In this document: positions 1 through 56,448 of the stretch, piece after piece
How positions within the stretch are numbered: the stretch's first letter is position 1
How the letters are laid out: each line of letters begins with the position of its first letter
Assembly (NCBI GenBank): GCA_944381235.1
Contig: CALWKI010000069.1
Span: 1-56,448 of the forward strand
Direction of reading: 5' to 3'
DNA: 56,448 nucleotides
Source of the DNA: an uncultured Clostridia bacterium
GTDB lineage: Bacteria; Bacillota; Clostridia; Christensenellales; UBA1242
Made by a program: the position numbers and the translations under genes
Notes under the pieces: generated by a model
Seen by the model: only the letters and a program-made list of their open reading frames with translations
Told to the model about the DNA's origin: nothing
Database searches by the model: none

Positions 1-327
1 ATAACTATTTTTTTCACCAATCAAAGTAGGAATTGAAGTTGCAAACCATACAAGCAACCAAACAAGCACTAGAGACGCAACTATTGCAACTGCAACACGA
101 ATAAGTGCTCCTTTCGCCTCTTTTGCCTTATCTGCAGTTTCTGCCCTTGCAAGTTTTACACCTAAAATGATAACCCAAATAGCACCTGCAATAGCAACTA
201 CTATAGTAATTGGTATAATTAAATCATCTAAAACTTCAACTATTGACTTAAGCCAACCAAGTTTAGATTCTTTTCCAAATTGCGAATCTATTGCACCCTG
301 GAAAGGGCCTCCAAGAAAATTAAACAT
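1..327 (-). CDS. Small two-helix membrane protein, VirB2/TrbC-like (conjugative pilin-like). Its 3' end lies beyond the window start.
   Basis: Hand translation of the minus strand from ATG (complement 325-327), preceded by GGAGGAAGT (328-336): MFNFLGGPFQGAIDSQFGKESKLGWLKSIVEVLDDLIIPITIVVAIAGAIWVIILGVKLARAETADKAKEAKGALIRVAVAIVASLVLVWLLVWFATSIPTLIGEKNSY. The frame is open to position 1. Two hydrophobic helices are separated by a short K/A/E-rich loop. The gene is divergent from a T4SS coupling protein. The listed + ORF 167..361 is its antisense shadow. Confidence 0.55.
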   Translation of the reverse strand, partial: MFNFLGGPFQGAIDSQFGKESKLGWLKSIVEVLDDLIIPITIVVAIAGAIWVIILGVKLARAETADKAKEAKGALIRVAVAIVASLVLVWLLVWFATSIPTLIGEKNSY

Positions 328-544
328 ACTTCCTCCAAAAGAAAATCTATTACTGTTTTGAGTTTAGCACAATAAAAACAAAATACCAAACAAATTTAGC
401 AACTTTTTTTATTTTTTTTGAAAAATTTTTTTATCAATAATATTTTGCGAAAAATTTCTTTTTTTATTTGTCTTATTTTTATTAATTGTTTATACTTATT
501 TAAACATCAAATATTCATATTTAAGGATTTTACATGGAGGAGCA

Positions 545-2557
545 ATGAAAAAGTTACTAATTAGAATTTTGCTTTTTATACCTATAATAGGAATTTGCTA
601 CTTACTTGGTCTTGCAATGACCTATTTTTTCACCTATGGAGGAGAAGGTTCTTTTGATATAGGACTTCTTTCTCAAGGAACATTTACTTTGGTTCCGGTA
701 ATCGTTGGTGGAGGAATTTACCTTATATATTTTTTAAACAAATTACTCGATGTGTCAAAACCAGACAAAGCAAAGCCAGGGTCAAAGAATAAAGAAGGTA
801 AAGAAGTTGCACAATATTTTGATTCTAGATGGATAACTGAAAAAGAACTCAAAACTGAAAAAAAGTTTATGTATGCCACATGGAACACGATTAGAAGCAG
901 CAAAGACGGAATACTACTTAGAAGCGAACTGAGAAAGAACAATCTAGAAATTAATATGTACCAGCCAATTCATGCGCTTATTATTGGTACAACTGGTACT
1001 GGAAAGACGCAAAAATATATAATTCCGACCATTCAGATTATGTCTTCCACTAAAACAAAGCCTAGTTTTGTCATTGCCGACCCAAAGGGCGAATTATATG
1101 AAAAAAACAGTCATAAACTAATTGAAGAAGGCTATGAAGTAAAAGTATTTAACCTAAGACAACCATTTTCGTCAGTTAAGTGGAACCCGCTTGACAACGC
1201 ATATGAACTTTATCACAGGGCGCATCACTTGCACGATTTTGTTAAAGTACATTCAGGCGTCAATCCGGCTGATCTTGGGCTCAAGATAATAAGTAGTGAG
1301 TACAACTACGAGTGGTACGAATATGGTGGAGTTGCTTATCCAAACAAACAAATACTTGACGAGGACCTTGAATCTAAAAAAGCAGAATATATTGACCAAG
1401 CAGAAAATGACCTAAGAGAAATAGCAACCATCCTCTGCCCTATTAAAAATGAAAAAGATCCAAGTTGGGAAAGAGGTGCGCAAGAAATGATATTAGGTAC
1501 AATGCTTGCCATGCTTGAAGATAGTTTAGACGAAAGACTAAATATGACGCGGGATAAGTTTAATTTCTACAATTTACGTAAAATTGTGACTTATAAAGAC
1601 ACTGACCCAGACAATCCATACAAGACACTTAGACAATATTATGCAGGTAGAGACAAATTTAGTAAAGTGCCGGGGCTAGTTAGTGGGGCAATTAACAATG
1701 CACCTAGTACAACTAAGAGTTATATGGGTATAGTAACAGGAAGTCTTGGAGTATTTAACGATAATGGTATGTGCTTTGCGACAAGTGAAAATGAAATGAA
1801 TTTTGATTCATTTGGTGACAAACCTACTGCCCTATTTATCATTATTCCAGACGAAAAAGAGTCAAGGTGGGGTATTGCAACTATGATGATTTCACAACTT
1901 TACAAAAAACTTGTAGACCTTGCAAACAACTACCCTAACATGATGTTACCAAGGCCTGTATATTTCCTGCTTGACGAGTTCGCAAATCTTCCAAAGATAG
2001 AAAAAATTGATACAATGATTACGGTAAGTCGTAGTAGAAATGTATTTTTCTCACTTGTTGTTCAGTCTTTTAGCCAATTAAACGCAAAATATGGGGATGA
2101 CGTCGCACAAACCATTAAAGGTAACTGTCCAATAAAAATATTCATTGGTACAGACGATAGAGTGACGTGTGAAGAGTTTAGTAAACTATGTGGAGATATG
2201 ACGCTTGAAATTTCGTCCACCTCTGAAAGTAAACAAAAAGACGAAAAAGGAAAAGAAAATCCAAACAAGACGACAAGTTTATCTACTGCCTCTCGTCCAC
2301 TTATTTATCCAGACGAACTTGGACACTTAGGAGACAGCGGTGGCACGAGTGAAATCATTATTAAAATTCTTAACGAGTTCCCTATGAGAATAAAATCTAC
2401 TGCTTACTGGGCAACCCCTATGTTTGACCATATGAAAGCATCAAGCGGATATGTGCCAAGTAGGTCACTTAATGAGGCAAAAATAAGTTACAATATTTCA
2501 GATAGAAATCAAATTGTTTTAAAACCTAGACCTATGATTGACATGAGTGATTTTTAA
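545..2557 (+). CDS. Type IV secretion coupling protein (VirD4/TraG family T4CP ATPase)
   Basis: 670 aa. Two N-terminal TM helices. Walker A is IIGTTGTGKTQKYIIPTI (nt ~982-1009), followed by the ADPKGELY motif. Walker B is VYFLLDEFANLPKI (nt ~1959-1982). GGAGG lies 4 nt upstream of the ATG. This is the typical VirD4/TraG/TraD architecture. Confidence 0.88.
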   Translation: MKKLLIRILLFIPIIGICYLLGLAMTYFFTYGGEGSFDIGLLSQGTFTLVPVIVGGGIYLIYFLNKLLDVSKPDKAKPGSKNKEGKEVAQYFDSRWITEKELKTEKKFMYATWNTIRSSKDGILLRSELRKNNLEINMYQPIHALIIGTTGTGKTQKYIIPTIQIMSSTKTKPSFVIADPKGELYEKNSHKLIEEGYEVKVFNLRQPFSSVKWNPLDNAYELYHRAHHLHDFVKVHSGVNPADLGLKIISSEYNYEWYEYGGVAYPNKQILDEDLESKKAEYIDQAENDLREIATILCPIKNEKDPSWERGAQEMILGTMLAMLEDSLDERLNMTRDKFNFYNLRKIVTYKDTDPDNPYKTLRQYYAGRDKFSKVPGLVSGAINNAPSTTKSYMGIVTGSLGVFNDNGMCFATSENEMNFDSFGDKPTALFIIIPDEKESRWGIATMMISQLYKKLVDLANNYPNMMLPRPVYFLLDEFANLPKIEKIDTMITVSRSRNVFFSLVVQSFSQLNAKYGDDVAQTIKGNCPIKIFIGTDDRVTCEEFSKLCGDMTLEISSTSESKQKDEKGKENPNKTTSLSTASRPLIYPDELGHLGDSGGTSEIIIKILNEFPMRIKSTAYWATPMFDHMKASSGYVPSRSLNEAKISYNISDRNQIVLKPRPMIDMSDF

Positions 2558-2582
2558 TTTTAAATTTAAAGAGATTATATAA

Positions 2583-2613
2583 AGAGAGTACAAAAAAGTA
2601 TTCTCTTTTTTTT
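2583..2613 (+). terminator. Rho-independent terminator after the T4CP gene
   Basis: Stem agagagtac (2583-2591) pairs with gtattctct (2598-2606), with one G-U pair. Loop is aaaaaa. A T7 run follows (2607-2613). Confidence 0.7.
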
Positions 2614-2761
2614 GTATCAAAAATAAAAAACATTATCTATTTTATTTTGAAAAAAAATTTCAATATGTTAATATGTAAATATTAATATTATTATTAAATA
2701 TATTATTATGTTTTGTGGAATAATAAAATAAAGAAACTAAAGAGTAAAAGAGGTAAAAAGA

Positions 2762-5700
2762 ATGAACAAAACAAGGATAAAAGTTGTTGCTTTTAGTTTA
2801 ATAATGCTAGTTTTTAGTTGCTGTTTTATTTTCTTAAATGAAAGTAAGACTAACCCGCTTGGTGAGAGAAAGGAAGTTATGGCGTCCTATCAAACGGGAG
2901 ACACATATTTTTCTGATACAGAAAACACTTCAAACAGTACCCTTATTGAAAATGGATATATTCCCTTTTCCCTTTTTACTAGCGTTGAATATGCAGGTAA
3001 TGCGGGATATAGCATAACCGACTACTATCCTGAATTTACCACAAGTGTAAGAAACAATACATACTACTACGAAATGACAGAGGATTCTGTCCCATACATT
3101 CTTTTATCCTCAAAATCTGGTACGACGGCAGACGATATTTTAACAACTCTTTATAACTCTACGCTTCACTTTAGGTTTAACGATATAAACGCAAAGACTG
3201 ACCCAGGAATTAACTATGGCAAAATTAGCGAACGTGGTCAAATGCAAATGGCTGTGACTATTAGAAATTCGCCAACTGACGACCCTATTGTCCTTAGTGC
3301 GAGCCCTGACTATGTAATTGCCGAAGAAGACAACATGTATTCATTTGCAGTAAATTTGCAAGAACTTATACTCAATGGTGCGACAAATGAAAACGCGGAG
3401 TGTCCTGAACTAGCGCTAAGTGGTGGAGACGTTGGAATTGGTGAGGAAGATCAACAAGAATACCTAGGCGGTAATGGCACAAACAACGACGTATCTGCAA
3501 GAACTGGTCTTTATACATTTACCATTAGTTATAACTACACCTCATCAATAAGTGGACAATTTGTTTCCAACAACTGTGTATTTGAGATGTCTGTTTATGT
3601 GGTTGACTATAGTACATATATTACAGAAAATCAAAATCCACTAACCTTTGAAAATACAGACGTATATACAGTCGAAAATGAAACTTTTACAAAAGAATAT
3701 CAAATTTATAACTACAACTATGAAAATGCACCAGTTGTAAACTATGACGCATCAAAGTTTGCTCTTAACTTTACCTTTAAAGTTGGTGGAGATGACAATA
3801 CATCTAATGTTTATCATTTTAATTACGATAATTTCGTTGTTGATCACGAGGATGGCCGCACGGGTATTGTAACTTTAAGTTGCGAAGAAAATGGCAACAC
3901 CTATTCTTTTTACACCTATGACGACGGAGACGCGGAAAATGGCACACAATATCTCGCTAAATTTTATTTAGATGATTTTGAAAAAAATTACATAATGGTA
4001 AACCAATCATACTTTAACACCTCCGTTTTTCAAGGTATATACGAATTTGAACTTGACTTACTTACTCAAGGTGACGGCAGTGTACCATACACACACGTTG
4101 ACAAAAATTTATTTAGCGAAGAGATACAAGAGAGTTTGACATACGAGAGACTTATTATCTTTGGCTACGACCTAAGGTATGAGGACAAGGATACCTCTTC
4201 CCCAACCTACAATCAAGTATTACCTTTAGTTAATGACTACACACATACAACTATTGCATCTTATAATGCTATGACAAATGGACTAGATGAAACTGAAGAT
4301 GAAACTGAAGTCGGTAATCTCCTGTCTATCCCAAGCCTTATTGCAACTACGAACATTACACCTCTTAGATTCCATAATTATGGCTCGCTTACAGATTACA
4401 CGGCGACTTACAGAAGATTTGACTCTTTCCAAATAAGTGACGAAGAAATTTTAAACACTATAAACGGCATGACACTTGCTGAAATTGATGATTACATTGC
4501 AAAAGACGATTCAACTTACTCTCAAGAATTTCAAAACATTACTGTTGCTGGCATTTATCTTATGAAACTAGAATACTCTATTGATGTCCCAGTACCACTC
4601 GTAGGAGACGACAATACCCCAATCAAGAATATTACAGGCTGCCAGTATGTCTTATTTAAAATTGAGTCCGGTTTACAATCTCTTTATATCCAAGGGATAG
4701 AGGGTGACACGGCATACGACTTTGTCAGCGCAACAAACAAAGATGTAAGGGTCGGAATTGAGGTAAGAAATAACCTTTTCTCTAATCCAATAAGTGTAAG
4801 TTACACATATGCACAAGATTATCAAAATACGTCCATGTCAGGGACGCTATCTCTAAAAAGAGGTGAAGATGGTGAACTTGAAACCTTTACAATTAATAAT
4901 AAAGAGTATTACTATTATGTTATAAATGGAGCACTTGACTATATATTTACAAAAAATGGTAGATATACTGTTACTATACGCAGCACTGGAAGCACAGCAA
5001 AAAGTTACGGCTTTAGTATTGATAAAGAAGATATTTCTGACATTCAAGTAAATAGCGTAGTACAATCTAGTCTTGGAAATTATGTAAAGAGTAATGAAAT
5101 TACAAGTTCAAATATCTATGGGTTTGATTATATTGATAAAAATCTTTATGTGACAGACTCCGCGTTTACAGTAGGCTGGGCTCCAAAGAGGAGTGGAGTT
5201 AAAGAGTATGTTTCTATTTACGTTATGGATCTAAAAAGAGGAGATAGCGCGACATCTTCTTCCCTATTTAAGCAAACAAATGGTGACTACTGGCTTACAA
5301 ACAATTATTACTTTGACGCTTTGAAAACTGGAGACAGTTCTAATTATCTTAATAGTTACAATTTAACAACCCTTGAGGCAAATAGTTATTTCTTTAGACC
5401 GGGACTTTACTATTTCTTTATCTACGACGACGCAGGAAATTATTCTGGAATTACAGTACTTGTTGACGACACCTTACCTCAAATTGCACAAGGTAGTTGG
5501 AGTGGAGTGCCGGAAGAGTCTACTTGGGAAAATTCCTATTCCCCAACAACAAATCCAAATAATTTTGTAAACTCAGATACTGTCCTTTATTTTGGAACAC
5601 ATAAGGCACTTAGTTTACCACTTCAGAAAAGTTCCACAGGGGAAAACTTCTTTGAAAACGAAATAACTTTACAAATAACAGATAGAAGTTACACTAACGC

Positions 5701-8700
5701 GTATGACCTGACAAATAATGGCGCACCTGTCACAAAAGAAAACATTAATATAAATTTTTACAAAGATGTTTTACTTGCTTTAACAAATTATATCAAAGAA
5801 ACAGATGGCGGGGACTTATTTAATCTTTCTTGGGCTGAAGAAGAAGATAGGTTAACATATTACCTTCTTCTTGAAAACACTTTAGTCAATTACTCATACT
5901 TCCCAGTTGATGTTAGTCTTACTCCAAGTTCAGGTACTTATAGCCCAGCACCTGTAAGTGTTGCGCTATACTTAAATAATTCTAATGCGACATTTAATGG
6001 CGAGGCAGATTATGTATTTTCTTTACTTAACCAAAATGGACTTCAAATAGATAGAGAAGTTCATATGAGTTTAGATAATGTAAGAAGTTCGTTTTATGCG
6101 TATAACTCTCCTGAAGATAGATTTTATATAAGAAAAAATGCTGGGACAAATCTTAATTCATTAATTTTTGAATATACAATTTTAAACAATGATTTGTCTG
6201 AATATTACGAAATTGAAAGTCTCTACTATAGTTACTATCCTTTTGCACTAGACGAGAGTGACGCTAATTATTCCCTGTCTTCCTATCCATTCTCATCTGT
6301 CGCAGTTGAAGAGGACACTCCTCTTACCGCCACCTCTCTTGACGGCATTACTTACACAACAAGCACAATAAATCCCGACTATTCGTCAAGTGAATATGGG
6401 ATAACAGAACCTGGAATGTATGTGGTAACTCGAGTTTATAGAGGTGGTCCATATAACTTAGTCAATGGTGAGTATGTTGAAACAGACACAGGCTATGGCG
6501 GAACTCATTACCTAGGCGATGACGGCAACTACTATCCTCTCTTCTCTCTTGATCCAATGACAAAAAGTTATACTGTTTATGTAGACCATAATGGAATAAT
6601 TAGTTCTACTTACTTAAGTGACGGCATAACGCGCGAAGTCGGAGATAATATTAGTATTTCTTTAAATGACGACACAAATTACTCATATACATTTAAAGAG
6701 TTCCTCACAATGACAGGAAATCGCGCACTTGTTACAAATGAAGTACCTATCAAAATAAATATTCCTTTCAGCAAGTACTTTAAGTATGCAGAAAATGGAA
6801 CACTAAATTACGTTTATAGCGCACTTAGTTTTTCAAAACTTAACGTCGAAATTGTTTACACTAATACATCTGGCGTTCAATATACCTACACAATAGACGG
6901 CTATGATAGTAGTACTGGAATGTGCACTAGTTCTATGCTCGTTAGCACATCTAATCCAAACGGACACTTAATATTCCAAGAACAAGGAAGTTACACTATT
7001 AGAATTACGGATAACACGGGATACACGTTATCAAGTACATCCTCTACTAATCTTAATGTAAATCCAACTAGTCTAGAGTTTAGCTTTGAGATTAGCCATA
7101 CTTCCCCATCTGCTACTGCATATTCATATATTTACAATTCAATTACAGATAGGTTTGAACAAAATATACAAAATGACGAGTACGGTACACATATTTATGC
7201 AGTTAACGCAACAAACGAGGTAATAAATGGTGAACGCAATAGATTTTACTTAGTGTGGCAAGATGATAGAACACCTTATATGTCAAAAGTAAATAATTTA
7301 AATATCAACTACATTATAAATAGTCAAGCAAGCAATTTTAACATAGATTTTAGTAGATATGACCTAAATGAAATAGCAGAACAAAATTTGGCAATTTTAT
7401 TAAGTGACGCAAATTCTAGTTTAACAGTTCTCGCAGAAAACTCAGTTAATTTAGACTCTTTCCTATTTTACCTTACAGTAGACTACTACGACGCAAACAA
7501 TCCTTATGAGGTTTATGATGGTGAAAACTATTATAGATATGTGTACACTTTGAATTTTGGGCTTGGTGCGGAATGTGTTTATGAAGTAACACTAAGTTAT
7601 GACAATACTAGTTCGTTTGCGTTTAAGAGTACAACTTATGACGTATCTATTGATAGAACAAAGCCAAATACAAATCTTGACAACTTAATTAATAGCGAAG
7701 ACTTTTTAAGGACATATTATTCTAGTTCAATAGAAAGTTTTAAAGAAGAAAAATTTGATATCAATAATTTATACACACTTCCTTCCGTCCTAACCTACAC
7801 ATTCGGAGTTAATACAGACTATGTGTTAAATTACAATGAAGAAGAGACAGTCCCTTACTTTTATGTAAGGTCTTACAACAAATATAACGGAGAATACGCT
7901 AGCATTACTCCAGACCTTGCAAATACTGAATACTATCAAAACGAAGATATTTTTGGTAGATATCCAAAATTCACTGAAACATCTCTTACAAATAATATTG
8001 TAAATATTGGGGATAATGTGTGGTATCTTGTTGAATATTCAAACGACTCCTTGTACTCATTAATTGCAAATACTTTGGGCGTAGTACCAAGCGGTTACTA
8101 CGAAATTATAGAGAGAGACTACGCAGGAAATTATAGGACTTTTACAATTTATTTTGCCTCGCAAGACTCGTCAAGTTATGATATCCTTAGACTTGATGGA
8201 CGAGACGAAATTAGAGAAACTTTTGAAAGTTCGACAGGTGACAACCTTACTGCAGAGGCTTTCTTTACACTAACTCAGTTATCTTCAAGATTAGGCTGGG
8301 GTGTTGTAAAGCTAAGAAATGAAACCTTAAATCTAGACTTTGATACACGTATTTATTTGACACCTGAAAGTAATCTTAATTCAACTCTTCTTGAAAGAAT
8401 TAACACTTTCTTAAGCGGTGGCGGAGATGAAATAAATATTAATTGTAGATATAGTTTCACTTTATCAAAATACAACTCTTCCTTCCCACCAGTTGTCAAG
8501 TCTGTAAGCGTTATTACAAACGAAGACAATGCAAGGCTTAGCGCTCCTACTATCACAGAAGTTCCAAACATTGAAACTGGCTTGTCAACATATACTTTAA
8601 CCCTCCCTGCTTATTCAACAACTTCTGTTTTATACTTAACGAGTTTTGATTTATATGCATTTTCCAATTCAACTGGGGCTTGGGAACTAACTCAATATTC

Positions 8701-11338
8701 TTATGACGACAGGGACGAGATAAGATTAAATAACCCAATACGAGGTTTAAGCGCGGGTGTTTATAGAGCCGTTTATATGGACAACTATAATACTAGTTCG
8801 TACGAATACATATTGTATGTAGGTGAATATCGGTTAGAAAATTTTGAAGACCAATACAATTTTAGTTATAACTATGTAATTGATAATAGTACTACAACTT
8901 ACTACACAGGAGGAGATGTCACTGTCACATATGAAGGTAATATCTATTCAGTTTATGTAAATGGTATTTTGTATTCGGGCACCTCTCACGAGTATCAACC
9001 AGAAAGTTTGCAACAAAACAATTTAAAACGCTTTGACCTAACAAGTGATTTTACCTACGACAATATTCCTGCAAATCAAAGTGTTGGAGGTACGACCGAA
9101 TACATTATAGAGTATAGAGATATAACAAATGGTCAAACGCAAAAAGTAATGCGAATAACTATTTTTGATATGCTACCAGAAATACTACTTACAAACAATG
9201 ATGATGAAAACGATGAAATATCTTCAACTCTTGAAGAAAGCGATTCACAAATTACAAATTCTAGCGTTAGAATTAACTATGGATACATAACTGGTTGTGA
9301 GTACGAAGCACTTAACGATTCAGACACTAACGAAGTCACAACTGCAACTCTTTACACGAGAGACGCAAACGGGCTTTATAGAAACGGAATTACAATACCT
9401 CGAGGAAATAGTTCTGATAGAAACCTTGTAAGTGAAGAAGGATACTACAGACTTGATATTACAAATAGAATACTTGGAAACACAAGATCGGTTTATTTTG
9501 TAATTAGGCTTGGAGACTTCCCTTTATACACAGTAAGTGATGGAGACACAACTCTTTCCCCTTCCCCATATGAAACACTTAATATTACTTTAAATAGTGC
9601 TGGTAATCTTGTGCAAGACACAAACGGCAATCAAAATAGCATTCTTTACACAATATATAATGCTTTGACCTCACTTCGTGACAATGGAAGTTTTGATAGC
9701 AATACTGATAGAAATGAAAGAGAGTACAATATGCTTGTTGAAGCAATGGGCTTTAGAAACGGAATATATTCTCAAACAAACATTGGGATTGCAAACGTGT
9801 TAAATCTTAGCCATTTCTATACCGTAAATAATGCTAGCATTACCTATAATAGTAATATTAACCTTGACATAATTGAGTTTACTTTTGAAAATAGCATTTT
9901 ACAAAATTTCTTTATACACGGAGATGGAGGATCAAACCCAACTCCTACAGGAGACGATGTAGACTACTGGACAACAATTTATCTTGTTTACTCACTCAGT
10001 GGACCAATTAGAATTGAATTTTTTGCAGTTACAAAAGTACCTAGATCAACCAATCTCATTGGAAACACAATTTATTACAATGAAACTGAATCAATACTTA
10101 TTCGTGAAAATGAGCGAGAACGAGACCTAACAAATTCAAATGGGATTGTGAATAATGAGTTGTCTCTTCAATGGAACAGTTTAAATCCTTCTCAAACAAC
10201 ATATTGGTACAATCAAGGTAATTTCATCTATGTAATGGAGAGATATGGAGTTGATGAAGATTATGTCGCGCTTGATTATACATATAACTCGACAAACGGA
10301 AGAAATTCATCAATCTTGCAGGGTGCTGGAACACATAGACTTATGTTTAGAGACATTGCGGGAAATACGCATAGTTTTTCAACTAGTTCAATGGCAATCG
10401 ACCCAAATGTTTATACAATTAATATAATTACTGAGGTCATCTACTACATTAACTATAATAATGAGGATCTAAACCCTATTCAATACGGAATATTTAATGA
10501 TAGTTTAAGTTTGGTAATTGATAGCACTTATCTTGAGAAAATATCAAGGTACAACGTTAGTGTAGTTAGAAATGGAACGCCTTATAACGCTTATACTAGA
10601 GAAGACAATGTTTACACCTTCACCTCTCCTGGCAGATATGTTGTAACTCTAACAGGTTCGTATGGAGGAAACGATTTAAATACTGCAACATACAATTTCA
10701 CTTTAGTGTCAACAAATTCTGCACGTCTTGCATTTGAATTTACACAAGTTCTAGATTACAAAATTATTCAAGTAATTAGAAATAATGAGGACATTACAGA
10801 TAACTTTGCTGTAAATGGAGAGATCTCTTCCCTATTTATATCATCTAGCGATTCAAGAAGTGGAAATGGTTACTATACTGTAACATTAAAATACGGAGAA
10901 AGAGACGACGAAATACTTGAATTTTCCTTCTTTATTAACGACTATGAACCAACTTTGTCTAGTAACGTTGCGTATGGAGAAACAACAACTTCAGAAATTG
11001 TAATATCATACAACCCTGCTTACATTTACGGACAACTTGGTGTTTGCTATATTAATGTTTTGATTTACAATGAAGACAGCGGGACTTTCTATCAATATGG
11101 TAGATTTACAATTAACGAGACCTCAACCGACAGCCTCTCTTCCTTTAGTTTGACACAATCTAATTCGTATTTCATACAAGTTGAAACTGAAAGCGGAAAC
11201 ATTGTATCTAGTTTTAGAGTAAATAAAACCGACCCACTAAATACCTTTGCTATAATCATTATTGTTATCGCAGTAGTTGCAACTATTGTACTCGTAATTG
11301 TTGTTATAAAACTTAGGACGAGAATGCGCGTCAGATAA
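2762..11338 (+). CDS. Giant (2,858 aa) surface protein with an N-terminal signal/anchor helix, a C-terminal TM anchor and many divergent beta-sandwich-like modules
   Basis: The ORF is 8,577 nt and uninterrupted in an AT-rich genome. An AGAGGT RBS is present. The N-terminus is MNKTRIKVVAFSLIMLVFSCCFIF. The C-terminus is FAIIIIVIAVVATIVLVIVVIKLRTRMRVR, a TM helix plus a basic stop-transfer segment. There is no LPXTG. Composition is Y/N/T/S-rich. Recurring module endings of the type G-Y-x-hydrophobic-T ... D-x-(A)GN ... hydrophobic-D-x-T-x-P, e.g. YFFIYDDAGNYSGITVLVDDTLPQI, YEIIERDYAGNYRTFTIYF, HRLMFRDIAGNTHSFSTSSMAIDPNV, YDVSIDRTKPNT, ITIFDMLPEI, FFINDYEPTL. Confidence 0.85.
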   Translation: MNKTRIKVVAFSLIMLVFSCCFIFLNESKTNPLGERKEVMASYQTGDTYFSDTENTSNSTLIENGYIPFSLFTSVEYAGNAGYSITDYYPEFTTSVRNNTYYYEMTEDSVPYILLSSKSGTTADDILTTLYNSTLHFRFNDINAKTDPGINYGKISERGQMQMAVTIRNSPTDDPIVLSASPDYVIAEEDNMYSFAVNLQELILNGATNENAECPELALSGGDVGIGEEDQQEYLGGNGTNNDVSARTGLYTFTISYNYTSSISGQFVSNNCVFEMSVYVVDYSTYITENQNPLTFENTDVYTVENETFTKEYQIYNYNYENAPVVNYDASKFALNFTFKVGGDDNTSNVYHFNYDNFVVDHEDGRTGIVTLSCEENGNTYSFYTYDDGDAENGTQYLAKFYLDDFEKNYIMVNQSYFNTSVFQGIYEFELDLLTQGDGSVPYTHVDKNLFSEEIQESLTYERLIIFGYDLRYEDKDTSSPTYNQVLPLVNDYTHTTIASYNAMTNGLDETEDETEVGNLLSIPSLIATTNITPLRFHNYGSLTDYTATYRRFDSFQISDEEILNTINGMTLAEIDDYIAKDDSTYSQEFQNITVAGIYLMKLEYSIDVPVPLVGDDNTPIKNITGCQYVLFKIESGLQSLYIQGIEGDTAYDFVSATNKDVRVGIEVRNNLFSNPISVSYTYAQDYQNTSMSGTLSLKRGEDGELETFTINNKEYYYYVINGALDYIFTKNGRYTVTIRSTGSTAKSYGFSIDKEDISDIQVNSVVQSSLGNYVKSNEITSSNIYGFDYIDKNLYVTDSAFTVGWAPKRSGVKEYVSIYVMDLKRGDSATSSSLFKQTNGDYWLTNNYYFDALKTGDSSNYLNSYNLTTLEANSYFFRPGLYYFFIYDDAGNYSGITVLVDDTLPQIAQGSWSGVPEESTWENSYSPTTNPNNFVNSDTVLYFGTHKALSLPLQKSSTGENFFENEITLQITDRSYTNAYDLTNNGAPVTKENININFYKDVLLALTNYIKETDGGDLFNLSWAEEEDRLTYYLLLENTLVNYSYFPVDVSLTPSSGTYSPAPVSVALYLNNSNATFNGEADYVFSLLNQNGLQIDREVHMSLDNVRSSFYAYNSPEDRFYIRKNAGTNLNSLIFEYTILNNDLSEYYEIESLYYSYYPFALDESDANYSLSSYPFSSVAVEEDTPLTATSLDGITYTTSTINPDYSSSEYGITEPGMYVVTRVYRGGPYNLVNGEYVETDTGYGGTHYLGDDGNYYPLFSLDPMTKSYTVYVDHNGIISSTYLSDGITREVGDNISISLNDDTNYSYTFKEFLTMTGNRALVTNEVPIKINIPFSKYFKYAENGTLNYVYSALSFSKLNVEIVYTNTSGVQYTYTIDGYDSSTGMCTSSMLVSTSNPNGHLIFQEQGSYTIRITDNTGYTLSSTSSTNLNVNPTSLEFSFEISHTSPSATAYSYIYNSITDRFEQNIQNDEYGTHIYAVNATNEVINGERNRFYLVWQDDRTPYMSKVNNLNINYIINSQASNFNIDFSRYDLNEIAEQNLAILLSDANSSLTVLAENSVNLDSFLFYLTVDYYDANNPYEVYDGENYYRYVYTLNFGLGAECVYEVTLSYDNTSSFAFKSTTYDVSIDRTKPNTNLDNLINSEDFLRTYYSSSIESFKEEKFDINNLYTLPSVLTYTFGVNTDYVLNYNEEETVPYFYVRSYNKYNGEYASITPDLANTEYYQNEDIFGRYPKFTETSLTNNIVNIGDNVWYLVEYSNDSLYSLIANTLGVVPSGYYEIIERDYAGNYRTFTIYFASQDSSSYDILRLDGRDEIRETFESSTGDNLTAEAFFTLTQLSSRLGWGVVKLRNETLNLDFDTRIYLTPESNLNSTLLERINTFLSGGGDEININCRYSFTLSKYNSSFPPVVKSVSVITNEDNARLSAPTITEVPNIETGLSTYTLTLPAYSTTSVLYLTSFDLYAFSNSTGAWELTQYSYDDRDEIRLNNPIRGLSAGVYRAVYMDNYNTSSYEYILYVGEYRLENFEDQYNFSYNYVIDNSTTTYYTGGDVTVTYEGNIYSVYVNGILYSGTSHEYQPESLQQNNLKRFDLTSDFTYDNIPANQSVGGTTEYIIEYRDITNGQTQKVMRITIFDMLPEILLTNNDDENDEISSTLEESDSQITNSSVRINYGYITGCEYEALNDSDTNEVTTATLYTRDANGLYRNGITIPRGNSSDRNLVSEEGYYRLDITNRILGNTRSVYFVIRLGDFPLYTVSDGDTTLSPSPYETLNITLNSAGNLVQDTNGNQNSILYTIYNALTSLRDNGSFDSNTDRNEREYNMLVEAMGFRNGIYSQTNIGIANVLNLSHFYTVNNASITYNSNINLDIIEFTFENSILQNFFIHGDGGSNPTPTGDDVDYWTTIYLVYSLSGPIRIEFFAVTKVPRSTNLIGNTIYYNETESILIRENERERDLTNSNGIVNNELSLQWNSLNPSQTTYWYNQGNFIYVMERYGVDEDYVALDYTYNSTNGRNSSILQGAGTHRLMFRDIAGNTHSFSTSSMAIDPNVYTINIITEVIYYINYNNEDLNPIQYGIFNDSLSLVIDSTYLEKISRYNVSVVRNGTPYNAYTREDNVYTFTSPGRYVVTLTGSYGGNDLNTATYNFTLVSTNSARLAFEFTQVLDYKIIQVIRNNEDITDNFAVNGEISSLFISSSDSRSGNGYYTVTLKYGERDDEILEFSFFINDYEPTLSSNVAYGETTTSEIVISYNPAYIYGQLGVCYINVLIYNEDSGTFYQYGRFTINETSTDSLSSFSLTQSNSYFIQVETESGNIVSSFRVNKTDPLNTFAIIIIVIAVVATIVLVIVVIKLRTRMRVR

Positions 11339-11390
11339 TTCAAAATTATTCTTAAATGTACTTATTCTTTCATTTTAAATCTATCAAAAT

Positions 11391-11426
11391 AAAAATCACC
11401 TAGGAAAATAATCTTAGGTGATTTTT
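11391..11426. terminator. Bidirectional hairpin terminator between the convergent giant gene and the Rho-like gene
   Basis: aaaatcaccta (11392-11402) pairs with taggtgatttt (11415-11425). The A-run before and T-run after allow it to work on both strands. Confidence 0.7.
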
Positions 11427-11467
11427 AACTATAATAAATCTTAACCTCAAATTTAGTTAAATATTAT

Positions 11468-12619
11468 CTAATTTTTATAATCAACAAACATACAATTATA
11501 ATTTTCAAGTTCACTTTTAAGTGTATTTAAACTTTCTGACATTCCATTGTCCTTAAGTAGTGCTACAACCGTAACGCTTGCCCCATTACTATATGTGCCC
11601 GCATATCTCATAAGACGGGAAACCAAGAACAGTGAATACGACTTAATGTCGCCTATGTTACCATTATTTAAAAAGTTTTGATACTTCACCATTTTCATAA
11701 GTTCGTTGACAAATATAACTACTTTTTTACCTTGCTCAATAAGTCTTGAAAGTCTTGAAAAACAAATTTCACAAGTGAGTGCATTCATTTTTGCCGTATC
11801 ATCAAGTAATGTATAAAAACTTTCACTAAAATTAAGATTATACTCAGGCAATGCGTCAATGCACAAATTCACAAAGTGATATTTGTCCACACATCTTTCT
11901 CTTATCTCCTGAAGTATGTCCATATATTTATTAAAAGAAGAAACACTTAAAACTATTCTCTTTCCTTCTTCTACGTCTCCAACTATTTCACTAAAATATA
12001 TATATTTATCGCTTCTTTGAACACTAATCTCGGCTATATCTTGTGTTTTAGTAAAATCTGATAAATTCTTAATCTTAGTTGCAATTCTTGCGTTATAATT
12101 AATACTATTTTTATATACACATTTTATATAGTCTGAATCTTTTAGATTGTTTTGATATACTAGTTCAGCAGGCACAATAATAGCATTTTCTATCTTTGCG
12201 ACCCTTCCATTTTGAAAAAGGTAAAAATTTTCTCCTATTTGCTTTAAATACCCCTCACCATCTCTAAAATCAAACTTTTCATCGTACTTAAATGGTGCAC
12301 TTTGATATGAATCATTCAGTTCTGCATAATTTTCTTCTTGTGGTGAAGAAAAGTCGTAATCACGCAAATTATTTGAATCTATCACGTCGCTATATTTTGT
12401 CGGTCCTTGATATAAATATGGGTTTCTTGCCTTTGGAGGCCTGCCTTGGCGATTTTTTGGTACTTCTGGTTGTTTTTCACCACTTAGAATTTGGAGGATT
12501 TTTTCAATGAGTTCATCCTTCTTACAAGTGGTAGGAGATAAAACCCCCAAGTCTCTTGCGAGGTTCCTCAAATCAAAGATTCCCATATTCCTCATTGTTA
12601 TTTCGTCAATTTTCTTCAT
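11468..12619 (-). CDS. Rho-like protein with a Rho N-terminal helix bundle, an OB-fold-like segment and a degenerate, truncated RecA-type domain (apparently ATPase-dead)
   Basis: 383 aa. [44 protein letters not shown] aligns with Rho_N. [18 protein letters not shown]...[21 protein letters not shown] aligns with E. coli GDGVLEILQDGFGFLR...[35 protein letters not shown] aligns with GQRGLIVAPPKAGKT, so GKT is lost. [10 protein letters not shown] aligns with [29 protein letters not shown] aligns with [29 protein letters not shown] aligns with GSLTIIATAL. The protein ends about 80 aa short of a full Rho. Confidence 0.6.
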   Translation of the reverse strand: [383 protein letters not shown]

Positions 12620-12740
12620 TTTTCCCCTTTTTTTACGGTATTAGTATACATTAAGTTAAATTTAATGTAAAGAAAAAGTTATCTTTACAAAATTGCAAAT
12701 TTTGGAAGTTCATTTTAGGACATAAATTAGTTTTTCTATT

Positions 12741-12776
12741 AAAAAATAGGAAGAATTTTTATCCTTCCTATTTTTT
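12741..12776 (-). terminator. Hairpin terminator downstream of ypeB, symmetric and usable on both strands
   Basis: aaaaaataggaag (12741-12753) pairs with cttcctatttttt (12764-12776). Confidence 0.7.
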
Positions 12777-12796
12777 GTTTTTTTAAACTTTTAATT

Positions 12797-14191
12797 TTAA
12801 AGTACAAGTTCTCCTTCGTTTGTTTGCACCACTCTAAGAACTCTTACCTGTTTGCCAGTATAAGCATCAATATACAAGTAATATTTATATCCATAGTATT
12901 CACCGCTAAATTCATATGCTAAAGTTTCTCCAACAAAGTCAAGTGGTATAACACATAATTTTTGACTCTCAACCTCTAAATTTTTACTAATAAGTTCCCT
13001 TGCTTCGCTTTCAGTAAGTTGTGCAATAAGGTCTTCTCTTTCAACGTGGTTGTAAGCATAGGAGGAGGCTTCCCAGCCAATAATCGTATTGCTATTTAAA
13101 TCTACCTTTACCTTTATTAAGTCTGGATACATAATAATATCATCAACAACAGGTGCAAGGTTAATATAGGCGGTTTTCTCAGTTTTTGCACTCCAAACAC
13201 ATTCCATATCGAGAATATCTAAACTTTTTGCAAAGTCTTTTGCTTGAGTAATAGCTGAAAGTAATTCTTCACTCTTGTCGTTTACATCGTCCATATCAAC
13301 ACTTTCGTCGCTTTCAGTACTATTTTTTTCTATCTCACTTGAAGAAGAATTTGCAGTTTCATTTCCACTACTGACATTTGCGCTCATAGTAAGCAAAAAC
13401 TTTCCTTTTTTAGTAATTTGAATATAGTACATTCTATTATTCGAATTCAGTGTAAAGTCATATGTTTCAAATCTACCTGTTGCCTTTCCAAGATAAACAA
13501 TATCAGTCGCATCGCTAAAAATGCTTTCTACATATTCTTTTGCTTTAGTCTCTGTTACTTCAAAATCTTTTAGTCCCTTAATAGTTTTGTTAATTGTCGA
13601 ATCTGAGAATGGTCCATCATATATAAGACTTGGGAATTGCATTGTATCAGTTGTAAATGAGGTAAAGTTAGATGAAAAATTATTTATTTCTCCGTCTATC
13701 CCCAAATTATCAGAAATTCTATACCCGTTCATTATTTTTTCAATAATTTTATTAAGTTCAATTTTAATGTTATTAATACTACTATGAACACTCTCAAGTG
13801 TTTCAATGTCATTTTCACTAATTACCCCGTCATTATATGTTATTAGAGATGAACAATAACCATTTAATTTATTCATAAACTTTGATGTCTCATACACTAC
13901 ATTTGCACTCACAGGAAGAAGACTTAAAGAATTCTCCGCCTCTCCTGTTTGCTCTTTTATATTAGATAAAATTTTTTGTTGCGAAGTTGAATCATTTGAC
14001 ACAAGGAGTTTGCTAACCTCTACCTCCATATTATTCACATTGTTTACTAAATCATAAAAAGACCTTTGATAAACATTTTCTAAATTTGCGGACGTAGAGT
14101 TTAGAGTGCTTGTTGTCGAAAATAGCGTTAGTCCAAGTACGAGCACTATACAACTTAAAATTGAAACTGTGATTATAAATGCTTTTTTCAT
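12797..14191 (-). CDS. ypeB: Germination protein YpeB
   Basis: 464 aa with an N-terminal TM helix. LENVYQRSFYDLVNNV and FPSLIYDGPFSD are YpeB-type motifs. The C-terminus is PepSY-like. The gene sits immediately downstream of sleB, as in the sleB-ypeB operon. Confidence 0.85.
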   Translation of the reverse strand: MKKAFIITVSILSCIVLVLGLTLFSTTSTLNSTSANLENVYQRSFYDLVNNVNNMEVEVSKLLVSNDSTSQQKILSNIKEQTGEAENSLSLLPVSANVVYETSKFMNKLNGYCSSLITYNDGVISENDIETLESVHSSINNIKIELNKIIEKIMNGYRISDNLGIDGEINNFSSNFTSFTTDTMQFPSLIYDGPFSDSTINKTIKGLKDFEVTETKAKEYVESIFSDATDIVYLGKATGRFETYDFTLNSNNRMYYIQITKKGKFLLTMSANVSSGNETANSSSSEIEKNSTESDESVDMDDVNDKSEELLSAITQAKDFAKSLDILDMECVWSAKTEKTAYINLAPVVDDIIMYPDLIKVKVDLNSNTIIGWEASSYAYNHVEREDLIAQLTESEARELISKNLEVESQKLCVIPLDFVGETLAYEFSGEYYGYKYYLYIDAYTGKQVRVLRVVQTNEGELVL

Positions 14192-14211
14192 TTCCTTTCT
14201 ATCTCCTTATA

Positions 14212-15066
14212 TTAAAGTGCGAAAACATGCTCGCCTATTGTTACAACAGTTTGTCTAGACCAAATCCAACTACTAGTTGCGGTCGCTGGATTATAGTAGA
14301 ATAAACAACCATACGTTGGATCCCAACCATTCATAGCATCTCTTGCAGCATTATACGCTGTTTGGTCTGGCTCAAGGTTAATTTGTCCATCACTTACTGC
14401 AGTAAACGCATATGGCTGGTAAATAACTCCAGCTATTGTGTTAGGAAATTCTGGGCTTTTAACCCTATTAAGTATTACTGCCGCCACCGCAACTTGTCCA
14501 ACATATGGCTCCCCTCTTGCCTCAGCGTAAACACATTTTGCAAGCAAGTATAAATCACTTGATGACTGAGTTGAACTGTTTGTAATTCCAAGTGCTGACG
14601 CCGTCTTTGCACCTACAATTCCGTCAACAGTTAATCCATAGTCTCTTTGAAAGTTTCTTACCGCGCTAATGCTTTTAGTTCCAAATATTCCATCAACAGT
14701 CCCCGTATAATATCCTAAATTTTTTAGTTTCTTTTGAATTTCGGTCACTGAGTAATTTCCATTACTACCAGTATTAAGTCCAAGAGAAGTTAAAGTGTTA
14801 GTCCCGACAATTCCATCAACTGTTAGGCCATAGTCTCTTTGAAATCTCTTTATTGCGCTAACACTCTGACTGCCAAGAATCCCGTCAATACTTCCATTAT
14901 AGTAACCCAATTCTTTTAACCTCTGCTGAATTTTTTTATTTTCCGATGATGTCGCTGTGTAAAGTGCAATGGGCGCCGTACGTGGCAAAATAAAATTCGT
15001 GAGAGCGTAGGAACAACCTATTATAAAAAACAAACATAAACTTAAAACAACTAAATACCTTTTCAT
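14212..15066 (-). CDS. sleB: Spore cortex-lytic enzyme SleB (two PG_binding_1 repeats plus a Hydrolase_2 domain)
   Basis: 284 aa. Two repeats of the type LKELGYYNGSIDGILGSQSVSAIKRFQRDYGLTVDGIVG. The C-terminal domain reads LLAKCVYAEARGEPYVGQVAVAAVILNRVKSPEFPNTIAGVIYQPYAFTAVSDGQ. Confidence 0.9.
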   Translation of the reverse strand: MKRYLVVLSLCLFFIIGCSYALTNFILPRTAPIALYTATSSENKKIQQRLKELGYYNGSIDGILGSQSVSAIKRFQRDYGLTVDGIVGTNTLTSLGLNTGSNGNYSVTEIQKKLKNLGYYTGTVDGIFGTKSISAVRNFQRDYGLTVDGIVGAKTASALGITNSSTQSSSDLYLLAKCVYAEARGEPYVGQVAVAAVILNRVKSPEFPNTIAGVIYQPYAFTAVSDGQINLEPDQTAYNAARDAMNGWDPTYGCLFYYNPATATSSWIWSRQTVVTIGEHVFAL

Positions 15067-15591
15067 TTATCCTCCAAAAAAATTTCTAATTATTTCAAGG
15101 ATTCTGCTTTTATACTTATACCCCGCGTTAGAATTTAGAAAACAAAGTGGAGGATAGACCACGCACCACCAGTTATCTCCCTTTGCCTCACCAAGCCCCA
15201 CAATTAATGCGTCATAGTATCCACTTTCAAGCGTCACGTTATCATAGCTTCTAACTGGAAAATATTCATTTTTGATTTTAGCAGAACTCTTGTAATCAAA
15301 GTTATTTTGTGCAAGAATTTTGTTTGCTATACTCTCAATGTTAGATAAATTTTGATTTATTGCGTATGTAAACTCACTTTTCGTTTTACATGAGGAAATA
15401 ATAGGGGTTAAAAACTCCACAATTTCGTCTTTAATCTCGTATTTTACCGCTTGGTCAACATCTGAATTGCTATTTGCTCTAATATGTATTCTTAAATATT
15501 CAGTATGATATGTCTTGGTACTGGTTAACCCCACAATAAACATAACTACAACCGTAGCACATAAAAAAAATATGGCAATAAATCTTTTCAT
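15067..15591 (-). CDS. spoIIR: Stage II sporulation protein R
   Basis: 174 aa with a signal/TM helix. YLRIHIRANSNSDVDQAVKYEIKDEIVEFL and GDNWWCVVYPPLCF are hallmark SpoIIR motifs. Its stop TAA directly abuts the sleB ATG (TAAATG). Confidence 0.9.
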   Translation of the reverse strand: MKRFIAIFFLCATVVVMFIVGLTSTKTYHTEYLRIHIRANSNSDVDQAVKYEIKDEIVEFLTPIISSCKTKSEFTYAINQNLSNIESIANKILAQNNFDYKSSAKIKNEYFPVRSYDNVTLESGYYDALIVGLGEAKGDNWWCVVYPPLCFLNSNAGYKYKSRILEIIRNFFGG

Positions 15592-15653
15592 CTTTTACTC
15601 TCCTATTACGAAAAGAATTATTTACCATACTTTTTATTTTAAACTTATTTTTT

Positions 15654-17171
15654 CTAATTTTGCACCTGTCTGTATATTATAATTTTGTCACCCTCTTGTA
15701 AAGGTAAGGTTAAATCCTTATTTTGTGACATAATCTCGGCCACACCAATGTTAAGTTCTTTTGCAATGTCCCATAAAGTCTCGTTTGCATGTGCAACATA
15801 AATTTCCATTGCATAATCTTCTGCCTCTTTTTCTTCGCCAAGTGTAATTTCAGTTGTTATATAAGATATTTCTCTTGATGAGACATTATAGTTAATCTTT
15901 ACTTCTGCCAAAATCTCTAGTTCCCTACCATGCCTGCTCTTTACATTTAAATCTCCAAAAGAAACGCTTATTTGTACATTATCATGACTTGTTACGTCTG
16001 GCGCATTAAAACTAAGTGAATAAGGGATATCAATATCTACTGAGTTTAGTTCGTCATTTCCGTCCTCGTCTTCCGAATAGTAGATAACATTTATTGTAGC
16101 TATTCCGTCGATTAAAACCTCTTTATCTTTTACTATTTGACTAACAACTCGAATATTTATTGGTATTACTGCAAGTATTTTATCAATGCTATTCATATTT
16201 TCACTTAATGTAAAGTTTGTAAGTATGTTTTCTTCCGCGAGTCGTGTTGGCAAGAAATTATCTTGTTCAAAAGAAACTGTAGTAAGCGTCAGTTCATAAC
16301 GTGTACTATACGCATCTTCTATACAAGTTGTATTTTTTGAGTCAAATACGTTAGCATTAATAACAACTGGAATTTCAAAATCAAATTTAGTGCCGTCTTC
16401 AGAGGTTGTAACAACTGCTTCCTTGGTTTGCAAACTCGCTTGAACAGTTGAATCTTTATTTATTCCCTTAAGTTCAATTTCCTCAGAAAAAGCTGTTTCC
16501 TTCACCATACTTTTAATAACGCCTTCGTCTGTGCTATACACAATGGTTGTAAATACGTCTCCACTCACAACAAAATAGTCGTTTGCTGGCACACTAGATT
16601 TAATGCTTGCATTATTTCTAACAAACAAAATACTATTTGTTTTACTATCCCTTGGAATATCAAAGGTTACTACCACGTCATAGTTTTCGCTACCGATTAG
16701 AGAATTGAAACTCACCTCTCCCTCTTTGACAAAAACATTGTCAGGTACAGTCGCACAAGCAAGGTCGGAGTTTGTATTCACAGCATAAATTTCAAAGTTT
16801 ACAACTGAAGAATATGCAAAATCGTCTGGGGAAAAATTTGCGTTTGTAAGTTCTGTTACTATTGGTCGAACATAGATAACAGAATCTTGTCTTATTTCAC
16901 TATTTTCAAAAGACAATGAAAATTTTTCCTTAGACGTTAAAGGCCGTAAATCCCCATTCTCTAGCACAACTAATAAGTCATATTCTAAGTCCCCATCAAA
17001 TTTAACCTCACCTTGACCTACCGATACATTATCAATAATTGCCCTTAACGCACTAGATAGTACTTTTGTAATCTTTAGTCCATCGACCTCACGAAATGCC
17101 ACCGTGCTCTTTAACTCACTACTCCCTAGCATATTCATCGTGGCAATGTCCAGATTTTCTACGTTTTCCAA
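15654..17171 (-). CDS. DUF3794-type sporulation-associated protein with a C-terminal LysM domain
   Basis: 505 aa. TTG start with an AAGGGGGT RBS. The C-terminal LysM reads YVAHANETLWDIAKELNIGVAEIMSQNKDLTLPLQEGDKIIIY. The long beta-rich N-terminal part resembles DUF3794/SPOCS proteins that neighbour veg in Clostridia. Confidence 0.6.
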   Translation of the reverse strand: MENVENLDIATMNMLGSSELKSTVAFREVDGLKITKVLSSALRAIIDNVSVGQGEVKFDGDLEYDLLVVLENGDLRPLTSKEKFSLSFENSEIRQDSVIYVRPIVTELTNANFSPDDFAYSSVVNFEIYAVNTNSDLACATVPDNVFVKEGEVSFNSLIGSENYDVVVTFDIPRDSKTNSILFVRNNASIKSSVPANDYFVVSGDVFTTIVYSTDEGVIKSMVKETAFSEEIELKGINKDSTVQASLQTKEAVVTTSEDGTKFDFEIPVVINANVFDSKNTTCIEDAYSTRYELTLTTVSFEQDNFLPTRLAEENILTNFTLSENMNSIDKILAVIPINIRVVSQIVKDKEVLIDGIATINVIYYSEDEDGNDELNSVDIDIPYSLSFNAPDVTSHDNVQISVSFGDLNVKSRHGRELEILAEVKINYNVSSREISYITTEITLGEEKEAEDYAMEIYVAHANETLWDIAKELNIGVAEIMSQNKDLTLPLQEGDKIIIYRQVQN

Positions 17172-17197
17172 AATTTTACCCCCTTTTTAAGAAGCAA

Positions 17198-17240
17198 TAA
17201 AAAATTGCTTTATTCATTTGTTATATGAATATAAAGCAAT
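17198..17240 (-). terminator. Terminator downstream of veg
   Basis: On the minus strand, attgctttat (rc of 17231-17240) pairs with ataaagcaat (rc of 17204-17213) across a 17-nt loop. A ttttt run follows. Confidence 0.6.
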
Positions 17241-17275
17241 CTTTCATTTTATGCTAATTTTTTTGAAGTAATTTG

Positions 17276-17521
17276 CTATTTTAGCTTTTCTATTATCTTG
17301 ACGTCACCACAAAGAACATCGGAATATGAACAGGTTACGTTTTTTAGTAATGTGTTATTTAAAATCTTCACAGTAAAGACAGAGGGATAAATATTCTCAA
17401 TAACACCTTCGTAAATATCTATTTTTTTTCTACCTCTGTTTATTGTTATTCCTATACCTTTACCTTTTATTGAGGTAATTTTATCCCTTATTTCATTTAA
17501 ATTTATTGTATTTCGTTGCAT
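17276..17521 (-). CDS. veg: Veg protein
   Basis: 81 aa. GKGIGITINRGRKKIDIYEGVIENIYPSVFTVKI...CSYSDVLCGDVKI matches B. subtilis Veg (GGRRK...YPSVF...SYSYADIL). Confidence 0.9.
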   Translation of the reverse strand: MQRNTINLNEIRDKITSIKGKGIGITINRGRKKIDIYEGVIENIYPSVFTVKILNNTLLKNVTCSYSDVLCGDVKIIEKLK

Positions 17522-17590
17522 AAATTATTATCTCCCGTCTAATTATAGACTAGAATTAATAATTTTATACAAAATCATATAACGGAAAAA

Positions 17591-18082
17591 TTACTCGTCT
17601 TCGTCATCGCCGTCGTACTCGTCATCATCGTCAAATTCGTCGTCTTCATCAAATTCGTCGAGTTTGCCAAGTCCAGCATCGTCAAGGTCGGAAGAATTAT
17701 CAAGGTCAATATCAATGTCGTCGTCTTCTTCTATGCCAGCATCATCAATGTCTGATAGTGGTGGAAGGTCGTCATCTTCGTCGTCCTTATCATTGTAATC
17801 TTCGTCGTCTACCTCTGTGTAAGAATCCCAAATAGAAGAGGTCTTCTTTTCATCATCTTCGTCTGCCGCTTCTTTCTCTCTTTTACAGGACACACACATA
17901 TCTTCATCAGGACTAATATAATTAGTCTTGCAAATAGGACAAAGTTCTAGATCAAGACTTTCATCTAATCCCTGACTACCGAGTGCCTTCATTTCCATTT
18001 TACAAACATTGCAAAATTTGTCTTTTTTCAAGATATAATTTAACTCGCATCTTGGACATCTAATATAAGTTTGATTTTTCAT
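17591..18082 (-). CDS. Double zinc-ribbon protein with an ~85-aa poly-acidic C-terminal tail, function unknown
   Basis: 163 aa. CPRC-x13-CNVC and CPIC-x12-CVSC. From about residue 75 the sequence is mostly D/E, e.g. DDEDYNDKDDEDDDLPPLSDIDDAGIEEDDDIDIDL...DEFDEDDEFDDDDEYDGDDEDE. Confidence 0.75.
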   Translation of the reverse strand: MKNQTYIRCPRCELNYILKKDKFCNVCKMEMKALGSQGLDESLDLELCPICKTNYISPDEDMCVSCKREKEAADEDDEKKTSSIWDSYTEVDDEDYNDKDDEDDDLPPLSDIDDAGIEEDDDIDIDLDNSSDLDDAGLGKLDEFDEDDEFDDDDEYDGDDEDE

Positions 18083-18391
18083 AACAACTCCATTTATATA
18101 TTACAGCATTTTATTATCACATTTTTTGTTATAAGACAAGCATTTTTTTATAGTTTTTTAAAATTATTTTATAGTCTATGTTGTTCGTTTTCTTTTATAC
18201 ACTATTCTTAGGTTTTTGACATTTTGGATTTTTTAATTTGACTAATAAAATATATTAAATACTATATAAAAACACTACTTTTATTTAATAGGTAAAAATT
18301 CACTCATTTAAAACAACAAAAATAAATTATCACCTTAAACTCATAGATAATATGCAGTAAGTATATAAATGGTTACCCATAAACCTAGCTT

Positions 18392-19153
18392 TTATGCACC
18401 TTCAAATAGCATTTTATCTGCAATAAGTGCAATAAATTCACCATTTGTTGGTTTGTCGTTAGGAGTGTAAATATCAACTCCAAACAACTGATTTATGTTG
18501 TCTATCCTGCCTCTATTCCAGGCAACTTCGATGGCATGTCTAATTGCTCTTTCAACCTTACTTGCACTTGTTGAAAAGTGCTTTGCAATACTTGGATATA
18601 ATTCACCAGTAATTGAATTAATTATGGAAGGGGTCTTCATAGCGATTTTTACCGCCTCTCTTAAGAACTGATAGCCTTTTATATGCGCCGGAATCCCAAT
18701 CGATAAAAAGATGTTACTTAGCTTTTCCTCTATCTCTCTATTCTTTGAATTATTCTCCACCACAACTACATTCTCATCGAGCCGATCCTCAACTAACTCA
18801 GTCGCGCGTCTTACGAGTAGTTCAGTCATAACAGGTTTAAGCATATAGTAAGTTGCACCAAGGTCAAAAGCCTTCTGGATAAACCCCTCGCTTTTGAGAC
18901 TAGATACTATTAAAAATTTAGTATTAATCTTTTCACCTTTAAACTTTTCTAGTAACTCATACCCGTCAAAACTATCTAAGACTATATCCATGATTACTAA
19001 ATCTGGTTTCTTTTCGCAAATCATATTGTAGCCAGTATTTGCATCACTACTCTCACCTATGATTTCGAAGTTGCCTACATCTTTAAACGCCTCCTTATAC
19101 TTTTCTCTTTCAACAACATTTCCTTCTAAAATTAGCACGGCAAAATTTTTCAC
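18392..19153 (-). CDS. spo0A: Sporulation master regulator Spo0A
   Basis: 253 aa. GTG start with a GGAGAAAAG RBS. Receiver domain has the phospho-acceptor context DLVIMDIVLDSFDG. The Spo0A_C signature is SIGIPAHIKGYQFLREAVKIA...ELYPSIAKHFSTSASKVERAIRHAIEVAWNRG...KPTNGEFIALIADK. Confidence 0.93.
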   Translation of the reverse strand: MKNFAVLILEGNVVEREKYKEAFKDVGNFEIIGESSDANTGYNMICEKKPDLVIMDIVLDSFDGYELLEKFKGEKINTKFLIVSSLKSEGFIQKAFDLGATYYMLKPVMTELLVRRATELVEDRLDENVVVVENNSKNREIEEKLSNIFLSIGIPAHIKGYQFLREAVKIAMKTPSIINSITGELYPSIAKHFSTSASKVERAIRHAIEVAWNRGRIDNINQLFGVDIYTPNDKPTNGEFIALIADKMLFEGA

Positions 19154-19774
19154 GTCTTCTTTTCTCCTTTTTTTAGCTTTTATCTCTTTGGCATTGTCAT
19201 AATATCACATTATTTAAATAAAAAAAAGCGAATTAATGTAAATTTTTAAAAATTTTTGTAAAAAACATAAAAAATATTTTAAAATATTATTAAATGTTAT
19301 ATTTTTTTGTTTTTTCATAAATTAATTTTAGTGAAATAGCCCATTTTTGTTCTTTTGATTTTTGCTTTATTTCTAAAAAATATCATTTAATTACATATTT
19401 CAAAGTTTTCAAAATCATAAATTTTCTATTATTATATATTTTTGTAAAAAATTAATTTTTACATTTTTCTTTTTTTTATTTCTAAAAAAGAAGAAAGACA
19501 TTTTACGTTGTTTAAAAACAAGTCAAAGCATAAAAAACTTAACCTGATTTTTTCACAAAACTAATAAGGTAAACTTGCTTTGAGTACATAAAAGTAAAAA
19601 CGGGCATCTTGTTACTTTTTGTGGAAATTTAACCTAGAAGAGTGGCGAGAAATTTTGATAATAAACATAAAGAGGTTACCTTTTAATAACATCTTATAGT
19701 CCCACAACAAATTATCTAGCAAGACAATAAGAGTTTGTTTCTAATAATTTTTTATCAGTGCGCTCAATCTTCAA

Positions 19775-19801
19775 CAAAAAAAGGAAGGGTTAACCCCTTC
19801 C
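19775..19801 (-). terminator. Terminator of the lipoprotein gene
   Basis: ggaaggg (19783-19789) pairs with cccttcc (19795-19801). The A-run at 19776-19782 becomes a T-run after the hairpin on the minus strand. Confidence 0.75.
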
Positions 19802-19826
19802 TCGATTAATAGACTATTTTATTAAC

Positions 19827-21257
19827 TTATTCTTGTTTTACGCCAATATATCTACTAATAATACTTCCTTCAGTTTCATCAACGAAAGACACCTGCTCAT
19901 CAATCATAAGCATATGAAGATAATTTAGAGTGTCACCATCTTCTTGCGAGTAAACAAAGATCCTTTCATTGTCAAAATCAAACATTTCAGTACTATTAAC
20001 CTCATAACTAAATTCGGTTGCAATAACGACTGGTTCTGAATAATCTGACACAGTATACCTATTCCCCTCAATACTAAAATTCAAAGTACACTTATAGAGA
20101 GCAGTATCATCCGCAACTTGATAGTAGAATTCATTTCCTTGGGTAGCAAGTAATGTAACTTCTTTTGTCGTATCAGACAAGACACCAATTTCACGAACAA
20201 TACCATTATTATAATATGTTATAGAATAATTAGTACCATCATAGAAAACGCCAAGGATACCTCTATCAAGATTTGCGCTGCCAATGCTAGCATCTAGTAT
20301 AAGGTAGTCTGTTATTGAATTTGCAGAACTAGAAATTGAAATCTCTGCATAAACGCTAGGAATATAAGTTGAAAGGTTATCTTGCCCAAAAGATTTAAGT
20401 ACTCCGTCTTCAGTAAAATAAATTCTATTGTTCTTAACGCTCTCAACTAATAATTCTGAACTAGACCTAAAAATTACGCTTTCATCTCCACCACTAAGCA
20501 AACGTCTACACAAATAATAAGTACTTGTATCACTATCTTGTCTAGTATAGTAGACATATTTATTTATTTCTTGAACGCTTTCCCCTGCAACAATATTATT
20601 TTGCTCAAAAACCGCAAATGATGTAGCCCCGTCAACATTGATTACTTCACGTTTATTTCCACCGTCTATTGCCATAACAATTAGTTTATTGTCTGCATCG
20701 CGCGATGCAATATACACTATATTATCAACGCTTACAAGATCATAACTTGCCTCTGCGCTATAATTTGAAATACTGTATATCTCCTCATGCTCAGTACCAT
20801 TAAGTCTTACCCTATCAATTCTAACTAGTCCATAAGTTAGTTCACCAGTGTTAGTCGCAACAGTATAAGGAGTTGCATAGTACAGATAGTCGCCAAAAAT
20901 ATAAAGTCCAGCGTACGCAAAACCACCAACGTTATAAGTAACAAGTTCAACTCCCTCTCGTTTCCCCTCGTCGTTTAAGTCAACTCCACCAAACTGATTA
21001 AGTTTTGTCCTATAAATGCCATATATCTTTTGTGCACTACCATCGTCGTATTTATTATCATTATTTGAGATAGAGTTATAATCAACAAACGCGTTAGCAA
21101 AATACAGATAATCGCCCTTAACAACTGCCGAACCGCCATTTCCATAAATAGAATCATTGCTTGCTGGTCCACCAGAAAGATTTATAGCGTTACATGCAAA
21201 GAGTAACACCGAAAAAACAAGTAAAAATGATAATAAAAAAATTGATTTCTTTTTCAA
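19827..21257 (-). CDS. Lipoprotein, DUF5050-like beta-propeller
   Basis: 476 aa. TTG start. Lipobox within MKKKSIFLLSFLLVFSVLLFAC. Repeated GNGGSAVVKGDYLYFAN and GDYLYYAT motifs resemble DUF5050/TolB-like blades. Confidence 0.6.
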   Translation of the reverse strand: MKKKSIFLLSFLLVFSVLLFACNAINLSGGPASNDSIYGNGGSAVVKGDYLYFANAFVDYNSISNNDNKYDDGSAQKIYGIYRTKLNQFGGVDLNDEGKREGVELVTYNVGGFAYAGLYIFGDYLYYATPYTVATNTGELTYGLVRIDRVRLNGTEHEEIYSISNYSAEASYDLVSVDNIVYIASRDADNKLIVMAIDGGNKREVINVDGATSFAVFEQNNIVAGESVQEINKYVYYTRQDSDTSTYYLCRRLLSGGDESVIFRSSSELLVESVKNNRIYFTEDGVLKSFGQDNLSTYIPSVYAEISISSSANSITDYLILDASIGSANLDRGILGVFYDGTNYSITYYNNGIVREIGVLSDTTKEVTLLATQGNEFYYQVADDTALYKCTLNFSIEGNRYTVSDYSEPVVIATEFSYEVNSTEMFDFDNERIFVYSQEDGDTLNYLHMLMIDEQVSFVDETEGSIISRYIGVKQE

Positions 21258-21513
21258 AGCCCTATAACCTCACTAAAACAAAAGAATACTACCAAAATTT
21301 TACCCATTTGTCAATTATATTAAACCCTTTAAAAAATTTTTATTATAGTGAAGTTCGCTAAAACTTATATTTGTTTGTAAATATGTTAAATTTAACACAT
21401 AATATATTAAAAATGTTAAACTAATTTATTCCCTATTAAAACCTAATATAAAAAATTTAAGTATTGCAAATCTTTATTTTAAATTTTTATATTAATAGTA
21501 TTTTTTATTTATA

Positions 21514-22437
21514 TCAAATTAAATCAACTTTGAGCGTCTCTCCACTAACGGCATCTTGACAAACAATAAAATACCCTTCTCCATTGGCATTATTAACATC
21601 CTTTGGAAGCCAACCTGCGTATTCTTTTATGTCTTCCGGTGGATTGTTTCCACCTATTGACGGGACGCCATAGCAAATATATAAAACATCTCCATTTTCC
21701 TTGTATATAAGTCCCAAAATATAATAATTACCATCGTTGTCATAAACAATTTTCGCCCATTTAGAACTAGGTATTATTTCTTCTAAAACTTTGTATTCTT
21801 CATATTTGTTAAAGAGCGCGTCAATTTGAGGTTTTATTTGTTCATAAAAGGTTTTACTATCATTATCATCATCCACTTTTGCGTCCGCCTCATTACTTGA
21901 CGATGCAACCTTTGCGTCATTTTCTTTAAGACACCCGCCCTCATTATAAAAAGCCTCTCGATATTTACACTTTGCACACGCATCAAAATATGTTGTTGAT
22001 AAGTCTTGCTCTAAATTTTTATCAATTAAATCTTCTATTTTTTCTTGACTATCTTCTTCGTATAATACAGATGTGTCCTCAGGTTTTTCTGGCATAAAAG
22101 CACCTTCAATTTTGCTATTTTCTGTACTTGAATTTTCACTTCCACTTAGAACAATTTCTGGACAAAAAGGATTTGAAATGTCTACAACTGCACAACTTAG
22201 ACCCTTATTAAAATTAAGTACACTTGACAGTGAAAACGTACAATTATCTCCTTTTATAATTAGTGGCACCTTCATAACTTTTGATTCCTGTTTTATTCCA
22301 AGAGCGAATGTATGCGACGCGTCTTTTAAATTAAAAAATTTGATTTGACTTTTATCTATATTTTTTAAATTAAGTATTGCCTTAAAATTTTTGTCCTTAT
22401 CACTATTTAAAATCAAAGTTTTTGCAGATTCACTCAC
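21514..22437 (-). CDS. Hypothetical protein (307 aa)
   Basis: Long ORF with a GTG start and an AAAGGAGT RBS. Central CAKCKYREAFYNEGGC motif and an acidic linker. No family recognised. Confidence 0.65.
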   Translation of the reverse strand: MSESAKTLILNSDKDKNFKAILNLKNIDKSQIKFFNLKDASHTFALGIKQESKVMKVPLIIKGDNCTFSLSSVLNFNKGLSCAVVDISNPFCPEIVLSGSENSSTENSKIEGAFMPEKPEDTSVLYEEDSQEKIEDLIDKNLEQDLSTTYFDACAKCKYREAFYNEGGCLKENDAKVASSSNEADAKVDDDNDSKTFYEQIKPQIDALFNKYEEYKVLEEIIPSSKWAKIVYDNDGNYYILGLIYKENGDVLYICYGVPSIGGNNPPEDIKEYAGWLPKDVNNANGEGYFIVCQDAVSGETLKVDLI

Positions 22438-22577
22438 TTTTTACTCCTTTTAGTTTCTTTTCGTTCTGTAATTATCTAAATTATTTTATAAATAACTAAG
22501 GTAAAATTTTTAGCATAAAAAAAAGAAACATATACTTTTATGTAATATATATGCTTCTTTTTAATTTCCTGACAAAA

Positions 22578-23378
22578 TTATTTTAACTCATTGTATAAAT
22601 TAACAAAATCTTTTGCTTCTAACTCCTCAGGTCTCACTTTTAAATCTAAACCTAGAGTGCTTAGCCCGGTCATAACAACCTCTTTTGTAAATCCCGCCGA
22701 CATTAAGTTATTATAAAGCGTCTTTCTTTTCATCTTAAACGAATTTTGAATAAAAGAAATAAAATCATCTTTATTTAAAATATTAAATTTATCTTTTTTA
22801 ATAGTTATCTCAAGTATGCAAGAATCAACCTTTGGCATAGGCGTAAAAACTTGCCTTTTAACCTCACGAACTATTTTACAATCCGCAAAAGAATTAAGTA
22901 TTATGGTAGAAGCCCCATATTCCTTAGTGTGAGGAGAGGCCGAAAACCTTTCTCCAACTTCGCGCTGAACCATAACAAACATTTTTTTAAGTTGCGTGCT
23001 TTCATGTAAAAACTTAAAAATGATAGGAGATGTTATATAATAAGGTAAATTAGCAATAACATAATATTCGCAATTATTTAACTTAGTTTCAATGTCTAAA
23101 ACATTTTCTTTTAAAATATCCTTAAAAACAAACTCTAAATTATTAAAATTTTTAGACAAAGTTGTTAAAGGTTCAATTAGCGTTTTATCGACTTCAAAAC
23201 TTAAAACGCGCTTATATCTTGACGCAAGGCAACTTGTAAGAGTACCAAGTCCCGCTCCTATTTCGACCACAACACTGTCACTACTTAAATTAAAGTCATC
23301 AAGTAAAGAATTCAAAAACTTTATGTCGTAAATAAAGTTTTGCCCTAGACTCTTTTTATAATTAAATTTTTTATTCAT
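22578..23378 (-). CDS. rsmA: 16S rRNA (adenine1518/1519-N6)-dimethyltransferase RsmA/KsgA
   Basis: 266 aa. KKSLGQNFIYD and VVEIGAGLGTLT (SAM motif) and ANLPYYITSPI. Confidence 0.92.
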   Translation of the reverse strand: MNKKFNYKKSLGQNFIYDIKFLNSLLDDFNLSSDSVVVEIGAGLGTLTSCLASRYKRVLSFEVDKTLIEPLTTLSKNFNNLEFVFKDILKENVLDIETKLNNCEYYVIANLPYYITSPIIFKFLHESTQLKKMFVMVQREVGERFSASPHTKEYGASTIILNSFADCKIVREVKRQVFTPMPKVDSCILEITIKKDKFNILNKDDFISFIQNSFKMKRKTLYNNLMSAGFTKEVVMTGLSTLGLDLKVRPEELEAKDFVNLYNELK

Positions 23379-23390
23379 ATTTTTGTACCT

Positions 23391-24155
23391 TTAGCTAATT
23401 CTAAATACTGTTTTTGCGTTATTTTCAGTCGTTTCTAATACTTCGTCTAAACTAATATTTTTAAGTTCTGCGATTTTCATTGCAACATATTTTACATAAC
23501 TTGGTCTATTTACTTCTCCTCTATGAGGAGTAGGTGCTAAATATGGGGCATCAGTCTCAATTAGCATCTTGTCTAGTGGTATTTCTCGAATTACGTCTAG
23601 AATTTTATTTGCGTTCTTAAAAGTACAAATTCCGTTAATACTAATATAAAACCCAAATTTAATAAGTTCCCTTGCACTTTCCACACTTCCACTAAAACTG
23701 TGGATAACTCCAGAATTTTTAAAATATTTCTTATTTTCTTTTACAATTTCAAGAAAGTCACCCATTGCTTCTCTTACATGAAAAACGCAAGGGAGAGAGA
23801 GTTCATCTGCAAGTTTTATTTGTGACAGTAAAACTTCTTTCTGCCTATCTTGAGTGTCCTTGTCATAGTAATAATCAAGTCCAATTTCGCCAATCGCGAC
23901 AACTTTTTTATTTTTAGATAAAGTTTTATATGTTTCTAAATCTTCCACACTAAACTCCATAACTTCATGAGGATGAGTGCCTATTGTCGCATAAATAAAT
24001 GGACTTTTAGTGGCAAGATCTATACACATAAGCGAATGCTCAACATTATCTGCGCTACAAACACAAATTTGTTTTGAACTTTCAAGTTCTTTTATAACTT
24101 CATCTCTTATTTCATCAAATTTTTCGTCATATAAGTGACAATGTGCATCAATCAT
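23391..24155 (-). CDS. tatD: TatD family metal-dependent hydrolase/DNase
   Basis: 254 aa. MIDAHCHL, GEIGLDYYY, HSFSGS and ETDAPYL motifs. Confidence 0.9.
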   Translation of the reverse strand: MIDAHCHLYDEKFDEIRDEVIKELESSKQICVCSADNVEHSLMCIDLATKSPFIYATIGTHPHEVMEFSVEDLETYKTLSKNKKVVAIGEIGLDYYYDKDTQDRQKEVLLSQIKLADELSLPCVFHVREAMGDFLEIVKENKKYFKNSGVIHSFSGSVESARELIKFGFYISINGICTFKNANKILDVIREIPLDKMLIETDAPYLAPTPHRGEVNRPSYVKYVAMKIAELKNISLDEVLETTENNAKTVFRIS

Positions 24156-24221
24156 GCAAATATTGTATCACATTAAAATGTTATTTGCATACCTTTTTTT
24201 ATTAATTCATAAACATTTTAT

Positions 24222-24797
24222 ATGAATAAAATTTGGTTCTGGTGCATCGTCACAAGTATTTGTATTCTTCTTTATATCAATCCTGAGATCGTCCTACCTT
24301 CTATGCTTGACGCAAGCGAAAGTACGCTAAAATTATGTCTTAGTTTGTGCGCAATTTATTCCGTTTGGATGGGAATTTTGCAAGTAATGGAGGATAGCGG
24401 AATAAATAAAAAACTATCAAAATTTTTAACACCTGTTACAAAGAAAATTTTTGGAAATTTAGATGAAGCAACAAACGAACTCATTTGTATGAATATTTCA
24501 TGCAACATTCTTGGTATGGGAGGGGCGGCAACGCCACTTGGAATGAAAGCGATGCAAAGACTTGACGACGGTAGTGGAAATGCAAATAGAGCCATGATAA
24601 TGTTAATTATTTTTGCATCTACCTCAATGCAAATTTTACCTACAACAGTCATTGGTCTTAGGATTACAGCTGGTAGTACAAGCCCTAGTGACATTATTCT
24701 ACCTACCATAATTGCCGCAATTTTTACAACTGTTGTAGGGATTTCAATAGCCATAATTATAGAACGATTTAGAGAAAGGAAAAGAAAGAAAAAATGA
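24222..24797 (+). CDS. spmA: Spore maturation protein A (nucleoside-recognition-domain membrane protein)
   Basis: 191 aa polytopic membrane protein. MNKIWFWCIV...SVWMGILQVMEDSGI is SpmA-like. Its end overlaps the downstream spmB start by 4 nt. Confidence 0.8.
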   Translation: MNKIWFWCIVTSICILLYINPEIVLPSMLDASESTLKLCLSLCAIYSVWMGILQVMEDSGINKKLSKFLTPVTKKIFGNLDEATNELICMNISCNILGMGGAATPLGMKAMQRLDDGSGNANRAMIMLIIFASTSMQILPTTVIGLRITAGSTSPSDIILPTIIAAIFTTVVGISIAIIIERFRERKRKKK

Positions 24798-25300
24798 GCA
24801 TATATTTACTGCCTGTACTAATACTATTTGTTTTTGTTTATGCGAAAATAAAAAAAGTCAATGTTTATAACAGTTTTATAAACGGCGCAAAGCAAAGCCT
24901 AGGCGTCGTTGTTAGCATCTTCCCTTTTCTTGTAACAATTATGATAATGGTCCAATTTATTAAAATAAGTGGACTAGCCTCCCTCGTGGCAAATTTAATT
25001 TCCCCAGTCTTTAACCTTATGGGCATTCCAAGTGAATTATGCGAACTCGTACTCCTAAAACCTTTTAGCGGAAACGGAAGTCTTGCTATTCTAAACGATA
25101 TCTTTACAACCTATGGAGTAGATAGTTACATAGGAAGGTGTGCAAGTGTAATTGTTGGAAGTTGCGACACAGTTTTTTACGTAACAACCTTGTATTGCTC
25201 TCAAATAAAGGTAAAACGTCTATTCTATGCCGTACCTGTGGCATTACTTGCCACCCTTCTTGGAACAGTGCTTAGTTGTCTACTCTGTAGATTCATGTAA
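24794..25300 (+). CDS. spmB: Spore maturation protein B
   Basis: 168 aa membrane protein translationally coupled to spmA. LLKPFSGNGSLAIL is an SpmB-type motif. Confidence 0.8.
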   Translation: MSIYLLPVLILFVFVYAKIKKVNVYNSFINGAKQSLGVVVSIFPFLVTIMIMVQFIKISGLASLVANLISPVFNLMGIPSELCELVLLKPFSGNGSLAILNDIFTTYGVDSYIGRCASVIVGSCDTVFYVTTLYCSQIKVKRLFYAVPVALLATLLGTVLSCLLCRFM

Positions 25301-25960
25301 AAAATTACTTGTAACTTTTACTCCTTCTTTTGCGTTTTTGACAAATTTGACAAGCATAAATTTGGCATCTTTTTTTAAATTAAAATTAAACTCAATTTCT
25401 TTGCAAACTAAATTAAACTGACTAGTAAGCCTCATTAGCTCTTGAATTCTCTGTACTGGATAAGACAAGTAAAGTCTTCCTTTATTTTTTAATAATTGTG
25501 ACGCGATAGAAAGTACTTCGTTTAAAGTTGTTTTTACTTCATATTTAGCAACTAAATCTTTTGCATTCTCCCCCTTATCTTTTAATTTATAATAAGGTGG
25601 GTTAGAAATTACAGCATCAATTTGACCCTGTTTTACATACTTTAAAGCATTTTTTATGTCGTCATTTACAAAACTAATATTGTTGATTTTATTATATTCT
25701 AGCGTTCTTTTTGACATATCATAAAGGGTATCATCAATCTCAATTCCAAGAATGCTCAAAGGTTTATATTTTGCGTTTGCAAGTATTGATACAACGCCTG
25801 AACCTGAACATAACTCTACAACTTTATCTGCGCTTTTAAGCCTCGCAAAATCTGACAGTAAAACACTATCTATTGAAAAGCGGTAATTATCCTCACTTTG
25901 AATAATAAATAAATTATTCCTTTGTAAATCTTCTAGCCTTTCCCCACTATTTAGTTTCAT
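25280..25960 (-). CDS. tRNA (adenine-N6)-methyltransferase, YabB/TrmN6-like
   Basis: SAM-dependent methyltransferase with VVELCSGSGVVS and ISNPPYY motifs. I prefer the ATG at 25960 (MKLNSGERLEDL...) over the listed TTG at 26002, which has no RBS and overlaps ricT by 56 nt. Confidence 0.7.
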   Translation of the reverse strand: MKLNSGERLEDLQRNNLFIIQSEDNYRFSIDSVLLSDFARLKSADKVVELCSGSGVVSILANAKYKPLSILGIEIDDTLYDMSKRTLEYNKINNISFVNDDIKNALKYVKQGQIDAVISNPPYYKLKDKGENAKDLVAKYEVKTTLNEVLSIASQLLKNKGRLYLSYPVQRIQELMRLTSQFNLVCKEIEFNFNLKKDAKFMLVKFVKNAKEGVKVTSNFLHESTE

Positions 25961-26783
25961 TTTTATCTTTTTTCCCGTGCTCGATTGCTCTATCTTTTTC
26001 AAACTTTATCTCATCTAAATTAAATTCTTTTATAGTTACATTTCCATCTTTACTAGTAAGTTTCACCGACAATTTTTCTTTTAATATATTTTGCTCTACA
26101 ACAACGCCTACGCCCTCTTTACTTTTAACCTCAGTGTTGACCTTTGGCATTTTACTTGAAAAAAAAAAAAAAAAAGGATTTTCATATTCCAAACAGCACA
26201 TAAGCCTACCACACGCACCACTAATTTTACTTGGATTTAACGCTAACCCCTGCACTTTTGCCATTTTCATTGATACTTTTTCAAAGTCTTTTAAAAATGT
26301 TGCACAACAGCACATTCTTCCACATGCACCAATACCACCTACAACTTGCGCCTGTTCTCTTGATGTTATTTGTCTAAGTTCAACACGCGTTTTAAGATTT
26401 GAAACAAGTTCCTTTATAAGTTCCCTAAAATCCACCCTATTTTCTGAAACAAATTCAATTACAACTTTTGATAGGTCAAGCGAATAGTTTGTGTTGACGA
26501 TATTCATATCTAACTTTAACTTTTCAACTAAAGACTTTGTCACATCATAAGCCTTTTTTGAAAGATTTTGTGCGCGTTCCATATTTGATTTGTCCTTTTT
26601 AGTAGCAAGCCTTAGAACTTTTTGACCGTTTTCTTTTTCACACTCCCGAACAAAAACAACCTCACCAAAAACCTCGTTATTATCAAGCAAAACAACTACT
26701 TTATCATTAATTTTTAGTTTTAAATCTGAAATAAACGACTCTAACTTATTTGTCCCGTTTAACCTTACCTCTACTCTTTGCAC
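25947..26783 (-). CDS. ricT: RicT/YaaT (PSP1-domain stage 0 sporulation / RNA-processing regulator)
   Basis: 278 aa, collinear with B. subtilis YaaT. FRELIKELVSNLKTRVELRQI, GGIGACGRMCCCATFL, KISGACGRLMCCLEYEN. Sits in the conserved holB-ricT-yabB context. Confidence 0.88.
   Translation of the reverse strand: MQRVEVRLNGTNKLESFISDLKLKINDKVVVLLDNNEVFGEVVFVRECEKENGQKVLRLATKKDKSNMERAQNLSKKAYDVTKSLVEKLKLDMNIVNTNYSLDLSKVVIEFVSENRVDFRELIKELVSNLKTRVELRQITSREQAQVVGGIGACGRMCCCATFLKDFEKVSMKMAKVQGLALNPSKISGACGRLMCCLEYENPFFFFFSSKMPKVNTEVKSKEGVGVVVEQNILKEKLSVKLTSKDGNVTIKEFNLDEIKFEKDRAIEHGKKDKNETK
26159..26175 (-). repeat. 17-nt homopolymer (A17 on +, T17 on the coding strand) inside ricT, encoding FFFFF
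   Basis: Seen directly in the sequence. The length of 17 is inferred from the reading frames of both listed ORFs that cross it (NPFFFFFSS on minus, EKKKKKG on plus). Confidence 0.9.
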
Positions 26784-27733
26784 AAGAATTTTACCTCCAA
26801 TATATATAGTAACAAATTATCTATCAAATAGACAACATTGCAATTAAAATTCATACTCTTCCTAACTTCAACTATTTTTCTTATTATTTTGTCAATGCAA
26901 GACGAGTTATATTCTCCTGCGACTTTTATTAGGTCTTGTAACACCATTTTGTTTTTAACGTAATCTTCTTTACCTAATCTAATTAAAAGTATATCTCTAA
27001 AAAAGCCTTCTAGAATTTCAAGCACAATACCTATATCCTCTTTCTTTTTTGATAGCATACTAGAATATTTAATTAGTGTCCGGCTGTCCTTTAATTCAAG
27101 AAGAGTCTTAAGACAAGCATTAAACACAAAATTAAAATCACTATCTTCCTTGTAATTAATCGCTTTTGTCAAATTCCCGTCTACTATTTCAAGTACGTTT
27201 TCGTTCTTTATATCCGTTGCAAGAAGAATTTCCTCATTTGAAAGCACTCCTAACCTTAACTTTTTACACCTAGACTTAATAGTACTTAAAACCTTACTTT
27301 CGTTAGTAACATTAAGCACTATAAAAGTATTTTTTGGAGGTTCTTCAAGTATTTTAAGAAGTTTATTCTGTGCTTGAATTGTAGCACTAGAAAAGTTATT
27401 TAATATAAAGACTTTATTGTCCCCTTCAAGTGGTGCAAGATAAACATTATCAATTAAATCTTTAATATCTTCAACAAGAATTGTCTTATGTCTTTTTGGA
27501 TAAATAATTAAATCACTAAAACTAGTTAAACTCACTCTTTTACAAGCATCACACTCTCCACAAGGCCTATTTTGAGTACTTTTGCACAACAAAAACTTAG
27601 CAAAACAATATGAAAAGTTAGTCAAGAAAACCTCATCGTCACTTATAAACATAAAAGAAGACGCGTTAATGTCCCCCTCACAAAAGTTTTTAAATTGCGC
27701 ATTATTTAATATTATATTTTCGTACTCTATCAT
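26771..27733 (-). CDS. holB: DNA polymerase III delta' subunit
   Basis: 320 aa. Degenerate P-loop followed by the zinc module CGECDACKRV. KVFILNNFSSATIQAQNKLLKILEEPP. SRC motif within TIKSRCKKL. Confidence 0.85.
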   Translation of the reverse strand: MIEYENIILNNAQFKNFCEGDINASSFMFISDDEVFLTNFSYCFAKFLLCKSTQNRPCGECDACKRVSLTSFSDLIIYPKRHKTILVEDIKDLIDNVYLAPLEGDNKVFILNNFSSATIQAQNKLLKILEEPPKNTFIVLNVTNESKVLSTIKSRCKKLRLGVLSNEEILLATDIKNENVLEIVDGNLTKAINYKEDSDFNFVFNACLKTLLELKDSRTLIKYSSMLSKKKEDIGIVLEILEGFFRDILLIRLGKEDYVKNKMVLQDLIKVAGEYNSSCIDKIIRKIVEVRKSMNFNCNVVYLIDNLLLYILEVKFLCKE

Positions 27734-27781
27734 AGCATTTAACCTTTAAGTATTTTAACATCTTTTGTAATTTTACACAAG

Positions 27782-27815
27782 AAAAAACACAAGAACAAGT
27801 TTTATCTTATTCTTG
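27782..27815 (-). terminator. Weak hairpin terminator downstream of greA
   Basis: caagaa (27790-27795) pairs with ttcttg (27810-27815). The A6 run at 27782-27787 gives a T-run on the minus strand. The stem is short and AT-rich. Confidence 0.4.
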
Positions 27816-27904
27816 CATTCAAAAATTTATATAAATCTTAGTCCTTCTAGTATTCAAGAATACAATGTACGTACTCGTTTTATTGAAAGTATATCACTTA
27901 AACT

Positions 27905-28387
27905 TTACACTCTAATTTTAAGAACTTCAAGATGAATTGTTGCATTATTATTTTGTGGTAAAATGATATTCACCTTATCTCCAACCTTCTTTCCAATCAG
28001 CGCTTTACCAACAGGACTTTCATTAGAAATAATACCTCTTGTTGGGTCAGAGTCAGTTGCCCCAACTATTTGATATTCAAATTCGTCATCATAATCAATG
28101 TCGCGAAGAAAAACATGACACCCAACACTAACTGTGCTTGTATCAATATCTTTTTTATCTATAATCTTACCATATCTAAGTTTATTTTCTATCTCAAGAA
28201 TTTCTGCCTCAACCTGCGCTTGTTCCTCTTTTGCCGCATCATATTCTGAGTTTTCACTAAGATCGCCAAACTCTCTAGCCACCCCTATTTTTTTTGATAC
28301 CTCTTCTCTTTTTGTTGACTTTAAATAATCTAATTTCTCTTGTAAAGCCTTGTAACCTTCTTTTGTCAAAAATATTTCGTTATCCAT
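27905..28387 (-). CDS. greA: Transcription elongation factor GreA
   Basis: 160 aa. LTKEGYKALQEKLDYLKS...REFGDLSENSEYDAAKEEQ...ISNESPVGKALIGKKVGD. Confidence 0.93.
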   Translation of the reverse strand: MDNEIFLTKEGYKALQEKLDYLKSTKREEVSKKIGVAREFGDLSENSEYDAAKEEQAQVEAEILEIENKLRYGKIIDKKDIDTSTVSVGCHVFLRDIDYDDEFEYQIVGATDSDPTRGIISNESPVGKALIGKKVGDKVNIILPQNNNATIHLEVLKIRV

Positions 28388-28616
28388 TTTTATTCCCTCC
28401 TAGTCCAAATAAAAATTTAAAAAAATGAAGTATTGCTTTAACAATACACTCCATTAATAATCTCTATTTTATTAAACACAAAAATTCATTAAAATTTTTG
28501 TACAAGAGATTATAATAGTTAATGTATTTTATGTCAAGAAAATTTTATTAATTACAAAAAAATTTTTTTAATAAAAAATATATCTTAAAAATTCATTATC
28601 TATAAAAAATTGCTTT

Positions 28617-28632
28617 AAAAAAAAAAAAAAAA
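28617..28632 (+). repeat. A16 homopolymer immediately upstream of a TAGTATAAT -10-like element
   Basis: Sixteen A residues (28617-28632) are followed by tagtataat (28633-28641). This lies 27 nt upstream of the ATG at 28668. Confidence 0.9.
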
Positions 28633-28667
28633 TAGTATAATATTAATAATTTTAAAAGGAACAAATT

Positions 28668-28931
28668 ATGGTTAGAATTTGGGCAAAAATACTATCTAAT
28701 GATAAAATCGTAAAAGAAACAATTTTTGAAGATAATAGTGAATTTAATACAAACAATTTTTTTGATTATTTGTCTATTATTTGTGAAAGACTTGATATTG
28801 CAACTCCAATAATTCTAAATAAACATATTTATCATTACATTACGTTTAACAATACTACATTTTTACCAGTTGACTTTCCAGAAAATGTTAGCTTTGATAA
28901 ATTTGTTTTAGAAGAAGCATCAAATTATTAG
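28668..28931 (+). CDS. Hypothetical small protein (87 aa)
   Basis: ORF with an AGGA RBS. No family recognised. Its stop overlaps the pfkA stop in convergent orientation (ttag). Confidence 0.5.
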   Translation: MVRIWAKILSNDKIVKETIFEDNSEFNTNNFFDYLSIICERLDIATPIILNKHIYHYITFNNTTFLPVDFPENVSFDKFVLEEASNY

Positions 28932-29902
28932 TCTTTTTTATAGTTAAGTAAATAAAATAAATTAAGTAAGTCGTAATTAAAATCATACTCTGCATTAAGT
29001 GCTACATCTATATCCTCGTCAAATACTTTATTGTTTTTCATACCAACTGCACGATTAAATATTCCATCGTTGACAAGCTCCATTGCCCTCACTGCATACT
29101 GCATTGCAAGTGACTTGTCTTCAACTGACGGCGCACCACCACGTTGAATGTATCCTACTATTGAGTATTTAAAGTCTACTCCCGTTTTTTCTGTAAGTTT
29201 CATTGCTATTTCGCGTACGTCAAACATTTTTTCCGCTATAACTATAGTAGGGGCTTTGTTTTTGTTTTTTACACAATAATTTACTTTTTCTATCAGTTCC
29301 TCTTCAGTAATAGGCTTTTCTGGTATTGCCAAAATATCACACGCGGTTGACACTGCACTATAAAGTGCAATATCTCCACAATATCTACCCATAACCTCAA
29401 ACACAACTCCGCGGTTTAGTGACGACATCGTTTGTTTAACATTTTCAATATATTTACTTGCATTATTTACCGCAGTATCAAAACCAAGACATTTATGAGT
29501 ATACCTTAAATCGTTATCAATAGTGCCCGGTATTAAAATAACATTAATGCCTTTGTCTCTAAGCGCTTTTCCACCTTTATAAGACCCGTCACCGCCAATG
29601 ACGATAAGTGCGTCAATCTCTCTATTTTTTAGATTCTGCGCACTTTTTTCAACAACCGCGTCATTCTTAAACTCTTCAAATCTGGCGGTTTTTAAAATTG
29701 TACCCCCAAGAGATGAAATATTTTCAACCATACTATTTTTTAGTTCAACAAACTCGTCGTTATACAGTCCCCTATATCCATTAAGCACGCCAAAAATCTT
29801 TGTTTCTCGAAGACTCGCAATTCGTACCAAAATATTAATTACCGTATTCATTCCCTGTCCGTCCCCTCCGCTTGTGAGAACGGCAATTTTATCAATTTTC
29901 AT
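28928..29902 (-). CDS. pfkA: ATP-dependent 6-phosphofructokinase
   Basis: 324 aa. IAVLTSGGDGQGMN, VIGGDGSYKG, PGTIDNDL, GYIQRGG. Confidence 0.93.
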   Translation of the reverse strand: MKIDKIAVLTSGGDGQGMNTVINILVRIASLRETKIFGVLNGYRGLYNDEFVELKNSMVENISSLGGTILKTARFEEFKNDAVVEKSAQNLKNREIDALIVIGGDGSYKGGKALRDKGINVILIPGTIDNDLRYTHKCLGFDTAVNNASKYIENVKQTMSSLNRGVVFEVMGRYCGDIALYSAVSTACDILAIPEKPITEEELIEKVNYCVKNKNKAPTIVIAEKMFDVREIAMKLTEKTGVDFKYSIVGYIQRGGAPSVEDKSLAMQYAVRAMELVNDGIFNRAVGMKNNKVFDEDIDVALNAEYDFNYDLLNLFYLLNYKKD

Positions 29903-29914
29903 ATATTTCCCTCT

Positions 29915-32900
29915 CTATAAAAGTTTTATGTTTGGCTCGTCAAGTAGTGAAAATAACTCGTTCATTAAATAACTACTTGGACTTATCATATAACTTAACT
30001 TAAATGCCTTATTAAGACTTGTACATTTAACAATAACTGGCACATCTCCTGGATAGTCTTTTAGTATCGCAAGTACATTACTATGAGTTATTCCATTTTG
30101 CGTATCATATCTTAAATATAACGTCTTTTGATGTGCAGGCTTTTCTTTTTCTACCTTTTCCTCAATCTTTTCTCCAAGAGTTAAAATATTATCAGCAATA
30201 ATTGTGACACTCCCATCATCTCTTACACTAGTTTTACCATGAATTTTAACAAGTTCGTCCTCTACTAGTTTATTTCTAAATTTTTCATAAATTCTAGGCG
30301 GTGCCATTACTTCAAAAGTGCCATATAAGTCTTCAACTTTTACAAGAGCCATTTCCTTATTCCCGACTTTTGTGGTAACCTTTTTAACCTCTTCAATACT
30401 GCCGCCACAAACGACTTCAAGATTGTCTTCCACCCCTTCGTTTTCAAATTTACTATCTGAATTGTCTTCTTCATCAGTAAATTCTTCTTCGTCTTTTTCA
30501 CTTATCATACTTGCATTAAATGTAAACTTTTTAAACTCATCCATATAGTTATCAAGTGGATGACCAGATAAATACATCCCTAAAACTTGCTTTTCAAATT
30601 TGAGTTTTGCACTTTTATTATACTCACTAATCTCTGGTAATTTTATTGAAGTGCTAGAATTAAACGTGCTATCGTCAAATAAACTAAATTGCCCAGTCGC
30701 CCTATTTTTCAAATCTTTTGAAACGACATCCATCATCATCTCATAAACGCCCATAAGTTGTGAACGCCAAGCTCCAAAGCAATCAAATGCGCCACTTAAA
30801 ATCATAGATTCTATACACCTCTTATTGACACCTGTTCCCATAGTACGCTCAATAAAATCATGTAAATCTTTGTAGTCTCCTCTTTCATCTCTTTCTTTGA
30901 TTATTTCTTCAACGGCTCCAATACCTACATTTTTAAGTGCCGCAAGCCCAAAACGAATTCTGTTGTTATCAACGCTAAAATATGTCATACTTTTATTTAC
31001 ATCTGGTGGTAAAACCTCGTAACCTTGCTGTCTTGCATAAATTATATATTTTTTTATCTCGTCGATTGAGGTAATTCTATTGTTTAGTACAGCGACAATA
31101 AATTCTACTGGATAGTAGCACTTAAGATAAGCAGTTTGATAAGAAAGATAAGCATAAGCCGCCGCGTGAGATTTGTTAAACGCATACTTTGCAAAGTCTT
31201 CCATATCGGCAAAAACTTTTCTTGCAATGTCCTCAGGAACCCCCCGTTTAAGTGCACCATCAATACTTTTTTCACCCTTTGGGTCAGTCCAGCCGTAAAT
31301 AAACTTTTCTTTTTCAGCTGCCATCTTTTCAACTTTTTTCTTTCCCATAATACGTCTAACCATGTCAGCCTGTCCTAGAGAATATCCCGCCATTGCTTGA
31401 ACTATCTGCATAACTTGTTCTTGATAAACGATAATTCCATATGTTGCTTCAAGTATAGGTTTTAGACATGGGTGGTCATATTTTATGCCCTCAGGGTTAT
31501 GTTTGTTTTTAACATAACTATCAATATATTTCATTGGCCCCGGTCTATACAAAGAAATACCAGCAATAATATCTTCAAGATTGTCTGGCTTAAGTTTTTT
31601 CATAAACCTTTTCATCCCGCCACTTTCAAGTTGGAACACGGCATCTGTGTTTCCTGATGAAATTAGTTTAAAGACATTTGGATCGTCATATTCCATTTTA
31701 TAGAAATCAATATCTCGCCCGTGAATTTGTTTAACTAATTTAAGTGTTTTATCAATATCTGTGAGCGTCCTAAGCCCCAAGAAGTCCATTTTAAGAAGTC
31801 CTAAGTCCTCAAGTTCAGTCATAGAATACTGGGTTGCAATCTCGTCTCCATTTTTTGCAAGTGGGACAAAATTATCAACTGGCTCTGGCGCAATAAGTAT
31901 TCCACACGCGTGAGTTGATGTCTGCCTTGGCATTCCTTCTAATTTAATACTCAAATTTATAACTTTTCTTATTTTTTCGTCTTCATCATAAAATTTTTTA
32001 AGACTTGGTATTATAAATTTTTCGTCTTCTTCCTTACCTGTTGTCCCAAAATAGTATTTTAAAACAGGAGGCTTTTTTATACCTTCTGGAAGTTTAAATG
32101 GTATTTCTTTGCATATTTTATTAACTTCAGACAATGGGAGCCTTAAAACCCTTGCAACATCTCTAACAGCGTTCTTAGCCGCCATTGTTCCAAAAGTGCC
32201 AATATATGCGACGTTGTCTTTCCCGTATTTTCGCTTTGCGTATTCTATTACCTCGTTACGCCTATCATAACAAAAGTCAACGTCAAAGTCGGGCATTGAA
32301 ACACGTTCTCTATGAATAAATCTCTCAAAAAGTAAGTTATATTTTATTGGATCAACCCTTGTAATTCCTGAGGTGTACGCAACAATACTACCTGCCCCAC
32401 TCCCACGGCCGGGACCTACTGGAATATTGTTTTGTCTCGCATAATTTATATAGTCCCAAACAACCAAGAAATATTCAACAAACCCTTGCTCATTAATAAT
32501 TTCAAGTTCATAGTCCGCCCTTTTTTGAATTTCAGGCGTAATAACAGGATATCTTTCCTTTAAACCATCATAGCATAATTTTTTTAAAAAATCAGAGGCA
32601 GTCATCCCGTTATCTGGCACATATTTTGGAATAAAATTTTCGTTGTCTCGAAGAGTACAACCTTCTGGTAAATTTGGTACTTCCTTATGGCTCTTTGCCT
32701 TAATTGTTACAAAACACTTGTCAGCAATTTCTTGAGTTGTATCTAGCGCTTCTTCATACGCGCCTAAAACTTCTTCCATTTCTTCACGAGTTTTTAAGTA
32801 AAATTCATCCGTTGCAAATTTCATTCTATCTGTGTCATCTTGAAATTTACCTGTTTGAATACATAAAAGTATATCTTGTATTTCGGCGTCCTCTCGCTTA

Positions 32901-33520
32901 ATATAGTGAATATCATTTGTCGCAACCGTCTTGACCCCTAAATCTTTTGCAAGACGATTTAGAGGCTCTAATATCTCAATTTGTTCAGGCAACCTATGAT
33001 TTTGAAGTTCAATATAAAAATCACCTTCATCAAACATATTTTTGAGTCTTTGACCGAGTTTTAGCGCCTCATCATACTGCCTATTAAGAAGATAATGCGG
33101 AATATGCCCTGCAAGACACGCGCTAAGACAAATAAGTCCCTTTGAGTGCTTTTCAAGAACGTTATAGTCAATTCTTGGCTTATAATAAAAACCTTCCTTA
33201 CAAGCGATAGCGTTAAGTTTTAGCAAATTATGATAACCCTCGTTATTTTTTGCAAGTAAAATAATGTGTCCGTTATCTGGTTTGCCTTGTTTATAAAATC
33301 TATCCATCGCGATGTAAAACTCACAGCCAATAATAGGTTTAATATTATTCCTATAACATTCACTAAAAAACTCAAGTGCGCCTGCCATTGTGCCGTGATC
33401 GGTTATGGCAACTGCGTTTGCACCCTGCTCTTTAACTATTTTTACCAAATCTTTTATTTTTGCCGCTCCGTCAAGCAGGCTATATTCTGTATGAACGTGT
33501 AAATGTACAAAATTTTTCAT
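29915..33520 (-). CDS. dnaE: DNA polymerase III alpha subunit (DnaE type)
   Basis: PHP domain begins MKNFVHLHVHTEYSLLDGA. Pol III alpha core motifs follow: GPGRGSGAGS, PDFDVDF, and an OB fold near the C-terminus. I prefer the ATG at 33520 because the listed start at 33568 overlaps whiA. Confidence 0.93.
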   Translation of the reverse strand: MKNFVHLHVHTEYSLLDGAAKIKDLVKIVKEQGANAVAITDHGTMAGALEFFSECYRNNIKPIIGCEFYIAMDRFYKQGKPDNGHIILLAKNNEGYHNLLKLNAIACKEGFYYKPRIDYNVLEKHSKGLICLSACLAGHIPHYLLNRQYDEALKLGQRLKNMFDEGDFYIELQNHRLPEQIEILEPLNRLAKDLGVKTVATNDIHYIKREDAEIQDILLCIQTGKFQDDTDRMKFATDEFYLKTREEMEEVLGAYEEALDTTQEIADKCFVTIKAKSHKEVPNLPEGCTLRDNENFIPKYVPDNGMTASDFLKKLCYDGLKERYPVITPEIQKRADYELEIINEQGFVEYFLVVWDYINYARQNNIPVGPGRGSGAGSIVAYTSGITRVDPIKYNLLFERFIHRERVSMPDFDVDFCYDRRNEVIEYAKRKYGKDNVAYIGTFGTMAAKNAVRDVARVLRLPLSEVNKICKEIPFKLPEGIKKPPVLKYYFGTTGKEEDEKFIIPSLKKFYDEDEKIRKVINLSIKLEGMPRQTSTHACGILIAPEPVDNFVPLAKNGDEIATQYSMTELEDLGLLKMDFLGLRTLTDIDKTLKLVKQIHGRDIDFYKMEYDDPNVFKLISSGNTDAVFQLESGGMKRFMKKLKPDNLEDIIAGISLYRPGPMKYIDSYVKNKHNPEGIKYDHPCLKPILEATYGIIVYQEQVMQIVQAMAGYSLGQADMVRRIMGKKKVEKMAAEKEKFIYGWTDPKGEKSIDGALKRGVPEDIARKVFADMEDFAKYAFNKSHAAAYAYLSYQTAYLKCYYPVEFIVAVLNNRITSIDEIKKYIIYARQQGYEVLPPDVNKSMTYFSVDNNRIRFGLAALKNVGIGAVEEIIKERDERGDYKDLHDFIERTMGTGVNKRCIESMILSGAFDCFGAWRSQLMGVYEMMMDVVSKDLKNRATGQFSLFDDSTFNSSTSIKLPEISEYNKSAKLKFEKQVLGMYLSGHPLDNYMDEFKKFTFNASMISEKDEEEFTDEEDNSDSKFENEGVEDNLEVVCGGSIEEVKKVTTKVGNKEMALVKVEDLYGTFEVMAPPRIYEKFRNKLVEDELVKIHGKTSVRDDGSVTIIADNILTLGEKIEEKVEKEKPAHQKTLYLRYDTQNGITHSNVLAILKDYPGDVPVIVKCTSLNKAFKLSYMISPSSYLMNELFSLLDEPNIKLL

Positions 33521-33533
33521 ATGTGTTCCCTGT

Positions 33534-34517
33534 TTACGTATGTTTATCCTCATCAATATTATTTGCAATTTTTATTAGTCTATTAAATTGATGATTTATG
33601 CCACTTTTAGTTATAGTTGTTGACAACAATTTTGTCAAGTTATCAAGCGACTCCTCCGGATTTGCAAGTCTTACAAGACATAATTCCCTTAAATTCTGTG
33701 GAAGTGCCTCAAAACCTATTGTTCTTTCGATTTTTGAAATTGCACTTATTTGTTTGAGGCTTGCGTTAACCGTCTTTGTAATGTTTGCATTTAAGCAGTT
33801 GTTTTGCCTATTGATGTTGTTTCTAACTTCTCTAACTGCCATCTCGTTTTGTAGTTCAAGTAAACCTTTATACGCCCCAACTGTTGCAAAGAGATCACTT
33901 ACAACCTCTGCTTCTTTAATATAGAGAATTGTTAAACTTTTTCTTTTACTTTTTTTATGTGTTATTCCAAGAGAAAAAAGGAGAGTTGAGAAGTCGTCAG
34001 CAAATCTTTCATCTACAAAATCAAACTCCCAATGATACCCGCTAAACGTCCTTGGGTGATTTTTGCTTTCTCCGATCAAAATGTTTGAGGTGGAAGAAGA
34101 CACAAACACGCCTTTTATAAAAGTCTTTTTACAACACTCACTTTCAAAAATATGAGGAGAAATGCCATAATTTAAAGAGTATTCATCTTCAAAATTATAA
34201 CTCATAAGTCCAGTATCAAAAAGCACCCTTTTTGTTATTTCTTTTGGAAATGTAATTATATATCTCGTCGTTTTATTTACGTTATTTTCTTCGTCTTTTT
34301 CTATTGTCGAGGTACAAGAATAAAATGATGCCAAGCAGGAATTAACCACATTAAATAATTCCTTCATATCGGTTTTAAGCTGAACGTAAACGTCTTGTCC
34401 TGTTTTTCTAAGTTCTCCAATAGAATGAATTACAGAAGATAAAAACGCCAATTTACAACATTCATTTTTTATCTCATTATCTAGTACTTCTAACTTAACC
34501 TCTCTTGCAAATGACAT
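33534..34517 (-). CDS. whiA: DNA-binding sporulation/cell-division regulator WhiA
   Basis: 327 aa. MSFAREVKLEV is a WhiA-type N-terminus. LAGLIDADG-like middle region. The C-terminal HTH reads LANPEESLDNLTKLL...ITKSGINHQFNRL. Confidence 0.88.
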   Translation of the reverse strand: MSFAREVKLEVLDNEIKNECCKLAFLSSVIHSIGELRKTGQDVYVQLKTDMKELFNVVNSCLASFYSCTSTIEKDEENNVNKTTRYIITFPKEITKRVLFDTGLMSYNFEDEYSLNYGISPHIFESECCKKTFIKGVFVSSSTSNILIGESKNHPRTFSGYHWEFDFVDERFADDFSTLLFSLGITHKKSKRKSLTILYIKEAEVVSDLFATVGAYKGLLELQNEMAVREVRNNINRQNNCLNANITKTVNASLKQISAISKIERTIGFEALPQNLRELCLVRLANPEESLDNLTKLLSTTITKSGINHQFNRLIKIANNIDEDKHT

Positions 34518-34521
34518 ACTT

Positions 34522-35427
34522 CTACCTCAAAATAATAATTTCTTCTTCTAGTATTATATCAAATTTTTTATAAACTGTCTTTTTAATTTTGCAAATTAAT
34601 TTAAAAACATCTCGAAATTTTGCCTTATTATTAAAATTAACAATAAACCCAGAGTGCTTTTTAGAAATCATAGCCCCACCTCTTGTCATGCCTTTTAAAT
34701 TACAGTTTTCGATATAAACCGGTGCATAGCCAACACTTGGTCTTTTAAAAACACTGCCTGCACTAGGCTCGTCACAGGGCTGACTGAGACGTTTTTTTTC
34801 TAAAAAACCCACACATTTTTCTAAAATTTTTTCTTTTTTGTTTTCTTTTAATGAAAAACAAACCTTTAAAATAACATAGTCTTTATTCGAAAAAAAACTA
34901 TGTCTATAAGAAAACTCTAGTTTTTGTTTGTCTGCCTTATAAATTTTTATACCATCTGTGTAATAGACATATTCAACATAGTTTCCTATTTCTTCCCCAA
35001 AACACCCAGCGTTCATTTTAATTCCGCCACCAACACTACCCGGAATGCCATAACTCCACTCAAGTCCGCTTAGCCCAAGATTACTAGCGATAACATTTAA
35101 CTTATAAAGGCTTATCCCCGCCCCACATATTAGTCTGTTTTCTCTTTTAGTAAATCCGCCAATATTAATTTTTATAACTATGCCTTTATAACATTTATCA
35201 CTGCATAAAATATTACTTCCACGGCCTAAAATAAAGTGCTTAATTTTGTACTCTTTTATAAGGCTTAATAATTTCATAAGACTACTTATATCCTCAACAA
35301 CAACTAAGCCCTTAATCTTTCCCCCAATTTTAAATGTAGTATAATTTTTAAAACTTTCACTAGTCTTAACATCAAAACCTAAACTTTTTAAAAGTTTTAT
35401 AAACTTGTTTAAAGACAATTTTTTCAT
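34522..35427 (-). CDS. murB: UDP-N-acetylenolpyruvoylglucosamine reductase
   Basis: 301 aa. TTFKIGG, LGRGSNIL, GIPGSVGGGIKMNAG, AGSVFKRP. Confidence 0.92.
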   Translation of the reverse strand: MKKLSLNKFIKLLKSLGFDVKTSESFKNYTTFKIGGKIKGLVVVEDISSLMKLLSLIKEYKIKHFILGRGSNILCSDKCYKGIVIKINIGGFTKRENRLICGAGISLYKLNVIASNLGLSGLEWSYGIPGSVGGGIKMNAGCFGEEIGNYVEYVYYTDGIKIYKADKQKLEFSYRHSFFSNKDYVILKVCFSLKENKKEKILEKCVGFLEKKRLSQPCDEPSAGSVFKRPSVGYAPVYIENCNLKGMTRGGAMISKKHSGFIVNFNNKAKFRDVFKLICKIKKTVYKKFDIILEEEIIILR

Positions 35428-35459
35428 ACCTTTTTATATGCTATTTTTTCTTTTATTGC

Positions 35460-36530
35460 CTACATAGTTTTTCTTATATTATCTATTTCCTCTTTATTAC
35501 TGAAGACATTTATTGAAAATAGATCTTCTTTTAAAGCATTTTCAAAGTCCGACATATAGCCACTTTCATAGATTTTGTTATTTGTTACAGAAAATAGCCC
35601 ATAAGAACTTAAAGCACTTTGGGCTTTTTCTTGAGTTAAAAACTTAGCAAATTCATTTGCAAAATACATCTTTGAACTGCTACCACTATCAACTATACCT
35701 ATATATTGAATTAAGTCAGAAAAATTTGACAACATATTATATTTTAGATTGCTTAAACTTCCATTTTCCTCTCTATTCTTACACCTCGCAACATCACGCA
35801 TTGTGCCAACTAAACTTACACTATTTTTATTTATAAAATTTACATAAGCCTCATATGTAGTATTAAATCCGATGATATCTTCCGAATTTATCTCTAAATT
35901 GTTGTGTTTTAGCGAAAGTTCTGGAGTTATAAAACTTCCTGTCGCCATACTAAGTCCAGAAACATCTTCATTATTGTATTTTGTGTTAATAATCAAATCA
36001 GACAAATTATCACTACTTACCATATTTCCATTAGAAATAAGACAATAACCAGACAAAATATAAGGGTATGCTAAAATTTTATTATTCTTCATTCCATATT
36101 CTATTATGTCTTGCCTCAAATTTGTATTTTCCTCAAGTTCATTTAAAAACCCGACAATATATTCACCTACACCTATCCCAAAAGAAAACAAATCCGGCAA
36201 TTTCTTTTCATCTAAATTTAACACTAATTCTTCGGGAGTAAGTGTTTTAATAACTACATAACAATTTGGATTTTCTTTATTAAATTCTCCAGCCCGCCTT
36301 TCTAAAAAAGTCTTCCTACTATTTGTTCCACCCTCAAAAGACTCTATATGATAAATAGTTAAAACCGTTTTTGACGCGCCTTGCAAATTAAAAAATTCGT
36401 TTAAATTTAATCTATAATTATCCACTTTAAATAGAACCAAAGGAGACAAAACTATAAAAAGCAAAACAATAACTATAAACAACCATTTAAACGTGTTTTT
36501 TGAAAACAGACTTTTGAAAAAAGAACGCAT
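35460..36530 (-). CDS. Membrane-anchored hypothetical protein, possibly solute-binding-protein-like
   Basis: 356 aa with an N-terminal TM helix. The extracytoplasmic alpha/beta-looking body begins TVLTIYHIESFEGG.... No confident family assignment. Confidence 0.55.
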   Translation of the reverse strand: MRSFFKSLFSKNTFKWLFIVIVLLFIVLSPLVLFKVDNYRLNLNEFFNLQGASKTVLTIYHIESFEGGTNSRKTFLERRAGEFNKENPNCYVVIKTLTPEELVLNLDEKKLPDLFSFGIGVGEYIVGFLNELEENTNLRQDIIEYGMKNNKILAYPYILSGYCLISNGNMVSSDNLSDLIINTKYNNEDVSGLSMATGSFITPELSLKHNNLEINSEDIIGFNTTYEAYVNFINKNSVSLVGTMRDVARCKNREENGSLSNLKYNMLSNFSDLIQYIGIVDSGSSSKMYFANEFAKFLTQEKAQSALSSYGLFSVTNNKIYESGYMSDFENALKEDLFSINVFSNKEEIDNIRKTM

Positions 36531-36570
36531 ATTAATTAATATGCGTCTTAAAGTCCATTTTAGGACAAAA

Positions 36571-38385
36571 CTAATCTATTTCTTCCAACTTTTTAACTAT
36601 CTCACTTGCAATTTTAACAGTAATTCCACTTACTTGCATAAGTTCCTCAACACTCGCCTTTTTCATTCTCTTTACACTTTTAAACTTTTCAATTAATGCC
36701 TCTTTTCTAATTTTGCCAAGCCCCTCAATTTCGTCAAGCAAACTTATAACTTGACTCTTTTTTCTTAATTTTCTATGGAAAGTTATAGCAAATCTGTGCG
36801 CTTCGTCCCGTAACTTTTGAAGAAGTTTAAGTTCTGGTGTGTCTTTTGATAACTTTATTGAAAGAGGATTATCTTCAACAAATATCTCTTCTTGTTTTTT
36901 TGCAAGACTTATTACGTCTATGTCTTGATTATAACTCTTAATTAATTCTCTACAAGTATTTATTTGACCTTTTCCACCATCAATCATAATTAGATCCGGC
37001 ACCATTGAAAAACTTATGTCGTCACTATTTAGTTTTTCAAGTCTTCTTGTAATGCTTTCTTTTAAACTTTCAAAATCATTAGGGCCGACAACTTCCTTTA
37101 TCTTAAACTTTCTATAGTGTTTAGACGCCTTTGTACCATTTAAAAAGACAACCATACTACACACTGAATTTGTACCGGAAATATTTGAAATATCATAACA
37201 CTCCATTCTTAGAGGCAAATTCCTTAGCCCTAACGTGTTTTTAATGCTTTCTAGCACCTCCATTTTCTTTCGCTCTTTTTTGTTCTCAAGGTCAGAGTTC
37301 TTATTTAAATATTCCTCTGCGTTTTTATTTGCTTGCACTATTAGTTGTTTATTAATTCCTTTTTGAGGGATGTTAATCTCAATTTTTTTACCCGCGTCTG
37401 CGTCTAAAGACCTAAAGAGAGCGTCCTCTAAGTCAACGTTAATTGGAAGAAAAATTTTATCAGGAAGGAGTTTATTCTGAATATAATATTGTGTTAAAAA
37501 AGAAATAAGCATTTGCTCATCGTCTATTTGAGAGTTATCAAAACTATAGCACTTAACCCCCATCATTTTACCTTGCCTAATTATAAGAACAGAAAAAACA
37601 AAAAACAAATCGTTTTTAGCAAGTCCAAACACGTCAATATTTGATGTCTTGTTAAGTGCCGTCACCGATCTTTCCCTAAGTTTAAGAAGCATAAACTTTA
37701 GGTCTCTAAGTTTAATTGCAAGTTCAAAATTCTCAATTTCTACCGCCTGATCCATTTTCTTGCAAATTATGTCGTATACACTTTCGTCTTTTCCGTTTAA
37801 GAAATCAATTACTTTTGGAATGAATTTTGCATATTCGTCTTTTGTAATTTTACACATACAAGGTGCTGAGCAAAGTCCTAGTGAATAATTTAGGCACCCC
37901 TTTTTCATCTTGTTATTGTCTTTTATTTTTTTATTACAGGTACGTATTGGGTAAGCGTAATTTACTGCGTTTATTACTTCATATGGACTTATCCCAAAAT
38001 ATGGTCCAAAGTACTTTGCATTTCCTTTCTTTATTTTTCTAACAACTTCTAACTTCGGAAAATCTTCGTCAAGGTCAAGTTTAATGTATGGATATGACTT
38101 TCCGTCTTTAAGCAAAATGTTATAAAAAGGTTGATGCTTTTTTATTAAATTGCATTCAAGTACCAACGCATCAAGTTCGGAATTGGTTAAAATATACTCA
38201 AAATCTGCAACTTGAGATACCATACTCTTCACCTTTTCAGTATGGTTCTTGTTTAAAAAATATTGACTTACTCTGTTTTTTAGCCTCCTTGCCTTGCCAA
38301 TATATATTATGTTTCCAAATTTGTCTTTCATAATATATACGCCCGGACTAAGTGGCAACTTTTGTAATTTATCTCTTATACTCAT
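36571..38385 (-). CDS. uvrC: Excinuclease ABC subunit C
   Basis: 604 aa. GIY-YIG N-terminus (PGVYIMKDKFGNIIYIGKARRLKNRVSQY). UvrBC domain. Endonuclease domain. C-terminal (HhH)2. Confidence 0.93.
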   Translation of the reverse strand: MSIRDKLQKLPLSPGVYIMKDKFGNIIYIGKARRLKNRVSQYFLNKNHTEKVKSMVSQVADFEYILTNSELDALVLECNLIKKHQPFYNILLKDGKSYPYIKLDLDEDFPKLEVVRKIKKGNAKYFGPYFGISPYEVINAVNYAYPIRTCNKKIKDNNKMKKGCLNYSLGLCSAPCMCKITKDEYAKFIPKVIDFLNGKDESVYDIICKKMDQAVEIENFELAIKLRDLKFMLLKLRERSVTALNKTSNIDVFGLAKNDLFFVFSVLIIRQGKMMGVKCYSFDNSQIDDEQMLISFLTQYYIQNKLLPDKIFLPINVDLEDALFRSLDADAGKKIEINIPQKGINKQLIVQANKNAEEYLNKNSDLENKKERKKMEVLESIKNTLGLRNLPLRMECYDISNISGTNSVCSMVVFLNGTKASKHYRKFKIKEVVGPNDFESLKESITRRLEKLNSDDISFSMVPDLIMIDGGKGQINTCRELIKSYNQDIDVISLAKKQEEIFVEDNPLSIKLSKDTPELKLLQKLRDEAHRFAITFHRKLRKKSQVISLLDEIEGLGKIRKEALIEKFKSVKRMKKASVEELMQVSGITVKIASEIVKKLEEID

Positions 38386-38492
38386 TTTTCTACCTATATA
38401 TTAGAATAACACAAAATAAAATAAAAACAAATTGTTTATTTTTACTCACGCAAAAAATTTGGAAACATGTTTTTGTAGTATTGCTATCCTAA

Positions 38493-38552
38493 AAGCCGTG
38501 CGACCGCGCGAGACGTTTCCACCTCGCTTAGGCCGTCACTCTCTTCCTCGCC
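38493..38552. other. Isolated GC-rich ~60-nt island in an AT-rich intergenic region, a candidate structured RNA or protein-binding element of unknown class
   Basis: aagccgtgcgaccgcgcgagacgtttccacctcgcttaggccgtcactctcttcctcgcc. Possible pairings are gcgag (38508-12) with ctcgc (38523-27), cctaa (38488-92) with ttagg (38528-32), and ggaaac (38461-66) with gtttcc (38515-20). No tRNA T-loop or SRP domain IV motif is present and there is no coding potential. Confidence 0.3.
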
Positions 38553-38678
38553 TACATATATAAAATCAACCATATACTTTAGATATATCTTAACTTAACA
38601 ACCTAAAATAAATTAATATTACACTCAATAATAAGTAAAATAAAACTACAAAAAATTAATTTACTTTTCCCTTTCCTA

Positions 38679-41024
38679 CTAAATCGGTCTAGGCTCCCCA
38701 GTCACCTCATCATACTCCCAATTTACATTAAGCCCCCAATAAACACTTCCACCAATAAAATTCCACCTTGAATCCCACCCACTAGGCTGACTTTCCATCT
38801 CACAATAAATCGTAAGACTACTGCAATCAGAAAATGCATAATCCCCTATACTCGTAACACTCTCTGGAATTGTAATAGAGGTAAGACTACTGCAATCAGA
38901 AAATGCATACACTCCTATGCTTGTGACACTGCTTGAAATTGCAACACTCGAAATTTTTTCATTTCCATAAAAAGCATACTCATATATTTGATAAGTGTTG
39001 CCCGTAAATTCATCAAAAACTTTCTTTACATCTTCTATACTAGGTAAAATTAGATTTTCACTATTTCCAGTATAAGACAAAAGATACATAATATCATTAT
39101 CAAAATAGAAAACATAGTCTCCTACTTTTTGTTGTTTTAAAGGTGTATCTAGACTTGTGTATACATAGTCAGCATAATATCCTATATAACCATAACCATT
39201 ACTACCCGCCCTTATGCTAAGTCTACTTAAGTTAATTATTTCAACAAGTTTGTGACAATATTGAAATGCATAACTTCCTATACTTGTAACACTGCTTGAA
39301 ATTGTAATAGAGGTAAGACTATTGCAATTATAAAATGCCCTACTTCCTATACTCTCAAGTTGTGAATTATCTTCAAATGTTATGTTTGTTAGACTACTGC
39401 AACTAGAAAATGCATACTCACCTATACTTGTGACTGAACTTGGGATTGTAACACCTGTAATTGTATCATTTTCATAAAAAGCACGTTCATATATTTGATA
39501 AGTGTTGCCCGTAAATTCATCGAAAACTTTCTTTACATCTTCTATACTAGGTAACATTAAATTTGTATCATTACCCGTATAAGACAAAAAATACATTGTG
39601 CCATTATATAAATAGAAAATATAATCTCCTACTTTTTGTTGAATTAAAGGAGTATCTAGGCTTGTATATACATAGTCAGCATAATATCCAGCGTATCCAT
39701 TACTACCACTTCCCGCTGTTATATTAAGATTACTTAAGTTATATACTTCAACTAGTTTGTAGCAACCAAAAAATGCCATACCTCCTATACTTGTAACTGA
39801 ACTAGGAATTGTAATTGAAGTTAGACTATTGCAACCAATAAATGCAGAACTTCTTATGCTGACAACTGAACTAGGAATTGTAATTGAAGTTAGACTACTG
39901 CAACCAGAAAATGCAGAATCTCCTATACTTGTAACAGAACTTGGTAGCGTTATAGAGGTAAGACTTATGCAACCAGAAAATACATAACTTCCTATACTTG
40001 TAACTGAACTAGGAATTGTAATTGAAGTTAGACTACTGCAATATCTAAATGCAGAACTTCCTATGCTGACAACTGAACTTGGAATGATAATAGAGGTGAG
40101 ACTTCTGCAATCTCTAAATGCATAACTTCCAATAATTTTACATTTGGAGTTAATACTAAAAGTTTCAAAGTCTGTTATTTTTGTGTCTGCTAAATAAAGA
40201 TATGGATTTTCTTCGTTTCCAAGATACAATCCATTTTCATATTCATTAAATTGTAAACTATCGCAACCATCGAATGCAAGTTCTCCTATACTTGTCACAC
40301 CCTCTGGAATTGTGATAGAAATTAGATTTCCGCAGTATTGAAACGAATAATCTCCTATACTCTGAAGGGTCTCTGGAAGTAAGACTGTTGTAAGTGCACT
40401 TGGGCGTGAAGACGAAGAGCCACTAAACGCGTTATATGGAATGTCTACAACATCGTGAGAGACTATGACGTTGGTAATTGTTCTAAGTGATGCGTTTGCA
40501 AAGTCTGAATTATGTACATTTGGGGTTAAAAATACTGAATAAAGGGTAAAGACATTTTCAGTTGGCACGTCGTACCAAATTGGGTTGGACTCGGTTGAGA
40601 CGTAATATCTTATGTCGGTGTCGTTAAAGATTAGGTTTGGGTCTTCTGGGGTCTCTTGGACATTAATAAAAGCCGGGTTGGTTGAGAAAAAGTAAAATTC
40701 CCCGCCGTTCTCATTGGTTATCTCGTCAAGATTTGTGACAGTGCCGTCAGTGACCTCTGGCACAACGCCGTCAAGGCGGAACTTATCCTTTTCCTCGTTT
40801 AAAACTACTTTTGTAGTGGTGTTATTTACCTCACTTCCCTCGTGACGCGCAAACGTCAAAATTATGTTTGGCGCCTCCTCTTGCACCTCATACTCGACGT
40901 TTAAATCTTCATAATATTTTTTATTGACCGCGTCGACAACGACAAAAATTGTGAGCACCGCAAAAATACCCATAACGACAAGTAGTAAAATTGACGTAAG
41001 TAAATTTCTTTTAACTTTTCCCAT
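38679..41024 (-). CDS. BspA-like leucine-rich-repeat surface protein with an N-terminal membrane anchor
   Basis: About 23-aa repeats of the type IPSSVTSIGSYAFSGCSSLTSIT, in many copies. The N-terminal TM is LLTSILLLVVMGIFAVLTIFVV. I prefer the ATG at 41024 (MGKVKRN...). The upstream extension to 41111 has no support. Confidence 0.85.
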   Translation of the reverse strand: MGKVKRNLLTSILLLVVMGIFAVLTIFVVVDAVNKKYYEDLNVEYEVQEEAPNIILTFARHEGSEVNNTTTKVVLNEEKDKFRLDGVVPEVTDGTVTNLDEITNENGGEFYFFSTNPAFINVQETPEDPNLIFNDTDIRYYVSTESNPIWYDVPTENVFTLYSVFLTPNVHNSDFANASLRTITNVIVSHDVVDIPYNAFSGSSSSRPSALTTVLLPETLQSIGDYSFQYCGNLISITIPEGVTSIGELAFDGCDSLQFNEYENGLYLGNEENPYLYLADTKITDFETFSINSKCKIIGSYAFRDCRSLTSIIIPSSVVSIGSSAFRYCSSLTSITIPSSVTSIGSYVFSGCISLTSITLPSSVTSIGDSAFSGCSSLTSITIPSSVVSIRSSAFIGCNSLTSITIPSSVTSIGGMAFFGCYKLVEVYNLSNLNITAGSGSNGYAGYYADYVYTSLDTPLIQQKVGDYIFYLYNGTMYFLSYTGNDTNLMLPSIEDVKKVFDEFTGNTYQIYERAFYENDTITGVTIPSSVTSIGEYAFSSCSSLTNITFEDNSQLESIGSRAFYNCNSLTSITISSSVTSIGSYAFQYCHKLVEIINLSRLSIRAGSNGYGYIGYYADYVYTSLDTPLKQQKVGDYVFYFDNDIMYLLSYTGNSENLILPSIEDVKKVFDEFTGNTYQIYEYAFYGNEKISSVAISSSVTSIGVYAFSDCSSLTSITIPESVTSIGDYAFSDCSSLTIYCEMESQPSGWDSRWNFIGGSVYWGLNVNWEYDEVTGEPRPI
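38945..39755 (-). repeat. 507-bp (169-aa) tandem intragenic duplication within the LRR gene
   Basis: The 67-nt core at 38981-39047 recurs at 39488-39554 with one mismatch. atacatagtcagcataatat occurs at 39161 and at 39668, an offset of 507. At protein level YYADYVYTSLDTPL(I/K)QQKVGDY...PSIEDVKKVFDEFTGNTYQIYE occurs twice. Near-identical 69-bp LRR units also occur at about 39800-40080. Confidence 0.9.
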
Positions 41025-41327
41025 AGTACACAAAACTCCCTTATCTTTAGTTTTTTTATTTTTACTAAAAAATATGACGATTAATAAATGAATACAGAAA
41101 ATTATTGACAATAAAACTATATTTTTAGTATATATTGCATAGCGATTTTTAGCAAATAATTTAGCATAATAATTAAAAATTGAAGTTTAAAACATAAATT
41201 TTTCTCTAAAAATTCTATCATAGCCTACACTTAAGCTAAATGTTGTATAAAAGTTCGTTAAAAACCAACCTAGTTATTATTTTAATTTTTATTTGGTTAC
41301 AAGTGACAAAAAAACTAAAAAGCCTTT

Positions 41328-41675
41328 TCACGCCAATAAATAATCAACTCCGTTAAGCATTATATTGTTTATTAGTTCATTTTTAAGTTTATAAATTACC
41401 ACCTTGCCTTCTCTTCTGTCAGTCACTGCATCAAAGTTTTTTAGAAATCTCAGTTGATGACTAACTGTTGTTTGATTTATATTAAGGTACTTTGACAAAT
41501 CGTTTACACACATTTCGCTTAGAGACAAAGCAGACAAAATTTTTAGTCTTGTTTCATCTGCAAAAAGACTAAAAATATCCGCAAGTTGTCGCAACATTTC
41601 ATGACTTGGCATATAATACTCTAGATTTGTTAGGGTCTCATTATTAATATTTACATATTTTTGCTCGTCTAACAT
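41328..41675 (-). CDS. ArsR/SmtB family transcriptional regulator
   Basis: 115 aa from the ATG at 41675, with a GGAGAAAC RBS. LADIFSLFADETRLKILSALSLSEMCVNDLSKYLNINQTTVSHQLRFLKNFDAVTDRREGKVVIYKL is a canonical HTH_5 winged helix. The listed upstream extension to 41798 is unlikely. Confidence 0.85.
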   Translation of the reverse strand: MLDEQKYVNINNETLTNLEYYMPSHEMLRQLADIFSLFADETRLKILSALSLSEMCVNDLSKYLNINQTTVSHQLRFLKNFDAVTDRREGKVVIYKLKNELINNIMLNGVDYLLA

Positions 41676-41814
41676 TTTGTTTCTCCTTTTGTGGTGCAAC
41701 TTACTTCTAGCTCTTACATTTTTTACGCAAATGCAAGATATGTTTTTTACACCCATTATAATATTTTCACTAATATATTTTAAAGCACAACAAAACAAAT
41801 GAATAAAGAATAAA

Positions 41815-41832
41815 ATTGTAAATATTGTAAAT
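41815..41832 (+). promoter_or_regulatory. Perfect tandem 9-mer (attgtaaat x2), a possible operator between arsR and the small ORF
   Basis: attgtaaat occurs at 41815-41823 and again at 41824-41832. A third aaattgt occurs at 41841-41847. All lie 27-59 nt upstream of the ATG at 41874. Confidence 0.3.
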
Positions 41833-41873
41833 TTGGCTCTAAAATTGTTGTTTTAATAAATAAGGAGGTTTTT

Positions 41874-42056
41874 ATGGACACAAACTACTTGTTACTCGTT
41901 TTACTCATTTCTATTTTTACGTCTGCTACAGACACTAATCTCAACACAAACACAAACTTTTTGCTGTTACTTCTTCTCGCCCTTAATGGAACAGGTAATA
42001 ATAATCCTTGCCACTGCTGTCACTATAACAACTTTAATCCAAACAGGTTCTTTTAA
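41874..42056 (+). CDS. 60-aa hydrophobic peptide with a C-terminal Cys/His cluster (CHCCH)
   Basis: Strong AAGGAGG RBS 6 nt upstream of the ATG. Sequence is MDTNYLLLVLLISIFTSATDTNLNTNTNFLLLLLLALNGTGNNNPCHCCHYNNFNPNRFF. Two short Leu-rich segments are each preceded by N-aromatic. The gene is divergent from the ArsR/SmtB regulator. Confidence 0.5.
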   Translation: MDTNYLLLVLLISIFTSATDTNLNTNTNFLLLLLLALNGTGNNNPCHCCHYNNFNPNRFF

Positions 42057-42265
42057 TACAACCTAAAACGCTTACTTTAATTTTTGCAATTACAAATTTA
42101 AAAAAAAGAGATTTATCAAAAGAAATACATTAACACTCAATAAGAATCTAAATTAAGATAATAAGATACCTATTTTAAAAAGTGAAAATTTGCAAAACAA
42201 AAAAATCTAAAAATTAACGAAAAAAATTGCAATTTAAAAAACTCACTTGAACACAAAATGCAGAT

Positions 42266-42300
42266 AAAAAGGAGCAAAACATAAAGTTATGCTCCTTTTT
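42266..42300. terminator. Bidirectional hairpin terminator between the small ORF and trpS
   Basis: aaaaaggagca (42266-42276) pairs with tgctccttttt (42290-42300). Confidence 0.65.
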
Positions 42301-42482
42301 AGTTAAAATAATTATATTAAATAGTAAAAGAAAATTTAAAAATAACATCATTTTATGCTTGTAAATTATCTATTTAATAAACTTATATATTTAACTTATT
42401 AATTTTTAAACTCTATTCCCGCCTGTCATAAATAGTGATTATTGACATTACAAAAACTTTATTTTCCTATAAAAATCAAATT

Positions 42483-43475
42483 TTACTTATCCTCTATTAA
42501 AACTAAGCCAACTTTTTTGTACACTTTATTTAGTGTTTCTCTTGCAATCTTACGTGCTTTTTCTGCCCCAAGTTTCATCATTTTATCTAGATATTTTCGG
42601 TTCTCTTTTAATTCCTTTATTTTATCTCTGATAGGGCCGATTTCCCTAATCACACTTTCGGCAGTTTCACTTTTTAGTGTACCATAATTACAGCCTTCAA
42701 AATGCTTTTGTGCTTCTTCTATACTAATTTTATTTATACATGAATAAATAACAAGAAGATTTGATACTCCCGGTTGAGATTCCCCAAATTTTATTTGGTT
42801 TAAACTATCAGTAACCGCTCTCTTAAACTTTTTTCTAATTGTATTATCGTCATCTTCTATATAAATTACATTGTTCTCATTATCTTCAGATTTTGCCATC
42901 TTTTTAAGAGGGTTTTGTAACCCCATAATTTTTGCACCTACTTTTGGAACAACTCCACGTGGAATTACAAAAGTATCACCATATCTTGCATTAAATCTAA
43001 TGGCAATATCTCTACAAATCTCAACGTGTTGCATTTGATCAACACCAACCGGTACTACATTTGTATTATAAAGCAAAATATCACCCGCCATAAGCATAGG
43101 ATAAGCAAAAAGACCTACTGATACCACTTTATCTTTGGCCTTGTGGTCTTTAAATTGAGTCATTCTACTTGCCTCACCAAAGTATGTAAAACAATTCATT
43201 ATCCACGCAAGTTCTGCGTGTTCTTTTACTTGCGACTGGCAATAAATTATACTTTTCTCTGGGTCTAAACCAACTGCCAAAAATGTCGCAAACTGAGTAT
43301 AAATATTCTCTTCTAACTCTTTACTATCAACATTTATTGTAAGCGCATGGAGGTCTGCAACTGCAAAAATTGAATTGTATTTATCTTGCATTTCCTTCCA
43401 ATTCTTAATTGCTCCTAAATAATTTCCAAGCGTCAACTTACCCGTTGGCTTTGTCGCGCTATATAAAGTTTCCAT
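42483..43475 (-). CDS. trpS: Tryptophan--tRNA ligase
   Basis: 330 aa. GKLTLGNYLG is a HIGH-region variant. KMAKS is the KMSKS-type motif. Class I Rossmann fold layout. Confidence 0.92.
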   Translation of the reverse strand: METLYSATKPTGKLTLGNYLGAIKNWKEMQDKYNSIFAVADLHALTINVDSKELEENIYTQFATFLAVGLDPEKSIIYCQSQVKEHAELAWIMNCFTYFGEASRMTQFKDHKAKDKVVSVGLFAYPMLMAGDILLYNTNVVPVGVDQMQHVEICRDIAIRFNARYGDTFVIPRGVVPKVGAKIMGLQNPLKKMAKSEDNENNVIYIEDDDNTIRKKFKRAVTDSLNQIKFGESQPGVSNLLVIYSCINKISIEEAQKHFEGCNYGTLKSETAESVIREIGPIRDKIKELKENRKYLDKMMKLGAEKARKIARETLNKVYKKVGLVLIEDK

Positions 43476-43486
43476 ATTTCAGTCTC

Positions 43487-45001
43487 CTATTTCTCAGTGT
43501 CTTCAATCTTTTTCTTTCTAGTTTTTTTAGGTTTTTCTTCTAGGTTCGTCTTAGACAAAATAGAATTGTCCAAAACCTCATTTTTGCTTTCTTTACTTTC
43601 ATTTGTTTTTTCAACATTACTAGAATTGTTTACTATGCTGCTATCCAAATTAGAAGAAAGATTTTTTGTATCTTCATTTTTTTTAATACTACGCACGTTT
43701 CTATTTATCACTTTCTTTTTCCTACTTTCCTCCTGCAATTTTTCAATAGCACTAGTTTGTCTTTGTTCTCTGCGCTGCCTATCACGTTCAGCGTTTAGTT
43801 CCATTGCATACCTCATTTGATTTTCTTTGAGTTCAAGGTTCCCCATAACAATAACACTAATTATTGCCACAATTGGAGGCGCAAGTAACATTCCTGCTAT
43901 TCCAAACATTGCACCACCTATAATAATTGACGCGGTCACAAGAAGTGCGCTTACCTTTAATTTATTCCCCGTAATAATTGGAATTAAAATATTAAATTCA
44001 AGCGTTGTAATAATTATAGTTGCAAGAGCCATATAAAGTGCCATATCAACAGAATCAAAAATTAGGGTAAGTAAAATAGATGGTATCGCACCAATATAAA
44101 CACCGAAATATGGAATAAAGTTAAATAATCCAATAATAAGTGCAAGTTCCCAAGTAAAATTTAACCCCATAATTGTATAGGTAATTCCAAGAGATACAAA
44201 CAGAATAGCAAACTCAATTAACTTGCAAATAACATAGTCAAAAAGAATTTTGTTAGTATTTCTGGTCATGACAACCATTGCATCTGCTCTTTCTTTCTTA
44301 AAGTTAGCATACACAAAACGACGTGTAAATTTACTAATCTTTTCTTTATCTTTTAAAATTAATATCGCAAGTATTAGTCCGATAAAGAAATTAAACGCGC
44401 CTGTCACAACACTCATTGAGATTTCCATGAGACTGTCAATATAAAAAACTGTATCACGTAAAGTTTCAAAGAGTGAATCAAGAACACTTCTTACACTTTC
44501 TTGGTTAACATCTGCATCAAACCAGTTTTGAAGAAGATTACAGATATCATTGACAACACTATTTACCATCTGGTCCCATCCATCTCCACCACCAGCAGTC
44601 AACTGTTGTACAACTGAAATAATTTTAGGAATTAAAATTGAAAATATAACAACAATAATACCAATAATGATAAGGACAACAATAGTTATTGAAATTGCCC
44701 TTTTTATACCAAATTTATAAGGACTATTCTTAAAAGCATTTTTAAAAATTACATTTTCGGTAAAATCAACAAGTCTATAAGTAATAAATGCAATAACAAT
44801 TCCAATTATTAGTGGTGTAATACCAGTCAACAATCCACTAATAATTTGTGAAAAATATGGACTAAGAACATTACTGAGTGCGAGAGCAATAAAGAAAGCC
44901 CAAAACATAGCAACAAAAAGCCCGAACCATTTTATTCTAAAAAGGCCTGAACCCCTACTGCTACCATTATCAAAATTTGCGCCAAACTCTTTCTTTTCCA
45001 T
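43487..45001 (-). CDS. AI-2E family (PerM/UPF0118) transporter with a ~110-aa charged C-terminal extension
   Basis: 504 aa. Multiple TM helices. IPYFGVYIGAIPSILL and GIAGMLLAPPIVAII motifs. The tail is K/E/R/N-rich. Confidence 0.8.
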   Translation of the reverse strand: MEKKEFGANFDNGSSRGSGLFRIKWFGLFVAMFWAFFIALALSNVLSPYFSQIISGLLTGITPLIIGIVIAFITYRLVDFTENVIFKNAFKNSPYKFGIKRAISITIVVLIIIGIIVVIFSILIPKIISVVQQLTAGGGDGWDQMVNSVVNDICNLLQNWFDADVNQESVRSVLDSLFETLRDTVFYIDSLMEISMSVVTGAFNFFIGLILAILILKDKEKISKFTRRFVYANFKKERADAMVVMTRNTNKILFDYVICKLIEFAILFVSLGITYTIMGLNFTWELALIIGLFNFIPYFGVYIGAIPSILLTLIFDSVDMALYMALATIIITTLEFNILIPIITGNKLKVSALLVTASIIIGGAMFGIAGMLLAPPIVAIISVIVMGNLELKENQMRYAMELNAERDRQRREQRQTSAIEKLQEESRKKKVINRNVRSIKKNEDTKNLSSNLDSSIVNNSSNVEKTNESKESKNEVLDNSILSKTNLEEKPKKTRKKKIEDTEK

Positions 45002-45283
45002 TATAATTTATTATATAAAATAAATTTAAAACTAGCAAATAAAATTGATAAATTCGAAGTAAATTGTTTTGAATAGTGACAAAAAAGTTTAAATTTTCTA
45101 AATCTTGAGTATCAGCAGTAAAACTCTGTATCCTTAAAACATATAGCAAGTAAAAAATAAACCTCTAACTACTATTTAAAAAATGTATTTTAGATTAATC
45201 TTAATTTTTTATTAGTTAAGTATATTTTTGAGATTTAGTTACTAGTTAAATTTAATTATATTTTATTAATAACAATTCAAATA

Positions 45284-45325
45284 AAAAACACATTTCAAAG
45301 GAATAAGCCCTCAAAATGTGTTTTT
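45284..45325 (-). terminator. Terminator downstream of tuf
   Basis: aaaaacacattt (45284-45295) pairs with aaatgtgttttt (45314-45325). A T-run follows on the minus strand. Confidence 0.75.
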
Positions 45326-45354
45326 AGTATTTAAATTTAATTAGTTTAAGTTTA

Positions 45355-46557
45355 TTATTCTAAGATTTCAGATACAACACCTGAACCAACTGTTCTACCA
45401 CCCTCACGGATAGCAAACCTTAAACCTTGTTCAATAGCGATAGGTGTAATAAGTGTAATTGTCATCTTGACATTATCACCAGGCATAACCATTTCTACGC
45501 CACTTTCAAGTTCAATAGAACCTGTAACGTCAGTTGTTCTGAAATAGAATTGTGGACGATATCCATTGAAGAATGGAGTATGTCTACCACCCTCTTCTTT
45601 CTTAAGAACATAGACTTGTGCCGTAAATTTCTTGTGAGGTTTAACAGAACCAGGTTTACAAATAACTTGTCCTCTCTCGATATCTGTTCTTTGAATACCA
45701 CGAAGAAGAACACCAATATTGTCACCTGCTTGAGCCTCGTCAAGAAGTTTTCTAAACATTTCAACACCAGTAATAACACTTGTCTTGTCTTGTCCCATAC
45801 CAAGAATTTCTACTGTATCGCCAACTTTACAAACACCTCTTTCAACCCTACCAGTAGCAACTGTACCACGTCCTGTAATTGTAAAGACGTCTTCAACAGG
45901 CATAAGGAATGGTTGATCAGTAGCCCTAGCTGGAGTAGGAATGAAACTATCAATAGCATCAAGAAGTTCCTCAATGCACTTGCATGCAGGATCATCTGGA
46001 TGACCACTTTGTGCAGCTTCAAGAGCCTTTAATGCAGAACCCTTAATAATTGGAGTTGTATCCCCTGGGAAACCATACTCGTTAAGAAGATCACGAATAT
46101 CCATCTCAACAAGATCAAGAAGTTCAGGATCATCAACCTGGTCAATTTTATTCATAAATACTACAATGCATGGAACACCAACTTGACGAGCAAGAAGAAT
46201 GTGCTCTCTTGTCTGAGGCATTGGGCCGTCAGTTGCAGCAACAACTAGGATTGCGCCGTCCATTTGAGCCGCACCAGTAATCATGTTTTTAACATAGTCT
46301 GCGTGTCCTGGGCAGTCAACGTGTGCATAGTGTCTTTTTGCAGTTTGATATTCGACGTGTGCAGTATTAATTGTAATACCTCTTGCTCTTTCTTCTGGAG
46401 CCTTGTCGATATCCTCGTATTTCATTTTCTCAGCCCAACCCTTTGCTGCGCACCACATAGTGATAGCTGCAGTCAAAGTCGTCTTACCATGGTCGACGTG
46501 ACCAATAGTACCGATATTGACGTGTGGCTTTGATCTATCAAATTTTGCTTTTGCCAT
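45355..46557 (-). CDS. tuf: Elongation factor Tu
   Basis: 400 aa. [22 protein letters not shown], and unmistakable similarity throughout. Confidence 0.98.
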
Positions 46558-46717
46558 AATAAATATCCTCCTAAAATTTTACACGAATTAATTATATTTT
46601 TGTTTTAATTAATGTCAAGCATAATTATACTTTTTTCTTTTATTTTGTCAAACAAATTAATGCAACATTTTTTTATTTTAAAAATTAATTGTTTTTAATC
46701 AGTTTTTCGACTTTAAA

Positions 46718-48796
46718 TTAGTCTTTTTTTCTTTCAACAATTATCTTTTCACTAATACTCTTTGGAACTTCAGCGTAGTGAGAGAACTCCATATTAAACG
46801 AACCTCTACCTTGTGTTGAAGATCTAAGCGCAGTAGCATAACCAAACATTTCTGACAAAGGCACTTCTGCATTTATAATTACAGAACCTGCATTTGTTTC
46901 AGTCCCTTGAAGAACGCCTCTTCTACTTGTAAGTCCACCCATAACTGTACCAAGATAGTCATCTGGCATTTCGACTTGAACCTTCATTATTGGTTCAAGA
47001 AGTACAGGATCTGCTTTTCTAGCCGCTTCCCTAAATGCCATAGAACCTGCAATCTTAAACGCCATTTCAGATGAGTCAACATCGTGGTATGATCCGTCAA
47101 AAACTGTCGCTCTAAAGTCAACTGTTTCATACCCAGCGAGAACACCATTTTGTTTTGCCTCTTGGATACCATTGTTAATTGCAGGAATGTATTCTTTTGG
47201 AATCACACCACCAACAATCTTATCAACAAATTCATAACCTTTACCCGCTTCAAGTGGTTCAAGTTTTATCCAGCAGTGACCATATTGTCCATGCCCACCA
47301 GTTTGTCTAATATATTTACCTTCAGCCTCAACTGCTTTTCTAATAGTCTCTCTATAACTAACTTGAGGTCTACCGACATTAACGTCAACTTTAAACTCTC
47401 TTTTAAGCCTATCAACGATAATATCAAGGTGAAGTTCACCCATACCAGCAATAATTGTTTGTCCAGACTCAGTGTCTGTCCAAGTCTTAAATGTAGGGTC
47501 TTCCTCAGCAAGTTTTATAAGTGCATTGACCATTTTTTCTTGCATTTGTTTTGTAGTTGGTTCAACCGCAATATTAATAACTGGTTCAGGGAATTCCATT
47601 TTTTCAAGAATTATTGGATGGTCTGAGTCGCAAAGAGTGTTACCGGTCGTTGTATCTTTTAGCCCAACAATCGCAACTATGTCTCCTGCGTACGCTTCTT
47701 CAACGTCCTCTCTATGATTTGCGTGCATTCTAAGAAGCCTACCTATTCTCTCTTTAATGTCCTTTGTTGAATTTAAGACATATGAGCCTGCTCGTAAAAC
47801 ACCAGAATATATTCTAAAGTAGGTGATTTTACCAACAAATGGGTCAGTCGCTACCTTAAACGCAAGTCCAGCAAGAGGTTCTTTATCATCAGCACGTCTA
47901 CTATCAACCGTCTCCCCATCAAGTTTTGTACCCTTAACAGCTTCAATATCAAGTGGGCTAGGTAAATAATCACATATTGCATCAAGCAACTTTTGAACAC
48001 CCTTATTCTTAAACGAACTTCCGCAGGTTACAGGTGTAATCTTAAGGGCAATGGTTGCTTTTCTTATAGCACTTTTAATTTCCTCAACAGTAAGTTCTTC
48101 CCCTGCAAAGTACTTTTCAAGAAGCGCGTCATCTGTTTCAACAACAGCCTCAATCATTTCTTGTCTATATTTTTTTGCTTCCTCAAGCATATCATCAGGA
48201 ATAGGTCCAGCAACCATTTCTTTCCCAAGGTCGTCTTTGTAAATTACTGAGTCCATTTCAACAAGGTCAACAATCCCCCTGAATGAATCTTCCTGACCAA
48301 TAGGAAGTTGAATTGCAATAGGGTGAGCCTTAAGTCTATCTTTCATCATTTGAATAACCCTAAAGAAATTAGCGTCATCCCTGTCCATTTTATTCACATA
48401 TGCAATTCTTGGAACTTTATAAGTGTTAGCCTGTCTCCAAACAGTTTCCGATTGAGGTTGAACACCACCTCTTGCACAGAAAACTGCCACAGCGCCATCA
48501 AGAACCCTTAAACTTCTTTCAACTTCAACTGTAAAGTCAACGTGTCCCGGGGTATCAATAATATTAATACAATGGTTTTTCCACATAGCAGTTGTGCAAG
48601 CACTGGTAATTGTAATACCTCTTTCTTGTTCTTGCTCCATCCAGTCCATAGTTGCGGCACCTTCGTGAACCTCACCTATTTTATGAGTCCTACCAGTGTA
48701 AAATAGTATTCTCTCGGTAGTAGTGGTTTTTCCAGCATCAATGTGCGCCATAATACCGATATTTCTATAAGTTTCTAATGGATACTTTCTTGCCAT
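46718..48796 (-). CDS. fusA: Elongation factor G
   Basis: 692 aa. [28 protein letters not shown]. Confidence 0.98.
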
Positions 48797-48819
48797 TTTT
48801 TCTCCTTTATTATTTTAAA

Positions 48820-49293
48820 TTACCACTTGAAATGCGCAAATGCCTTGTTTGCTTCTGCCATTCTATGCATTTCGTCTTTCTTCTTTATTGCTCCACCAGC
48901 GTTGTTATAAGCATCAATTATTTCACTTGCTAGTTTTTTGTCCATTTCTTTTTCTCCACCACGCTTTCTAGCAAAGTTTACAAGCCACCTTATTGCAAGT
49001 GTTTGTCTCCTATCTGGTCTAATTTCCATAGGTACTTGATAAGTCGCCCCACCTACCCTTCTTGACTTTGTCTCAAGTACAGGTTTTACATTTTCAAGTG
49101 CTTGAGTAAAAACTGTCATTGGGTCAGTACCCGTTCTCTCTTTAATTATATCAAAAGCGCCGTAAACTATACCAAATGCAATTCCCTTTTTACCGTCAAG
49201 CATAACTTGGTTAACAAGTTTTGTCACAACTGTTGAATTGTACATTGGGTCTGGTAATACTTCGCGCTTTGTTGCACGATTTCTTCTAGACAT
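48820..49293 (-). CDS. rpsG: 30S ribosomal protein S7
   Basis: 157 aa. [20 protein letters not shown]...[10 protein letters not shown]. Confidence 0.97.
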
Positions 49294-49466
49294 ATTATCC
49301 TCCTTGTTCAGTTTTGTTTGTTACTTTTTATCAAAAGTAAACCTTAAAATTATTTATAACAAAGCAAACTTAAATCTTTTCTTAAAAATGTTTACCTTGT
49401 CAAGTCTTTTGCCTCCTTGTTTAAAAACTCAAGTCAAGGCATATATTTTACAAATAAATTGTTCTA

Positions 49467-49838
49467 TTATTTTGACCTTTTTGCGCCATATTTTGAACGT
49501 GCTTGCTTACGCTTTGCAACGCCGGCTGCGTCAAGTGTACCACGAATAATGTGATATCTTACACCTGGTAAATCCTTAACCTTTCCACCACGAATAAGAA
49601 CAACGCTGTGCTCCTGAAGGTTGTGTCCTTCACCTGGGATATAAGTTGTACCCTCTTGCCCATTTGAAAGTTTTACCCTTGCGATTTTTCTAAGCGCAGA
49701 GTTAGGCTTCTTTGGCGAAGTCGTAGTAACAGAAAGACAAACTCCTCTTTTTTGTGGGTTTTGCTCAAGAATAGGAGATTGAGACTTTCTTGTTTGCTTT
49801 GTTCTTCCGTGCCTTACTAACTGATTAATTGTAGGCAT
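49467..49838 (-). CDS. rpsL: 30S ribosomal protein S12
   Basis: 123 aa. MPTINQLVR...[10 protein letters not shown]...[17 protein letters not shown]. Confidence 0.97.
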
Positions 49839-49869
49839 AATTTCCTCCTTAATAGATTAAATAAATTTT

Positions 49870-49899
49870 GACTTTTTAGTTGCAACTTACTAAAAAGTC
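49870..49899 (-). promoter_or_regulatory. Perfect 11-bp stem-loop in the rpsL 5' leader
   Basis: gactttttagt (49870-49880) pairs with actaaaaagtc (49889-49899) across an 8-nt loop. It lies about 30 nt upstream of the rpsL ATG and does not sequester the RBS. It is not followed by a T-run. Confidence 0.45.
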
Positions 49900-50113
49900 G
49901 TAATCAAAAGTCTTTATTTAAAAAATATTAAGTGTGGAATGTCAAATAATATTTTTTATTAAAAAACCTTGATTAATTGCGCTTTTTTAGTCCTAAAAAA
50001 TACACTTAAAACTATAAAGCACAAGACTTAAAGAACAATTTATTTTGCGTTCCAAACAAATAAACCGGCTACATTTCGCACAAAAAAAGTTTGCACGCAC
50101 ATGCAACACGAAT

Positions 50114-50143
50114 ATACTATCAAAAAAAAACCTCAAAGTCAAC
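50114..50143 (-). promoter_or_regulatory. Candidate sigma-A promoter for the rpsL-rpsG-fusA-tuf operon
   Basis: On the minus strand, TTGACT (rc of 50138-50143), an 18-nt spacer, then TAGTAT (rc of 50114-50119). This implies a leader of about 265 nt. Confidence 0.35.
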
Positions 50144-50310
50144 AGTTATTTCTTGTTTAGCAAAAATAACCTGTTAAATATTATTTTTATAAAAATTTCT
50201 TACTAAAAAAATACAAGAAAAATAAATTTCTTGTAAGTTATAAATTAAACACAATGTCTACAAACTAAGATAATTTAATTTTGTCTTAATAAATCTTACT
50301 AAAATCCAAC

Positions 50311-50598
50311 CTATTCAGTTTCAAGAACTTTCTGATTATTTTTAACCTCAGCATCAATAAGTAAAACTATTTCGCCCTTATGTTGACGAAGCGCCTCAAG
50401 GTAAGTTCTAGGTTTTTCTTTTACTTCCCCATACATTTTAAGTGATAATTTACAAAAGTCTCTTAAATATTTTCTAGCAACAAAAAATGCCTCCTCGACA
50501 CTCTTCCCTTGGCAATAAATTCTTACATCGTCAAATGCGACAATGTAATTGTCGTTATCTTCATCCCTATAAAATGTTGCTGGAAAAATAAACTCCAT
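50311..50598 (-). CDS. HicB-like (UPF0150 / HicB_lk_antitox fold) small protein with no adjacent HicA
   Basis: 95 aa from the ATG at 50598, with a GAGG RBS. MEFIFPATFYRDEDNDNYIVAFDDVRIYCQGKSVEEAFFVARKYLRDF matches the YPAxF...GYxVxFPD...G.t.eEA HicB N-domain pattern. The listed extension to 50679 is unlikely. Confidence 0.6.
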   Translation of the reverse strand: MEFIFPATFYRDEDNDNYIVAFDDVRIYCQGKSVEEAFFVARKYLRDFCKLSLKMYGEVKEKPRTYLEALRQHKGEIVLLIDAEVKNNQKVLETE

Positions 50599-50884
50599 AA
50601 TACCCGCCTCTATCAATTTACTATTTTTACATTTATATCCTAACACAATAAAAAAAATATGTAAAACATTTTGAAGCAATTTAAAACCTGTATAGTACCA
50701 ATTTAAATTAAAAAAAGTAAAACATAATAAAAAATCACATTCAAAACCTTAAAATAAATTAATCTAATTATGTATCTAAAAAAGTTTGTCAGTGAAATTT
50801 GAAAATCATTATTTCTAGATATTAAAATTAAATTAATGAAAAGAGTATTTTTATTAATTTAGTTAATTTAAAAAATCTCTAAAT

Positions 50885-50921
50885 TAAAAAGAGCCCCCCA
50901 CACGATTTAATCGTGTGGGGG
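50885..50921 (-). terminator. Strong terminator after the 94-aa ORF
   Basis: cccccacacga (50895-50905) pairs with tcgtgtggggg (50911-50921) across a 5-nt loop. On the minus strand it is followed by ctcttttt. Confidence 0.8.
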
Positions 50922-50926
50922 TTTTA

Positions 50927-51211
50927 TTACATACTTGCACTAAGTTCGCTTTCCCTTTTTGCTTGTTTAGTTCTATTCAAAATTTCCTTAAAGTCAACAT
51001 AGGCATTATACGCACTCTCGTCCCCAAAAGACATATTCCCGTTTTTATCCTTAAAAAGTGTAGGATTTCTAAATTCAAAGTTATTTGGATTTTCAGCCTC
51101 TGTTTCCTTTGGCATTATCTTTGCTTTTATTTCAGCTAGCAGTTCTTTACTTGCAACATTTGACATTTCTATTCCCTCATTGTCAAAAACTATTGACCTT
51201 TCATTTTCCAT
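50927..51211 (-). CDS. Hypothetical protein (94 aa)
   Basis: ORF with a GGAGG RBS about 11 nt upstream and its own GC-rich terminator. No family recognised. Confidence 0.55.
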   Translation of the reverse strand: MENERSIVFDNEGIEMSNVASKELLAEIKAKIMPKETEAENPNNFEFRNPTLFKDKNGNMSFGDESAYNAYVDFKEILNRTKQAKRESELSASM

Positions 51212-51303
51212 AATTACATAAACCTCCTAAAACACATGCATGCCTCAAAATCTCTTTTGTTTACAAGGGTATATTAGCATAACTTCCCCAGTTTGTCAAT
51301 AGC

Positions 51304-51331
51304 AAAAAAACCACTTTTTTGTGGTTTTTTT
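51304..51331 (-). terminator. Terminator downstream of rpoC, symmetric
   Basis: aaaaaaaccac (51304-51314), loop tttttt, gtggttttttt (51321-51331). Confidence 0.75.
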
Positions 51332-51345
51332 GTAGATACAAAATA

Positions 51346-54300
51346 TTAATCTGCTCGCTTCATTTCTTCAAGTTCTATTTGACGAATGCGTTCTTGCCTT
51401 CTTTCCTCTTCTTTTCTTAACCACTCTTTAGAAATCTCTGGATACGCGTCCTTATAACATTTCATACCAGTTCCAGCAGGAATAAGTTTACCTATCATAA
51501 TATTCTCTTTAAGCCCAAGTAAATGGTCAACCTTTCCTTTGATAGCAGCCTCAGTTAGAACACTTGAAGTCTCTTGGAAACTTGCCGCTGACAAGAATGA
51601 TTCAGTCGACAATGCCGCTTTTGTAATTCCAAGAAGAACACGTTTTGCAGTCGCAGGTCTACCGCCGTTCATTAAAATCTTGTTATTAATTTCTTCATAT
51701 TCTTGTAATTCAAGCATTTCGCCAGGAAGAAGATCTGAGTCTCCCGCGTCTTCAATTTTTACCTTTCTAAGCATTTGACGAATAATGATTTCAATATGTT
51801 TTGCATTAATATCAACACCTTGAAGCCTATAAACACTTAAAACTTCCTTAAGAAGATACTCTTGTACTCCTCTAAGTCCTATTACTCTTAAAATATCATT
51901 TGGATAAATTGAGCCAGAAGTCAAACATTGACCAACCTCAACCGTATCTCCACTCCTAACAGCAAGAATTGTTTTATTCTTAGGTGGAGTCATATACTCT
52001 ACATCACCCTCACTTGAGTGAACAGTAACCTTATATCTTTCTCCACTATCTTCAACCTTAACTTTCCCAGCAACCTCAGAGATGATAGCCTCACCTTTTG
52101 GACGACGTGCCTCAAAAATTTCTTCAACACGAGGAAGACCTTTTGTGATATCAGCAGCAGCCGCAACACCACCGGTGTGGAACGTTCTCATTGTAAGCTG
52201 TGTACCAGGTTCACCAATACTTTGTGCAGCTATTGTTCCAACAGCCTCACCAATGTTAACCATTTGGTTGTTTGCCATATTTCGTCCATAGCACTTTGCA
52301 CAAACGCCGTGACGTGCTTTACAAGTAAGAAGAGTTCTAATCTCAACCTCTTTAATTCCGCAGTCAACAATCTCCTTTGCCTGACTTGGAGTAATCATTT
52401 CGTTACCCTTAACTATAACCTCTTTTGTCTTAGGGTTAATTATGTCATTTACAGCAACTCTTCCTGAAATTCTATCCTCTAACTTTTCAACAACAGTCTT
52501 ATCTTCAATAATATCAGTTACCTTAAGTCCCTTTGTCTTTTCGCCAAGATTCTTAAAGCAGTCATCTTCTGTAATAACAACCTCTTGCGCAACGTCAACA
52601 AGCCTACGAGTAAGATAACCAGAGTCCGCTGTCTTAAGAGCCGTATCCGCAAGACCTTTACGTCCGCCACGGCTTGACAAGAAATAGTCAATAGGTGTAA
52701 GCCCTGTCCTAAAGCAAGACTTAACAGGAATGTCAATCTTAATAGCCGAAGCACTAGCCATAACACCACGCATACCGCATAACTGGTTAATTTGAACAGG
52801 GTTACCACGAGCGCCTGACGCGACCATAATTTTAACAGGATTTAACTCGTCAAGACTATTCATAACAGCATTTTTAACTTTTTCAGTCGTTTCATTCCAT
52901 ATACTAATGTTCTTTGAAACTTTTTCCTCAAGTGCAATAAGTCCTCGCCTATATGCTTTCTCATTTTCCTGTACCCTTGCATCTGCCTCAGCAATAAGTT
53001 GTTGTTTTTCTTTAGGGTCTCTCATGTCATAAACATTAATAGTTAATGCCCCAATCGTTGAATACTTGTAGCCAAGTTCTTTTATCTTATCAAGCATTAT
53101 GACAGTTGGCGTTGTGCCAAGTTTGTTGTAAACTTGAGACACAATCTTCCCAAGCATTTTTTTGTCAACAGTGCCTTCAATTTCATACCTAAGCGCGTTT
53201 TCTTTCTTTGACCTATCTATAAAGCCAATGTTCTGAGGAATACATCTATTAAATAGAATTCTACCGACAGTAGTTTCTACCTTCCCAGTAATATCCTCGC
53301 CATTGTAATTTACAATACGTCTAACAACTATTTTTGATTGAAGTTCAAGATTTTTAGTTTGATAAGCCATAATTGCCTCGTCTTCGTCTTTAAAAATCTT
53401 ACCTTCGTTTAAAGCGTTAGGTTTATTAAGTGTCATATAGTAACAACCAAGAACAATATCTTGTTGTGGTGTCATAACTGGCTGCCCGTCAGCAGGTTTG
53501 AGGACGTTATTCGACGCAAGCATAATCATACGTGCCTCTGCCCTTGCTTCAAGTGACAATGGAACGTGAATTGGCATCTGGTCACCGTCGAAGTCAGCGT
53601 TAAAGCCAACGCAAACTAGTGGGTGAAGTTTAATTGCTCTACCTTCGACAAGTACAGGTTCAAACGCCTGAATACCAAGCCTGTGAAGAGTTGGAGCACG
53701 GTTAAGTAGTACTGGATGGTCTTTAATTACCTCGTCGAGTACATCCCAAACAACAGGTTTTTCTCTTTCAATAATCCTCTTTGCGCTCTTTATATTGTGA
53801 GACTCATTCATCTCAACAAGTCTTCTCATAATGAAAGGCTTAAAGAGTTCAAGTGCCATTTCTTTTGGTAGTCCACATTGATAAATCTTAAGTTCTGGCC
53901 CAACAACGATAACTGACCTACCTGAATAGTCAACACGTTTCCCAAGAAGGTTTTGACGGAAGCGTCCTTGTTTACCACGAAGAAGCGCTGTTAAAGACTT
54001 TAAATCTCTTTGTTTTGGCCCTTGAATTGCCTTACCTCTCTTACCATTTTCTATTAATGCGTCAACTGCTTCTTGAAGCATTCTCTTTTCATTTCTAATG
54101 ATAACATCTGGCGCGCCAAGTTCAATAAGTTTTTTAAGTCTATTGTTACGGTTAATTACACGTCTATAAAGGTCATTTAAGTCACTTGTAGCAAATCTCC
54201 CGCCATCAAGTTGTACCATAGGTCTAAGATCTGGTGGAATAACTGGAATAACATCAAGTATCATCCATTCTGGCTTATTACCACTCTTTATAAAGTCGTC

Positions 54301-54942
54301 AATAATTTCAAGTCTTTTAACTGCTTTTAGTCTCTTTTGCCCCTTCGATGACTTAACTATTTCTCTTAGTTCCTTATTTTCTTTTTCAAGGTCAATTTGG
54401 CTAAGAAGCGTCTTAATCGCTTCAGCCCCCATACCTGCCTTAAAAGAATCTGGACCATATTCTTCAAGAGCATCTCTATATTCTTTATCAGAAATTACTT
54501 GTTTATAAACAAAAGGAGTATTCTTTGGGTCAATAACTATATAATTGACATAATAAAGTACTTGTTCAAGTGCTTTTGGAGTTATATCAAGAATTGTACC
54601 TATTCTACTTGGTATTCCTCTAAAAAACCAAATGTGACTTACTGGGGTAGCAAGTTCAATATGCCCCATTCTTTCACGTCTGACTTTTGAGTGGGTGACC
54701 TCAACCCCACACTTATCACATACAACTCCCTTATATCTTATTCTTTTATACTTTCCACAATGGCATTCCCAGTTCTTTCTAGGTCCAAAAATTCTCTCGC
54801 AAAAAAGACCGTCTCTCTCAGGTTTCAAAGTACGATAGTTAATTGTTTCTGGTTTTGTGACCTCGCCATGACTCCATGACCTAATCTTTTCTGGGGAGGC
54901 AATGCCAATTTTCATTGAATCAAAATTGTTAAGTTCAAACAT
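51346..54942 (-). CDS. rpoC: DNA-directed RNA polymerase beta' subunit
   Basis: 1198 aa. Zinc finger [29 protein letters not shown] catalytic motif. Collinear with bacterial beta'. Confidence 0.98.
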
Positions 54943-54971
54943 AATTTCTCCTTAAAATTTACTTTATTATT

Positions 54972-56448
<1,477 letters not shown>

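Follow-up and report, generated by a model that had tools for sequence, protein, structure and literature searches.

A chromosomal, vertically inherited T4SS cluster in uncultured gut Clostridia is linked to the gene of a giant predicted surface protein

Does the gene of a T4SS coupling protein (T4CP) that stands next to the gene of a giant surface protein form one functional module with it, and is such a pair acquired DNA? Both questions are raised by the left end of a 56,448-nt stretch of DNA (the window). The source bacterium is an uncultured member of the chicken-gut Clostridia. To our knowledge, Gram-positive T4SSs are known almost solely from plasmids and ICEs, with LPXTG adhesins aiding mating. 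The original prediction was of a module on acquired DNA, serving either as a mating adhesin or in T4SS-dependent surface display. Its gene layout was accurate: the T4CP and giant genes are the sole non-shadow plus-strand ORFs of at least 80 aa in the left 24 kb, they are spaced by 204 bp (2558-2761), a bidirectional terminator lies to the right of the giant gene, and an unbroken series of minus-strand core genes follows (11468-24155). These genes encode Rho_N-like, YpeB, SleB, SpoIIR, SipL, Veg, Spo0A, KsgA and TatD proteins, and all ORFs of this series are on the minus strand. Three features had been overlooked: a T4SS gene on the minus strand at 1-327, a hairpin at 2581-2616 and the N-terminal Sec-type signal of the giant protein.

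The ORF at 545-2557 (plus strand, 670 aa) was assigned to the VirD4/TraG family of ATPases. It scored above the family thresholds with the Pfam models T4SS-DNA_transf (171.9 bits), TraG-D_C (120 bits) and TrwB_AAD_bind (91 bits), and reached 291.7 bits with the NCBIfam equivalog 'VirD4-like, CD1115 family' (cut-off 250). Two TM helices are predicted at the N-terminus (aa 4-22 and 46-64). The Walker A (GTTGTGKT) and Walker B (FLLDEF) motifs were present in 26 and 27, respectively, of 27 distinct orthologues, dN/dS was 0.04-0.05, and the TrwB structure 1e9r gave a weak sequence match. Judged by these profiles and motifs, the ORF is a genuine type IV coupling protein with an N-terminal anchor and intact NTPase motifs. 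A ribosome-binding site (GGAGG) is located 5 nt ahead of the ATG. An exact look-up found no identical copy of this T4CP in public assemblies, and the cluster context was taken from loci of giant homologues.

On the other side of an AT-rich divergent intergenic region (328-544), a minus-strand ORF (1-327) starts with an ATG at 327-325 and has its 3' end beyond the window edge. It encodes a small pilin-like/VirB3-like T4SS protein of the Mbov_0395 (Mycoplasma ICE CDS15) family with two TM helices (aa 37-55 and 76-94). The match to NCBIfam NF045849 was 29.7 bits (E 3.9e-7), which is under the cut-off of 40. Orthologues with 30-76% identity were found at the equivalent position in related loci, and the one in locus L053 had a weak match to Pfam T4SS_pilin as well. 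This ORF heads a divergent T4SS operon that runs left past the window edge. The intergenic region presumably holds the promoters of this operon and of the T4CP gene, and promoter-like hexamers were seen at 418-446 and 468-496 (consensus matches only).

The T4CP and giant genes form the right end of a T4SS cluster of about 24 kb that extends to the left of the window. Of this cluster the window covers the pilin-like gene, T4CP and giant only; the full cluster was read from orthologous loci (L053, L002, L004, L005). It comprises pilin-like proteins, a lipoprotein, an 8-TM VirB6-like protein, VirB4 and variable ORFs, and in all four loci VirB4, the VirB6-like channel protein and T4CP are encoded together. 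Among known protein families, those of the Mycoplasma ICEs (MICE: ICEA of M. agalactiae and ICEB of M. bovis; channel module CDS5-CDS19) matched the cluster best. In L053, VirB4 reached 567 bits with NCBIfam 'Mbov_0397 ICE ATPase' (CDS17), just below the equivalog cut-off of 590, the 8-TM protein reached 111 bits with MMCAP2_0566/Mbov_0396 (CDS16, VirB6-like; cut-off 90), and two pilin-like 2-TM proteins resembled Mbov_0395 (CDS15). Both systems also have the gene order pilin-like protein, TM protein, VirB4, a T4CP (analogue of CDS5) and a surface lipoprotein (analogue of CDS14), and in neither was a VirB1-like or VirB8-like gene recognised (PMC6030558; PMC12857230). The L053 lipoprotein has the lipobox FFSAC and a position resembling that of MICE CDS14, a surface lipoprotein that mating requires (PMC6030558). 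The Pfam family T4SS_pilin (PF18895) matched in the cluster with 21.2 and 17.7 bits, below its cut-off of 26.6, and genes for a peptidoglycan hydrolase, VirB1-like or VirB8-like proteins were not recognised there. Going by these sequence matches, the machinery is of the monoderm MPF-FATA/Mycoplasma-ICE type. It is widespread, with at least 463 VirB4 relatives in genomes of uncultured Clostridia.

The Clostridia cluster differs from MICE in several respects: its host is walled and spore-forming, it sits at a fixed site and is vertically inherited, it includes a giant protein, and it lacks the DDE transposase (CDS22) and signs of mobility. Pfam and NCBIfam searches of the L053 cluster ORFs of at least 70 aa, confined to the cluster, revealed no relaxase domain, and no integrase or transposase (DDE type included) is located between MnmA and the Rho_N-like gene. 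Among flanking repeats that could resemble att sites, the longest direct repeat was 12 bp, AT-rich and at chance level. Because no relaxase or integrase is recognisable, we consider the T4SS to be domesticated rather than mobile. The large variable ORF after VirB4 (p811) had no match in Pfam, NCBIfam or PDB; it was weighed as a relaxase candidate and rejected with nothing in support.

A chromosomal, relaxase-less MPF-FATA T4SS has been described in Patescibacteria/Saccharibacteria, where it is co-opted and required for epibiotic growth (PMC12102498). It shares with the Clostridia cluster the monoderm type, the chromosomal location, the lineage-wide occurrence, the absence of a relaxase near the cluster and small VirB2/T4SS_pilin-like proteins (PMC12102498), and it is a precedent for a non-conjugative role of such a system. 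Phylum and lifestyle are different, and the T4SS_pilin match of the Clostridia cluster stays below threshold. In addition, an adhesin was not found in that study (PMC12102498), whereas a giant fibre is linked to the T4SS in Clostridia.

The surroundings of the cluster are conserved. Its right flank (Rho_N-like, YpeB, SleB, SpoIIR, SipL, Veg, Spo0A) is syntenic across dozens of species, and so is the left flank (p80, Zn-ribbon/TM2, MnmA). Mantel correlations with the flanking core genes were 0.83 for T4CP and 0.92 for the giant, values reached by none of 2000 permutations, and the nearest neighbour agreed with the core in 16 of 18 species for T4CP and in all 18 for the giant. Codon usage of the T4CP/giant region was inside the core range, and at strain level T4CP, giant, YpeB and SleB had dS values of 0.049-0.066. 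The dN/dS values of T4CP and giant likewise resembled those of neighbouring core genes and show purifying selection. Giant homologues were not found on plasmids, and the closest plasmid T4CPs showed at most 29% identity to that of the window. The T4SS cluster with the giant gene is vertically inherited and fixed in the chromosome, and it was not recently acquired. Core-like composition together with conserved synteny had been named in advance as a refuting outcome, and the idea of acquired DNA had to be given up. A tetranucleotide deviation at 2.5-12.5 kb was considered as a sign of foreign DNA; this reading was dropped because codon usage, GC3 and dS match those of the core, and the extreme S/N/T/Y composition of the encoded protein fits the deviation.

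The giant gene (2762-11338, plus strand) encodes an acidic protein of 2,858 aa that is rich in S, N, T and Y and belongs to no Pfam or NCBIfam family; its dN/dS was 0.06-0.11. A hydrophobic segment (aa 6-24) is part of an N-terminal Sec-type signal (aa 1-25), and a TM helix is predicted at the C-terminus (aa 2831-2849). Among 23 aligned family members, all 21 with an intact N-terminus have a basic and hydrophobic Sec signal, the other two being gene calls truncated at this end. The protein had been described as tail-anchored; with its N-terminal signal it is predicted to be a type I membrane protein with its bulk outside the cell, and not strictly tail-anchored. The presence of a classical Sec signal on all 21 intact N-termini also speaks against T4SS-dependent surface display.

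AF2 models of aa 1700-2858 (pLDDT 83.5) and aa 30-1180 (pLDDT 81.5) suggest that the roughly 2,800 extracellular residues form an all-beta chain of Ig/FnIII/macroglobulin-like beta-sandwiches. Foldseek with both models retrieved generic Ig/FnIII/macroglobulin arrays only (TM-scores of about 0.1), among them the GhpA grappling-hook fibre, the S-layer proteins EA1 and HPI and the Ig-like domains of PrgB. Within aa 30-1180 and 1700-2858, Foldseek revealed no enzymatic, toxin, lectin or ligand-binding tip domain. A profile of the giant family gave a chance match only to PDB sequences (a ribosomal protein, E 0.0085). To estimate the size of the family, an exhaustive search was more useful than a word-index query by the last 409 aa, which returned mostly fragments and little that was new.

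The most conserved part of the giant is its C-terminal signature (11231-11335, plus strand), which consists of DPLN (aa 2824-2827), the TM helix (about aa 2830-2849) and a cytoplasmic tail of 9 residues, KLRTRMRVR (aa 2850-2858), with the pattern R-x-R-x-R-x-R and the family form LRTRMKVR. This signature, with the motif (D/E)PLN, is conserved in 47 distinct giants, a set that spans 2,382-3,713 aa and reaches down to identities of 25%; among 9,510 ORFs of the fetched loci it was restricted to giants. When the last 60 and 200 residues were compared with LPXTG/-CTERM sorting-signal models at E values up to 10, none matched this C-terminus (KTDPLNTF-TM-KLRTRMRVR).

The T4CP gene is followed, 24 nt past its stop codon and ahead of the giant gene, by an intrinsic-terminator-like hairpin (2581-2616, plus strand) with an 11-bp stem, a 6-nt loop and a T8 run (-12.4 to -13.5 kcal/mol, z -3.8). 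About 30 related loci, covering nearly every species examined, have an equivalent hairpin and T-run of differing sequence 3' of the T4CP stop codon, and this points to separate transcripts for T4CP and giant. Upstream of the giant gene, a promoter-like site (TTGAAA-16-TAATAT with extended TG, 2647-2674, plus strand; consensus match only) and a ribosome-binding site (AGAGG at about 2748) were read from the sequence. The proposed module therefore holds as a conserved linkage inside a larger T4SS cluster and fails as a single transcription unit, given the hairpin after T4CP. The second hairpin (11390-11427) folds on both strands, with -19.7 kcal/mol on the plus strand (z -7.4) and -17.1 kcal/mol on the minus strand (z -5.4), and no shuffled sequence folded equally well. 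Since A/T runs flank both sides, it appears to be a bidirectional intrinsic terminator that serves the giant gene on one side and the convergent Rho_N-like gene on the other. Scans of the entire window with Rfam and for tRNAs yielded no matches.

A gene-neighbourhood analysis had been proposed as a check of the linkage, and it showed that giant homologues mostly lie beside T4SS genes. T4CP and giant remain together in about 45 loci, rearranged ones included. When loci with upstream sequence were centred on the giant, T4CP was immediately upstream in 31; in two the giant adjoined T4SS membrane genes with no intervening T4CP, and in one no T4SS gene was nearby. A family member in L006 had no T4SS gene within 10 kb upstream. 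Centring on VirB4 in full-cluster loci, we found T4CP followed by the giant N-terminus in 15 loci and not in three deeper lineages (L224, L228, L230); the genome of L224 has a giant on a separate contig (L045). As the whole region is syntenic, including the presumably unrelated sporulation genes, adjacency alone is weak evidence of a functional relation. Most weight for a functional link is carried by the rearranged loci, since the linkage outlasts rearrangement in L038, L046, L205, L216 and L226 and in the genome JAFUJK01. In the latter, YpeB and MnmA adjoin each other (L098), and T4SS, T4CP and giant are together on another contig (L075), indicating that these three behave as one unit. In sister lineages, a second and unrelated family of giant lipoproteins is encoded directly 3' of VirB4, which suggests that genes of T4SS ATPases and of giant surface proteins have been paired repeatedly.

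We favour, with somewhat better than even confidence, the view that the giant is a Sec-exported, membrane-anchored contact fibre that serves a domesticated, vertically inherited T4SS. The protein would be exported by Sec via its N-terminal signal and retained in the membrane by the C-terminal helix. Its approximately 28-30 beta-sandwich domains could form a fibre of about 100 nm, extending past the cell wall and giving the T4SS an arm for cell contact or adhesion. The membrane-proximal domain, the TM helix and the Arg-rich tail of 9 residues, which are the most conserved parts, may couple the giant to the membrane machinery, most plausibly by docking to the adjacent T4CP. As cargo of the T4SS, DNA or proteins may be envisaged. 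The main rival, for which we see appreciably lower odds, holds that the giant is an independent envelope protein, such as an S-layer-like coat or an adhesin for host, mucus or particles, and that the linkage reflects descent with very stable gene order. It would account for the conserved order, to the left and to the right, of sporulation and housekeeping genes that are unrelated in function, the terminator between T4CP and giant with a seemingly separate promoter, the unlinked cases (L224/L045, L228, L230, L006) and the Foldseek matches to EA1 and HPI. Furthermore, the corresponding place downstream of the Rho_N-like gene is taken in Caccopulliclostridium by a non-homologous giant with Listeria-Bacteroides repeats. 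However, upon rearrangement the giant follows the T4SS genes and not the core flanks (L075 versus L098; L038, L046, L205, L216), the conservation of tail and TM helix far exceeds the needs of a passive anchor, and the unrelated giant lipoproteins after VirB4 in sister lineages suggest a recurrent pairing.

It is very unlikely that the giant is itself a substrate of the T4SS, or depends on it for display, with T4CP recognising the Arg-rich C-terminus. Effectors of the Agrobacterium VirB/D4 system have positively charged C-terminal signals, which the R-x-R-x-R-x-R tail resembles, and the giant gene adjoins that of T4CP. Against this stand the classical Sec signals, the stop-transfer TM helix just ahead of the tail, which corresponds to a Sec-inserted type I topology, and the implausibility of a 2,858-aa chain with about 30 stable predicted beta-sandwiches as a passenger. 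A horizontally acquired, still mobile ICE with a mating adhesin is largely refuted and the least probable reading. The machinery is homologous to the Mycoplasma ICE and to the C. difficile CTn-type CD1115/CD1110 families, the genes are oriented head-on to their neighbours, and the different site of the cluster in JAFUJK01 (L075 versus L098) could reflect insertion or translocation in the distant past. Yet relaxase, integrase, DDE transposase and att repeats were not found at the cluster, the insertion context is identical in dozens of species, divergence of the cluster parallels that of its flanks, its codon usage and dS are the same as in core genes, and plasmid relatives are lacking.

Beyond the favoured contact-fibre reading, one can speculate, at a rather low probability, that the relaxase-less T4SS in the core genome is a contact-dependent transfer device in a large clade of gut Clostridia, moving either effectors or, in the manner of mycoplasma chromosomal transfer, DNA of the chromosome. 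The fibre of about 100 nm would then be a contact sensor, whose invariant cytoplasmic R-x-R-x-R tail, by docking to the coupling ATPase, gates secretion in response to binding of a partner cell at the tip. If this is true, (D/E)PLN, TM helix and basic tail would represent a new anchor type that joins a Sec-exported surface fibre to a T4SS, and in sister lineages the unrelated giant lipoproteins beside lone VirB4 genes would represent solutions reached in parallel.

An adhesin or contact role, as in the proposed mating adhesin, fits the predicted Ig-like array. PrgB of the Enterococcus plasmid pCF10 is likewise a large protein of the cell surface whose gene accompanies a Gram-positive T4SS, and it is thought to mediate donor-recipient contact (PMC12857230). 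It also has Ig-like domains, and their structure (8beg) was rank 49 among the Foldseek matches of the giant. Unlike PrgB and other LPXTG adhesins, the giant has no LPXTG/sortase signal and is anchored by the TM helix with (D/E)PLN and the conserved basic tail. Its gene is chromosomal and vertically inherited, and the protein shows no sequence homology to PrgB and is more than twice its size, PrgB having a length of about 1,300 aa. A polymer adhesin domain was found neither by Pfam, NCBIfam and PDB sequence searches nor by Foldseek on aa 30-1180 and 1700-2858. The analogy to PrgB thus stands at the functional level and breaks down for the LPXTG motif and the polymer-adhesin domain. The top Foldseek match was the neck of the GhpA 'grappling hook' of Aureispira (9flp, E 1e-16), which also consists of elongated multi-domain beta-sandwiches; the likeness is one of generic fold only (TM-score of about 0.1, 10% identity), and the secretion route is different, as GhpA is secreted by the T9SS. 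Ebh of Staphylococcus, like the giant, has a signal peptide and a C-terminal membrane anchor. We know of no giant fibre of the GhpA or Ebh type that has been linked to a T4SS.

Our data demonstrate that many species of uncultured gut Clostridia have, as a fixed part of their core genome, a Mycoplasma-ICE-type T4SS with no recognisable mobility genes, and that this T4SS is linked to a previously uncharacterised family of predicted surface fibres of 2,400-3,700 aa with a C-terminal anchor of their own. A T4CP or VirB4 gene in a MAG should not automatically be taken as mobile DNA. If the link is functional, this would be the second co-opted monoderm conjugation machine with a lineage-wide role, after that of Patescibacteria, and the first for which a contact organelle has been identified, and it would give a testable handle on cell interaction or DNA exchange of abundant uncultured gut Clostridia.

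A link of the cluster to sporulation was also considered in view of the neighbouring genes spoIIR, sipL, sleB, ypeB and spo0A, and was rejected, adjacency being the sole support. At L188, spoIIGA and sigE were among the neighbours.

The ORF at 545-2557 (+) encodes a 670 aa protein that matches the Pfam families T4SS-DNA_transf, TraG-D_C and TrwB_AAD_bind and reaches 291.7 bits on the NCBIfam equivalog 'VirD4-like, CD1115 family', above the cut-off of 250. Two transmembrane (TM) helices are predicted at its N-terminus, and Walker A and B motifs are both there. With every hallmark present, its product is, by its sequence, a bona fide type IV coupling protein (T4CP). The giant gene (2762-11338, +; 2,858 aa) starts 204 bp downstream, and its product matched no family in Pfam and NCBIfam. 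A strong hairpin terminator, predicted by folding to act in both directions, lies at 11390-11427 and is followed by a core block located entirely on the minus strand (11468-24155; Rho_N-like, YpeB, SleB, SpoIIR, SipL, Veg, Spo0A, KsgA, TatD). Further to the right the window contains DnaE, UvrC, EF-Tu and other housekeeping genes of this low-GC spore-former, which is known from chicken-gut metagenomes. Domain matches, hairpin fold and ORF map therefore confirm the arrangement described by the original prediction, with two neighbouring plus-strand genes, a two-way terminator and minus-strand core genes beyond.

The T4CP and giant genes are the edge of a larger type IV secretion system (T4SS) cluster. 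The window begins within a partial pilin-like gene (1-327, −), whose product has two TM helices and belongs to the Mbov_0395 'pilin-like conjugal transfer protein' family. Homologous giants, which form 25 clusters with 99-32% identity and almost all have about 2,800 aa, led to longer contigs. In these contigs one or two pilin-like genes and genes for a 570-680 aa protein, a membrane protein of about 1,000 aa and a VirB4 of about 875 aa are divergent from the T4CP gene. In L053, a homologous locus from a related genome, VirB4 scored 567 bits on the Mycoplasma ICE (integrative conjugative element) ATPase model (cut-off 590), whereas the C. difficile CD1110 model gave just 159 bits. The protein of about 1,000 aa has eight TM helices and 111 bits on the MMCAP2_0566/Mbov_0396 model (above the cut-off of 90), and is the counterpart of the VirB6-like CDS16 in mycoplasma ICEs (PMC12857230). 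The 569 aa protein has a lipobox and takes the position of CDS14, a surface lipoprotein of mycoplasma ICEs without which mating is impossible (PMC6030558). From these genes we read the cluster as homologous to, and probably working like, the MPF-FATA / mycoplasma ICE conjugation channel: VirB4, the CDS16-like protein and the pilin-like protein are matched by sequence and the lipoprotein by position.

In clusters of the L053 type, VirB4 is followed by a variable ORF of 600-1,360 aa, two small ORFs, and then housekeeping genes (a Zn-ribbon/TM2 protein and MnmA). The variable ORF (12908-15343 in L053) differs strongly in length and sequence between loci (961 aa in L049, 600 aa in L070, 1,363 aa in L075), has a Pro-rich C-terminal half and no signal peptide, and gave zero matches across Pfam, NCBIfam and PDB. 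Its product may be a substrate, or else a channel component specific to the lineage.

In the original prediction, the head-on transcription of the giant gene suggested acquired DNA. The data speak against this view. Gene order of the right flank is identical in every locus whose contig extends there; the left flank likewise keeps its order in most of the VirB4-centred loci that include it. Scanning the GTDB species representatives with an alignment of the giants yielded 42 loci, all from uncultured gut MAGs labelled as Clostridia or Christensenellales. Pairwise distances among 18 species correlated with those of flanking core genes (Mantel r of 0.83 for T4CP and 0.92 for the giant; 0 of 2000 permutations as high), and the nearest neighbour agreed with the core in 16 of 18 species for T4CP and in all 18 for the giant. 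Codon usage is core-like, with RSCU distances to the core of 0.092 (T4CP) and 0.082 (giant) inside the core's own range of 0.059-0.185, and GC3 values also within the core range. Compared to a 99%-identical strain, dS was 0.066 for T4CP and 0.049 for the giant (YpeB 0.062, SleB 0.048), and dN/dS was 0.05 and 0.11, respectively; versus the next species dN/dS was 0.04 and 0.06. PLSDB contained no giant homologue on plasmids, and the nearest plasmid T4CP was 29% identical. The head-on orientation is kept in every species, and GC skew places both genes on the lagging strand and indicates nothing beyond that. Thus, the region is not recently acquired DNA. Neither relaxase, integrase nor transposase domains were found among the L053 cluster ORFs (Pfam, NCBIfam), and no att-like repeats flank the cluster of about 23.6 kb. 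Since relaxase, integrase and repeats were not found at the cluster and descent is vertical, we rejected a mobile-element status; that the T4SS cluster is domesticated and vertically inherited is well supported.

The giant could lie beside the T4SS through conserved gene order alone. Unrelated sporulation genes in the same region are equally fixed in position, and because of this, synteny by itself cannot separate a tie from chance adjacency; the informative cases are rearranged loci. In two loci (L038, L046) T4CP is absent from between, and the giant is nonetheless directly divergent from the T4SS membrane genes. In genome JAFUJK01 the YpeB and MnmA/Zn-TM2 flanks abut with nothing between (L098), and T4SS, T4CP and the giant N-terminus (E 2e-7) are found together on a separate contig (L075). 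The pilin-like genes of L205 and L216 are shifted to between giant and T4CP, and everything still forms one cluster. L226 shares this layout; where the giant would be expected it has a 905 aa ORF that is truncated by the end of the locus and gave no match to the giant by tblastn. Among the VirB4-centred loci that have a complete cluster and enough sequence beyond it, 15 show the giant N-terminus after T4CP. Exceptions are L224, L228 and L230, in which ordinary genes come after T4CP (in the genome of L224 the giant is on a different contig, L045), and L006, a giant-family member without a T4SS gene in the 10 kb upstream. We consider conserved gene order as the sole cause possible but rather doubtful.

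A single functional module, as originally proposed, is supported in that the linkage survives rearrangement, and is weakened by these exceptions and by separate terminators. In about 30 loci (L001-L043) and nearly every species, a hairpin and a run of T residues come directly after the stop codon of T4CP, and the hairpin sequences are unrelated to one another; in the window the hairpin folds at 2581-2616 (+). The gap between both genes varies from 180 to 690 bp. Given this conserved terminator-like hairpin, T4CP and giant are most likely separate transcripts, and T4CP looks like a monocistronic gene that points away from the other T4SS genes and is shielded from the giant. We concluded that the association is real and looser than an operon.

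A Sec-type signal (basic n-region and hydrophobic h-region) was present in 21 of 21 aligned homologues with the N-terminus kept in the gene call. Together with the C-terminal TM helix, this means that the giant is not tail-anchored in the strict sense. AF2 models based on a 23-sequence alignment (pLDDT 81.5 for aa 30-1180 and 83.5 for aa 1700-2858) predict an almost wholly beta fold, a string of Ig/FnIII/macroglobulin-like sandwiches with few helical inserts and the TM helix last. For both models Foldseek retrieved only multi-Ig fibres and coats, with identities near 10% and low TM-scores, among them the GhpA grappling hook (E 1e-16), contactins, alpha-2-macroglobulins, the S-layer proteins EA1 and HPI, SpyCEP and the Ig-like domains of PrgB (rank 49). 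Neither a catalytic nor a toxin domain emerged in the modelled parts. The protein is acidic, rich in S, N, T and Y, and has a recurrent D-x-AGN motif. With its roughly 28-30 domains it would form a fibre of about 100 nm, sufficient to reach past the cell wall.

Conservation climbs toward the C-terminus, with a mean identity of 69-78% in the last 60 residues versus about 43% overall. The pattern ...S[FY][RK][VI]x[KR]x[DE]PLN, a helix of about 22 residues and [KIL][LM]R[TKR][KR]M[KR][VI][KR]-COOH is kept in 47 distinct giants (L005-L136) of 2,382-3,713 aa, down to 25% identity. This family signature, in short (D/E)PLN, TM helix and LR(T/K)(K/R)M(K/R)(V/I)(K/R)-COOH, corresponds to 11231-11335 (+) in the window. 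Among 9,510 ORFs of the fetched loci it is confined to giants. An exhaustive search among 1.84 billion representatives yielded 216 clusters of relatives at 50% identity (177 at E<1e-10), and nearly all full-length members had 2,300-3,200 aa and matched at the very end. The C-terminus gave no match to known sorting-signal models; it resembles sortase and exosortase signals in its three-part layout and differs in being limited to one family. Possibly it represents a novel module for anchoring or docking. The constancy of the 9-residue cytoplasmic tail suggests that it binds a specific cytoplasmic or membrane partner. T4CPs recognise C-termini with positive charge, and the neighbouring T4CP would therefore be the obvious candidate partner of this basic tail.

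The best reading, unproven and in our view somewhat favoured, is that the giant serves as contact fibre of the T4SS. The proposed PrgB-like conjugation adhesin holds as an analogy; the giant itself does not belong to the LPXTG adhesins such as PrgB (PMC12857230). Conceptually, the cluster comes closest to the relaxase-less T4SS that Patescibacteria carry in their chromosomes (PMC12102498).

A VirB4 profile scan matched at least 463 genome loci, of which 80 were kept (45-100% identical, nearly all labelled uncultured Clostridia or other Bacillota). Many of these VirB4s are solitary, without T4CP, pilin-like or VirB6-like neighbours; in Caccopulliclostridium the solitary VirB4 comes after SecG and RNase R. 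In outgroup genomes that lack the giant at this site, an orphan gene for a T4CP-like protein, 38% identical and with full Pfam domains of a T4CP, stands beside SipL-SpoIIR-SleB-YpeB, just upstream (L100:4606-6669, L102:2614-4650, L103:1166-3193; also L107 and L158). The lone VirB4s and orphan T4CPs across lineages let T4SS genes appear dispersed and fixed throughout a large clade, which recalls the dispersed T4SS islands known from Rickettsia (PMC12102498). The orphan gene of L103 is followed by a 1,015 aa protein with Flg_new and GLUG repeats.

Four loci from sister lineages have a solitary VirB4 whose surrounding 10 kb lack T4CP, pilin-like and VirB6-like genes. Its direct downstream neighbour, in the same orientation, is a lipoprotein ORF that spans at least 2,960 aa and is cut by the edge of the locus (L184:12728-21607, L188:12651-21605, L201:12664-21606, L208:12717-21608). 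These lipoproteins are mutually 27-33% identical and have no homology to the window's giant detectable by hhalign. Giant surface proteins adjoining T4SS ATPase genes thus comprise at least two families. Upstream of VirB4, L188 carries spoIIGA and a sigE-like sigma factor. In Candidatus Caccopulliclostridium gallistercoris (L096:12774-21320; genus also L069-L072) the position following YpeB and the Rho_N-like gene is occupied by another ORF of at least 2,849 aa, on the opposite strand, with Listeria-Bacteroides repeats and without homology to the giant.

The Rho_N-like protein (383 aa, 11468-12619, −) has a Rho_N domain and weak similarity to Rho RNA-binding, at 30 bits far below the Rho-model cut-off of 315. 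Its gene is convergent with the giant in all related loci reaching that far, except for L017 (inverted). It is probably outside the giant/T4SS module, since it is also found in some giant-less genomes. An 810 aa BspA-type leucine-rich-repeat protein (38679-41111, −; LRR_5 372 bits) amid housekeeping genes is likely a further surface protein without relation to the T4SS or the giant. Ribosomal-protein leaders are common in the EF-Tu/EF-G/rpoB-rpoC region, which the window includes; over positions 1-56448 there were zero tRNA genes and zero Rfam families at gathering threshold. Three minus-strand ORFs are without Pfam family (19827-21257, 476 aa; 21514-22437, 307 aa; 35460-36530, 356 aa), and genes of similar size stand in the positions of the former two in related loci such as L005.

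Follow-up and report, generated by a model that had tools for sequence, protein, structure and literature searches.

Which function is served by a protein of 2,858 residues that carries no recognisable family signature and whose gene dwarfs its surroundings? The question is raised by a stretch of 56,448 nucleotides from an uncultured Clostridia bacterium (hereafter the window), in which the second-largest gene encodes 1,217 residues, in agreement with a first-pass annotation of the sequence that had singled out the following gene as the largest by far.

2762..11338, plus strand: giant gene, ATG start; 2,858 aa, 324 kDa, pI 4.2, rich in S, N, T and Y

The concern had been raised that an ORF of this size is an assembly chimera, and it can be dismissed: the ORF is intact and 23 homologues (32-99% identity) are collinear with the giant end to end. 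Because these whole-length collinear homologues, like further giants that share its C-terminal module, were found in many independent assemblies, a chimera is ruled out. Profile checks (Pfam, NCBIfam, PHROGs, PDB sequence) connected the giant to no known adhesin family. Neither Pfam, NCBIfam nor PHROGs contained a family at threshold; with Pfam and NCBIfam hits listed down to E<=1, none reached threshold, PAD (antigen I/II) and Cna-B included; and the three scans agreed with the first-pass annotation on the lack of choline-, SLH- or LysM-type repeats and of a catalytic domain. Searching PDB sequences with a profile of the full-length alignment yielded only a spurious match to ribosomal protein L32 (E=0.0085), and an Rfam scan of the window gave zero matches.

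What kind of protein the giant is could be read from structural models of its main part.

2885..11233, plus strand: ectodomain, residues 42-2824; by AlphaFold2 (AF2) tiles and Foldseek, some two dozen non-identical Ig/FN3-like beta-sandwich modules

The tiles modelled were residues 29-1228 and 1625-2824, the module count being approximate. They reached a pLDDT of 83.2 and 85.6, respectively, and are nearly all beta (strands make up 44% of the first tile), with a short helical insert around residues 2294-2328 of the ectodomain. Foldseek matched them solely to generic tandem Ig/FN3/MG arrays, at a probability of up to 1.00 and with low global TM-scores, as is expected for multi-domain chains. 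The best matches include the GhpA grappling-hook neck (5.5e-19), the S-layer proteins EA1 and SbsB, contactin and protocadherins; the S-layer protein HPI was matched as well, and a comparison with viral structures returned generic Ig/FN3 matches only. These tandem domains that match solved arrays place the giant in the Ig-like/FN3-like beta-sandwich fold class, so the structural check bore out the diverged modules that had been suspected, and we consider it virtually certain that the giant is a surface chain of Ig-like domains. The pTM of the tiles (0.48-0.55) suggests some defined packing between the modelled domains rather than a simple rod.

The likeness to HYR/DUF5011/Ig-like modules noted earlier holds at the level of the Ig-like fold and not at that of the named families, in that no HYR, PKD or DUF5011 (Bact_surface_Ig-like) profile match reached the Pfam gathering score; the best sub-threshold scores, PKD_4 at 11.1 bits (cutoff 27) and BiPBP_C at 12.3 (cutoff 26.8), fall on residues 2600-2644. 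Likewise, a signature said to be shared by at least a dozen segments stood in part. Its first half, G-x-[YFH]-x-h-x-h, is found at 13 places, as compared with 3.9 +/- 1.9 in 1,000 shuffled sequences (maximum 11), and most of its G and Y positions are invariant in 23 orthologues. The full form with D-x-AGN was overstated, being present at residues 889, 1786 and 2531 only, with looser forms at 2633 and 2703. As had been claimed, the modules are too diverged for repeats at the DNA level: TRF and a direct-repeat search found none. Since cross-similarity between tile HMMs is moreover weak and marginal, the modules are unique and an internal repeat array was rejected.

How the protein is displayed was read from its two ends. 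A Kyte-Doolittle scan picks out just two hydrophobic stretches (residues ~4-28 and 2822-2857), in accordance with the earlier reading of one such segment at each end and a KLRTRMRVR C-terminus.

2762..2884, plus strand: probable N-terminal Sec signal, residues 1-41; basic stretch, hydrophobic core 8-25, low-confidence linker, conserved V-x-A|S site
11234..11242, plus strand: P-L-N, residues 2825-2827, immediately external to the membrane; without variation in 25 aligned sequences
11246..11308, plus strand: C-terminal TM helix, residues 2829-2849, FAIIIIVIAVVATIVLVIVVI; Kyte-Doolittle 3.79, conserved in the family
11309..11338, plus strand: cytoplasmic tail KLRTRMRVR, residues 2850-2858, and stop; proposed docking motif

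In every family member a basic N-terminus is followed by a hydrophobic core and a small-x-A site (V-M-A|S here); residues 29-39 have a pLDDT below 50 and the first modelled strand begins at residue 44. This order of basic stretch, core and small-x-A site makes a cleaved Sec signal probable, the alternative being a signal anchor, and hence the giant a type I membrane protein. Anchoring at both ends, as was proposed, is doubtful given the conserved V-M-A|S site just ahead of the first modelled strand. The claim of a C-terminal tail anchor was right about the TM helix, but that end is more than an anchor: P-L-N, TM helix and RTRMKVR-like tail form the best-conserved part of the family. The tail follows K-L-R-T-R-M-[KR]-[VI]-[KR] in essentially all close members and is recognisable in distant ones, P-L-N is kept in the distant P0024 and P0025 (the more distant L026 has P-L-T), and the basic residues at both termini are consistent with the positive-inside rule. 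Three other explanations for these ends were rejected. A sortase substrate would share the TM helix and basic tail, but D-P-L-N-T precedes the helix, and the absence of LPXTG that was reported before is confirmed by a regular-expression search whose sole, loose match is SPTTN inside the protein, at residue 927. The window protein does contain a lipobox-like LVFSC20, but Cys20 is absent from most homologues, which speaks against a lipoprotein. Finally, among the loci examined the combination of P-L-N, TM helix and basic tail is confined to ORFs of the giant family, which argues against a general sorting signal.

An exhaustive HMMER search with a profile of the C-terminal 421 aa recovered 537 representative proteins, 374 of them at E<1e-30. 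Nearly all full-length members measure ~2,400-3,100 aa, carry the shared module at the extreme C-terminus and end alike in P-L-N, TM helix and K-L-R-T-R-M-[KR]-V-[KR]; shorter representatives are probably fragments. None of the checkable representatives has a Pfam domain or an informative name, the named relatives are Clostridia or Christensenellales MAGs, and no plasmid carries the giant. We are dealing with a large, unannotated family of giants on the core chromosome of uncultured, spore-forming Clostridia.

[quoted passage not shown]

545..2557, plus strand: VirD4-type T4CP, 670 aa; N-terminal TM domain, Walker A (GTTGTGKT) and Walker B (FLLDEF) intact
2581..2608, plus strand: terminator-like hairpin after the T4CP gene; 11 pairs, then a T run (consensus match only)
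2647..2674, plus strand: promoter-like site ahead of the giant; TTGAAA, 16 nt, TG-TAATAT (consensus match only)

The neighbour had been taken for a T4CP beforehand, and the profiles identify it as VirD4-like: PF02534 171.9 bits, PF12696 120.2, PF10412 91 and, above its cutoff of 250, NF045973 (conju_CD1115) 291.7 bits. No exact-sequence record of it was found, and its best plasmid relatives have at most 29% identity. To the question whether homologues of the giant always sit beside a T4CP the answer is nearly so: the T4CP lies directly upstream on the same strand in 15 of the 16 assessable loci (the window and L001, L003, L005, L006, L009, L010, L011, L012, L014, L015, L017, L019, L020 and L025). 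The exception is L007, where an HtrA-like protease precedes the giant P0025; conversely, one member of the T4CP clade (L028/L029) is followed by GlnS and not by a giant. The pair occurs in three unrelated core contexts, namely a sporulation locus, the dcw/PBP cluster and the interval between the S10 operon and rpsI. A giant-family member (2,635 aa) also follows a T4CP that is only 52% identical to that of the window, and in L012 the giant still adjoins the T4CP although other T4SS genes are located elsewhere.

Could this adjacency be no more than inherited synteny, the giant being a cell-envelope or S-layer-like protein that is functionally unlinked to the T4SS? The Foldseek matches to EA1, SbsB and HPI fit such a protein, as do the adjacency being broken at two loci and the possible own promoter and terminator; because of the hairpin and promoter-like site between them, the T4CP and giant genes may indeed be transcribed separately. 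Yet Pfam detects no SLH or other wall-binding module, and the pair stayed together in at least three independent relocations on the chromosome and as the T4CP diverged to 42-52% identity, for which inherited synteny alone is insufficient. We consider this explanation very improbable, and a functional coupling of the giant to the T4CP and its T4SS well supported and probable.

The next question is to what kind of system the pair belongs, for which the left edge of the window provides a first indication.

1..327, minus strand: 5' part (109 codons) of a VirB2-like T4SS pilin gene, two TM helices; cut by the window edge, divergent from the T4CP gene

This copy scores below threshold (PF18895 T4SS_pilin 19.6 bits; NF045849, Mbov_0395 pilin-like, 29.7 bits), whereas its orthologues in L006, L019 and L020 exceed the PF18895/NF045849 cutoffs (45-49 bits versus 40 for the pilin model); related loci hold one to four pilin copies at the equivalent position. 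VirB4, a VirB6-like polytopic protein and a pilin or VirB3-like protein are encoded in L001, L003, L004, L006, L009 and L011. As judged from the orthologous loci, the VirB6-like and VirB4 genes lie beyond the left edge of the window, which itself includes just the pilin fragment. The VirB4 match to VirB4_plasma is just under the equivalog cutoff (563.4 bits versus 590), and the polytopic neighbour scores 101.8 bits against MMCAP2_0566 (cutoff 90) and 82.7 against Mbov_0396 (cutoff 70). An adjacent T4CP in combination with VirB4, VirB6-like protein and pilin in orthologous loci characterises the cluster as a monoderm (MPF-FATA-like) T4SS. VirB4 is followed by an unannotated soluble protein of 737-849 aa, in which a DNA-processing enzyme may have gone unrecognised; neither p737 nor p684, two neighbours lacking annotation, matched anything in the PDB.

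The system does not look mobile. The window flanks consist of core genes (Spo0A, SpoIIR, YpeB/SleB, DnaE, HolB and MurB), orthologous loci have the same flanks, and no relaxase or integrase was present among the cluster ORFs or the sequenced flanks of L004 and L006. A mobile element (ICE or plasmid) was therefore rejected on the grounds of core flanks, conserved synteny, the lack of a plasmid copy and the lack of an integrase or relaxase in the cluster. A role in sporulation, as might be read from the neighbours spoIIR, sipL, ypeB and spo0A, was rejected too, since in other lineages the pair also neighbours the dcw cluster or ribosomal operons. Identities between loci are 61-93% for the T4CP, 63-94% for VirB4 and 33-77% for the giant, the housekeeping neighbours being less conserved than the two ATPases (YpeB 50-67%, KsgA 44%); the giant and the other exposed parts evolve fast. 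The locus appears to be functional and vertically inherited in core-genome positions. This inheritance, and the lack of a relaxase or integrase in the cluster, imply that the machine was probably co-opted away from self-transfer of a mobile element and serves another purpose.

Taken together, these findings make it most likely that the giant forms the surface part of a secretion or conjugation-like machine that is not mobile. It would be exported by Sec via its N-terminal signal and retained in the membrane by its C-terminal helix, a topology in which the Arg/Lys tail of nine residues is cytoplasmic. The acidic ectodomain of ~2,780 residues, with around two dozen unique Ig-like modules according to the models, would reach through and past the cell wall. 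Conserved gene order indicates that the giant partners the upstream VirD4-like ATPase, the VirB2-like pilin(s), the VirB6-like protein and the VirB4 ATPase, and the conserved TM helix and RTRMKVR tail may serve to dock on the coupling protein or to send it signals. The most likely role would then be that of a mating-pair-formation adhesin or fibre which establishes or senses contact with a partner cell; that the giant is indeed an extracellular fibre or adhesin making partner contact for a chromosomally fixed, non-mobile monoderm T4SS we rate as an even chance. No binding, lectin or other functional site was recognised in the giant, so adhesion is deduced from architecture and context alone.

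The fixed length and the non-repetitive, orthologous modules, unlike the repetitive and length-variable stalks of adhesins, favour a structural, machine-like role, and this leads to a second view of the ectodomain. The giant could be an envelope-spanning structural subunit, i.e. a monoderm connector akin to VirB10, or else the base or sheath of a pilus, that links the ATPase to the exterior, relays signals across the wall, or forms or supports a conduit with the pilins. Unique, collinear modules at a fixed ~2,400-3,100 aa in hundreds of lineages have the look of a machine part; conservation peaks in the TM helix and cytoplasmic tail; the tightest linkage is to the T4CP, even where other T4SS genes are elsewhere (L012); and the pTM of ~0.5 hints at defined packing between domains. 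Such a job is vacant, in that a VirB10 homologue is absent from Gram-positive T4SSs and an unidentified component probably substitutes for it (PMC12857230). On the other hand, the giant resembles neither VirB10 nor other known T4SS subunits in sequence or fold, its ~320 kDa ectodomain far exceeds what is needed to cross a Gram-positive wall, and the ectodomain retains 33-63% identity where the T4CP retains 68-87%, as would be expected of an exposed surface that recognises partners. We regard the subunit as possible but doubtful.

The conserved tail also allows for the reverse relation, in which the coupling protein reads the Arg-rich C-terminus and exports or deploys the giant as an effector or substrate. 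Substrates of VirB/VirD4 systems have positively charged C-terminal signals (R-x-R-x-R-x-R type), which the conserved RTRMRVR of the giant resembles, and the order T4CP before giant is strict. However, the giant has its own N-terminal Sec-type signal, scans of Pfam, NCBIfam and PHROGs found no toxin or enzyme domain, and a basic tail right after a hydrophobic helix of 21 residues is a normal stop-transfer arrangement, because of which the tail is expected to remain in the cytoplasm of the producer. Although a protein secreted by a Gram-positive T4SS has a precedent in SspA-1 of S. suis (PMC12857230), we find cargo improbable.

Returning to the giant as the surface part of a non-mobile machine, how Gram-positive T4SSs cross the wall, contact partners and signal without VirB10, VirB2 or VirB5 is acknowledged to be unsolved (PMC12857230). 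If the link with the T4SS holds, the giant offers a concrete candidate, open to testing, for the part of a monoderm T4SS that lies outside the cell, and the system would be a second example of a T4SS turned core cellular organelle. A literature search for T4SSs in combination with Christensenellales found nothing relevant. The locus adds a family of 537 proteins that is tied to a coupling ATPase by a gene order that survived several chromosomal rearrangements, and, outside the Patescibacteria, a T4SS that is chromosomal, apparently free of a relaxase and equipped with VirB2-like pilins; the family merits a profile model, as its genes of 8-9 kb are now annotated as hypothetical. One may speculate further, though we think it rather unlikely, that the T4CP-giant pair is the core of a chromosomally fixed monoderm T4SS, of an undescribed kind, in a large radiation of uncultured Clostridia from gut and environment, in which the ATPase docks on the RTRMKVR tail and TM helix while the wall-spanning 320-kDa fibre and the pilins form a contact-dependent, non-conjugative conduit. 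If true, the conduit would let cells exchange DNA, nutrients or signals, or attack their neighbours; it would parallel the essential relaxase-less T4SS of Patescibacteria and provide the 'missing' VirB10-like transducer of Gram-positives.

How does the giant compare with known systems? Gram-positive T4SSs use surface adhesins in place of pili (PMC12857230), and PrgB, the aggregation substance of pCF10, is likewise a large surface protein that goes with a monoderm T4SS, has an N-terminal signal and a C-terminal hydrophobic segment with basic tail, and has the proposed role of joining donor and partner in replacement of a conjugative pilus (PMC12857230). The giant differs in lacking an LPXTG/sortase motif, a polymer-adhesin domain and any Pfam domain, in being about twice as long, and in being chromosomal and vertically inherited instead of plasmid- or ICE-borne; its specific link is to the T4CP, and it is accompanied by VirB2-like pilin genes. 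A parallel in gene content is the Mycoplasma ICE (MICE), the conjugation module of which comprises CDS5 (VirD4), CDS15, CDS16, CDS17 (VirB4) and the surface lipoprotein CDS14, which is required for the initiation of mating (PMC6030558). The pilin-like, polytopic and VirB4 neighbours of the giant match the NCBIfam models Mbov_0395, MMCAP2_0566/Mbov_0396 and, at a score just short of its cutoff, VirB4_plasma, and both systems have a dedicated surface protein. The hosts of the giant are walled, spore-forming Clostridia, however, no DDE recombinase was seen, the locus is chromosomally fixed, and the surface protein is a TM-anchored Ig-like chain of 324 kDa and not a lipoprotein.

With respect to architecture, the 'grappling hook' GhpA of Aureispira is also a very long, surface-displayed beta-sandwich chain. 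Its neck (9flp, 5.5e-19) is the best Foldseek match of the C-terminal tile, a generic one given TM-scores of ~0.1 and 8-12% identity; the sequences are not homologous, the modules of the giant are not repeats, and the association with a T4CP is particular to the giant family. A giant surface protein with a C-terminal TM anchor exists in staphylococci, namely Ebh.

A counterpart in genomic setting is found in the Patescibacteria (Saccharibacteria), which have relaxase-less chromosomal T4SSs with arrays of PF18895 pilins (PMC12102498). There, too, an MPF-FATA-like T4SS is fixed near core genes, the VirB2-like PF18895 pilins sometimes occur in arrays, no relaxase is nearby and a non-conjugative role is suspected (PMC12102498; PMC12857230). 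Membership of the Patescibacteria-type T4SSs was rejected all the same, as the named relatives of the giant are Clostridia or Christensenellales MAGs and sporulation genes (Spo0A, SpoIIR, YpeB/SleB, SipL) adjoin the locus, from which it follows that the host is a Firmicute and not a Patescibacterium. Moreover, the T4CP gene of Patescibacteria mostly lies far away from virB4, without an adhesin having been detected there (PMC12102498), whereas here the T4CP is paired with the giant.

The giant is a surface protein with a membrane anchor at its C-terminal end, and its gene is genetically coupled to that of a VirD4-like ATPase, the coupling protein (T4CP), among chromosomal T4SS genes of the Mycoplasma-ICE (MICE) / MPF-FATA kind. 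The left part of the window is organized as follows:

1-327, minus strand: 5' part of a VirB2-like pilin gene (PF18895 / NF045849 'Mbov_0395 family'), divergent from the T4CP gene and cut by the window edge
545..2557, plus strand: VirD4-type T4CP gene, directly upstream of the giant gene (PF02534, PF12696, PF10412; NF045973 with 291.7 bits vs a cutoff of 250)
2581-2608: terminator-like hairpin between the T4CP and giant genes (consensus match only)
2647-2674: promoter-like site between the same genes (consensus match only)
2762..11338, plus strand: giant ORF, intact, 2,858 codons

The observation on the giant made in the first-pass annotation stands: its ORF exceeds every other in the window (1,217 aa for the second longest), a hydropathy scan yields exactly two hydrophobic segments, one at each end (residues ~4-28 and 2822-2857), and the C-terminal end reads KLRTRMRVR. 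Likewise, LPXTG was absent in a sequence search and scans of Pfam, NCBIfam and PHROGs returned zero families at threshold, the top Pfam matches being PKD_4 and BiPBP_C at a sub-threshold 11-12 bits (around residues 2600-2644). The product (324 kDa, pI 4.2) consists for 39% of S, N, T and Y, and for only 2% of K. The proposed divergence of the modules is apparent at the DNA level, where a search of the gene revealed no repeats, and HMMs built from 110-residue tiles match other modules just marginally. The signature said to be shared by at least a dozen segments holds for its short strand motif G-x-[YFH]-x-h-x-h, which occurs 13 times vs 3.9 +/- 1.9 in shuffles and of which most G and Y residues are invariant among orthologues, whereas the complete D-x-AGN form is limited to three sites (residues 889, 1786 and 2531).

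Two tiles of 1,200 residues were modelled with the family alignment, namely residues 29-1228 (pLDDT 83.2, pTM 0.55) and 1625-2824 (pLDDT 85.6, pTM 0.48). Both models are nearly all beta with few short helices, and Foldseek searches against the PDB recovered large tandem beta-sandwich arrays only, in agreement with the beta-sandwich-like modules that had been anticipated. The N-terminal tile matched contactin, the MG domains of alpha-2-macroglobulin and complement, streptococcal ScpC-type proteases, protocadherins and the HPI S-layer protein; the C-terminal tile matched the neck of the Aureispira grappling-hook protein GhpA (5.5e-19), MDGA1, the S-layer proteins EA1 and SbsB, and mastigoneme. 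With TM-scores near 0.1 and identities of 8-12%, the resemblance is one of fold class only; a viral structure library gave the same picture. The giant falls within the Ig-like fold class and, by sequence, outside the HYR/PKD/DUF5011 families. The strand count suggests roughly two dozen domains.

A word-indexed search recovered 23 homologues (2,756-2,967 aa, 32-99% identity), collinear end to end, and two distant giants besides; a profile search added ten further giants (2,555-3,626 aa). An exhaustive HMMER search with a profile covering 421 C-terminal positions against 1.84 billion representatives returned 537 proteins at E<=0.001, 374 of them at E<=1e-30. Among the 150 matches listed, nearly all are 2,400-3,100 aa long and match at the extreme C-terminus, and the shorter matches resemble fragments cut at contig ends. 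The giant therefore belongs to a large unannotated family: in the two annotated searches no homologue carries a Pfam domain and the source names, where given, read 'hypothetical protein' only. Where relatives are named, they are MAGs carrying the label Clostridia, Christensenellales or Christensenellaceae. An assembly chimera, the concern raised in the first-pass annotation, is excluded because the same full-length ORF recurs in independent assemblies.

Conservation is even along the homologues and peaks at the C-terminus. All family members start with a Lys/Arg-rich stretch and a hydrophobic core, followed 12-20 residues further on by a small-x-A site (V-M-A|S in the window giant; V-Y-A, A-Y-A or V-Q-A in others), and in the model disorder extends to residue 39 and the first strand begins at residue 44. 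The N-terminus is thus probably a cleaved Sec signal peptide. A lipoprotein was rejected, as the lipobox-like LVFSC20 is not conserved among homologues. At the other end, the invariant P2825-L2826-N2827 precedes a conserved 21-residue helix and K-L-R-T-R-M-[KR]-[VI]-[KR], of which distant giants keep recognisable versions (...PLNTAAIIL...FRTRMKVK in L012, ...PLTTLAIIM...LRKKMKVR in L026). In all loci examined this tail is found on giant-family ORFs only, and the strong conservation of its nine cytoplasmic residues suggests a specific binding partner.

As to whether homologues always sit beside a T4CP, this gene directly precedes the giant on the same strand in 15 of the 16 loci with a visible upstream region (the window, L001, L003, L005, L006, L009, L010, L011, L012, L014, L015, L017, L019, L020 and L025). 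The core surroundings of the pair are of three kinds: a ypeB-sleB-spoIIR-sipL locus in most cases, a PBP and rsmH in L010, and in L012 the S10 ribosomal operon on one side and rplM-rpsI on the other, with no other T4SS gene adjacent. In the sixteenth, L007, an HtrA-like protease precedes a distant giant (HtrA -> giant, 8680-17920). The reverse search, begun with the T4CP, gave a homologue 52% identical to that of the window ahead of a family member of 2,635 aa (L026/L027), and one of 54% identity ahead of glnS instead (L028/L029, one clade; pilin -> T4CP -> glnS ... HtrA, 9464-13663), which suggests that a rearrangement separated T4CP and giant in the lineage of these two exceptions. L027 also encodes another giant product, of 5,934 aa with Flg_new repeats (16150-17794), convergent to the family member.

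The adjacency could be mere synteny, inherited without a functional link, or the giant could be a T4CP-dependent cargo; both are less likely. Since the unit stayed together through several rearrangements, the data argue for a functional, probably physical coupling. Co-transcription is not assured, given the hairpin and promoter-like site between the genes. Orthologues of T4CP and VirB4 are 61-94% identical vs 50-67% for YpeB and 44% for KsgA; none of the PLSDB plasmids encodes the giant, and T4CPs on plasmids reach 29% identity at best, which together indicate strong purifying selection on the ATPases and vertical inheritance. Giant orthologues are 33-77% identical; the exposed components of this system diverge fast.

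The T4CP of the window has intact Walker A and B motifs in translation. In orthologous loci the divergent T4SS operon runs past the position of the window's left edge:

first, one to four pilin genes (PF18895; NF045849 'Mbov_0395 family pilin-like')
second, a bitopic protein of ~570-690 aa
third, a polytopic VirB6-like protein of ~950-1,280 aa (NF045848 MMCAP2_0566, 101.8 bits; NF045889 Mbov_0396)
fourth, the VirB4 ATPase (NF045975 VirB4_plasma, 563 bits vs a cutoff of 590)
after VirB4, two proteins, one soluble with 737-849 aa and one with 78-87 aa (L004 9818-12031 and 12050-12286; L006 15918-18467 and 18486-18749)

As related loci place the VirB6-like and VirB4 genes after the pilin, the cluster continues beyond the window's left end. 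The two proteins after VirB4 had no Pfam, NCBIfam or PDB match and could supply the missing wall hydrolase or a DNA-processing function. Housekeeping genes follow the operon (MnmA in L004), and no relaxase or integrase domain was detected in the cluster or its sequenced flanks; the locus is a T4SS cluster and, over the stretch covered, does not look like a mobile conjugative element.

Past the giant gene, away from the T4CP, the window carries core and sporulation genes, which encode YpeB, SleB, SpoIIR, SipL, Spo0A, KsgA, TatD, HolB, PFK, DnaE, WhiA and MurB. The convergent downstream neighbour, a 383-aa protein (11468-12619, minus strand) with a Rho_N domain only, has orthologues with Rho_N and Rho_RNA_bind and no ATPase domain match; it occupies this position in the window, L001, L003, L009, L013, L024 and apparently L014-L017, even where farther flanks differ, and may belong to the conserved neighbourhood as a third member. 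Between spo0A and ksgA lie ORFs of 476 and 307 aa without Pfam match (19827-21257 and 21514-22437, minus strand), the former 30-36% identical to counterparts in L003 and L009. Two adjoining small 'Gate' (nucleoside-recognition) domain membrane proteins (24222-25300, plus strand) stand amid minus-strand core genes; the first ends in a TM helix and a basic tail, ERFRERKRKKK, unrelated to that of the giant.

We infer that the giant would act outside the cell as the contact element (adhesin or fibre) of a chromosomal T4SS, its TM helix and tail docking to the coupling protein. The leading alternative is a structural role as a VirB10-like or pilus-associated subunit, which is favoured by the fixed length, by the uniqueness of each module and by the very strong conservation of the end nearest the membrane. 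Ordinary adhesin stalks have homogenised, length-variable repeats, whereas the modules of the giant are mutually very diverged, each kept orthologously, at a total length that is nearly constant across lineages sharing only 30% identity.

The family would give concrete access to the extracellular portion of monoderm T4SSs, which is poorly understood. Surface adhesins generally replace pili in Gram-positive T4SSs (PMC12857230), and mating initiation in Mycoplasma ICEs requires the surface lipoprotein CDS14 (PMC6030558). Patescibacteria have on their chromosome a T4SS with PF18895 pilin arrays and no relaxase, and they cannot grow epibiotically without it (PMC12102498; PMC12857230). The giant lies outside the LPXTG adhesins, and the window locus is related to the MICE and Patescibacteria systems but has a distinct arrangement and a different host. 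Surface proteins associated with a T4SS are of a known kind; the novelty lies in the family as such, in how closely it is paired with the coupling protein, in the PLN-TM-RTRMKVR signature, and in its location on the chromosome of spore-forming Clostridia, apparently without a relaxase.

Follow-up and report, generated by a model that had tools for sequence, protein, structure and literature searches.

The locus and its gene products

Rho is among the best-studied bacterial motors. The DNA described here ("the window") is a stretch of 56,448 nucleotides from an uncultured Clostridia bacterium (contig CALWKI010000069.1) and carries a gene for a paralogue of this transcription termination factor, in which the Rho architecture of Rho_N domain, OB fold and RecA-like core is kept. 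The protein is called pseudo-Rho below. Its upstream neighbors on the same strand form the spoIIR-sleB-ypeB cluster. On its other side, pseudo-Rho is convergent with a giant gene, beyond which lies the gene of a VirD4-like ATPase (Table 1).

Ser, Asn, Thr and Tyr make up 39% of the residues of the giant protein, in which no Pfam domain was found. The VirD4-like ATPase scores 291.7 bits with NF045973 (cutoff 250) and matches the Pfam families T4SS-DNA_transf, TraG-D_C and TrwB_AAD_bind. PADLOC returned no defense-system match for pseudo-Rho or the giant protein and a weak mad8 match for the ATPase. The linked pair of giant protein and orphan VirD4-like ATPase is itself uncharacterised.

Table 1. 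Features of the pseudo-Rho locus (positions in the window; residues are those of pseudo-Rho)
Feature	Position	Strand	Basis or description
VirD4/TraG-like coupling ATPase gene	545..2557	+	two N-terminal TM helices, intact GTTGTGKT
Giant gene, 2858-aa protein	2762..11338	+	N-terminal signal anchor, C-terminal TM helix
Bidirectional terminator hairpin, common to pseudo-Rho and the convergent giant gene	11390..11427	.	z -4.6 / -5.1 by strand; inverted repeat I8
Pseudo-Rho CDS	11468..12619	-	383 aa and stop; ORF, Rho homology, purifying selection
RecA-like core without ATPase motifs, residues 204-383	11471..12010	-	stops ahead of the Arg-finger region
Q-loop counterpart, shortened by 4 residues and lacking an SGK/T motif	11633..11674	-	alignment
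IFVNELMK in place of Walker B LLLDSITR, residues 302-309 (Asp to Asn)	11693..11716	-	MAFFT
CIDALPEY in place of LIDERPEE, residues 253-260 (catalytic Glu to Ala, next Arg to Leu)	11840..11863	-	hhalign and MAFFT
SVSSFNKY in place of Walker A PPKAGKT, residues 225-232	11924..11947	-	hhalign and MAFFT
OB fold equivalent to Rho_RNA_bind, residues 119-183, degenerate RNP1 ENFYLF	12071..12265	-	model and alignment to Rho OB domain
Disordered, mostly acidic linker, residues 55-108	12296..12457	-	pLDDT < 50; charge analysis
Basic GRP (AT-hook-like) motif, residues 51-66	12422..12469	-	invariance among 50 diverse members
Rho_N helix bundle, residues 1-46	12482..12619	-	PF07498 match; model helices 6-11, 14-24, 34-45
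Sigma-A-type promoter TTTACA-N17-TATACT	12643..12671	-	23 nt upstream of ATG; followed by GGGG ribosome-binding site
Intrinsic terminator hairpin, end of upstream ypeB transcript	12741..12776	-	dG -18.2 kcal/mol, z -5.35; inverted repeat I11

Domain organization of pseudo-Rho

Rho_N is the sole Pfam domain detected in pseudo-Rho (PF07498, 26.2 bits against a cutoff of 24.9, residues 11-43). In the AlphaFold (AF2) model, three helices form the N-terminal bundle that the first-pass annotation had recognized by eye, and residues R18, R22, G25 and P29 of this domain are invariant in 50 diverse relatives. The bundle is followed by an AT-hook-like motif, PKxRQGRPPK, in which G59, R60 and P61 do not vary among 50 diverse members. 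The first Arg of the AT-hook core R-G-R-P is a Gln in pseudo-Rho; the GRP and the basic flanks of this predicted DNA-binding motif are present, and the protein has no match to the Pfam AT_hook family.

The region between Rho_N and the OB fold had been described as a basic, disordered insert of about 70 residues. Disorder is predicted by the model at residues 55-108, but the insert (72 residues, 47-118) is acidic, with a net charge of -3 and a pI of 4.8, and its basic part is confined to residues 47-66. The linker at 55-108 differs in sequence and length among orthologues.

The OB fold of the AF2 model consists of five strands, the third and fourth of which are separated by a helix. PF07497 is below significance in pseudo-Rho itself, yet significant in 33 of 50 relatives, so that the OB domain suggested earlier is supported by the model and by the relatives and not by a Pfam match of its own. 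Conservation of the RNA-binding half, as originally claimed, is true of the Rho_N and OB folds but not of the residues expected to contact RNA. The aromatic pair of RNP1 (F/Y133, F135) is the only primary-site feature kept, and the positions aligned to R66, Y80 and E108-Y110, the primary RNA-site residues of E. coli Rho, are replaced. Because these aligned positions are not conserved, specific binding of C-rich RNA by the short form is doubtful.

Relationship to Rho and loss of the motor

The collinearity of the 383-residue protein with Rho, noted in the first pass, is confirmed by profile and structure comparisons. Alignment of the family to real Rho by hhalign gives a probability of 98% (E 2.6e-13) and places residues 18-383 on Rho residues 4-357, a significant and collinear match. 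A phmmer search of the PDB returned Rho chains only, the best being 7oqh (E 7e-5). The AF2 model (pLDDT 78.4, pTM 0.69) used as a Foldseek query against the PDB has Rho as all 50 of its top 50 matches (E 1e-15 to 1e-11), and the best-fitting chains superpose with an rmsd of 3.2-3.9 Å over about 300 columns.

The replacements of the P-loop, the catalytic-Glu region and Walker B (LLDSITR by FVNELMK) that had been read by eye are reproduced in register by both hhalign and MAFFT, and these alignments restore no GK[ST], catalytic Glu or Walker B Asp. The same losses are found in register in 15 of 15 clade members aligned with MAFFT, none of which has a GK[ST] in register, and most representatives among the top 150 share them. 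The C-terminus was correctly recognized as ending before the Arg finger: it aligns with E. coli Rho residue ~350, which excludes R366. About 70 residues are gone, not the 80 estimated previously.

The overall fold is kept, and within the clade E306 and K309 are invariant and R292 and a GxSxT motif are conserved, as might be expected of a Rho-type motor or terminator that works through non-canonical nucleotide-binding residues. Such a motor is, however, highly improbable. The glycine-rich turn of the P-loop, its Lys/Thr, the catalytic Glu, the Walker B Asp and the Arg finger are all missing in register. The shortened Q-loop is devoid of SGK...GG, and the R-loop TGSKMD has become NGMSES with the loss of its Lys. 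The NCBIfam Rho models match the N-terminal and C-terminal halves of the protein at only 29-30 bits, far under their cutoffs (TIGR00767, 29.1 against 509; PRK09376, 29.9 against 315). We infer that pseudo-Rho can neither hydrolyze ATP nor translocate, and it would therefore not be a terminator. Without its C-terminal helices, pseudo-Rho may be unable to form a ring or to mix with Rho.

Orthologues of about 470 residues occupy the same syntenic slot in deeper lineages (L047, L050, L057, L048 and L049). Over their full length they share about 30% identity with Clostridial Rho; GK[ST] and the Walker B Asp are gone, and LIDERPED, the Arg-finger region and a near-canonical RNP1 are kept. Since this form, devoid of Walker A and B, still has its C-terminus, ATPase loss preceded truncation.

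Selection and transcription

More than 20 intact orthologues, of 369-430 residues, have been found, and the dN/dS of pseudo-Rho is 0.05-0.27. A promoter of the form cTTTAC[AT]-N17-TATA[CA]T is kept in 18 of 21 upstream regions, the window included, and the other three have variant hexamers. A reading of the gene as a pseudogene in decay or as an ORF arisen by chance, for which the apparently frameshifted relative at L022 might speak, is ruled out by the dN/dS together with the conserved promoter; the conserved ribosome-binding site and terminators also argue against such decay, which is left with a negligible probability. By combining these data with the structural ones, pseudo-Rho can be described as a selected Rho-derived pseudo-ATPase with a probability of about 0.9.

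Pseudo-Rho forms a monocistronic unit of its own, preceded by a conserved promoter of the sigma-A type and bounded by terminators on both flanks, and the pseudo-Rho, giant and VirD4-like genes appear to be separate transcription units. Rfam gave no credible RNA element near the three genes. The pseudo-Rho gene was found in no RNA run, and the runs X1-X8 from chicken caecum are of DNA only.

The GRPPK motif and the wider family

PKxRQGRPPK is conserved better than any other feature of a large unnamed superfamily, in which conservation is highest in Rho_N and the GRP motif and the OB and RecA-like parts drift. The family can be defined by the succession of Rho_N, [KR]-x-GRP[PA]K at positions ~53-66, an OB fold and a RecA-like core that lacks GK[ST]. 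All these features are found in pseudo-Rho and, judging from inspection of the listing by eye, they are common to most of the top 150 representatives at 50% identity; the GRP motif is at position ~53-60 in most of them. P0138, a bona fide Rho in which the motifs are intact, has the same GRP motif after Rho_N, suggesting that the motif arose in an RNA-binding context. A distant short subfamily (A4) is found in unrelated contexts with no giant gene alongside.

These properties bear on whether pseudo-Rho is a general DNA-binding or nucleoid-associated protein, with the SAP-like helix pair of Rho_N and the GRPPK arm binding AT-rich duplex DNA and the Rho-derived body of the protein serving only as an oligomerization scaffold. 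The GC content of the genome (33%), the pattern of conservation in the superfamily, the unrelated contexts of the distant subfamily and a promoter that looks constitutive are all consistent with such a role. The GRP core, however, has one Arg only and is not called as an AT-hook by Pfam, pseudo-Rho is acidic overall (pI 5.6), the motif is shared with the bona fide Rho, and the strict linkage to the giant gene would be left unexplained. A nucleoid protein is thus quite unlikely.

Linkage to the giant gene and the VirD4-like ATPase gene

In a group of uncultured gut Clostridia, a giant gene, encoding a membrane-anchored protein of ~2500-2860 residues, adjoins pseudo-Rho wherever the flank is readable, normally in the convergent orientation, and this adjacency holds down to 24-28% pseudo-Rho identity. 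The giant-gene-linked clade, to which pseudo-Rho of the window belongs, can be defined by such a neighbor of 2100-2870 residues with a VirD4-like ATPase gene ahead of it. The VirD4-like gene lies beyond the giant gene wherever the sequence extends far enough. The loci compared are L001-L004, L006-L021, L038-L042, L047-L050 and L053-L058, where flanks are available. The adjacency to ypeB is lost in L001/L014/L016 and L041, and pseudo-Rho is inverted in L020; the giant gene remains adjacent, and its linkage persists without ypeB on the other flank in L001, L014 and L041. The chromosomal position of pseudo-Rho is thus locked to the giant gene and the VirD4-like ATPase gene. An invertible switch at L020 was considered and rejected, as the inverted repeats flanking the flipped gene are AT-rich noise only. 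Gene order can be maintained within a single bacterial lineage even in the absence of functional coupling. The first-pass annotation had missed both this linkage and the invariant GRPPK motif, which are the best clues to function.

In most loci pseudo-Rho lies directly downstream of ypeB and in the same orientation, and Rho is reported to be developmentally regulated in sporulation of B. subtilis by a paper in the reference list of PMC12360218. A role in sporulation or germination, in functional connection with the spoIIR-sleB-ypeB cluster, is nevertheless improbable. A strong terminator follows ypeB, the adjacency is lost in the loci named above, and the sole conserved element in the 21 upstream regions compared is sigma-A-like, not sigma-F/G/E/K-like, which speaks against a sporulation-sigma promoter.

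Pseudo-Rho might instead be an accessory subunit of an apparatus formed by the VirD4-like ATPase and the giant protein, acting as a nucleic-acid or substrate adaptor or as an assembly scaffold, comparable to the accessory proteins of relaxosomes that serve T4SS coupling proteins. The three genes stay together in different lineages, also when the other flank changes. VirD4-type coupling proteins are generally known as RecA-like hexamers that dock nucleoprotein substrates, Walker A is intact in the present one, and pseudo-Rho has elements that, judging from its sequence, could plausibly bind DNA or RNA. Such an assembly is unlikely, however, considering that pseudo-Rho and the giant gene are convergent, that each gene has its own promoter and that terminators separate all three. 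Furthermore, no other T4SS component (VirB4, VirB6, relaxase) is found in the flanks examined, and the ordinary N-terminal signal anchor of the giant protein suggests Sec export.

Possible role in expression of the giant gene

The coding-strand G-skew of the giant gene is -0.18 to +0.04 at 16 loci, and in the window copy C is at least as frequent as G. Values for pseudo-Rho genes are +0.16 to +0.29, and those of every other gene in the window are +0.04 to +0.39. Part of this C-richness can be attributed to the abundance of Ser, Thr, Asn and Tyr in the giant protein and to the gene running opposite to the other genes. C-rich, G-poor RNA is where Rho loads. Being unusually C-rich and G-poor, the mRNA of the giant gene would make a good Rho substrate. 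Purine bias is described, in PMC13323073, as letting Firmicute genes escape Rho during runaway transcription.

Pseudo-Rho is most likely a non-motor, RNA- or DNA-binding derivative of Rho that modulates expression of the giant gene. It may be pictured as a passive nucleic-acid-binding module, composed of Rho_N, the GRPPK arm and the OB fold and possibly oligomeric, that would act on transcription of the neighboring 8.6-kb giant gene. The module would either occupy the nascent RNA of this gene or dilute or poison authentic Rho. The long transcript would thereby be kept from premature termination, and pseudo-Rho would be a locus-dedicated Rho decoy or antiterminator. This specific decoy or antitermination mechanism is tentative and, on balance, doubtful; taken together with the identity of the protein, it comes somewhat short of an even chance. 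The fuller version, antitermination by paralogue mimicry, in which an ATPase-dead Rho paralogue was recruited to bind the C-rich RNA of the giant gene or to poison Rho so that full-length transcripts are made, would be rather unlikely.

The decoy model requires a canonical Rho in the same genomes. Using three real Rho proteins as tblastn queries, no canonical rho was found in the 56-kb window, in L001-L022 or in L043-L058, which were the loci scanned. The real Rho proteins P0016 and P0020 are encoded on contigs of 23% GC, after yabP-yabQ-divIC.

Pseudo-Rho offers a natural experiment on what the N-terminal domain and ring scaffold of Rho may do in the absence of translocation. Gut Clostridia may guard, or otherwise regulate, very long C-rich surface-protein genes by means of a degenerate copy of a terminator. 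If the decoy model is correct, the series of orthologues from ~470 to 383 residues records the stepwise conversion of a motor into a regulator. As Pfam sees Rho_N only, annotation pipelines call such proteins "hypothetical" or could count them as rho, and such misannotation distorts the presence/absence maps of Rho-dependent termination in Firmicutes.

Comparison with known systems

Rho itself (TIGR00767/PRK09376; PDB 1pv4, 3ice, 7oqh and 8hsj), the best match by structure and by profile, shares with pseudo-Rho the collinear Rho_N, OB fold and RecA-like domain, the helix R-x-x-R-L-x-E-x-G-K-x-V preceding Walker B and the GxSxT strand. Pseudo-Rho differs from it in the absence of Walker A, catalytic Glu, Walker B Asp, Q- and R-loop signatures and Arg finger, in the shorter C-terminus, in the mostly replaced primary-site residues, in the insert with its invariant GRPPK and in NCBIfam scores that do not reach 10% of the cutoffs. 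NF041509 (Rho short form, paralog_Rho2) also describes a short Rho paralogue, with 360 model positions, and has a weak local match at residues 272-354. Membership in this family was rejected, as pseudo-Rho scores 18.2 bits, and ten diverse relatives 22-132 bits, against a cutoff of 628.

Plant RHON1 and the cyanobacterial DUF4912 "Rho-like" proteins have the Rho_N helix bundle but neither the OB nor the RecA-like domain, both of which are retained as folds in pseudo-Rho. Both are discussed in PMC13613805, and in plastids a termination activity like that of Rho is reported to depend on RHON1. Since Pfam detects only Rho_N in it, pseudo-Rho would fall into the "Rho-like" bin of Moreira et al. 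2024 (NAR 52:8979; PMC11347177), which the main text of that article does not characterize. Unlike a domain fragment, pseudo-Rho is a full-length Rho homologue with a dead RecA domain and a conserved genomic partner.

The earlier impression that the family had not been described is supported: "hypothetical protein" is the sole name in the sources, and no ATPase-dead Rho paralogue family was found in full-text searches of the literature. Neither a 2024 survey of Rho diversity nor a 2025 review has an account of one. Surveys present Rho as one functional type, to which insertions may be added, or as missing; pseudo-Rho adds a widespread lineage, under selection, in which the scaffold was kept and the engine discarded.

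In its proposed role pseudo-Rho resembles the protein antagonists of Rho, Psu and Rof/YaeO, and the NusG-paralogue antiterminators of long operons, RfaH and LoaP, all of them dedicated to protecting particular long or foreign transcripts against Rho. The resemblance is a functional analogy only, as these proteins are unrelated to pseudo-Rho in sequence and fold. If pseudo-Rho is indeed a decoy, it would represent a new class of antitermination, similar to RfaH and LoaP in its logic and built from the terminator itself.

Homology to Rho

The pseudo-Rho protein is, with a probability of about 0.9, a Rho-derived pseudo-ATPase kept under selection and belonging to an unnamed family. Its sole Pfam match, at residues 11-43, is to Rho_N and scores 26.2 bits, the gathering score being 24.9. 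The NCBIfam Rho equivalogs match its N-terminal 170 residues (E ~1e-7) and the 'Rho short form' model matches residues 272-354 (E 1e-3), all far under their cutoffs. The only PDB sequences matched by phmmer are Rho chains, the best being M. tuberculosis Rho (7oqh, E 7e-5, around the Walker B region). Comparison by hhalign of ten aligned family members with real Rho proteins, among them an E. coli Rho sequence, gives a probability of 98% and E 2.6e-13, residues 18-383 of the query being collinear with Rho 4-357. The AF2 model built on the family alignment has a mean pLDDT of 78.4 and a pTM of 0.69. Every one of its top 50 Foldseek matches in the PDB is a Rho (E 1e-15 to 1e-11), and those chains that superpose as a single body do so with an rmsd of 3.2-3.9 Å over ~300 columns. 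The hhalign and structural results therefore establish true homology along the whole length, beyond the SAP-like helix pair at the N terminus. The first-pass annotation, which had aligned the protein collinearly with Rho by eye and called it a pseudo-Rho, is borne out in homology, motif register and missing C terminus.

Loss of the catalytic motifs

A MAFFT alignment of 15 clade members with one Clostridial Rho and E. coli Rho has a register identical to that of hhalign, the E. coli sequence being the same in both. The Walker A, catalytic Glu and Walker B substitutions read earlier by eye fall in register in both alignments (Table), and no member aligned has a P-loop restored in register.

The chain ends opposite E. 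coli Rho residue ~350, so that the arginine finger (R366) and the C-terminal helices are absent. The early stop noted before is thus real, but about 70 residues are missing and not ~80. The insert described as basic and disordered is indeed disordered, the disorder of the AF2 model being confined to residues 55-108, but its 72 residues are net acidic and only the first 20 are basic. The OB-fold region is significant to PF07497 in 33 of 50 relatives, but lies below Pfam detection in pseudo-Rho itself. It keeps the RNP1 aromatic pair, with F135 invariant, and does not keep the residues aligned with R66, Y80 and E108-R109-Y110, the primary-site residues of E. coli Rho. A cryptic active motor, which the Rho-like fold might bring to mind, is very improbable in a chain with these substitutions.

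Features of the pseudo-Rho locus and protein (nucleotides of the window unless residues are indicated)
Feature	Position	Strand	Remarks
VirD4-like ATPase gene	545-2557	+	
Giant gene	2762-11338	+	2858-aa protein
Bidirectional hairpin	11390-11427		between pseudo-Rho and convergent giant gene
Pseudo-Rho ORF	11468-12619	-	383 aa
Sigma-A-type promoter	12671-12643	-	TTTACA-N17-TATACT, ends 23 nt before ATG
Strong hairpin and T-run	12741-12776		ends upstream ypeB transcript; z -5.35
ypeB, sleB, spoIIR	beyond pseudo-Rho	-	
Walker A	residues 225-232		PPKAGKT in Rho, here SVSSFNKY; GK[ST] in no member
Catalytic region	residues 253-260		LIDERPEE in Rho, here CIDALPEY; Glu to Ala, Arg to Leu
Walker B	residues 302-309		LLDSITR in Rho, here FVNELMK; Asp to Asn; E306 and K309 invariant
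Q-loop			full length with SGK...GG in Rho; here four residues shorter, without SGK...GG
R-loop			TGSKMD in Rho, here NGMSES

Pseudo-Rho as a working gene

The dN/dS between pairs of pseudo-Rho orthologs is 0.05-0.27. In 18 of 21 upstream regions, that of the window included, the hexamer pair that fits best is cTTTAC[AT]-N17-TATA[CA]T, and the other three have variant hexamers; the sequence around this promoter has otherwise diverged. With its own promoter and flanking hairpins, the gene is therefore a monocistronic unit. A pseudogene is the least probable reading of such a gene.

Two gene models differ from this picture. A database protein 99% identical to pseudo-Rho (P0001) is called 11 residues longer (MYTNSVKKRGK...). 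In the window (12620-12660, minus strand) its start would correspond to an ATG that overlaps the -10 box, and a one-base difference in the A-run ahead of the ribosome-binding site would be needed to bring that ATG into frame. Translation more likely begins at the conserved MKK... that follows GGGG. At another locus (L022, 1380-2505) a pseudo-Rho copy is split over two frames by a frameshift or an assembly error.

Genomic neighborhood

The window is chromosomal and carries rpoB, rpoC, rpsL, rpsG, fusA, tuf, trpS, uvrC, rsmA, tatD, spo0A, spoIIR, sleB and ypeB. According to tblastn and called-gene tables, the giant gene adjoins the pseudo-Rho gene wherever the flank is readable, and the VirD4-like gene follows wherever the sequence extends far enough. 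This linkage persists at 24-28% pseudo-Rho identity. One locus has ~5 kb inserted between pseudo-Rho and the giant gene (L012, 1406-6299). In another (L020, 982-13003, MAG CAJUBT01) the pseudo-Rho unit is inverted together with its promoter, lying co-directionally downstream of the giant gene and facing ypeB; as no flanking inverted repeats were found there, this is probably an evolutionary inversion and not a switch. In L042 (2411-11045) the giant gene is seemingly in two parts, of 567 and 2128 aa.

The opposite flank is usually spo0A...veg-sipL-spoIIR-sleB-ypeB, which might suggest a sporulation-linked factor. That flank is an ABC transporter in three loci (L001, L014, L016) and unrelated genes in L041, while the giant gene stays, so that it is the giant gene, and not the spore genes, that is the invariant partner. 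By inspection, no sporulation-type promoter was noticed upstream of pseudo-Rho, expression is probably vegetative, and a role in sporulation is improbable.

The VirD4-like protein (NCBIfam CD1115-family, 291.7 bits against a cutoff of 250) carries two TM helices at its N terminus, and its Walker A, GTTGTGKT, is intact. Its gene is followed by a terminator-like hairpin and T-run, seen by eye and unfolded. The giant protein, which has no Pfam or PADLOC match, begins with a signal anchor, carries a TM helix at its C terminus and is rich in S/N/T/Y (39% of residues). Pseudo-Rho might be an accessory of an apparatus formed by these two proteins, as the constant linkage could indicate; no further T4SS genes were seen in the flanks, and the reading is rather unlikely. 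An orphan VirD4/TraG-like ATPase paired with a giant gene is conserved over many Clostridia MAGs.

Elsewhere in the window (38679-41111, minus strand) lies an 810-aa leucine-rich-repeat/PARCEL-repeat surface protein weakly similar to the HupY/LrrG adhesin and Gli349. In related gut metagenomes (23% GC), the genuine Rho genes recovered lie directly downstream of the sporulation genes yabP-yabQ-divIC (L023-L037).

The family and its GRP motif

In a word-indexed search, nine close relatives of 369-404 aa come first (31-99% identity), and genuine Rho proteins come next, with 21-22% identity across 90% of the query. When 1.84 billion cluster representatives are searched exhaustively with a profile, 1902 match at E<=1e-3; of these, 768 reach E<=1e-10 and 57 reach E<=1e-30. 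By inspection, most of the best 150 of the 1902 are 350-470 aa long, with [KR]-x-GRP[PA]K at ~53-66 and without a P-loop; true Rho proteins, which have PKxGKT and no GRP, first appear near E 1e-25. The species representatives of GTDB that carry the clade are 14 MAGs of uncultured bacteria, labelled 'Christensenella sp.' or 'Clostridia bacterium'; the names of several suggest samples of sheep, goat, human (Hadza) or mouse gut. The sequencing runs containing the window are mainly chicken-gut metagenomes.

Rho_N R18, R22, G25 and P29, G59-R60-P61, and G123 are invariant in 50 diverse members, and on these residues the N-terminal helix bundle and the GRP arm are taken as the superfamily's functional core. 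With its GRP core and basic flanks, the motif is similar to an AT-hook. Because Gln replaces the first core Arg and Pfam calls no AT-hook on it, DNA or RNA binding by the motif can only be conjectured, and a general DNA-binding protein acting through HeH and AT-hook-like elements is unlikely. The motif is also present just after Rho_N (AGKGRPVKA) in P0138, a bona fide Rho whose catalytic motifs are all intact, and so is not confined to the dead forms. This suggests that it arose in an RNA-binding Rho ancestor, and it may mark an ancestral Rho subtype.

Intermediate and other Rho-like forms

Loci of remoter lineages were reached by a metagenome scan that started from a distant subfamily of short forms: L047 (899-kb contig), L050 (737-kb contig), L048, L049, L057 and L058. 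There, between spoIIR-sleB-ypeB and the convergent giant and VirD4-like genes (the latter protein at 44-46% identity), the pseudo-Rho slot holds a ~470-aa protein. This long form keeps Rho_N, KTKQGRPPK, a near-canonical RNP1 (EGYGFCY), GKGQR, LIDERPEDITEY, ARNT..GSLT and the C-terminal S-x-TRK-x-LL region; both GK[ST] and the Walker B Asp are missing from it. Compared with Clostridial Rho along their full length, most long forms show ~30% identity (E ~1e-40 to 1e-49), and that of L047 shows 24%. As judged from these sequences, ATPase loss therefore came before truncation, and the pseudo-Rho of the window is a more eroded ortholog.

Three further proteins (P0056, P0063, P0075) keep GxxGSGKT and VDD with the catalytic Glu replaced. 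Together with P0058 and P0068 they are ~460-aa Rho-like proteins bearing GRPPK, with a Walker A of GE[KR]GSGK[ST], VDD, and Lys for the catalytic Glu; such proteins may bind nucleotide without hydrolysis. Short forms of the distant subfamily (L043-L045, ~360 aa, TKQGRPPKN) are not beside the giant gene. In L045 the gene upstream, on the other strand, encodes an RstR-like HTH repressor, and MazF, ABC-F and a Tex-like S1-domain protein are nearby.

A possible role at the giant gene

The giant and VirD4-like genes are the only ones against the prevailing orientation in their part of the window, and the giant gene alone has a coding strand with C>=G (G-skew -0.015; -0.18 to +0.04 in 16 loci). All other window genes have a G-skew of +0.04 to +0.39, and pseudo-Rho genes one of +0.16 to +0.29. 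The classical loading substrate of Rho is C-rich, G-poor RNA. Purine bias, it is argued in recent work (PMC13323073), lets Firmicute genes escape Rho in runaway transcription. The 8.6-kb C-rich giant gene would therefore be unusually exposed to Rho.

It is possible, though tentative, that pseudo-Rho acts as a decoy or antiterminator. Presumably incapable of ATP hydrolysis or translocation, it would retain nucleic-acid-binding modules and perhaps oligomerization, and could protect or tune giant-gene transcription, either by occupying the giant-gene RNA or by diluting or poisoning authentic Rho, assumed to be present in these genomes. Several points weigh against this mechanism: the OB primary-site residues are degraded, the giant-gene composition is partly due to amino-acid content and strand, and the synteny is confined to one broad lineage. 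The rivals rank below it by credence, in the order apparatus accessory, DNA-binding protein, sporulation factor, motor and pseudogene.

Comparison with described Rho proteins

A 2024 survey of Rho diversity (PMC11347177) has a 'Rho-like' bin for proteins with one Rho domain or with N-terminal and RNA-binding domains, places proteins from 421 species in it, and leaves these proteins to its supplement. A 2025 review of Rho does not mention dead paralogs, ten diverse family members reach no NCBIfam cutoff, and the sole name in any source is 'hypothetical protein' (NCB48420.1), in agreement with the earlier remark that no described family of this kind was known. Beside the Rho proteins already described, pseudo-Rho thus represents a family of considerable size that lacks annotation, forms an informative evolutionary series and keeps its genomic partner with striking constancy.
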